NCBI GenBank assembly: GCA_046570105.1
Contig: JBKHVI010000034.1
Location: 1 to 30,806 of the forward strand
DNA: 30,806 nt
Origin: Bacteriovoracia bacterium
Lineage (GTDB): Bacteria; Bdellovibrionota; Bacteriovoracia; Bacteriovoracales; Bacteriovoracaceae
Reading direction: 5' to 3'
Part shown: positions 1-30,806 of the stretch, one piece after another
Numbering within the stretch: the stretch's first letter is position 1
How the letters are laid out: each line of letters begins with the position of its first letter
Notes under the pieces: generated by a model
The model's database searches: none
Told to the model about the DNA's origin: nothing
The model's input: only the letters and a program-made list of their open reading frames with translations
Made by a program: the position numbers and the translations under genes

Positions 1-2
1 GT

Positions 3-179
3 ACGACGATCCTGATGGATCCCTTCTCGGCGGTTTATACCCAGCAGTGTTCGCTCGATTATAAGCTTGAAGCTGAAACAGGTGATGAGGGCTTTATCGT
101 TGAGAATTTCGCGGGCGATAAATACAAAGGTAAATTCTTTAAGGACACAAGCCTTGTGCCTCAACTGGAGAAGCCATGA
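3..179 (+). CDS. 3' end of a HesB/IscA-like protein (partial, begins upstream of the window)
   Basis: Hand translation of frame 3: TTILMDPFSAVYTQQCSLDYKLEAETGDEGFIVENFAGDKYKGKFFKDTSLVPQLEKP*. The 'D..S..Y....LDY......EGF...N' pattern resembles the IscA/HesB C-terminal half. TGA stop overlaps the LysR ATG (ATGA). Confidence 0.6.
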   Translation, partial: TTILMDPFSAVYTQQCSLDYKLEAETGDEGFIVENFAGDKYKGKFFKDTSLVPQLEKP

Positions 180-1000
180 GAGAAGTTGATCTCGACTATC
201 GCTATTTGCGCGCCTTTATCGTGACTGCTCGCCATCTCAATTTTTCTCGAGCAGCCGAGGAACTTAATATTGCTCAAAGTGCTGTTAGCCGCCAGATCAA
301 ACTTTTAGAAGATTCGGTCGGTCATCAATTAATCATTCGATCTTCAAAAAAAGTTATTCTGACTGAGAAGGGCCAAGCACTCCTCAATACGCTTGAGAAG
401 TTCGAAAAAGACATCGCTCATGTGTTCTTGGGGCAGATGAATCGCACTTTGCGCGTGGGAATTCTTCACGGTCTATTAGAGAACTGGTTTAACGATATTA
501 TTACCGATTATTGCAAAAACAAAAATCTCTCTATCGTGGTGGAAGTTCAACCCATGGAGAAACTCAAAGAGAAGCTTCTGAATGGTCTCTATGATTTGGT
601 ATTCTCTAATGAAAACATTCAAAATGAGCTCTTGAGTTCATTGCGATTATTTGATGAAAAACTCGTCTTGATTTCTAAAGCTGAAATCAATCCTAAAGAT
701 GCCCCTGAATATCCTTGGGTGATGTATAACGAGAATGACAATCTGATGCATCTTTATAAAAAACATTCGCACCAAATAGTTGCCGTAAACTCAATTACTG
801 CGGTGGTGAGTCTGGTGAAGAAAGGTGTGGGAATTGCGGTTGTGCCCGATCATCTTTTAAAGAGCGCCGACAATCTAAAAATCTATGAGCTTAAAGGTGT
901 GCCGAAGGCCGGTGTTTTTATCAGTACACTTAACTTTCAAGTCTTGCCTGAACCATTGAAAGGTCTGGTTGAGTTGATTAAAAAGAAAGCTCTTAATTAG
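176..1000 (+). CDS. LysR family transcriptional regulator
   Basis: N-terminal HTH NFSRAAEELNIAQSAVSRQIKLLE...LTEKG; C-terminal substrate-binding domain with LVKKGVGIAVVP. Confidence 0.95.
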   Translation: MREVDLDYRYLRAFIVTARHLNFSRAAEELNIAQSAVSRQIKLLEDSVGHQLIIRSSKKVILTEKGQALLNTLEKFEKDIAHVFLGQMNRTLRVGILHGLLENWFNDIITDYCKNKNLSIVVEVQPMEKLKEKLLNGLYDLVFSNENIQNELLSSLRLFDEKLVLISKAEINPKDAPEYPWVMYNENDNLMHLYKKHSHQIVAVNSITAVVSLVKKGVGIAVVPDHLLKSADNLKIYELKGVPKAGVFISTLNFQVLPEPLKGLVELIKKKALN

Positions 1001-2840
1001 CGCAGCTGAATCTTCCTGGGCGCACTTGTCCACCCTCACAAAGAGTCATAACTTGATGAGGGGCTTTTGGATCATCATTCAATTTATAGAGTCGCTCCAA
1101 GACTTTGCCTTTTTTCATGCTGGTCTTGATCGGAGTGGGCCAACGTACTTTTACTCCCATGACTTTGGCACCGACATCGAGTCCAAAATGCACACCTGGA
1201 GCAAGCTGCGAAGGAATCCCGCCTTGCACACGTTCATACCAGCGACGTTGCACTGATCTTTTGCCATCTTTTTCCACATACAACATCACCATCGCCCCGA
1301 GGCCTTCGTGATTACTCTCCTTACCTTCGAGATGGAAAACAATCGCGCGGCGATTGGTGAGCGTAAGTTGATTTTCTAAAAGATAAACTCGATTGGTGAT
1401 GCTCGCCTTTCTGATATTCGCTTGGGCAGTTAAAACATCCAATTTTCCATCTTGATTAAAATCGGCGACGACAGTACCGGTGGGATTAACAATATCGAGT
1501 CCCCACTGATGGGCGACATTTAAGAACGCGCGCGTTTCATCTTGCGCAAAAGTCACTAATCTTGAAGCGGGAGGAAAACCAGAGTTATCGACCACCAGAT
1601 CAACCAGTCCATCTAGATTGAGGTCGGCCCACTGAGCTCGTTTATCTCCTTGACTCCAATTATCTGCAGCAGCATCAGACATATATTCTGTACGCAGGAA
1701 ATAAGGAGGATAAGTGGGACGACTTCCAGTTAAAACGCTTGAGCGATCAGAGCCCAAATTATCCCAGCCGTGACTGAGTTCACCTAAGAAAACATCCATC
1801 AAACCATCGTCGTTATAATCTGCGCAAACGGTTGAGAAGGTTCTGCCTCCCCCGGTGGGAACCAAAAGACCGTTGGGGTCAGCAGCGTAACTCGCATCTT
1901 TTCCGATATCTTCAAAAAACCGGGTATCGTTGCTATTTCGAAAACGATTCATCCATAGTTTGTTATAATGTCCCGCCGATGAAGCCGTTAAAATATCAGG
2001 CCATCCATCTTGATCAATATCACAACTAGAGGCCGCATAAGTGGGTTTGGCCTGAGGTGGATAGATATCATCGGCACTTTTATTTCGCTCGCCAGTCAGT
2101 AAATCGGATTGATCGACCCATTTATCTTTTTGGTTTATTAATAAACGATCAGCGGTGGGTAAAAGATTTTTTTTATATTCTTGATACCAATTGCCAACAA
2201 AGAGATCGAGTCTTCCATCAAGATTGACGTCCACTATCACGAGGGTACTTGTCGGCTCGGCGGGAAGATTAAGAAATTTGTCGTCTTTTTTGAAAACCAG
2301 ACGCTGCTCTTTATCCCATGAACCCAGCCAAAGAGTGACAGGAACTTTACTGAACTCGCCTCTTTGATTCAGCACTCCTACGACAACGTCCTTTACTCCA
2401 TCATTATTAAAGTCAGCAAATGCCAAATAGCTCGCTTGCAACACTTCCGGAAAAGGGTTGTAAGTCGATTCAATAAATTTTTTCTTTTCGGGATCAAATA
2501 AAAAAAAGCGCGGCTGAGAAAAATAATGGGGCATGACGACTAGGTCAGGCAACAAATCACGGTTCAAATCGACTAACGCAAAATTGATAGCTTCAACCCC
2601 GGCCAAACCATAGTCTTCAGTTTTATCAATAAACCGACTCTCCCCTTCATTAAGTGTGGGGCCATAATTGGCAGGTTTTAAGACTTCTTTTGAAAGACTA
2701 GCGAGAGATTCTTCGACTTCACGCTCGGAGGGAAGCGCTACATTCTTCTTTGAAGAAGAACAGGAAGCAATGAGCAGGATCAGCACAAAGCTGATCCTGC
2801 GAGAAGCTTTAGAAATTAATGATATCAAGTCCGTACCCAT
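993..2840 (-). CDS. FG-GAP repeat / ASPIC-UnbV (CRTAC1-like) lipoprotein
   Basis: Repeated DxNxDGxxD motifs (DFNNDGVKD, DVNLDGRLD, DIDQDGWPD, DYNDDGLMD, DLNLDGLVD, DFNQDGKLD); C-terminal SNHEGLGAMV...VHFGL...VRWP resembles ASPIC/UnbV; signal KASRRISFVLILLIAS-C. Start placed at ATG 2840 (uncertain). Confidence 0.85.
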   Translation of the reverse strand: MGTDLISLISKASRRISFVLILLIASCSSSKKNVALPSEREVEESLASLSKEVLKPANYGPTLNEGESRFIDKTEDYGLAGVEAINFALVDLNRDLLPDLVVMPHYFSQPRFFLFDPEKKKFIESTYNPFPEVLQASYLAFADFNNDGVKDVVVGVLNQRGEFSKVPVTLWLGSWDKEQRLVFKKDDKFLNLPAEPTSTLVIVDVNLDGRLDLFVGNWYQEYKKNLLPTADRLLINQKDKWVDQSDLLTGERNKSADDIYPPQAKPTYAASSCDIDQDGWPDILTASSAGHYNKLWMNRFRNSNDTRFFEDIGKDASYAADPNGLLVPTGGGRTFSTVCADYNDDGLMDVFLGELSHGWDNLGSDRSSVLTGSRPTYPPYFLRTEYMSDAAADNWSQGDKRAQWADLNLDGLVDLVVDNSGFPPASRLVTFAQDETRAFLNVAHQWGLDIVNPTGTVVADFNQDGKLDVLTAQANIRKASITNRVYLLENQLTLTNRRAIVFHLEGKESNHEGLGAMVMLYVEKDGKRSVQRRWYERVQGGIPSQLAPGVHFGLDVGAKVMGVKVRWPTPIKTSMKKGKVLERLYKLNDDPKAPHQVMTLCEGGQVRPGRFSCAN

Positions 2841-4578
2841 CACGCTCGGCGACTGCATTCGAAACGATTGGAATGAGTGTGTCATAGGTTTCACCCAAAC
2901 GCTTATGGTTCTGAGTAAACTTTTGACGAGCATCACGACAGATCATTTCTGTCATGGTGAGGACGTATTTCTTATCACTGCCACTGACTTCAGCTTTGTT
3001 AAGAATAGATGTGGTACGTGAAAGCACACACAGCATTCCGTAAAGCTCCATACTCATGTTGGCGATGCGCATTTGTGCTAATTCATTGCCGATAATGTTT
3101 TTGCCTAATTTGAAAATGATATTTTCAACGGCGATGGAGAAATCATTGAGCATACGTGAGAAGTTTTCAGCATGACCTAAAAGATCTGGATGTACTTTTG
3201 TTAGCGTTTTTGTGCCAATCATCTTGCCGACACGTTTTCTCGCAAAATCGGCCAAGACTCCTACTGACTTAATCGGATCTTGCAGAACTTTAGAAACATC
3301 AGCGACTTTACCAAGCTCCTTCAATTGATCCGATGGACCCTTGATACCTGAGAGGGCCAAGAAGATACGCAGAATTTCGTTAGTTCCTTCGAAGATCAAA
3401 TTGATACGAGCATCGCGCATGATACGCTCATAAGGATACTCGCGCATATAACCGTTACCGGCAGCAATTTGCATCGCTTTATCAACGGTATCCCACAATC
3501 TTTCCGAGCAATAAACCTTACAAACGGCAGATTCCATGGAGAAATCTTCCAGGCCTGAATTCATTTTGCCAGTCGACATATAGACCACTGACTCACAGGC
3601 ATAGATCGCACAGGCCATCGAGGTGATCTTTTCTTGAATCAAACCGTAGTTAACGATGTAGTCGCCAAACTGTTTGCGCGTTTTCGCCTGAGCGACCGCA
3701 AGCTTCAAGATGGCCTTCATTCCGCCCACAGAACCTGAACCCAAAGACAAGCGTCCGGTGTTCAAAACGTTCATGGCAATTTTGAAACCTTTGCCCGGCT
3801 CACCGATCATGTTGCTGGCCGGAACTTTGACGTTATCAAAGTAGACCGCGCGAGTTTCCGAGGCACGGATTCCCATTTTGTCTTCTTTTTCACCAAAAGA
3901 GACACCTGGCATATCTTTTTCAACGATAAAGCAGCTGATCTTTTCTACTTTATTACCGTTTTCTTCGTGTTCGGTTTTAGCAAACACTGAATAAAAGCCG
4001 GCCATTCCGCCGTTGGTAATCCAGAGTTTTTGGCCATTGATCGTATAAGTGCCGTCGTTATTATTAACAGCTTTGGTTTTAATTGAATAAGCATCCGAAC
4101 CTGAGCCTGGCTCCGTTAAGCAGAAAGCTGCAAACACTTCGCCGCTAGCGAGTTTTGGAAGCCACTTTTTCTTTTGCTCATCATTGCCTTCGTTGATTAG
4201 TGCTTTGTAACCAATCGATTGGTGAGCGCCCAAAGTTGTGGCGATGGCACCATCAATACCGGCAATTTCAGAAAACACGCGAGCATATAAGGTATAATCT
4301 AGTGCCATCCCGCCAAATTCTTCCGGAACACCCAAACCACAAAGTCCCAAGGCCGCAAGGCCTTCGAGCATTTCCTGGGGAATCTTAGCGTCGCGATCAA
4401 GCTTTTCAGAATTAATATTCTGTTGAGCAAACTTCTCAACTGCATTGATCATTTCTTTTGCCATCTCTACCTGAGCATCGCTCAGCTCGGGAAAAGGAAA
4501 AACATCATCTTCATGAATCTCACCGAAGAACATTCCCTTAACGATTGATGGAATTTCTTTTTGATTATCCTGGGCCAT
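2809..4578 (-). CDS. Acyl-CoA dehydrogenase, long VLCAD/ACAD9-like form
   Basis: Motifs AFCLTEPGSGSDA, INGQKLWITNG, KMGIRASET, RKQFG, ERIMRDARINLIFEGTNEILR plus a C-terminal helical extension. AAGGA SD precedes ATG 4578. Confidence 0.93.
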   Translation of the reverse strand: MAQDNQKEIPSIVKGMFFGEIHEDDVFPFPELSDAQVEMAKEMINAVEKFAQQNINSEKLDRDAKIPQEMLEGLAALGLCGLGVPEEFGGMALDYTLYARVFSEIAGIDGAIATTLGAHQSIGYKALINEGNDEQKKKWLPKLASGEVFAAFCLTEPGSGSDAYSIKTKAVNNNDGTYTINGQKLWITNGGMAGFYSVFAKTEHEENGNKVEKISCFIVEKDMPGVSFGEKEDKMGIRASETRAVYFDNVKVPASNMIGEPGKGFKIAMNVLNTGRLSLGSGSVGGMKAILKLAVAQAKTRKQFGDYIVNYGLIQEKITSMACAIYACESVVYMSTGKMNSGLEDFSMESAVCKVYCSERLWDTVDKAMQIAAGNGYMREYPYERIMRDARINLIFEGTNEILRIFLALSGIKGPSDQLKELGKVADVSKVLQDPIKSVGVLADFARKRVGKMIGTKTLTKVHPDLLGHAENFSRMLNDFSIAVENIIFKLGKNIIGNELAQMRIANMSMELYGMLCVLSRTTSILNKAEVSGSDKKYVLTMTEMICRDARQKFTQNHKRLGETYDTLIPIVSNAVAERDGYGLDIINF

Positions 4579-4612
4579 AAACCAATCCTTTTGAGCAGTG
4601 GAAAAACAATTC

Positions 4613-4618
4613 ATTATA
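4613..4618 (-). promoter_or_regulatory. Putative sigma70 -10 element for the acyl-CoA dehydrogenase operon
   Basis: Perfect TATAAT on the minus strand about 35 nt upstream of the start codon; no convincing -35. Confidence 0.45.
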
Positions 4619-4714
4619 GAACGCTCAAGCCTCGCAAGCCTACTGCAAACTAAGAGAGATTTCTGATTGATTAACCGATGCTTTTTGTCGAGTTTGCGCG
4701 CCCGACCATTTCCC

Positions 4715-4744
4715 TTGCTAGTGGCGTTGAAGATGAGTCACAAT
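4715..4744 (+). promoter_or_regulatory. Putative sigma70 promoter of gspC (possibly leaderless)
   Basis: TTGCTA-18 nt-CACAAT, then 6 nt to ATG 4751; no SD. Confidence 0.4.
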
Positions 4745-4750
4745 AAGTTG

Positions 4751-5965
4751 ATGCTAAATAAATTCAAAGACTTCCTTGAAAAAATGCGCGGCAAGTTCCG
4801 ACGCTCATCCCCTCGTGCTGATCAAACTGGCGACATCGAAGTCCCACTTGAAGAGTTAGAAGAGTCGGAGCCAGAAGAGAGCGCTCCTCCGCGCATCAAA
4901 ATGCAAAAGATCAATCGCTTCAGTCCTTATATTCACAAAATTAAAGAATCGTTTGCTCCGCTCAAACTAAAAATGAAAACTGCGCTCTCGTCGATGCTCA
5001 ATCGCAGTGGCGTAGGTCAAAAGCTTCAGCAAACCGATTGGGGTGCACTGGCCGATCGCCTACTCTCGCGCGACTCATTTAATTCACATCACCGTGCATT
5101 TTTGCTCGCCTTTCTACTGATCACCACTTATTCGCTCGGTAAAATTACTGCTCTTGTTCTACGCGGTCGCCCCACCTTCGCGCCTATCACAACAGTCGCC
5201 GAAATGAGAGTGGAAGAAGGCTTTCGTGTGAGTGATCTGAATCAAGTAAAGGCTTCTGATCCTTTCCGCACCAAAGGTGGCACCGGACCAAAGAAACAAG
5301 TAGCTGATTCGAACTGTGAGAAAGCAGATTCTAGAACGAGTCTTCCTCTCAAATTAGTGAATACGGTGGTCTTGCAAGACAGTGTAAAAAGCATCGCTGC
5401 GGTTCAAGTTCGATCGGGCCGTGACCTTAAGCAGTTTCGCGAAGGTGATACCGTTGAAGGAATGGCGAAAATTTTTAAGATTGAGCGCCTCGAGCTGATT
5501 ATTAAAAATCTTCAAACCGGCGAGTGTGAATCTGTCGCGAGTGATAAGAGTCAAGAGTTGCGCAAAAACCTCACCGTTATGAGCAGCGCTAAAGGCGACG
5601 AATTCAAAAAACAGCAGAAGATTAAAGGCATTGAGAATCAAGGCAATAAGTACGTTATTGCCAAGGATCTTTTGGACGACAAACTCAAAGATATTCAAAG
5701 TGTTCTGACGGAAGCTCGTGCCATTAAAATTCAGCAGCCTGATGGAACACTCGCTTTCAAAATCACAGAAATCGAAGCCGGCGGAATATTCTCATATTTA
5801 GGTATTCAAAACGAAGACATCATTACTTCGATCAACGGAAAACCTATTTCTGATTTGAATGAAGTGATGGCCCTATTCGGTAGAATTAAAAACTTAGACC
5901 AGCTCCAGTTGGGTGTACGCCGGGATGGCGAAGAAACTCAAATGGAATATGTAATGAAAAAATAG
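4751..5965 (+). CDS. gspC: Type II secretion system protein C (TM, HR and PDZ domains)
   Basis: Single TM (AFLLAFLLITTYSLG), HR-like LPLKLVNTVV...IAAVQ, PDZ GGIFSYLGIQNEDIITSING...RRDG; directly upstream of gspD. Start uncertain. Confidence 0.85.
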   Translation: MLNKFKDFLEKMRGKFRRSSPRADQTGDIEVPLEELEESEPEESAPPRIKMQKINRFSPYIHKIKESFAPLKLKMKTALSSMLNRSGVGQKLQQTDWGALADRLLSRDSFNSHHRAFLLAFLLITTYSLGKITALVLRGRPTFAPITTVAEMRVEEGFRVSDLNQVKASDPFRTKGGTGPKKQVADSNCEKADSRTSLPLKLVNTVVLQDSVKSIAAVQVRSGRDLKQFREGDTVEGMAKIFKIERLELIIKNLQTGECESVASDKSQELRKNLTVMSSAKGDEFKKQQKIKGIENQGNKYVIAKDLLDDKLKDIQSVLTEARAIKIQQPDGTLAFKITEIEAGGIFSYLGIQNEDIITSINGKPISDLNEVMALFGRIKNLDQLQLGVRRDGEETQMEYVMKK

Positions 5966-5985
5966 CGTTTCCAAGGATGAGAAAC

Positions 5986-8529
5986 ATGCGTTTACTAGCA
6001 CCACCACGTATTCTAATCACGACGTTTGTCGCACTCTTACTCGTGGGGGATGCTGAAGCACAGTTTAACAAGTATCGCTCTCGCTCGCGCTTTGCCGCGC
6101 CTGAAAACAATAATGCAGCTGCCAACGATCAGCTCAATGCCGCTAACAATGCTCCACCTGAAGAAAACTCACCACAAAAGCCCATTGATCTGCAAGGCCA
6201 AGATGAGTTGGACATGATGGATCCAAGTGATGCAGCGATGGTAGAAGCTGCCAACAAAGCTGACAAAGACGAAATTGAAGTCGCTCCGTTTGATGACGAA
6301 GATTCAGGTGAAGAAGATGAAGCCAACGTCACCACCTTTGGTAGCCGCGTTTCTGGCGGAACTATGACCAAAGACGCCAAGTCAAAAGCCAAGTACGTTA
6401 ACCTAAATCCAGAAACAGCTTTTGGTCCAGAAGTTGTTGAGAGCTTTGACTTTCCTGATACCGATATCATGGAACTCACTAAGCACATGCAAAAGCTCAC
6501 TGGGATCAACTTGATCTTGGATAAAGATGTTAAAGGCAAGGTCAGTATCATTGCTCCTACTCCAATTACTGTCGGTGATGCATGGAAGGCTTATCTTACG
6601 GCCTTAAATATGGCAGGCTACACGCTCGTTAAGTCTGGAGCTTTCTACAAAGTTATCAACGCCCGTGATATTCGCTACACTCCCACTAAGATTTATACCG
6701 GTAACTACACACCAGACACAGAAAACTATGTGATGCGTGTGATTGCCTTGAAAAATGTTTCAGCCGCTGAGATTGCTCGTAACTTCCGCCCATTCATGAG
6801 CCGCTACGGTCGAATTATCGACATCAAACAAACCAATACCGTCATCATGGCGGATACCGGAACCAACATTAACCGTCTCGTAAAGATGGTGAAGTTTTTG
6901 GATATTCCAGGTTATGAAGAGACACTGCAAATTGTGCGTGTGAAAAACTCTTCAGCACAAGAGATTGCTAAGCTTCTCGACAGTATTTTAAAAGGCGGCG
7001 GCTCGGGTGCAGCTGGTCGACCGACTGGAACAGCGTCACCACGCTTCGCTGGCGCCAGCGAATCAGGCTCAAACTCTTCAGTTATTAGTCGAATTATCGC
7101 TGAGCCACGTACCAACAGCATTATTGCCATGGCCAATGCTGAAGGCGCTAAACAATTGCGTGAATTGATTCTTAAACTCGACGTGAAACTTGTATCAAGC
7201 GGTTCAGGTCGCGTGCATGTTTATTACTTGAACTACGGTGACTCGGAAGAGCTCGCTAAGACTCTTTCCAGTATTGTTTCAGGCAACGTGACTCAAGGTG
7301 CAGCTGGCGGAGCGGCCCCCCCACGCTTTTCAACTTCAGGCGGTGTCGCTGATAACGCCATCTTCTCTGCAGAAGTTAAAATCACTTCTGACAAAAACAA
7401 CAACGCTCTCGTCGTAACAGCTTCTCCTACTGATTGGCTGACTCTGAAAGATGTGGTCTCTCGCCTCGATATTCCTCGCGACCAAGTTTATGTAGAAGGT
7501 ATGATTCTTGAGGCCAACGTTACAAAAGACAAGGCCTTCGGTGTGAACTTCGTAGGAGCTTATGGTCAAGGTAGTGCTCAACGAGCAGGCCTAGGTGGAA
7601 CAGATCTATTTAATCTTTTGGGCGGCAACCCCACTAGCATCGGCGGCTTCTTCGCAGGCGCTGGCTTCGGTGGGACACGTGAAGTGACTCTTCCTGGTTC
7701 AACCACTCCGACGAAACTTAATAGTGTGAACGCTCTTATTAAAGCGGTCGCCAGTCATGAAAACTCAAACGTTCTCGCTACTCCACAGATTTTGGCGCTC
7801 GATAATACGGAAGCCACCTTTGAAGTCGGTGAAACTGTGCCAATACGTGAGCAAACAGTGAACAATAACGGTGGTACCGTTGGTTTCAACGTTCGCCAAC
7901 AGGAAGCCAAGCTTTCTTTGAAGATCACTCCTCAGATCAACAAAGTAACTCGTTTCGTAAAACTTAAAATCAATCAGCGCATTGATGACTTCCGTGCCAC
8001 CGATCCTTCGGTCTCTGCGGCCGGTAACGGTGTACCTACCAACACTCGTAGTGCCATTACGGAAGTGATGGTTCGCGACCGTGACACCATCGCCATGGGC
8101 GGACTCTTGCGCGACAAAGAAACTGTTTCATTCAACAAAGTTCCTCTTTTGGGAGATATCCCGGTACTGGGCTGGTTGTTCAAAAATAAAGCGCGCAAGT
8201 TAGAGAAAGTGAATCTCTTGTTCTTTATGACGCCAAAGATTTTGGCGCCTTATTCCAAGACCGCTTCTCAAAACACTCTTGATGTCATGAAAGCACGTGA
8301 AAAAGGCAACAAGGGCATTTTTGAGGGTGATGATCGTGATCCGAATCAAAAACGTATTAAAGGCATTCAAGACAAAGTTTCTAAGCAGATTGCAGCTCCT
8401 TTATATGACGAAGAAGATGCCGCTCATTATCGTAACTTGAATGAAGCGAACAATCGCCCTACTGAGATGCCAGAAATTGATGAGTCGGAAACGCCAGATT
8501 ACATGGGTATTAAAAATAGTATTGAGTGA
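5986..8529 (+). CDS. gspD: Type II secretion system secretin
   Basis: Signal peptide; N0 (FDFPDTDI...GKVSII); N1-N3 repeats; secretin motifs LDIPRDQVYVEGMILE, NVLATPQILALDNTEA, GGL...KVPLLGDIPVLGWLFK. AAGGA SD favours ATG 5986 over 5977. Confidence 0.95.
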   Translation: MRLLAPPRILITTFVALLLVGDAEAQFNKYRSRSRFAAPENNNAAANDQLNAANNAPPEENSPQKPIDLQGQDELDMMDPSDAAMVEAANKADKDEIEVAPFDDEDSGEEDEANVTTFGSRVSGGTMTKDAKSKAKYVNLNPETAFGPEVVESFDFPDTDIMELTKHMQKLTGINLILDKDVKGKVSIIAPTPITVGDAWKAYLTALNMAGYTLVKSGAFYKVINARDIRYTPTKIYTGNYTPDTENYVMRVIALKNVSAAEIARNFRPFMSRYGRIIDIKQTNTVIMADTGTNINRLVKMVKFLDIPGYEETLQIVRVKNSSAQEIAKLLDSILKGGGSGAAGRPTGTASPRFAGASESGSNSSVISRIIAEPRTNSIIAMANAEGAKQLRELILKLDVKLVSSGSGRVHVYYLNYGDSEELAKTLSSIVSGNVTQGAAGGAAPPRFSTSGGVADNAIFSAEVKITSDKNNNALVVTASPTDWLTLKDVVSRLDIPRDQVYVEGMILEANVTKDKAFGVNFVGAYGQGSAQRAGLGGTDLFNLLGGNPTSIGGFFAGAGFGGTREVTLPGSTTPTKLNSVNALIKAVASHENSNVLATPQILALDNTEATFEVGETVPIREQTVNNNGGTVGFNVRQQEAKLSLKITPQINKVTRFVKLKINQRIDDFRATDPSVSAAGNGVPTNTRSAITEVMVRDRDTIAMGGLLRDKETVSFNKVPLLGDIPVLGWLFKNKARKLEKVNLLFFMTPKILAPYSKTASQNTLDVMKAREKGNKGIFEGDDRDPNQKRIKGIQDKVSKQIAAPLYDEEDAAHYRNLNEANNRPTEMPEIDESETPDYMGIKNSIE

Positions 8530-8535
8530 GGCACT

Positions 8536-10266
8536 ATGGGCCTGTCGGAAGAACTGTTAGAGAAAGTTGAGAATCAAAAAGAAAAGATTGGTGAGCTTTT
8601 AGTTAAGCACACCTCGTTGACTCGTCAACAGCTCGATGAAGCACTAGAAGTTCAGCGCATTGAAGGTGGCCTTTTGGGCGAAATCCTTCTGCGCAAAAAC
8701 TATATCCATCCTCACGATATTATCAAAGTGATCTGTCATCAAATCGATATCCCTTATCTCACAGAGATCAAAGTCGATGAGATTGATCCCAATATCGTGA
8801 AAGACCTCTCGATCAACTATGCCAAGCACCATGAAATTTTGCCCATATTAGAAACTGAGTACACAGTTACAGTGGCGATTTCAAATCCGTTCAACTTTAA
8901 TGCCGTCAATGATTTACACGCGACATTTAAAAAAGAAATTCGCACCGTCGTAACCACTCCCCTACGTATTCAGGACGCTATCAACCGCGTTTACGAGAAG
9001 GCCAACCGAAATCTGGTAAACGATATTGGTGATGAAGAATTCGAAGAGAATCTTGATCTCGATGGCCCCATTGATATCTTGGACGCCACCGCAGATGAAG
9101 CTCCGGTTATTCGTTTCGTGAACTCAATTATCTTCCGTGCGGTTAAAGAGCGTGCCTCAGATATTCATATTGAGCCCTATGACAAAGAAACGGTGTATCG
9201 CTTCCGCGTCAACGGAGTGATGCAAGAAATTCTTCGTCAGCCTAAGCGAACGCACGCTGCCGTCTCTTCCCGTATTAAAGTTATGGCAAAGCTTGATATT
9301 GCCGAGAAACGTCTTCCGCAAGATGGACGTATTAAAATCAAAATCGCTGGTAAAGATATCGATATTCGTCTCTCGACCATTCCGATTCAGGCGGGCGAAC
9401 GTATCGTTATGCGTATTCTTGAGAAGACCAACACCGTTCTGCGCCTAGAGAACTTAGGTTTTCGCGGACGTGTACTCGACGGCCTAATCGAACTCTCAGG
9501 CCACAAGCACGGTGTTCTTTATGTGACGGGTCCAACCGGTCACGGTAAAACGACAACTCTCTTTGCGGTTTTAGAACGCATTAATACTCCCGACAAAATG
9601 ATTATCACGGTAGAAGACCCGGTCGAATATGAGTTGGCCGGTATTTCGCAAATCCAAGTGAATCATAAAATTGATCTCTCGTTTGCGATTGCACTACGCT
9701 CGATTCTTCGTCAAAACCCAGACGTGGTGATGGTGGGTGAAACGCGCGATAAAGAAACCGCTGAAATGGCGATTAACGCCTCCCTTACCGGTCACTTCGT
9801 GCTTTCCACTCTTCACACCAATGATGCCTCATCAGCACCGACTCGTTTGATTGATATGGGTGTGCAGCCCTTCTTGATCTCATCATCACTGGTGGGAATT
9901 CTCGCGCAACGACTTGTACGCACACTTTGCTCAAGCTGTAAGCAGCCAGCGGTCTTGGGTGAATACGAAAAAGTCGCTCTCGAATTAGATAAAACTCCTC
10001 GCGATGCCACCATCTACAAAGCGGTTGGCTGTCCGAAATGTCATGGCTCAGGTTATGCGGGACGAACTGTCGTTTCGGAATTGTTGCTGATCAATGATGA
10101 AATCCGCGCGCTCATTATTCAAAAGACTGATGCGGCCACTATTAAAAAAGCGGCTATTCGCTCAGGTATGCGCACGCTACGCCAAGATGCGCTGGATAAA
10201 GTGTTTGAAGGAATGACTTCAGTCGAAGAAATTTTAAGAGCGATTAACTCAGAGGAGACTGAGTAA
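8536..10266 (+). CDS. gspE: Type II secretion system ATPase
   Basis: ASDIHIEP, LDIAEKRLPQDGR, Walker A GPTGHGKT, TVEDPVE, LRQNPDVVMVGETRD, TGHFVLSTLHTN, CxxC...CxxC zinc motif. Confidence 0.96.
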   Translation: MGLSEELLEKVENQKEKIGELLVKHTSLTRQQLDEALEVQRIEGGLLGEILLRKNYIHPHDIIKVICHQIDIPYLTEIKVDEIDPNIVKDLSINYAKHHEILPILETEYTVTVAISNPFNFNAVNDLHATFKKEIRTVVTTPLRIQDAINRVYEKANRNLVNDIGDEEFEENLDLDGPIDILDATADEAPVIRFVNSIIFRAVKERASDIHIEPYDKETVYRFRVNGVMQEILRQPKRTHAAVSSRIKVMAKLDIAEKRLPQDGRIKIKIAGKDIDIRLSTIPIQAGERIVMRILEKTNTVLRLENLGFRGRVLDGLIELSGHKHGVLYVTGPTGHGKTTTLFAVLERINTPDKMIITVEDPVEYELAGISQIQVNHKIDLSFAIALRSILRQNPDVVMVGETRDKETAEMAINASLTGHFVLSTLHTNDASSAPTRLIDMGVQPFLISSSLVGILAQRLVRTLCSSCKQPAVLGEYEKVALELDKTPRDATIYKAVGCPKCHGSGYAGRTVVSELLLINDEIRALIIQKTDAATIKKAAIRSGMRTLRQDALDKVFEGMTSVEEILRAINSEETE

Positions 10267-10267
10267 G

Positions 10268-11485
10268 ATGCCCATTTATAATTACAAGGGCCTCGATCGT
10301 ACCGGCAAGGAAGTCAAAGGTACTCTCAACATTGACTCGATCATCTCCGCCAAACAAAAGATTCGCTCATCAGGCGTGATGCTCGTAGATATTCGTGAGC
10401 AACGCTCACAAGCTGCCGGCGGTGGTGGCTCAATGATGGCGCGCTTTCAAGGGCGTGTGACAGTAGAAGATCTCGCACTCATGACTCGCCAGTTTGCCAC
10501 TCTGATTAAAGCGAAAATTCCCGTTGCTGAGGCACTCTCCGCCCTGGTTGAGCAAGTTGATAATGAAACGCTTCGAATCGTCATGTCAGAAGTTCGCCAA
10601 AAAGTGAACGAAGGTGCCTCTCTCGCAGATGCCCTTGGCGGTCATCCCAAAATTTTCACTAGTGTCTATGCCAATATGGTGAGTGCTGGTGAAGCCTCAG
10701 GTACTTTAGAAATTGTACTTCTACGTTTGGCGGATTTTACTGAAGGCCAAATGAAGCTTAGAAATAAAATCAAAGGCGCCATGACCTATCCGGTGATTAT
10801 GGGCTTTTTTGGTTTTCTGATGATGAACGTTATTTTTATTTTTGTTATTCCCAAAATCGCCAAGATTTTCGTTTCCATGAAAAAAGAGCTCCCCCTCCAA
10901 ACCAAGATCACCATTTGGATTTCTGATTTTATGCAGAATTACTGGTGGGCGGTCATTATGGCGATGATTGGGACTTGGTACTTAGTGAAGCGTTATATTG
11001 CAACGCCAAAGGGCGAAGCTCAATGGCATGCGCTGCAACTCAAGCTTCCTATCGTGGGTCTGTTGATAAAAATGATCAACGTAAGTCGTTTTTGCAGCAC
11101 CCTTGCCACACTGCTTAACTCGGGTGTTCCCATTCTCACAGCGATGACGATTGTTAAAAATCTCGTGCCTAACGTTCACATGAAAGATGCTATCGAGAAG
11201 GCCCGTATTTCCGTCTCAGAGGGTGCTACGCTGACTGGTCCACTGATTGCATCAGGTCATTTCCCAGCTCTCGTGACCCATATGATTCGCCTAGGAGAAA
11301 AGTCAGGTGAACTCGAACCGATGCTTAAAATCGTTTCAGAAAACTACGAGGACCAGGTAGAATCCAAAATCGGTGGATTGACCTCAGTTCTAGAACCCAT
11401 CATGATGATTATGCTGGGTCTAGGGGTGGCTTTCATCGTATTTGCCGTTGTTGTTCCGATGATGAGCCTCAACAGCGTCCGCTAA
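10268..11485 (+). CDS. gspF: Type II secretion system inner-membrane platform protein F
   Basis: AGEASGTL, AMTYP, GEKSGELEPML, LEPIMM; three TM segments. Confidence 0.95.
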   Translation: MPIYNYKGLDRTGKEVKGTLNIDSIISAKQKIRSSGVMLVDIREQRSQAAGGGGSMMARFQGRVTVEDLALMTRQFATLIKAKIPVAEALSALVEQVDNETLRIVMSEVRQKVNEGASLADALGGHPKIFTSVYANMVSAGEASGTLEIVLLRLADFTEGQMKLRNKIKGAMTYPVIMGFFGFLMMNVIFIFVIPKIAKIFVSMKKELPLQTKITIWISDFMQNYWWAVIMAMIGTWYLVKRYIATPKGEAQWHALQLKLPIVGLLIKMINVSRFCSTLATLLNSGVPILTAMTIVKNLVPNVHMKDAIEKARISVSEGATLTGPLIASGHFPALVTHMIRLGEKSGELEPMLKIVSENYEDQVESKIGGLTSVLEPIMMIMLGLGVAFIVFAVVVPMMSLNSVR

Positions 11486-11515
11486 TTTTTTCAGTCTCAG
11501 AATAAGGAGAATGTT

Positions 11516-11944
11516 GTGAGAAATAATCAAGCTGGTATGAGTATTCTAGAGATTTTGATTGCCCTAACTCTTTTGGGCCTAGCTGGTACATTTGTCGCCG
11601 GTAAAGTTTTTGAAAACCTTCAAGAAGGTAAAGTTCAAACGACAAAAATCCAAATCAAAAGCTTAGGCGATCGTCTCAAAGAATTCCGTCGTGATTGCGG
11701 CTTTTTCCCTACTACTGACCAAGGTTTTGATGCCCTCATCACTAAACCTGAAGGCGGCGGCCGTGAATGTAAGAAGTATTCACCATCTGGTTACATCGAT
11801 GGCGGAAAAATTCCTACTGATCCATGGGATGCAGAATATATCTATGAGTCTGACGGCAAAGCTTTTACCATTATCTCATACGGTGCAGATAATGCTGAAG
11901 GCGGCGAAGATTTTGATGCAGATATCAACTCGAAAGATCTCTAA
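11516..11944 (+). CDS. gspG: Major pseudopilin G
   Basis: AAGGAG SD, GTG start; prepilin site QAG|MSILE; FPTTDQGFDAL, DPW, SYGADNAEGG..DADI. Confidence 0.92.
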   Translation: MRNNQAGMSILEILIALTLLGLAGTFVAGKVFENLQEGKVQTTKIQIKSLGDRLKEFRRDCGFFPTTDQGFDALITKPEGGGRECKKYSPSGYIDGGKIPTDPWDAEYIYESDGKAFTIISYGADNAEGGEDFDADINSKDL

Positions 11945-12614
11945 ACTCTCAAACGACCAAGGTTTCTCTTTAATAGAAATCTTGGTCGCGCTATTTCTAG
12001 CGGCCCTCATTTTTTTGGCGATCCCCTCTTCTGAAGACTCTCGCCGACACCAAGACCTTCAATCAGCAGTAGACGATCTTGATCGCGCTGTCCGCTTTTC
12101 ATCCCAAGAAGCGATTCTTCGCAACACCGTGGTGCGCTTGCGCGTAGATATGGATAAAAGTCCAGTGGAGTATACCGTTGAGTACGGCCCAAGTGAAAAT
12201 CTGGTGCTCCCTACGCTGATGGATCCAGAAAAACTGGATTTAGAAGAAGCTGAAAAAGAGAAAAAGAAGATGGGCCAGTTAGATGGTCAATTTACTACGG
12301 TCGAAGAGTTTGAAGAGATCACTCGGGAGTTCTCCGCCGAAGTTGAGTTAATGGGAGTGGCCTCCCAGTTTCAAAAAAAACTTATTCGTGATCAAAGAGC
12401 TGCCATTTATTTTTACCCTACTGGTGAGCGTGATGGGGCCCTGCTCTTTTTTGGAACGCAAGATGAGCTCGCAGTACTGGAAATTGAGCCCTTTCAAGAT
12501 AAAACACGCGCCTCCTACTATCCTGCCCCCACGCAGGAAGGTGAGATTGCGAAAGCCGACAATTTCCGAGAGACTAAGATGGAGGAAATCGTCAAAACGT
12601 GGCTGGATAAATGA
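11916..12614 (+). CDS. gspH: Minor pseudopilin H
   Basis: Prepilin site QG|FSLIE plus hydrophobic helix; IYFYPTG motif; follows gspG. Start placed at ATG 11916 because the ORF-track extension lies inside gspG. Confidence 0.8.
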   Translation: MQISTRKISKLSNDQGFSLIEILVALFLAALIFLAIPSSEDSRRHQDLQSAVDDLDRAVRFSSQEAILRNTVVRLRVDMDKSPVEYTVEYGPSENLVLPTLMDPEKLDLEEAEKEKKKMGQLDGQFTTVEEFEEITREFSAEVELMGVASQFQKKLIRDQRAAIYFYPTGERDGALLFFGTQDELAVLEIEPFQDKTRASYYPAPTQEGEIAKADNFRETKMEEIVKTWLDK

Positions 12615-13177
12615 TGTCTCCGCAAGGCCCGCGAAATACCCAAGGCTTCTCACTTTTAGAAGTCATGATTGCGCTTACTATGTTTGCGGTGTTTATCAGC
12701 GCCTTTCTGGTTTCTCAAGGCTACAACATCTCTGACTCAGCGATTAGTGAAGAACAACTTAAGCTCCACATGCTGTGTGAGCAGAAAGTAAATGAGATCA
12801 TGATCAATCCGCCCAAATTTACGAATGCCATGATTGATCTTAAAGAAACGAAAACCTTTGAAGAAAAAGAATACGCTAATTACAGCTGGACCATTGAATG
12901 GAAGAAACTCAAGGTTCCAGACTTTGGAAAGATCTTTGCCGCCAACGCCAAAGAAGGGGCCGCTGGTGAAGATAATAAGTATTTTAACGAAGATAATAAT
13001 GCCGAAAGAAATCAGTCTCTCGAAACCATGGTCTTTGATAAATTAAAGGAAAATATCGAACGCGTCATTTGGCAATTGCGTTTAACTGTTACAAACAAAG
13101 AAACAAATTACTCTTACACCCTCTCACGTTGGGTGACCAATCATGATGAACCGATCCAACTCAATCTTGCGCTCTGA
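12611..13177 (+). CDS. gspI: Minor pseudopilin I
   Basis: Prepilin site QG|FSLLEVMIAL; YSWTIEW and LRLTV motifs; gene order. Confidence 0.8.
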   Translation: MMSPQGPRNTQGFSLLEVMIALTMFAVFISAFLVSQGYNISDSAISEEQLKLHMLCEQKVNEIMINPPKFTNAMIDLKETKTFEEKEYANYSWTIEWKKLKVPDFGKIFAANAKEGAAGEDNKYFNEDNNAERNQSLETMVFDKLKENIERVIWQLRLTVTNKETNYSYTLSRWVTNHDEPIQLNLAL

Positions 13178-14048
13178 AGCTGGTCTCACGCTTCTCGAGA
13201 TCATGATTTCGATCGTGCTGTTGTCCTTTGTCATGTTGGGTGTCGTGGCGATTATTGATAATTCACAAAACACGAAAGATCGCACCGTTCAATCGGATCG
13301 CGATAATTTGCAAATTGAAACAGCGATGGCACGCATGGAGTGGGACTTTTCACAAATCTGGTCGCCGCTTTACTACACTCGCAAATTCCAAGGAAATCTC
13401 GATCCGCAAAACAATCCTGGCATTGAAGAGGTCAGCTATCTTTATGACAACCATCCCCGCTTTAGAGGCCCAAGTCAGGAAGGTCTCCCTATCCCACGTT
13501 TTTTATTGCGTGAAAAATCAGATTTAGTTTTTCTCACTACTTCAAATCGCAGAAAGTTAGAAGACCAACGTCAGTCGCATTTTATGTGGGTGCGCTACTA
13601 TCTCGATGACATCACCATTGAAGCAGATGGTGCCGGTGAAGAAAGAACCACCAAAGCGCTCCTAAGACAAACTTTCTCCGATGATCCCTGGGCCAAAGAA
13701 GAACTCGCTTTTGAAAACACACGATCGTCTACTCTCTTAGAAAATGTTGAATCCCTCGAATTTGCCTTCTGGAGTCCCTCGACTCGTAAATGGGAAACAA
13801 ATATTTTATCAGTGGTGGATGGTGAATCACTTTTGCGTGGAGTTCAGATCTCACTTAAGTGGAAAGATACCAATGGCAATGAGCGAGAAACGATTCGCTG
13901 GTTGCGCCCTTATTGGCCATCTGTTGTTCCACAAGACCCTATCCCTAATGTGAATGCGGGCGCTCAAGGTGGTGCTGGTGCTCAAGGTGGCGTCAACGGT
14001 GGAACCAATGCCGGGACTCAAGGCGGTGAAGATGAGGATGAAGAATGA
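13143..14048 (+). CDS. gspJ: Minor pseudopilin J
   Basis: Prepilin site AG|LTLLEIMIS; LLENVESLEFAFW motif; gene order. Confidence 0.8.
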   Translation: MMNRSNSILRSEAGLTLLEIMISIVLLSFVMLGVVAIIDNSQNTKDRTVQSDRDNLQIETAMARMEWDFSQIWSPLYYTRKFQGNLDPQNNPGIEEVSYLYDNHPRFRGPSQEGLPIPRFLLREKSDLVFLTTSNRRKLEDQRQSHFMWVRYYLDDITIEADGAGEERTTKALLRQTFSDDPWAKEELAFENTRSSTLLENVESLEFAFWSPSTRKWETNILSVVDGESLLRGVQISLKWKDTNGNERETIRWLRPYWPSVVPQDPIPNVNAGAQGGAGAQGGVNGGTNAGTQGGEDEDEE

Positions 14049-15469
14049 AATATCCTCATAAGAATGAATCGGGCGTAGCTCTTATTATGGTTATGACAGC
14101 ACTCTTAGTGCTGATGGCCCTATGGGGAGAATTTACTTTTGAAAGTAAGCTGTCGCGTATCAAGACCACTAATATGCTGGATAAAAGTCAGTCACGCTTG
14201 TTGGCCGAATCAGGTATCGAATTGGCGATGACCCGCTTAAAGCTCTACAAAGAGGCCTACAATATTTGGAGTAAAAACGAATCGGCCCGCAACAGTGTCT
14301 CGATCCAAATGATCAATCAAATCTGGGAAATTCCTTTCGTCTACCCGATTCCTCAGTTGCCCAATGTGGGTGCTCAAGTCAAAGCGGCGATTGATGAGTT
14401 TCAAAAAGAGTCACTGCTTGAAGGTGAGATGAAGATCAGCGTGCAAAATATTTCTAATAAACTGAATCTCAATATGATTCGTCTTTCGAGTCTCAAAAAC
14501 CAAACTACAGGTGGCAGCTTAGGTGGCGCACAAGGTGGAGGCGGAGGCGGCGAAGACGGAGAAGATGGTGGTGCTGGTGGTGGCGGAAATGACCAAGATG
14601 CCAACTTCAGTATGGAGCAACAACTCGTCAATCATCTTATTTTACGTATTCGTGAAAAAGGTGAAGAGGAAGAGAGCTTTAGAGATCGCTTTGGAAGTGT
14701 TGATCCCCAGCAGCTAGTGGCGAATTTAAAATTCTATATCTCTGATCGAAATCCACGCCGTCAGAACTCCACCGCCATTGACATGCTGATGGATAATTCT
14801 GAGCAGCTATTTCAAGAGGCCAAGATCACTCCTAAGCATGGGCCACTCTCCTCTTTTAGTGAAATCTATCTCATTCCAGGCTGGGATGATGCCATTGTCG
14901 ATTTGATGAAAAATGAATTTGATGTTTTCCCAGTGGTCATGATCGATCTCAATAAAATTACTGAAAACATGCTGAGACTCCTGATCCCCACAATTAATCT
15001 TGATGAGGTGAAAGAGTTTTTTACTTGGCGAGACAATCCAGAAGAGCCGCAATTTTTTAACACCCTCGATGACTTCAAACGCTACGTTGTAGAGATCGGT
15101 AATATTTTAAGTGAGCCGGCCTTTGATGAGCAGTTTGGTAAATACAAAGCGCAAGGAATTCAATTCGGCGCTGCCCCTACACTCTTTCGCATTCTCTCAG
15201 AGGGCACGCTAAATCGCTCGAAGACAACTCTAGTGGCCACTGTTTCTATGCCGGTGCAGCCCACCAATACACAAGGTGGTCAGACTGCCGGACAGCAAGC
15301 GGGTCAACAAGCAGGACAACAAGGTGGCCAGACTGCCGGACAAACGGCTGGCCAGCAAGGCGGCCAAACAGCAGGGCAAACCGCCGGACAACAAGGCGGT
15401 CAGGCCGGAGGCGCCAACCAATCTACTCAACTTCTTGATCCACGCATTATCGAACTACAAGTGAATTAA
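14045..15469 (+). CDS. gspK: Minor pseudopilin K
   Basis: SG|VALIMV without E5, as typical of GspK; KLNLN, PLSSFSEIYLIPGW, IDLN motifs; ATGA overlap with gspJ. Confidence 0.88.
   Translation: MKYPHKNESGVALIMVMTALLVLMALWGEFTFESKLSRIKTTNMLDKSQSRLLAESGIELAMTRLKLYKEAYNIWSKNESARNSVSIQMINQIWEIPFVYPIPQLPNVGAQVKAAIDEFQKESLLEGEMKISVQNISNKLNLNMIRLSSLKNQTTGGSLGGAQGGGGGGEDGEDGGAGGGGNDQDANFSMEQQLVNHLILRIREKGEEEESFRDRFGSVDPQQLVANLKFYISDRNPRRQNSTAIDMLMDNSEQLFQEAKITPKHGPLSSFSEIYLIPGWDDAIVDLMKNEFDVFPVVMIDLNKITENMLRLLIPTINLDEVKEFFTWRDNPEEPQFFNTLDDFKRYVVEIGNILSEPAFDEQFGKYKAQGIQFGAAPTLFRILSEGTLNRSKTTLVATVSMPVQPTNTQGGQTAGQQAGQQAGQQGGQTAGQTAGQQGGQTAGQTAGQQGGQAGGANQSTQLLDPRIIELQVN
15278..15409 (+). repeat. Intragenic 12-nt tandem repeat in gspK encoding 11 GQxx tetrapeptides
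   Basis: GQTA GQQA GQQA GQQG GQTA GQTA GQQG GQTA GQTA GQQG GQAG read directly from the sequence. Confidence 0.9.
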
Positions 15470-15501
15470 GCGGAAATATCTTTCAACACGCACAGTCGCT
15501 T

Positions 15502-15510
15502 TGTTACAAT
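15502..15510 (+). promoter_or_regulatory. Putative internal extended -10 promoter for gspLMN-ispA
   Basis: TGtTACAAT followed by 6 nt and ATG 15517, in the 47-nt gspK-gspL gap; no SD. Confidence 0.5.
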
Positions 15511-15516
15511 AATTCC

Positions 15517-17103
15517 ATGCATGTATTAGCCATTGACGCCGGTTCCTACTCGATCAAACACATCTCCACTATTTTGGATAAGCGAAAAGCTATTCATGTC
15601 GAGATGCGTGAGCACAATATTCTGCAAATGTTGGAAGAGAATCCCAACTGGGGAACGGTGGAAGAAACCACCCGGCAAATTATTTTACGTATCGTGGAAG
15701 ACACCGCTCGCCCAGACACGCGAATCGTAATTCATGTTCCACCTGAATCAGTTACCACCCGCTTTCTTACTCTGCCGGTAAAAAATCGCAAGAAAGCTGA
15801 GATGATGCTTCCTTTCCAATTGGAAGAAGATATCCCTTTTGGTTTGAATGAAGCGCACTTTGCTTGGTGCTTAGAAGTTAATCGTACTCAATCCATCGCA
15901 CTTGTTGCTCTGATGCGCGATCATGAGTTTGCTCCCTTCTATGCCCAGCTGGAATACTGGTCATCACCAGCTTCCGTCATTACTTCTGAAGCCTCAGTGA
16001 TGGATTCATTTTATTACGTCAATCGTATGGGGGGACCATTCTGCGTACTTGATGTTGGCCATCGCGCTACCAAAGCCTACTTCTTCTATAATTCAAAATT
16101 GATTGCCTCTCACGTGAGCTACGTGGGTGGTCGCCATATTGATGAAATGATTGCTCTCACTTATGGAATCGAACCCACTGAAGCCGTCATCTACAAACAT
16201 CAAAACGCTTTCGTGCTGACTTCTGGTCAGATGAATGAAGTGGACGATAATCAAAAAGAGTTTGCTCGCTTAATGGAGCAAGTCTTCAAGCCACTCGTAA
16301 ACGACTTCCATCGCTGGGAATTAGGTTTCCGTGTATCTCACGGTCTAAAAATTTCCCAAGTCTTCTTGTGTGGTGGAACCAGCAATATTAAAAATATGGC
16401 AAACTTTCTGACTGAAAAGTTTGCCGTGAAATGCACCATGCTGGAGTCCTTTGAAGGCGTTGATACCCACAAAGTAGATCTCAATGCTAAAAGTCGCAGT
16501 CGTTTTACACTTGTAAACATGATGGCGCTTTCGCTTCGTGCGAAAGGTCGCTTGATTAATCTATTAACTGGTAAATACGCCCAGGCCGCTCGTGGAGAAT
16601 TCCCTCTTCACACGCTTAGCTTCTTGGCCGTTCGTGCTACCGCAGTCACACTGGTCTTGTTGATAGCTTTGGTTACAAAGCGTGTCTTTATGACCATGGA
16701 CCTTCAAGCAGTGAATGCCAAAGTAACCAACACAGCAAGAAATCCTGCCTTGGGTCTTACAGCTCGCGAGAAGCGCTTGATCGCTACTCAGCCTGAACTA
16801 GTGGAAGCATCCCTGACTCGTAAACACCGGGCCGTGAGTCAACAGATCTCGACGCTTCAAGCAGCTGCCGACATCAAAGCACTCTCACCACTGGTGATGA
16901 TTTCAGCTGCCGCTGCCGGTGTTGAAGCCACTCTTGAGAGCATTACTGTCTCTGATACTGGGGATGTGAATGCGAGCTTTAGCGCTGAAAAACTTGAAAA
17001 CCTCACTCTCTTACAAACTAAGCTCAACAGCCTGAGCCTGCGTGATCTCCAGATCAATGTGAATAATGAAAAGAAAGAGCTCACTCTTTCTGGAGTTGAA
17101 TAA
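15517..17103 (+). CDS. gspL: Type II secretion protein L (PilM-like actin fold, TM and PilN-like domain)
   Basis: LAIDAGSYSIK, LPFQLEEDIPF, VLDVG, VFLCGGTS; TM AVTLVLLIALV; located between gspK and gspM. Confidence 0.8.
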   Translation: MHVLAIDAGSYSIKHISTILDKRKAIHVEMREHNILQMLEENPNWGTVEETTRQIILRIVEDTARPDTRIVIHVPPESVTTRFLTLPVKNRKKAEMMLPFQLEEDIPFGLNEAHFAWCLEVNRTQSIALVALMRDHEFAPFYAQLEYWSSPASVITSEASVMDSFYYVNRMGGPFCVLDVGHRATKAYFFYNSKLIASHVSYVGGRHIDEMIALTYGIEPTEAVIYKHQNAFVLTSGQMNEVDDNQKEFARLMEQVFKPLVNDFHRWELGFRVSHGLKISQVFLCGGTSNIKNMANFLTEKFAVKCTMLESFEGVDTHKVDLNAKSRSRFTLVNMMALSLRAKGRLINLLTGKYAQAARGEFPLHTLSFLAVRATAVTLVLLIALVTKRVFMTMDLQAVNAKVTNTARNPALGLTAREKRLIATQPELVEASLTRKHRAVSQQISTLQAAADIKALSPLVMISAAAAGVEATLESITVSDTGDVNASFSAEKLENLTLLQTKLNSLSLRDLQINVNNEKKELTLSGVE

Positions 17104-17738
17104 TGGAAGAAAAAATTCCACTCATCAAACGACTTGATACTTATATCTTCACTCAGCTTGATGAGTTCAGAAAGACACCAGGACACGCCAAGATTCTCGA
17201 TTTTTATGGCAGCCTAGAAGATGAGAGCCAAAAACTCTTTAAGTGGGTATTGCTGATCTCGACCTTTCTGATTCCTTTCATGCTTGTCGTGGTGATGTGG
17301 TGGCAAAATAGCGCCATTGAAAATGAGCTCAATAGCCGCATTGCCCTCGTCGAGCGTATGCAACAAATTATCACGCAAAATAGTGAAGTCGGTGGACTCT
17401 CCAGCAGTATTGCCGCTCCGACTGCTTTTACTTCGCAAGATGAGTTAAGTGGCCGCCTCTCTTCGGCCCTCTCCTCAATCGGTGTTGACCTTGCCAAAAT
17501 TCGCATCAACGGTTTCACGACAGACGTGGTCTCACCTCTCTTGACTCGCTCCGAGGCTGATTTTAAGTTCGACGGAGTCTCCACTGAGCAATTGATGGGT
17601 CTTCTCACGACACTTTTACAACGTGAACGTTTTCGTATCTCTGCTGTCCAAATCAAGCGCAATAATGAAACTAATCTTTTAGATGGCAGCTTTCACGGAG
17701 TCCACTTTGGTGAAACTCAGTTAGCCGACGAGGAATAA
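17103..17738 (+). CDS. gspM: Type II secretion protein M-like
   Basis: N-terminal TM, coiled coil, C-terminal FDGVSTEQLMGLL...FRISAVQI; TAATG coupling; assigned by gene order. Confidence 0.7.
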   Translation: MEEKIPLIKRLDTYIFTQLDEFRKTPGHAKILDFYGSLEDESQKLFKWVLLISTFLIPFMLVVVMWWQNSAIENELNSRIALVERMQQIITQNSEVGGLSSSIAAPTAFTSQDELSGRLSSALSSIGVDLAKIRINGFTTDVVSPLLTRSEADFKFDGVSTEQLMGLLTTLLQRERFRISAVQIKRNNETNLLDGSFHGVHFGETQLADEE

Positions 17739-18652
17739 TGGCGATCTCAAGTGATATTCGCAGTCTTGATCAAGTCAATTATGCGACTGGTATCCACAAG
17801 CTGCTGCTAACGGCCGCGCTTATCTTCGCTTTCATCTTTGCTTTCCTTGCCAACTTTCCCTTAGAAAAACAAATAGAGTCCCTGGTTCGTGCGCAAATTG
17901 CCAAAGTTCCTGGCTGCCGCATGAATTTTGAGAGTCTTCATTTTGAACTCTTTCTTCCGAAAGTTGTCCTCACTGACGTGAATCTGCCCGGCAGCTGTTT
18001 TGGTGGTTCAAAACCACTTAAGATGCGCCAGATGGCACTGCACTTCCAAGGCCCAAGCTTTGCTCCCTTAGGTGTGGCACTCAAGATGTCGATGGAACTC
18101 AAAGGGACACCACTGGCGGTGAAATACGCAGCGGGCGTGAACTCACAAGTTTTTAATATTCAGGAAGAGAACTTCCCGATTCAGGCCTTCTCTGAAGTTT
18201 TGGGATCAATTCCTAAAATGGAAGGAAATGTGAGCTTGAATGCTAAAGTCGCTATGGGCGGCCAGCAGATTCAAGAAATGAAAGTACTAGTCGAGTCGCA
18301 AAACATGGAAGTACTGCCGCAAACCTTGAGCGACATTAAAATTCCTCGTCTCGCCATTGGTAATCTTCTGTTAAAACTTGAATCCGAAGGGCCACGTAAG
18401 TTAATGCTGCGTGAATTCGTGATCGGCAAAATGGACGCTCCTATTCGCGGTAAATTTTCCGGCACCATCGATCTGGCTTCAGGTGCCGTCGCTTTCTCAC
18501 CGATCAATATTAAAGGCGAAGCGGCGCTTTCTCCTGAATTCATGAATGCCTTTCCTATTTTGAACCTTATGCTGCCGCAGTTTCCGCAAAAAGATGGCTT
18601 CTATCAGATCAAGCTCGGAGGGACGCTCGGGAATCCACGTCCACAGCCGTAA
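17738..18652 (+). CDS. gspN: Type II secretion protein N-like
   Basis: N-terminal TM followed by NFP, beta-rich body, C-terminal IKLGGTLGNPR; gene order. Confidence 0.75.
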   Translation: MAISSDIRSLDQVNYATGIHKLLLTAALIFAFIFAFLANFPLEKQIESLVRAQIAKVPGCRMNFESLHFELFLPKVVLTDVNLPGSCFGGSKPLKMRQMALHFQGPSFAPLGVALKMSMELKGTPLAVKYAAGVNSQVFNIQEENFPIQAFSEVLGSIPKMEGNVSLNAKVAMGGQQIQEMKVLVESQNMEVLPQTLSDIKIPRLAIGNLLLKLESEGPRKLMLREFVIGKMDAPIRGKFSGTIDLASGAVAFSPINIKGEAALSPEFMNAFPILNLMLPQFPQKDGFYQIKLGGTLGNPRPQP

Positions 18653-19545
18653 TGCTTAATTTCGAAGCTCATCTCACGCAAACACTTAAAAAACATGTGC
18701 AACATCCCGGCATCTATATGGCGATGGACTATGCCGTCATGCCTCCGGGAAAACTCTTTCGCCCCAGACTTCTTGAAGCCGTGTGCGCGGATCTTAAAGT
18801 TAAATCAGACAAAGATATTCTCACCTTGGGATGTGCTCTTGAGATTCATCATGCCTACACTCTCGTACATGATGATATGCCGTGCATGGATAACGACCTC
18901 ACTCGTCGTGGTAAGCCCACTACTCATGTCGCATTTGGTGAGTGGCAAGCGCTACTCACAGGTGATGTACTCCTCGCACTCTCCTACGCTGAATTAGAAA
19001 AACTCCAAACTCCAGCAGCGACATTTATTCGCAGGCTTTTTCATTGGAGCACCGGAGCGAAAGGTTTAATTTTGGGCCAGTGGATTGATCTGGGACATGA
19101 GGGAGAAAAGAGTGCTCATCTTTTGATGCGCATGCATGAACTTAAAACCGCACGCCTGATGCAAATTGCCACCACGGGCGCACTTGCTCTTTCGAACCCC
19201 AAATTTAATCTTAAAGATTTGAAGCGCTTTCTTTCCTTGGGAAATTCCATAGGCCTCGCCTTTCAATTGCTCGATGATCTCGATGATCTTTGTATCGCTA
19301 AACTTTCAGAACATGAAAAAGCGGTGAATCCATTTTTACAAGCACCTCATGAAGTGCGACTTCGTCTCACCCATGTACTGGAAATTCTCGAACAAGAAAA
19401 ACTCCCTCAGACACGCAAGTTTTTAACGGCGTTCTTACAGAAATCTGCCCAAGGGTTAATTGAGAATCAAAATAAATGGAGTATGCATTTGCCGACTGAA
19501 AAAGCGGCCTTAGTGAAACTTCTTACCAGCGGTATTTGTGCTTAA
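18652..19545 (+). CDS. ispA: Polyprenyl diphosphate synthase (farnesyl diphosphate synthase-like)
   Basis: GKLFRP, EIHHAYTLVHDDMPCMDNDLTRRGKPT, GQWID, KTA, FQLLDDLDD. Confidence 0.88.
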   Translation: MLNFEAHLTQTLKKHVQHPGIYMAMDYAVMPPGKLFRPRLLEAVCADLKVKSDKDILTLGCALEIHHAYTLVHDDMPCMDNDLTRRGKPTTHVAFGEWQALLTGDVLLALSYAELEKLQTPAATFIRRLFHWSTGAKGLILGQWIDLGHEGEKSAHLLMRMHELKTARLMQIATTGALALSNPKFNLKDLKRFLSLGNSIGLAFQLLDDLDDLCIAKLSEHEKAVNPFLQAPHEVRLRLTHVLEILEQEKLPQTRKFLTAFLQKSAQGLIENQNKWSMHLPTEKAALVKLLTSGICA

Positions 19546-19894
19546 CTGATTTAACGAAAGTTAAAGCTTCCATCAACGTTTCAATCGCCATAGCACCACT
19601 CACCATCGGCTCAGCTTCAATCACTTTACCGAAATGAGGATCTTTGATCGCACTTTTCGCTTCTAAGAGTGAAAGTTTATTTTCAAAAAGAAGAGCTTTA
19701 ATTTTAAGAATGGTTTCGACATCAACTCGTGAATAGACTTTCTGCCCGTCCTCACCGAGGACCGGGCGGATGTCATCAAACTCTGTTTCCCAAAATCTCA
19801 ACACATAGGGCTTAACCCCTGTGATGCTTGGTAATTCGCCAAACTTGAACGCCGACTTATGCGGAATGGACATGGAGGCTTCCATTCCAGTCAT
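19523..19894 (-). CDS. MerR family regulator (ihfA-associated type)
   Basis: FKFGEL...GVKPYVLRFWETEF...YSRVDVE...IKALL; follows ihfA. Start is 19894 (TAATG coupling) or 19873. Confidence 0.88.
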   Translation of the reverse strand: MTGMEASMSIPHKSAFKFGELPSITGVKPYVLRFWETEFDDIRPVLGEDGQKVYSRVDVETILKIKALLFENKLSLLEAKSAIKDPHFGKVIEAEPMVSGAMAIETLMEALTFVKSVKHKYRW

Positions 19895-20319
19895 TACTCG
19901 TCGTCCTCAAAATCATCATCGTCATCCGAATCTGGCTCTTCAATGCCAGCAAGGAATGAACTCAAGGCACGCGGCTTACCTTCCTTAGCAGGAAGATTGG
20001 CATTCTCATTACCTTTGTCATCAAGACGATGCGAGTAGCGATCGGTGATGTCCTCTTTGAGAATTTGCGAGGGCTTGAATGTGAGCACACGACGAGCAGA
20101 AATCGTCATGGCTTCACCGGTTTGTGGGTTACGTCCCACGCGTGTCGCTTTGTCGCGAATAGAGAAATTTCCGAAACCAGAAATTTTCACCTTCTCGCCT
20201 TTGGCCAAAGTCTCTTTGATGACTTTGAAAACCAAATCGACTAACTCCGCTGCTTCCTTCTTCGAGAAACCAGCTTCTTTGTAAATGCGCTCGACAATGT
20301 CGGCCTTGGTCATGCTCAT
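19894..20319 (-). CDS. ihfA: Integration host factor alpha subunit with acidic C-terminal extension
   Basis: MTKADIVE...VKISGFGNF...GRNPQTGE...ISARRVLTFKPSQILK; GGAGG SD before ATG 20319. Confidence 0.93.
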   Translation of the reverse strand: MSMTKADIVERIYKEAGFSKKEAAELVDLVFKVIKETLAKGEKVKISGFGNFSIRDKATRVGRNPQTGEAMTISARRVLTFKPSQILKEDITDRYSHRLDDKGNENANLPAKEGKPRALSSFLAGIEEPDSDDDDDFEDDE

Positions 20320-20405
20320 TGAAAGTCCTCCATGAGATTTCAAAAGCTTGCTTTAAAAAAGCACTAATATTAACAGGTTAGCAGACAACCTTCTTGCGCA
20401 CCAGC

Positions 20406-20456
20406 AAAAAAAAAACCCCAACCCTGCGTTTTCACGAGGATTGGGGCTCTTTTTTT
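20406..20456 (-). terminator. Rho-independent terminator after rplT (possibly bidirectional)
   Basis: Minus strand: agccccaatcct-cgtgaaaacgc-agggttgggg followed by ten T; a T-tract also follows the hairpin on the plus strand. Confidence 0.85.
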
Positions 20457-20468
20457 AAAGAATTTCGA

Positions 20469-20813
20469 CTATTTAACTGAATCGACCACTGCTTTGAAAG
20501 CGTTGAAATCACGGATCGCAAGCTCAGAGAGCATTTTGCGATTGATAACAACATTCTTCGTCTTAAGAGCGCCAATCAAGCGCGAGTAAGACATTCCTAG
20601 AGGGCGAACAGCAGCATTGATACGCACAACCCACAAGCGGCGCATATCGCGCTTCAAGAGGCGGCGAGCCTTGTAAGCATAGTGAAGCGCGCGACGAACT
20701 GTCTCTGAAGCGTGCTTATATTTTGTACGACGGTCAAAGTGAAAACCTTTGGCCAATTTGAGAATCTTATTGCGGCGTTGGCGCGCTTTAAAACCTCTTT
20801 TTACACGTGACAT
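20469..20813 (-). CDS. rplT: 50S ribosomal protein L20
   Basis: MSRVKRG...KILKLAKGF...RRLWVVRINAA...SYSRLI...NRKMLSELA; AGGAG SD. Confidence 0.97.
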   Translation of the reverse strand: MSRVKRGFKARQRRNKILKLAKGFHFDRRTKYKHASETVRRALHYAYKARRLLKRDMRRLWVVRINAAVRPLGMSYSRLIGALKTKNVVINRKMLSELAIRDFNAFKAVVDSVK

Positions 20814-20892
20814 ACATAACTCCTTCTTCACTCGTAGGGGGACTCTCGTCACTTAACCCTATTTCGCTACTCTTGATGGTTAATACTTACGA

Positions 20893-21096
20893 CTAGCGTA
20901 GGTATGGAATACAGCTGATAGCGTTGTGATAATCGGCAGGATTCACATATCCTGGCTCGTTCTTATCTTTCTTTGCCGACTTCGATTTGTTGCTCAAAAG
21001 GTGACGAAGGTGCGACTTCTTATACTTAATTTTACCAGTCGCAGTGACCTTGAAGCGTTTCGCAGCCGCGCGCTTAGTTTTCATTTTTTTAGACAT
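20893..21096 (-). CDS. rpmI: 50S ribosomal protein L35
   Basis: KMKTKRAAAKRFKVTATGKIK...HLL; GAGGAG SD; between infC and rplT. Confidence 0.96.
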   Translation of the reverse strand: MSKKMKTKRAAAKRFKVTATGKIKYKKSHLRHLLSNKSKSAKKDKNEPGYVNPADYHNAISCIPYLR

Positions 21097-21183
21097 AAAA
21101 CTCAACTCCTCAAACGGGAAAAATTCTAAAACACTCAAATTCAGAGTGCGCCAATCTAACATGTCAAAAACGGGAGGGAAAGA

Positions 21184-21717
21184 TTATTTTCCCTTCTTTC
21201 CTGGGGCCACCATCGCATGGCAACGGTTGCCAAGCATTTTGGGAGTCGCCTCAACCAAAGCATCAGTTTTTTCCTGGATCAACTTGATGATTTCATCAAA
21301 TTTACCAAGACCGATCTCTTTGTGGGCCATCTCACGACCGCGGAATTGCATCAGCAACTTAACTTTGTCGCCATGCTCCAAAAACTTCACTATTTGATTC
21401 ATTTTCACTTCAAGATCGTGTTTATCGATACCTGGGCGAAACTTCATTTCTTTAACTTCAATAACAACTTGTTTCTTTTTGGCCTCAGAGGCCTTCTTTT
21501 GGATTTGGTATTTGTACTTACCGTAGTCCATCAACTTTACGACCGGTGGAGCTGCCGTGGGTGCAATTTCGATCAAGTCGAGCTGCTCGTTCTCAGCTAT
21601 TAGTCGAGCTTGGGCCAACGTCACTACTCCGTACTGTTTTCCATCGTCACCAATTAGACGAATTTCATGGGCACGGATCTTCTCATTGACGCGTGGCTCT
21701 TGGATCTTTTCGCTTAT
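21184..21717 (-). CDS. infC: Translation initiation factor IF-3 (non-canonical ATA start)
   Basis: PPVVKLMDYGKYKY, VKEMKFRPGIDKHD, GDKVK...FRGRE. The frame extends upstream through RVNEKIRAHEIRLIG to an ATA lying 6 nt after GGAGG. Confidence 0.95.
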   Translation of the reverse strand: MSEKIQEPRVNEKIRAHEIRLIGDDGKQYGVVTLAQARLIAENEQLDLIEIAPTAAPPVVKLMDYGKYKYQIQKKASEAKKKQVVIEVKEMKFRPGIDKHDLEVKMNQIVKFLEHGDKVKLLMQFRGREMAHKEIGLGKFDEIIKLIQEKTDALVEATPKMLGNRCHAMVAPGKKGK

Positions 21718-21762
21718 AACCCACCTCCATAATCGGGGCTAAAATTAATACTTAGACGTGCT

Positions 21763-21792
21763 AACTTACCTTCTTCTTCAGATGGTCGGCAA
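21763..21792 (-). promoter_or_regulatory. Putative sigma70 promoter of infC-rpmI-rplT
   Basis: TTGCCG-18 nt-TAAGTT on the minus strand. Confidence 0.4.
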
Positions 21793-21808
21793 GTACTGAG
21801 ATATAGAC

Positions 21809-23596
21809 TTAAAGCTCAGTTTGGCCTGGCGTTGATCGATTAAACTTTAAATTAATCGCCACCTGGTCATTCAAATCCCGCAGGAATTTCTCAATCAGTG
21901 CGTCGACCTTGGCAGCATCCGTGACGCGGAACTTACCACCATCAATTCGCTGCAGGACCTGCTCACTTTGCATGTAATCCAAAGTGTCTTTAATGATCGG
22001 CACGGAATAGGACTCGGGATACTTCACCACGCGGCCATGTTCGAGCTCTAAGCCAAATAACTCGTGGGTGACTTGCAGGAAGCGCTCCATATTGAACGTT
22101 TCATTAGCGAGGTATTTAAGGCCTATCGACGAGAGATAATAGGCTTCGTAAAGATAACTGAACGCCGTTGAGAAATGACGAACTTTGCTCGCCAATAAAT
22201 AAAGATCATTAGGGCTAAACGCCAGCGCTTCATCCAGCGCGTGCAGCGGACGGCCGACGGCATACCCCACCACATCACGGGCATGGAGAATCATTTCTTT
22301 CACGCTCGGAAGATAGAAGTCATACTTCAATTCATTACGCTGTTGTTGCAAAAAACGCGTCAGCTGCATGGATGTTTTAATCTCACCACTAAAGATCTTA
22401 AACCAAACGGCGTTAATAAAGCCCGGCACCAGGAAGTGATGCAGGATCATATTTTTATGAAACAGCACTTCCACCCGCGCTTCACTTTTAACAGCATAAA
22501 AAACCTGATTAAGTTTTTCGCGCTTAATGAGATCAATTTTTTTATTACCGATAAACATGTCGAGCGCTGAACGAAGGGAATCGTTTAATTTTCCATCACG
22601 CAAAGAAGGCGTCACCGGAATATTCAAGCGCACACAATAATCGATCACATCGTGGGCCTTCTCTTCAATCTGGCGCCAAGTGAGTGCACCACTGGGCTCA
22701 TCGAGCATCACCATGGCGAGAAGCGACGATGGAGTGACCGGCATACCGCGACCAACCGCTTTGAAGCACTCAAACGCCAACTCTTGCGTAGCGCGCTTGA
22801 TCTCACCGACGTAGCCAGGAACTTCAATCCCCTCGCCAAAGCGTACGTGAATAGTTCCGAGGCGCTTGTTAAAAAGTTTAAAAAGCTTAAAAAGTTGCGT
22901 GGTTTTTTCCGCTTCTTTTTTACCACCACCCAATTCACGGGCATGCGCTTTAGCTTCAGGAATATATTCATGAGCGAGCGCCACCGGAATAAACATCAAG
23001 GGCTTTGAATCCACCATCTGCCCATGCGCTTCTAAGAGCATTTGAAACAAACCGTAGCGCGGCTTCATGAGTTTGCCGGTTCGCGTGCGACCGCCTTCAA
23101 AGAAAAACTCTACGATGAAATTTTTCTTCAAGAGATAATAAACATAAGCTTCAAAAGTGGTTTTATAGAGGATATCGGCATTAAAAGAGCGGCGAATAAA
23201 AAACGCTCCGGCCTTTCTAAACATCGGCCCGATTGGGAAGATATTGAGATTAATTCCGCCCGCCACATAGACTGGCAGCTCAAAATTTTTCCACAGCGTA
23301 TAGGTAAGTGCCACATAGTCGGCATGAGACTGGTGATTAGGAACCAACACGATGTGATGAGTCTCACGAAGTTTAGCGAGATCGGTGCCATTGGGTAGAT
23401 CGAGATTAATACCGTCGTAGAGTTTTAAAAAAGTCGCTTCGATGACACTTGAAAGTGTTTTCACTACGGCGGGCGAGAAATCTCCGTTGATTTCAGCGAC
23501 AATTTTCTCCATGCGCGCCCGCTCACTGGGGCGCTCCTGAAGTCTATGGGCCAATTTTGGATAAGACGCAACAATATCGAGGACGTCGCTTTGCAA
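21809..23596 (-). CDS. plsB: Glycerol-3-phosphate acyltransferase (PlsB/GPAT/DHAPAT family)
   Basis: LVPNHQSHAD (HxxxxD), GAFFIRRSF, FFFEGGRTRTGK, FIPV; AAGGAGG SD before a TTG start. Confidence 0.85.
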   Translation of the reverse strand: MQSDVLDIVASYPKLAHRLQERPSERARMEKIVAEINGDFSPAVVKTLSSVIEATFLKLYDGINLDLPNGTDLAKLRETHHIVLVPNHQSHADYVALTYTLWKNFELPVYVAGGINLNIFPIGPMFRKAGAFFIRRSFNADILYKTTFEAYVYYLLKKNFIVEFFFEGGRTRTGKLMKPRYGLFQMLLEAHGQMVDSKPLMFIPVALAHEYIPEAKAHARELGGGKKEAEKTTQLFKLFKLFNKRLGTIHVRFGEGIEVPGYVGEIKRATQELAFECFKAVGRGMPVTPSSLLAMVMLDEPSGALTWRQIEEKAHDVIDYCVRLNIPVTPSLRDGKLNDSLRSALDMFIGNKKIDLIKREKLNQVFYAVKSEARVEVLFHKNMILHHFLVPGFINAVWFKIFSGEIKTSMQLTRFLQQQRNELKYDFYLPSVKEMILHARDVVGYAVGRPLHALDEALAFSPNDLYLLASKVRHFSTAFSYLYEAYYLSSIGLKYLANETFNMERFLQVTHELFGLELEHGRVVKYPESYSVPIIKDTLDYMQSEQVLQRIDGGKFRVTDAAKVDALIEKFLRDLNDQVAINLKFNRSTPGQTEL

Positions 23597-23615
23597 CGCT
23601 CCCTCCTTGGTGGAA

Positions 23616-24665
23616 TCAGTTCATGCCGTGAGGCTTAGATTCCATCATACCCGAAGAACTCATCTCTATGAACCGGGCATTCTGCGTAATTTCTGCAATC
23701 GTTTGAGCATTCAAGTAAGTCATGCCTGAGCGTAAACCACCGGTGAGTTCATCAATAATGAATTCCACACTGCCTTTACAAGCAATCAAGCGACTCTCAC
23801 CTTCCGGTGCCATACCCTTTGGAAGCTCACCGCGCCATGAAACTTGCGCGTCTTTTGATGCCATGCCGCGATATTTCTTTTTACCGCCAACAATTTCTCC
23901 CGGAGTTTCGTTACAGCCAGCAAGCATGCTTCCGAGCATGACCGTCTCAGCACCCGCAGCGAAAGCTTTCACAATATCGCCCGAAGTTTTAATACCACCA
24001 TCCGCAATGACAGGAACATTATGGCGACGAGCTTCAGCGACACACAAAGCAATCGCCGTAAGCTGAGGAACACCACAACCGGTGATGATACGCGTGGTGC
24101 ACATCGAACCCGGACCGATACCCACTTTCACCGCATCAGCACCGTGCTCGATCAATGTACGTGTGCCTTCAGGTGTGGCGACGTTACCGGCGATAATTTG
24201 AACGTGAGGAAAAGTTTTACGAACGAAATCGAGCGTCTCAAGCATCATGACTGAGTCACCATGCGCGATATCAAGTGTGAGAATATCAGCACCGGCGTCG
24301 ACTAACATCTTAGCGCGCTCCATGCCTTCTTCTTTCACACCAATAGAAACGGCCACTGGCGCTGAGCCTCCGGCCGCTTTAATGCGCTTAAGTTGTGCTA
24401 CTTGATCTTGGGGAGACATAAAACGGTGAAGAATTCCGATAGCACCCATCTGCGCCATTTTGATCGCCATTTCTTCGCCCGTCACAGTATCCATGTTGGC
24501 GGAAATGATCGGCGTCTTAATAGTGAATTTGCGTGTCAGGCGACTTTCAAGATTGGGGTGGCGACGTGAACTAATGGTTGAGTGACGTGGCATCAACAGC
24601 ACATCATCAAATGTTAAACCACGATCACGTTCTAGAATCTCAGTTGCGCCAAATAGCAAACCCAT
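23616..24665 (-). CDS. IMP dehydrogenase / GMP reductase family enzyme without CBS domains (probably GMP reductase)
   Basis: [56 protein letters not shown]. Confidence 0.9.
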
Positions 24666-24673
24666 GCTTTACC

Positions 24674-26350
24674 TCACTCCTGTTTGGTGTTTAAAACCAG
24701 CACAGAGTTATACATATGAAATGCGTGAGTGCGAATCTTGCGGAGCGCCACAACCATATCAGAGAAGGTTAACGCCGTAATAGGCTTATAGGTTCCCTTC
24801 GAGATGCGATCTAAGTGCTTGTCACGAATAGAGTCGGCCCAAATTTGCAGCTCTTCACTCTTAGATGTCAGGCGCGCTTTATCATTGGTCGATGACTTCT
24901 CAAGACCTGCGACGGCCATTTCAAAGAAGCCCTGCACTTCATCCATAAAGCTGAAAAACTCGTTACGGCTCTCACCTTCAAGTGTCTCACCACCGCGGAA
25001 GCGTTCACGATACATCGCCAAGCGCTCGAGATAATCGGCGCAACTTTCAAGTTCATCTGAAATTTTAATCAGTGCCTGCGTTTGCTCTGACTGATGGTGA
25101 GAAAGTGGACGCTCCATCACGTAACACAAGAAGACAGTGACTTCTTTGTGAATATTATCCGTGATGCGTTCATAATCGAGAATTTTGGCGAGTTTTTTAG
25201 GATCATCTTCCCCTTCATGCCAATACTCGCGCGTGAGTTTATACATACGAGAAACGATATCTGCCATTTTGCGAATTTCTGACTCGGCTTGAATCAAACT
25301 CGTCGCCGGCAACATATCGGCTGGATTTCCTAAGAGAAGTAATTGAGGCACTTCTTTCGTCGTGCTGTTATCTGGCGTTATTTTGGTCACAAACGCCGCC
25401 AGTGTATTCAAGAAAGGTAAAAATGCGAGAGTCGCCGTGATGTTAAAAATCGAGTGCGCCATAGCAATATGGGCGTTGATATTAGGCTGAGTTCCATCCG
25501 CTAATTTTAAATTCGGATCACCTGGCACCATCCAACTCACAAAATCAAAATAATACGGAAGAATAATAAACATCACCATCACGCCTAAAACGTTAAAGGT
25601 GGCATGCGCACGAGCGGCTCGTTTAGCGTTGATGCTGGCGCCTACTGAGGCCAGGAGTGCTGTAATCGTCGTTCCGATGTTCTCACCCAAAACAAGCGCC
25701 ACAGCGGTGTGATAATTAATCACGCCCGTCGTAGCCAGCGCCATGGTAATACCGAGCATTGCTGAAGAAGATTGCACCACCATCGTGAGGGCACAGCCCA
25801 TCAAGATAGAAGCGAAATAGGCTTGGTAGGTATCACCGGCAAAATAGGAAATAGAATTTAAGAATGCTTCACTTTCACGCAACGGAACAAAGGCATCACT
25901 CATGGTCTTAAGACCAATGAACACCATACCGACACCTAAGATAGCGCGACCAACGTGTTGCCACTTATTTGATTTAGAGAAAAGACCGGGAATAAAACCT
26001 AGGCCCACAAGAAGAAGGCCGTACTTATCGACTTTAATCGAAATAATCCAACCCGTGATGGTGGTTCCGATGTTCGCACCGAAGATCACACCAATCGCTT
26101 GCTTCAAAGTCATGAGGCCTGCATTCACCATACCAACTGTCATCACAGTAGTGATCGATGAACTCTGAACGAGCATCGTGACACCCAGACCAACTCCGAC
26201 TGCCATCACTCGATTTCCAGTAATGGAATTGATGATTTTGCGAATGGCATCACCAGTCATGGCCTGCAATCCATCGGACATGAACTTCATACCGAAGAAG
26301 AAAATCCCGAGTCCTCCTAAGAGGGTGTAGATGATACTAAAGGTCTGCAT
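24674..26350 (-). CDS. Na+/phosphate cotransporter (PNaS, NptA/YjbB family) with C-terminal PhoU-like domain
   Basis: Two QSSS repeats, GANIGTT and GENIGTT, ARAHATFN; helical C-terminus with DELESCADY. GGAG SD favours ATG 26350. Confidence 0.93.
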   Translation of the reverse strand: MQTFSIIYTLLGGLGIFFFGMKFMSDGLQAMTGDAIRKIINSITGNRVMAVGVGLGVTMLVQSSSITTVMTVGMVNAGLMTLKQAIGVIFGANIGTTITGWIISIKVDKYGLLLVGLGFIPGLFSKSNKWQHVGRAILGVGMVFIGLKTMSDAFVPLRESEAFLNSISYFAGDTYQAYFASILMGCALTMVVQSSSAMLGITMALATTGVINYHTAVALVLGENIGTTITALLASVGASINAKRAARAHATFNVLGVMVMFIILPYYFDFVSWMVPGDPNLKLADGTQPNINAHIAMAHSIFNITATLAFLPFLNTLAAFVTKITPDNSTTKEVPQLLLLGNPADMLPATSLIQAESEIRKMADIVSRMYKLTREYWHEGEDDPKKLAKILDYERITDNIHKEVTVFLCYVMERPLSHHQSEQTQALIKISDELESCADYLERLAMYRERFRGGETLEGESRNEFFSFMDEVQGFFEMAVAGLEKSSTNDKARLTSKSEELQIWADSIRDKHLDRISKGTYKPITALTFSDMVVALRKIRTHAFHMYNSVLVLNTKQE

Positions 26351-26374
26351 GTCCTGACTCCCCAAAGTCCCTGA

Positions 26375-26686
26375 CTAGTCCACCATTGTGGCAAACCAAA
26401 TCGGGAGAATGATGTACAAGATGGTGTCTCGTACTAAGTAAAATAAGAAAAAATAGATGAAGGCTTTGGGGCCTTTGAGGAAGAGATTCTCGAGTCCCAT
26501 GTATTGCGCTTTCTTAGACATGGCGACCATAAAACGGCTCTTGCCCCAGTGCTTGACGAAAAAACTCGCAGCACCATCCACCCGCCGATCAAAACGCAGG
26601 AAAGCCTCTTTTAAAAATCCCGGAATCATGGCCTTCCACCATGAGTTCTTTGGGACTTCTACGGACGTATCCTGGTGTAATGACAT
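26375..26686 (-). CDS. Small hypothetical membrane protein
   Basis: 103-aa ORF with hydrophobic C-terminus AFIYFFLFYLVRDTILYIILPIWF; co-oriented and closely spaced with the transporter. Confidence 0.7.
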   Translation of the reverse strand: MSLHQDTSVEVPKNSWWKAMIPGFLKEAFLRFDRRVDGAASFFVKHWGKSRFMVAMSKKAQYMGLENLFLKGPKAFIYFFLFYLVRDTILYIILPIWFATMVD

Positions 26687-26711
26687 AGCGTGTTTAACCT
26701 TGGGGCAAGAC

Positions 26712-26750
26712 TAACAAAGACGGTTAGAAGCTGGAATTAACCGTCTGTTA
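26712..26750. promoter_or_regulatory. Inverted repeat (candidate operator or hairpin)
   Basis: AGACGGTTA (26718-26726), 11-nt spacer, TAACCGTCT (26738-26746), flanked by TAAC/GTTA. Confidence 0.6.
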
Positions 26751-26770
26751 AGATTACGTCAAGAAAGGGC

Positions 26771-26813
26771 TGACAAAAATCATCCCCGTCTATGACATTT
26801 CTGTGACAAAAAT
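26771..26813 (+). promoter_or_regulatory. OmpR/PhoB-type direct-repeat box, TGACA-N6-TGACA, with a third in-phase half-site
   Basis: TGACA at 26771, 26793 and 26804 (spacings 22 and 11); TGACAAAAAT occurs twice. Confidence 0.75.
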
Positions 26814-26828
26814 TCGTAGCTAGCTGGA

Positions 26829-26834
26829 TACACT
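26829..26834 (+). promoter_or_regulatory. Putative -10 element of hemA (possibly leaderless)
   Basis: TACACT, 6 nt, ATG 26841; no SD. Confidence 0.45.
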
Positions 26835-26840
26835 GGCTTC

Positions 26841-27752
26841 ATGGTGACTTCCCTCAATCTTTGGAACTTTCCGGCTGGCGTTGCGGTTAGCGTTAATAAG
26901 GCTCATATGAGTTTTATTTTACCTACCTGCCAGCGCACCATCGTCGTGAGTTACGAGCAAAGACCGTTCGAGCATCACCCACTTCCTCTCCATGAAAAAG
27001 CCGAAGGCCAGGACGCCTACCTCTATTTACTGGAAACCATCTGTGGTTTGAAATCGAAACTTGTCGGTGAAAACGAAATCGTAGGCCAATTTAAAGAGGC
27101 CTACCAAACTTTCACTCAGCACGAAGATCGTGACTCAAAATTGCTGCTCATTCTTGAGAAACTTTTCAAAGACGCTAAAGAAATCCGCACTGAACATTTG
27201 ATTGGCATTGGTCAGAAGACTTACGCTCACCTCACCCGTCGTCATTTCTCGGGCAAAATGAAAAATGCACCCATTTTGATCACGGGATCTGGTCAATTAG
27301 CAGAAGATCTTATTAATCAATTTAAAAAACGCACTCCGATCGTGCTTTGTTCCCGCAACAAGGGACGCGCACAAGAATTGGCGCAAATCCATGGCTGCTC
27401 GCTCCTCGATTGGTCTGAGCGCGATGAATGGAAGAACTTTGCTTTTATTGCCAATACAATTGGCTTTGAAGGCGTTCTTCTCGACCATCCATTCTTTGTG
27501 GAATGGGCACAGACTCACCAGAATCGTTTAATGGTCGATCTTGGCTCACCGAGCTGCCTCCATACTTCACTGGGTCGCGACGAAGGTTTGTTGCGTCTGG
27601 AAGATATTTTCGCTGAAGGTGCGCTGATGGAAGATCAGAAGCGCGAAAAGATTCAAACCGCTCAAAAGGCCATGCTCGACATTGTTGAACGCCGTGCACG
27701 CTGGCTTGAAGAAAAGTCTCTCAAGTGGCAGACTGCCACCACGAATCTCTAA
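26841..27752 (+). CDS. hemA: Glutamyl-tRNA reductase, short form
   Basis: TCQR (canonical TCNR), GLKSKLVGENEIVGQFKEAY, AKEIRTE, Rossmann ITGSGQLA, MVDLGSP; first gene of the hem operon. Confidence 0.88.
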   Translation: MVTSLNLWNFPAGVAVSVNKAHMSFILPTCQRTIVVSYEQRPFEHHPLPLHEKAEGQDAYLYLLETICGLKSKLVGENEIVGQFKEAYQTFTQHEDRDSKLLLILEKLFKDAKEIRTEHLIGIGQKTYAHLTRRHFSGKMKNAPILITGSGQLAEDLINQFKKRTPIVLCSRNKGRAQELAQIHGCSLLDWSERDEWKNFAFIANTIGFEGVLLDHPFFVEWAQTHQNRLMVDLGSPSCLHTSLGRDEGLLRLEDIFAEGALMEDQKREKIQTAQKAMLDIVERRARWLEEKSLKWQTATTNL

Positions 27753-27773
27753 TCGTTTTTGCGAGAGAAAATC

Positions 27774-29273
27774 ATGTATAAAATCGGGACGCGTGGCTCA
27801 CTCCTCGCCGTAACTCAATGTACGCTTGTGAAGATGCTGCTCGAACAGTTGAGTGGCCAATCTTTTGAGTTAGAACTGATCAAAACCCAAGGCGATCAAA
27901 TTGTTGATCGCCCCTTGTGGCAACTTGAAGGCAAAGATTTTTTCACCAAAGAACTCGATGAAGCTTTGCTCAACAAAAAAGTCGATTTGGTGGTGCACTC
28001 CTATAAAGACTTGGGCTCTGATCGCCCCGAAGGAATTAAACTCGCGACGATCACAGAACGCAGATATGCTCACGATGTTTTGCTCATTAAAAAATCTACA
28101 GTAGAGAAACTCAAAAACTGGAGCGGTGATTTTATTGTGGGAACCAGTTCTCCCAGAAGAATCGTCAATCTCACGCGCGATCTGCCGGCCTTTTTACCTG
28201 GCTCACCCATTGTTAAATGCGAAACACTTCGTGGCAATATCAATACGCGAATCCAAAAACTCAAAGACGATAAGTATCACGCCATCACGCTGGCGCTCGC
28301 CGGTGTCGATCGCTTGGCACAGCTTGATAGTTCACTCAAGGAACTTAAAGATCTGCTCGATGGTCTTACTTTTGCGATCCTGCCTTTGAGTATTTTCCCC
28401 ACGGCCGCTGCTCAAGGAGCACTCGCAATTGAAACGCGCGGAGATAATCCAGAACTTGAGGCCATCCTTAAAAAAATTCATCACGAAAGAACCGCTGAAG
28501 AAGTCCGTCGCGAACGCCTGGCCTTTAAATCATACGGCGGGGGCTGTCATCTCGCAGTTGGCATTCATGTCCGTGAGATGGATGGGGATTTCTTGCACTT
28601 TCATCGCGGCGAGACGGATGGCAAAGACATCCGTGTGAAAAAACGTGAAGGCGCCACAATTGCTATGGAACAAGTACGCCAGGTTTTCTTAGGACAAGGC
28701 AAACATGCCAAAGCTCTGTGTGATGAAAACTTTATTAAAACAGCTCTGCCCGTGAAGCTTGATCTAAAAAAATCTCACGTTTTTGTGACCACCGGACACA
28801 CTCTTGATGCGGTGACAGAGCAGCCGGCCAGTCTATGGGCAGCAGGACCTGAGACTCGCAAAAAATTAGTCGCGAAAGGTTTCTGGGTTCATGGTGGTGC
28901 CGACAGTATGGGCCATGGCGAATTAGTAAAACTTAAAATCTCCAAAGCGCTGCAGTTGATGCTTGAGGGTGATGATTGGAAAGTTCTTACCCATAGCAAT
29001 TCACAGTCACCGATTGGCGAGGTGATTACTGCTTATAAGCATGAAATGAAACCACTCACTCAAGAACAAATCGAAAACCTTGAGACAGTCACCCACGCTT
29101 GGTGGTCAAGCTATCCACAGTATGAAGCCTATGTGTCGGCCGTGCCTGCACTCAAACGAGCGCGCCACTTTTGTGGACTTGGTAAAACCATACAAAGTTT
29201 TAAACAAAACGAAATTGAGGCGACGGCCTTAACTGATTCAAATGAATTCCTTCAACTCACGGGACTTGTATGA
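27774..29273 (+). CDS. hemC: Hydroxymethylbilane synthase fused to a HemD-like domain
   Basis: IGTRGSLLA, FFTKELDEAL, VHSYKD, GTSSPRR, RGNINTR, AAAQGALA, GGC cofactor cysteine; about 200 extra C-terminal residues. Confidence 0.93.
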   Translation: MYKIGTRGSLLAVTQCTLVKMLLEQLSGQSFELELIKTQGDQIVDRPLWQLEGKDFFTKELDEALLNKKVDLVVHSYKDLGSDRPEGIKLATITERRYAHDVLLIKKSTVEKLKNWSGDFIVGTSSPRRIVNLTRDLPAFLPGSPIVKCETLRGNINTRIQKLKDDKYHAITLALAGVDRLAQLDSSLKELKDLLDGLTFAILPLSIFPTAAAQGALAIETRGDNPELEAILKKIHHERTAEEVRRERLAFKSYGGGCHLAVGIHVREMDGDFLHFHRGETDGKDIRVKKREGATIAMEQVRQVFLGQGKHAKALCDENFIKTALPVKLDLKKSHVFVTTGHTLDAVTEQPASLWAAGPETRKKLVAKGFWVHGGADSMGHGELVKLKISKALQLMLEGDDWKVLTHSNSQSPIGEVITAYKHEMKPLTQEQIENLETVTHAWWSSYPQYEAYVSAVPALKRARHFCGLGKTIQSFKQNEIEATALTDSNEFLQLTGLV

Positions 29274-30529
29274 ACTCTAATGAGCTTTTCGAAAAATCAA
29301 AAAAATATGTACCCGGTGGCGTGCATTCGCCGGTTCGCTCTTTCAAAGGTCTTCACACCACACCTCGTTTTATCAACCGGGCCGACGGAGCGATGATCTG
29401 GGATGAAGACGGCAAAAACTACGTCGACTTCTGTATGAGCTTTGGTCCTTTGATTCATGGCCATAAAGATCCGGATGTAAAAAAAGCCATCGAAGGTGCT
29501 CTCGAGCGTGGTTGGAGTTATGGCGCTTGTGAGAAATATTCTCTTGAGCTGGCCGAATACATGGTCGAGCGTTTGGGTTTTGTGGATCAAGTGCGCTTCA
29601 TGAATTCAGGTACGGAAGCTGTGATGACCGCGGTACGGCTCGCACGTGGAATCACTAATCGCGAAAAAATTATTAAATTTAACGGCTGCTATCACGGACA
29701 TCTCGATGGCATGTTGATCAAGGCTGGCTCAGGACTTGCTGGCACCGCTGATGCTAGTTCAAAAGGTGTCACAGCAAAACAAGCCGCTGATACATTAATT
29801 GTTGAATTAGGTGATCTCGAGGCGATTGAAGAGTGCTTTAAAGCGCACCCCAATCAAATTGCTGCCATTTTTATTGAACCGCTGCCGGCGAATAATGGTC
29901 TTTTGGTGCAGACGACTGAGTATCTCCAGGGCCTGCGAAACTTGTGTGATAAATACGGCGCACTCTTAGTGTTTGATGAAGTTATTTCGGGCTTTCGCGT
30001 TCACTTCGGTGGCATGGCGCTTTTAACCGGAGTTATCCCCGATCTCGTGACCTATGGGAAAATTATCGGTGGTGGTATGCCAGTGGGAGCTGTCGCTGGA
30101 AAGCGCGCTCATATGGAATTCTTGGCACCAGTGGGTCCAGTTTATCAAGCGGGCACTCTCTCTGGAAATCCTGTCGCCATGGCAGCAGGTTTGGCCAACA
30201 TGAAAAAGCTCACACCCGAAGCTTATCAGCGCCTCGATCAGCAAAGTGCAGCGGTAGTTGCTTTGTTGAATGAGTGGAGTGAAGGACATGGCTTTGCTGA
30301 TTATAGCGTCCAGCGCTTTGGTTCACTCTTCTGGGCAGCTCCTACAAAGCAGAAACTCAATAACATCACCCAGATTCCAGAAACACTCATGCCACGTTTT
30401 TATGAACTCTTCAAAGTGCTGCTAGATAAAGGCATCTATCTGGCACCAAACGCTTGGGAAGTGGGATTCATCTCACTTGCTCATGATGAAAAAATTCTCG
30501 CGGAGATGCGCAAGCGCTTATGGTCTTAA
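29270..30529 (+). CDS. hemL: Glutamate-1-semialdehyde 2,1-aminomutase
   Basis: PGGVHSPVRSF, SGTEAVM, GCYHGH, FDEVISGFR, GKIIGGGMPVG, QAGTLSGNP. Confidence 0.97.
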   Translation: MNSNELFEKSKKYVPGGVHSPVRSFKGLHTTPRFINRADGAMIWDEDGKNYVDFCMSFGPLIHGHKDPDVKKAIEGALERGWSYGACEKYSLELAEYMVERLGFVDQVRFMNSGTEAVMTAVRLARGITNREKIIKFNGCYHGHLDGMLIKAGSGLAGTADASSKGVTAKQAADTLIVELGDLEAIEECFKAHPNQIAAIFIEPLPANNGLLVQTTEYLQGLRNLCDKYGALLVFDEVISGFRVHFGGMALLTGVIPDLVTYGKIIGGGMPVGAVAGKRAHMEFLAPVGPVYQAGTLSGNPVAMAAGLANMKKLTPEAYQRLDQQSAAVVALLNEWSEGHGFADYSVQRFGSLFWAAPTKQKLNNITQIPETLMPRFYELFKVLLDKGIYLAPNAWEVGFISLAHDEKILAEMRKRLWS

Positions 30530-30806
30530 GTAAAACACCGCGCTGGTTTTATCTGATCGTTGCTTTTCTAGGGCTCCTCGTCCTGGCCCTGGGTATTTGG
30601 TGGCTCTATTTATTGACCGTCTTTGCACAAATGATGGGGCCAGAAAAAAGTGGCGTTCTCAATATGCTGAAATGGGAAGGCACTACTTTTCTTTTGCTCT
30701 TAATGGCCGCTGCTATCAGTATCTCTGTGCTTTACTGGCGCGACTTAAAAAAAACACGCGTGCTACAAGCTCTCTTTGCTTCTCTCACTCATGAACTCAA
30801 AACACC
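30520..30806 (+). CDS. Membrane sensor histidine kinase (5' part only; runs off the window)
   Basis: Hand translation from ATG 30520: MVLSKTPRWFYLIVAFLGLLVLALGIWWLYLLTVFAQMMGPEKSGVLNMLKWEGTTFLLLLMAAAISISVLYWRDLKKTRVLQALFASLTHELKT(P). Two TM helices followed by a HisKA H-box; overlaps the hemL stop. Confidence 0.88.
   Translation, partial: MVLSKTPRWFYLIVAFLGLLVLALGIWWLYLLTVFAQMMGPEKSGVLNMLKWEGTTFLLLLMAAAISISVLYWRDLKKTRVLQALFASLTHELKT

Follow-up and report, generated by a model that had tools for sequence, protein, structure and literature searches.

The closest described counterpart of the locus reported here is the HemKR two-component system of Leptospira (Hklep/Rrlep; LB014/LB015 in L. interrogans), which, together with its hem-box, is reportedly also the subject of a further study by Morero in 2014. 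As described for L. biflexa only, in the available text of PMC11426443 and PMC2266917, HemK phosphorylates HemR, and hemA is activated once the phosphorylated regulator (HemR~P) has bound the hem-box; the phosphatase activity of HemK is switched on by ALA or by a porphyrin further down the pathway. In an L. biflexa double mutant hemA is almost unchanged, so that control there is composite, and what HemK senses, and how, is the question left by PMC11426443. Leptospira makes heme, whereas Borrelia and Treponema do not (PMC2266917, available text). A two-component system linked to heme genes in Bdellovibrio bacteriovorus, of the same phylum and with the same linkage as here, appears in one sentence as ‘data not shown’ in Louvel 2008 (PMC2266917), whose available parts give no box, range or phylogeny for it; the earlier note’s remark that such a circuit had not been described in this lineage is thus partly wrong.

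The window, that is, the whole stretch of 30,806 nucleotides analysed here, carries at 26793-30806 the 5′ part of a hemA-hemCD-hemL-hemK-(hemR-hemE) operon from a Bacteriovoracia-type genome (Table 1). The contig breaks off at the H-box of the kinase, just past its His; neither the regulator nor hemE was found in the 3.0-Mb, 88%-complete assembly, and two alternative short contigs at the end of C34 in run X1 hold no downstream sequence. In the nearest relative (G007), whose kinase matches the window fragment at 94 of 95 residues, an OmpR-family regulator and then hemE lie downstream, and the order hemL-HK-RR-hemE recurs in 96 of 102 loci of relatives, the other six being interrupted by contig ends. 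The downstream regulator foreseen by the earlier note was therefore found in relatives, where it and the kinase take the place that they have in pathogenic Leptospira, with hemL before and hemE after them. None of the outcomes that the earlier note had named as counting against its reading was observed.

Table 1. Features of the hem locus and its surroundings in the window
Feature	Position	Strand	Remarks
hem-box TGACA-N6-TGACA, predicted HemR~P site	26793..26808	+	11-bp direct repeat; genome’s top site
-10-like hexamer TACACT	26829..26834	+	20 nt past the box, 6 nt before the ATG
Lone TGACA	26771..26775	+	22 nt upstream of the box, in phase with the repeat
Short glutamyl-tRNA reductase HemA	26841..27752	+	303 aa; TCQR catalytic motif retained
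HemC-HemD fusion	27774..29273	+	499 aa; HemD-fold domain (by model) about 28686-29270
Glutamate-1-semialdehyde aminomutase HemL	29270..30529	+	419 aa; overlaps hemCD by 4 nt
HemK-type histidine kinase, 5′ part	30520..30806	+	Two membrane helices; W27-W28, M49, E53, H91, T95; cut by contig end
Divergent ORF	26375..26686	-	103 aa, no known family; neighbourhood context
Na+/Pi cotransporter with PhoU domain	24674-26350		Beyond the divergent 103-aa ORF; divergent to hemA, 0.45 kb off

The exact box that had been placed 48-33 nt ahead of the hemA ATG (26841) is present at 26793-26808 (TGACATTTCTGTGACA), scoring 28.3 bits against 16.5 for the next site in the genome. A genome scan, as the earlier note had advised, returned this as the sole exact copy in the assembly, a uniqueness that we reject as evidence because about three copies are expected at random; for any one 350-nt stretch upstream of a gene, a box by chance has a probability of about 2-4e-4. 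A raw phylum-wide count is uninformative, the pattern being present in 140 of 151 genomes. At the level of sequence, the reality of the box is settled by its conservation in relatives: at 99 of 100 loci in the 17 families with the kinase, the operon has TGACA-N6-TGACA or a close variant ahead of it, as against hemA at none of 18 loci in the three families without the kinase; these families are kin and hence not independent draws. The box tracks the kinase and not the type of HemA, since f6 and f20, with a long canonical HemA and a separate HemC, have both kinase and box, and f4, f7 and f11, with a canonical HemA, have neither; at one f1 locus (G014) the kinase is present and the box absent. 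The downstream half-site is invariant in all 99 box-bearing loci. A CTACA-N6-TGACA variant occurs at 18 of 37 f1 loci, and inspection by eye of the C-terminal part of 33 f1 regulators showed no change to match it.

The geometry of the promoter is shared as well, with TAnnnT at offset 19-20 from the box in 73 of the 99 box-bearing loci. The -10-like hexamer lies only 6 nt before the ATG, so the hemA transcript is probably leaderless or near-leaderless; when metagenomes were scanned without bias for box, -10 and ATG, 20 of 119 matches lay at a hemA start codon. We rejected TGACA as a sigma70 -35 element on account of the 19-20 nt spacer and a promoter scan with 0 sites at 26300-27100, and the lone TGACA at 26771 as a third half-site, a half-site at -22 occurring in just 2 of 99 loci; it is probably incidental.

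The short HemA, HemC-HemD fusion, hemL and overlapping two-TM kinase of the earlier note are borne out, the kinase ORF starting at 30520 with a 10-nt overlap with the hemL stop. HemA has a GlutR_N match and a weak NADPH-domain match, falls under every hemA cut-off and shows no dimerisation-domain match in profile comparison; across 191 aa it shares 29% identity with its L. interrogans counterpart (E 4e-23). HemC lies above the TIGR00212 cut-off, and its last 195 aa have no Pfam HEM4 match (best of 80 members E 0.12) and no match to HemD by PDB sequence profile. This C-terminus is 30% identical to that of L. interrogans HemCD (E 2e-14), and its model (pLDDT 95.8) finds 3re1 by Foldseek (E 2.5e-5) and aligns with 4es6 (VIA Z 13.6, rmsd 3.1, 189 aligned), every top structure match being a HemD (Z 9.3-13.6; next unrelated 6.3). 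The modelled extension thus carries the two-domain uroporphyrinogen III synthase (HemD) fold; given the missing HEM4 match we class it by fold, its HemD activity being probable from context and the NCBI name of the Leptospira orthologue. HemL scores above the PRK00062 and below the TIGR00713 cut-off (487 vs 527).

The proposed homology to Leptospira HemKR is raised to orthology by kinase and regulator similarity together with the trees. The window kinase fragment matches the L. interrogans kinase (E 5e-12, 32%), the kinase of a relative (G040) reaches 167 bits against it with 77 for the next among the matches listed, and full-length kinases of genus relatives group with 10 Leptospiraceae rows in a single clade (99/99), separate from paralogues; judged by sequence, the kinase is an orthologue of HemK, of HisKA type. 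The adjacent OmpR/PhoB-type regulator, beyond the end of our contig, is orthologous to HemR in relatives (G007, the other loci and the tree). Its recognition helix reads R-T-V/I-D-N in 97 of 98 regulators, L. interrogans among them, and none of five further OmpR-like or receiver proteins inspected in our assembly has it. Plasmid searches gave no further orthologue, and the f26 sensor search gave 19 close relatives and nothing else. Atlas matches to Bacteroidota and Acidobacteriota clusters serve as leads only.

Five kinase residues, W, W, E, H and T, are invariant in 110 of 110 aligned sequences. H91 and T95 are the phospho-His and the His+4 Thr, which correspond to H98/T102 of L. biflexa, with the role taken from PMC11426443; in L. 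interrogans numbering the others are W26, W27 and E67, joined by M63 in 94 of 98. A loose W-W...E pattern matches 116 of 116 hem-linked kinases, yet also 1 of 7 unrelated ones, and the residue claims therefore rest on aligned columns. The loop between the membrane helices varies several-fold in length and is reduced to a turn of 2 residues in the genus model; in L. biflexa the loop is replaceable and the membrane part required (Louvel 2008, PMC2266917, available text).

Taken as a whole, these data are best explained if the locus is orthologous to the HemKR circuit of Leptospira, a reading that we hold with high confidence. In this organism, the 11-bp repeat, at about -48 to -33, would be occupied by two HemR~P DNA-binding domains in head-to-tail arrangement, which would bring RNA polymerase to a promoter that has no -35 at the proper spacing. 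A single transcript would run from hemA to hemE, hemK and hemR included, so that the system would feed its own expression until ample tetrapyrrole supply shuts it off. The signal would most likely be read on the outward-facing side of the membrane by the W-W pair of helix 1 and the M-x3-E at the start of helix 2, and not by the loop. The predicted regulon is essentially the hemA promoter alone: our incomplete genome has no second strong box site in a scan that weaker sites would escape, 21 of 29 sites in 31 f9 genomes lie at hemA, with 8 elsewhere without common context versus 5 control matches, and neither our genome nor the f9 genomes yielded a transporter or heme-oxygenase site.

Read on the other strand, the repeat is TGTCA-N6-TGTCA, and it might instead be a Pho box through which PhoB controls the divergent 103-aa gene and the Na+/Pi cotransporter with its PhoU domain, 0.45 kb away. 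The Pho box core is TGTCA with half-site TGTCAY, of which the extended half-site RTGACA is the reverse complement. We consider this extremely improbable: the neighbour at the 99 box-bearing loci is a Na+/Pi transporter in 23, hemB in 17 and something else in 59, the box keeps a fixed distance to the hemA -10 and a widely variable one to the divergent ORF, and the strongest PhoB-like matches fall in f11 (12 of 13), yet f11 hemA is boxless. Our incomplete assembly has no PhoB above cut-off and no PstS-family match, and neither a PhoB equivalog regulator nor a box tied to phosphate genes was found. It is hardly less improbable that another regulator with the same RTxDN helix reads the box and the embedded pair is a passenger. 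The box is indeed not exclusive to HemR: a paralogous regulator with the RTxDN helix exists in f1, and metagenomes contain unrelated two-component loci (L192, L211) with this box and helix; against such a passenger role, box and embedded pair are co-inherited over 17 families and Leptospira and are both absent from hemA of f4, f7 and f11, and none of the five regulators checked in our assembly is an RTxDN paralogue.

Prey contain tetrapyrroles, and the organism is, to judge from its class, probably a predator. The circuit might therefore be specialised to sense prey-derived ALA, porphyrins or heme and stop synthesis in or on prey, as the earlier note surmised, and external ALA does shut down the L. 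biflexa system. We found no evidence for such tuning and think it unlikely: the circuit works in non-predatory Leptospira with identical candidate sensing residues, box and order, which are likewise the same at a very high-GC locus with canonical HemA (L194), there is no lineage-specific sensor part, and no transporter or heme-oxygenase site was found in the regulon.

The trees of kinase, regulator, HemCD, HemL and HemE place Leptospira beside f9/f13/f23, within Bdellovibrionota, and Leptospiraceae form one clade (10/10 rows), which suggests that Leptospira acquired the whole operon from a Bdellovibrio relative. Transfer from Leptospiraceae to the f9/f13/f23 ancestor, or to both from an unsampled third phylum, is possible at lower probability: the best-sampled trees make Leptospira sister to f9/f13/f23 and not nested within, and the cassette is mobile, an f1 genus (g9) having an f13-type copy and L210 nesting in the f14 group. 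Against this, trees holding Bdellovibrionota together are rejected (AU p 0.02 and 9e-7), and Leptospira is bracketed by outgroups and by three deep Bdellovibrionota clades that have in common the derived short HemA and the fused HemCD. We give an even chance to a fuller scenario. In it, Leptospiraceae received the whole heme pathway with sensor, regulator and operator en bloc from a Bdellovibrionia-type ancestor; HemKR would be ancestral to most Bdellovibrionota as their heme thermostat, its promoter built to one fixed plan (box, 19-20 nt, -10, leaderless hemA); and the ligand would bind at the membrane surface in a pocket that the invariant Trp-Trp, Met and Glu form, either an amine site that takes ALA or porphobilinogen or a site at the dimer axis where Met ligates heme.

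The circuit itself is already known from Leptospira and is not a new system. What our comparison adds is the phylum-wide predicted box with its geometry and an apparently near single-promoter regulon, a candidate sensing site made up of invariant residues of the membrane part (Trp-Trp, Met, Glu), and a probable en-bloc transfer into Leptospiraceae. With about 100 divergent orthologues compared, the sensor would come down to three residues that never vary, and what HemK senses could be tested directly in the saprophyte L. biflexa. The congruent trees offer a possible explanation of why Leptospira, unlike Borrelia and Treponema, makes heme: it would have acquired a ready-regulated operon. Bdellovibrio genetics would gain a defined, predicted regulator-operator pair.

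Like the Leptospira system, the locus combines a short HemA and a HemC-HemD fusion with a kinase of two membrane helices, His and His+4 Thr, an OmpR-family regulator between hemL and hemE, and, ahead of hemA, a TGACA-N6-TGACA box followed at 19-20 nt by a -10-like hexamer. In contrast to Leptospira, hemB, hemN and hemH lie elsewhere in the genome, without boxes, the periplasmic loop is nearly absent, many f1 relatives use the CTACA variant, the GW(E/D)(E/D)L motif found at the HemA C-terminus in Leptospira and most other families is missing, and the wider L. biflexa regulon (hmuO, exbBD, TonB receptor) shows no sign in our incomplete genome. PhoB/PhoR and the Pho box share the OmpR/PhoB fold and an 11-bp direct repeat with the same core on the opposite strand, but the regulators here reach no PhoB model cut-off, their recognition helix has DN where PhoB has DV, the hem-box is inverted relative to the promoter, and the kinase, unlike PhoR, is of a short intramembrane type. 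In function HemK may be likened to HssS of Staphylococcus and ChrS of Corynebacterium, intramembrane heme sensors that likewise sense a tetrapyrrole at the membrane but drive heme efflux or degradation.

The window is all of contig C34 in its source assembly, G000 (3.0 Mb, completeness 87.8%), where the regulator and hemE were not found; the G000 counterparts of genes downstream of hemE in another genome, G006, sit on contig C112. The OmpR-family regulator that the earlier note had anticipated downstream is supplied by relatives. In G007, a near relative (HemCD identity 95%; kinase identical to the window fragment at 94 of 95 residues, compared by eye), the kinase gene is overlapped by that of a 229-aa OmpR-type regulator, followed by hemE, and the order hemL–kinase–regulator–hemE holds in 96 of 102 loci from kinase-bearing families (window included), the remaining six stopping at contig edges. 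The 122 loci analysed, selected via HemC and kinase matches and not via the box (TGACA-N6-TGACA ahead of hemA), also comprise 19 from f4, f7 and f11 and one from L. interrogans; as an example of sampling, f6 contributed 14 of its 25 sampled genomes. A kinase profile at E 1e-30 detected none in f4 (0/14), f7 (0/6), f11 (0/13) or several small families. L. interrogans chromosome II reads hemA–hemCD–hemB–hemL–kinase–regulator–hemE–hemN, a heme gene order shared by f14, f15, f19, f21, f24, f25 and f27.

Heme-locus features of the window
Feature	Position	Strand	Details
hem-box	26793-26808	+	20 nt to TACACT, then another 6 nt to the hemA ATG
HemA	ATG 26841	+	303 aa
HemC	ATG 27774	+	499 aa
HemL	after HemC	+	419 aa
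Kinase ORF	from 30520	+	broken off by contig end past residue 95

HemA is 81% identical to that of a Bacteriovoracia locus (Bdellovibrionota), and kinase homologues bearing names belong to Bacteriovoracaceae or Bdellovibrionota; class membership alone suggests a predatory habit. Over 30660-30806, run X1 holds two alternative 256-nt contigs, which may be why the contig ends, and position 30761 is C in all four runs, giving Ala81, as in G007, instead of Val. A 103-aa ORF at 26375-26686 (minus strand; no Pfam or NCBIfam match) lies divergently beside the box in many genomes of the window's family, f1, often preceding a Na+/Pi cotransporter. Farther away, a long plus-strand ORF run (4667-18652) resembles, by eye, a type II secretion cluster with secretin, ATPase, platform and pseudopilins. 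In Leptospira and most families with a short HemA, this protein ends in the motif GW(E/D)(E/D)L, which may replace the dimerisation domain; the HemA of the window and several further f1 rows lack it.

The HemC–HemD fusion claimed earlier is borne out as a fold. The HemC extension has no match by Pfam or PDB profile; its model (80-row alignment, pLDDT 95.8) retrieves uroporphyrinogen III synthases as all top Foldseek matches (E 2.5e-5), and VIA aligns it with uroporphyrinogen III synthase at Z 13.6 (rmsd 3.1, 189 residues), the first unrelated row scoring Z 6.3. The modelled structure thus indicates a real fusion, and HemD activity is probable. In L045:10491-12908 (G033), a single 805-aa ORF downstream of a box apparently joins HemA to HemC–HemD; no hemA was detected within L041:4749-6348 (G024), where the box immediately precedes hemCD, or within L064 (G132). 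The f4 loci L050, L051 and L144-L149 carry an f9/f13-type hemCD–hemE–hemG–hemH opposite a canonical hemA and another hemC; short hemA, hemL, kinase, regulator and box are all missing there.

An exact box occurs once in G000, a count uninformative in itself; because about three copies are expected at random, the box was tested by conservation. Its predicted persistence at hemA in relatives proved correct: after exclusion of two loci without upstream DNA and one without hemA, it is present in 99 of 100 kinase-lineage loci (70 exact, 18 CTACA-N6-TGACA, all f1, and 11 single-mismatch) versus 0 of 18 f4/f7/f11 loci, a contrast of 17 families with 3 in which kin are not independent. The exception, G014, belongs to the kinase lineage yet has no box ahead of the operon. 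The downstream TGACA is retained in 99/99 boxes, TAnnnT follows 19 or 20 nt past the box in 73 of 99 loci, and an ATG or GTG lies 6-8 nt beyond that in 43. L. interrogans matches this geometry (box at L052 5141-5156, 19 nt, TATAGT), and the accessible text of PMC5243855 describes leaderless transcripts as frequent there. Families f6 and f20, whose HemA is long and whose HemC and HemD are separate proteins, nevertheless keep kinase and box; the box therefore follows the kinase. The CTACA form of the upstream half-site, seen in 18 of 37 f1 loci (for example L039, L057 and L065), goes with no matching change visible by eye over the C-terminal part of 33 f1 regulators. Independently of these relatives, a metagenome search for box, -10 element and ATG returned at least 119 stretches, 20 of those listed being at a hemA start.

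In the accessible parts of PMC2266917 and PMC11426443, autophosphorylation, phosphotransfer and hem-box binding are shown for HemKR of L. biflexa, and ALA-triggered HemK phosphatase activity needs the His+4 Thr. By analogy, HemR~P would activate a promoter whose box spans about -48 to -33, a single transcript would carry both kinase and regulator, and pathway abundance would shut the circuit down. PhoB was the serious rival because the box is the Pho core turned around and a gene for a Na+/Pi cotransporter lies divergent to the operon; control via a Pho box is rejected on the counts of neighbouring genes, the spacing and the contrast with f11. The RTxDN helix and box also occur beside unrelated kinases, so the box is characteristic of a subfamily of regulators, and its link to HemR comes solely from co-inheritance with the operon. 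L192, L196 and L211 have the same box and promoter spacing beside unrelated kinase–regulator pairs (helix RTxDN in L192 and L211, DT in L196). At L250:5937-7050, a box-like promoter precedes hemE–hemN–hemH–hemG–hemA–hemC, the kinase being absent from the fetched stretch.

A matrix built from relatives' sites scores the window box at 28.3 and the next G000 site at 16.5, with 13 sites above 13 bits versus 5 in a reversed control and none at hemB, hemH or the hemN-like gene of G000. A stricter pattern gave 29 sites in 31 f9 genomes, 21 at hemA and 8 elsewhere, the latter without shared neighbours (control, 5 matches). The regulon appears to consist of one promoter and to be smaller than that of L. 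biflexa. In 17 loci hemB is divergent to the operon, and there one site may serve both directions.

The accessible text of Louvel 2008 (PMC2266917) reports that L. biflexa HemK with its 32-residue loop replaced kept complementation, and that deleting the membrane part abolished it. The kinase of the window's genus is modelled as a helical hairpin whose turn is two residues long. W27, W28, E53, H91 and T95 are invariant in 110/110 kinases; in L. interrogans numbering, W26, W27 and E67 are invariant across 98 rows and M63 occurs in 94 (f6, f20 and two others were dropped by the anchor pattern, the motif being visible there by eye). The f1 paralogues lack the W-W/M/E motif. A ligand would bind between W-W, Met and Glu at the outer membrane face. 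Glu with a Trp pair fits amines, among them ALA and porphobilinogen; paired Met residues fit heme. An amine is our leading if tentative candidate, and a porphyrin or heme is nearly as likely. A purely structural role of these residues is unlikely.

Phylogeny connects the operon with Leptospira. PDB 4q7e, the structure of L. biflexa HemR, is the best match of the L. interrogans regulator and, after full-length RegX3, the best receiver-only match of the G005 regulator; for the G040 kinase, L. interrogans chromosome II is the clear best match in the plasmid collection (167 bits). In a careful kinase tree (55 rows kept of 123 after removal of redundant and long-branch ones; rooted on two f1 paralogues), ten Leptospiraceae rows group together as a single clade whose sister is f9/f13/f23 (100/100), and f1 and the f14 group join both in a wider clade supported at 99/99. 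A monophyletic Bdellovibrionota is rejected (p-AU 0.0225), the constraint having been formally specified only after the first tree was inspected. The kinase is orthologous to that of Leptospira, in line with the homologous circuit that the earlier note supposed, and quick trees of regulator, HemL, HemE and HemCD concur (99, 94, 99 and 100), as they do for HemC, HemE and regulator once outgroups from outside are included; a four-gene joint tree gives support 100 and p-AU 9e-7 (26 rows, one Leptospira, simple model). These trees give good support to the operon having passed as a block between Leptospiraceae and a lineage of Bdellovibrionia type. That Leptospiraceae received it is the most economical interpretation and probably correct, with the reservation that copies in other phyla lie outside the trees and that the cassette has moved repeatedly (genus g9, L210). 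L210:1298-7966 (67% GC; short HemA, HemCD, kinase, regulator, hemE and hemN, no hemB or hemL) nests within the f14 group; L194:7001-14016, from a metagenome (78% GC), has box, canonical HemA, hemC, hemD, hemB, a W-W/M-x3-E kinase, an RTIDN regulator and hemE. In one f1 genus (L049 and L066, from G018 and G140), the operon is of the f13/f9 type and hemB is divergent to it, a replacement inside the phylum.

The supposition that the circuit was undescribed in this lineage stands in part: the accessible text of Louvel 2008 (PMC2266917) already notes linkage of two-component and heme genes in B. bacteriovorus. Bdellovibrio is unmentioned in the accessible main text of Imelio 2024 (PMC11426443) or its preprint, and published literature, including few subscription papers, yielded nothing further on box, regulon or transfer in Bdellovibrionota. 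The main value of the finding lies in sensor residues that can be put to the test and in where Leptospira probably acquired its heme operon; the circuit itself is real and conserved, and belongs to an already known kind of system.
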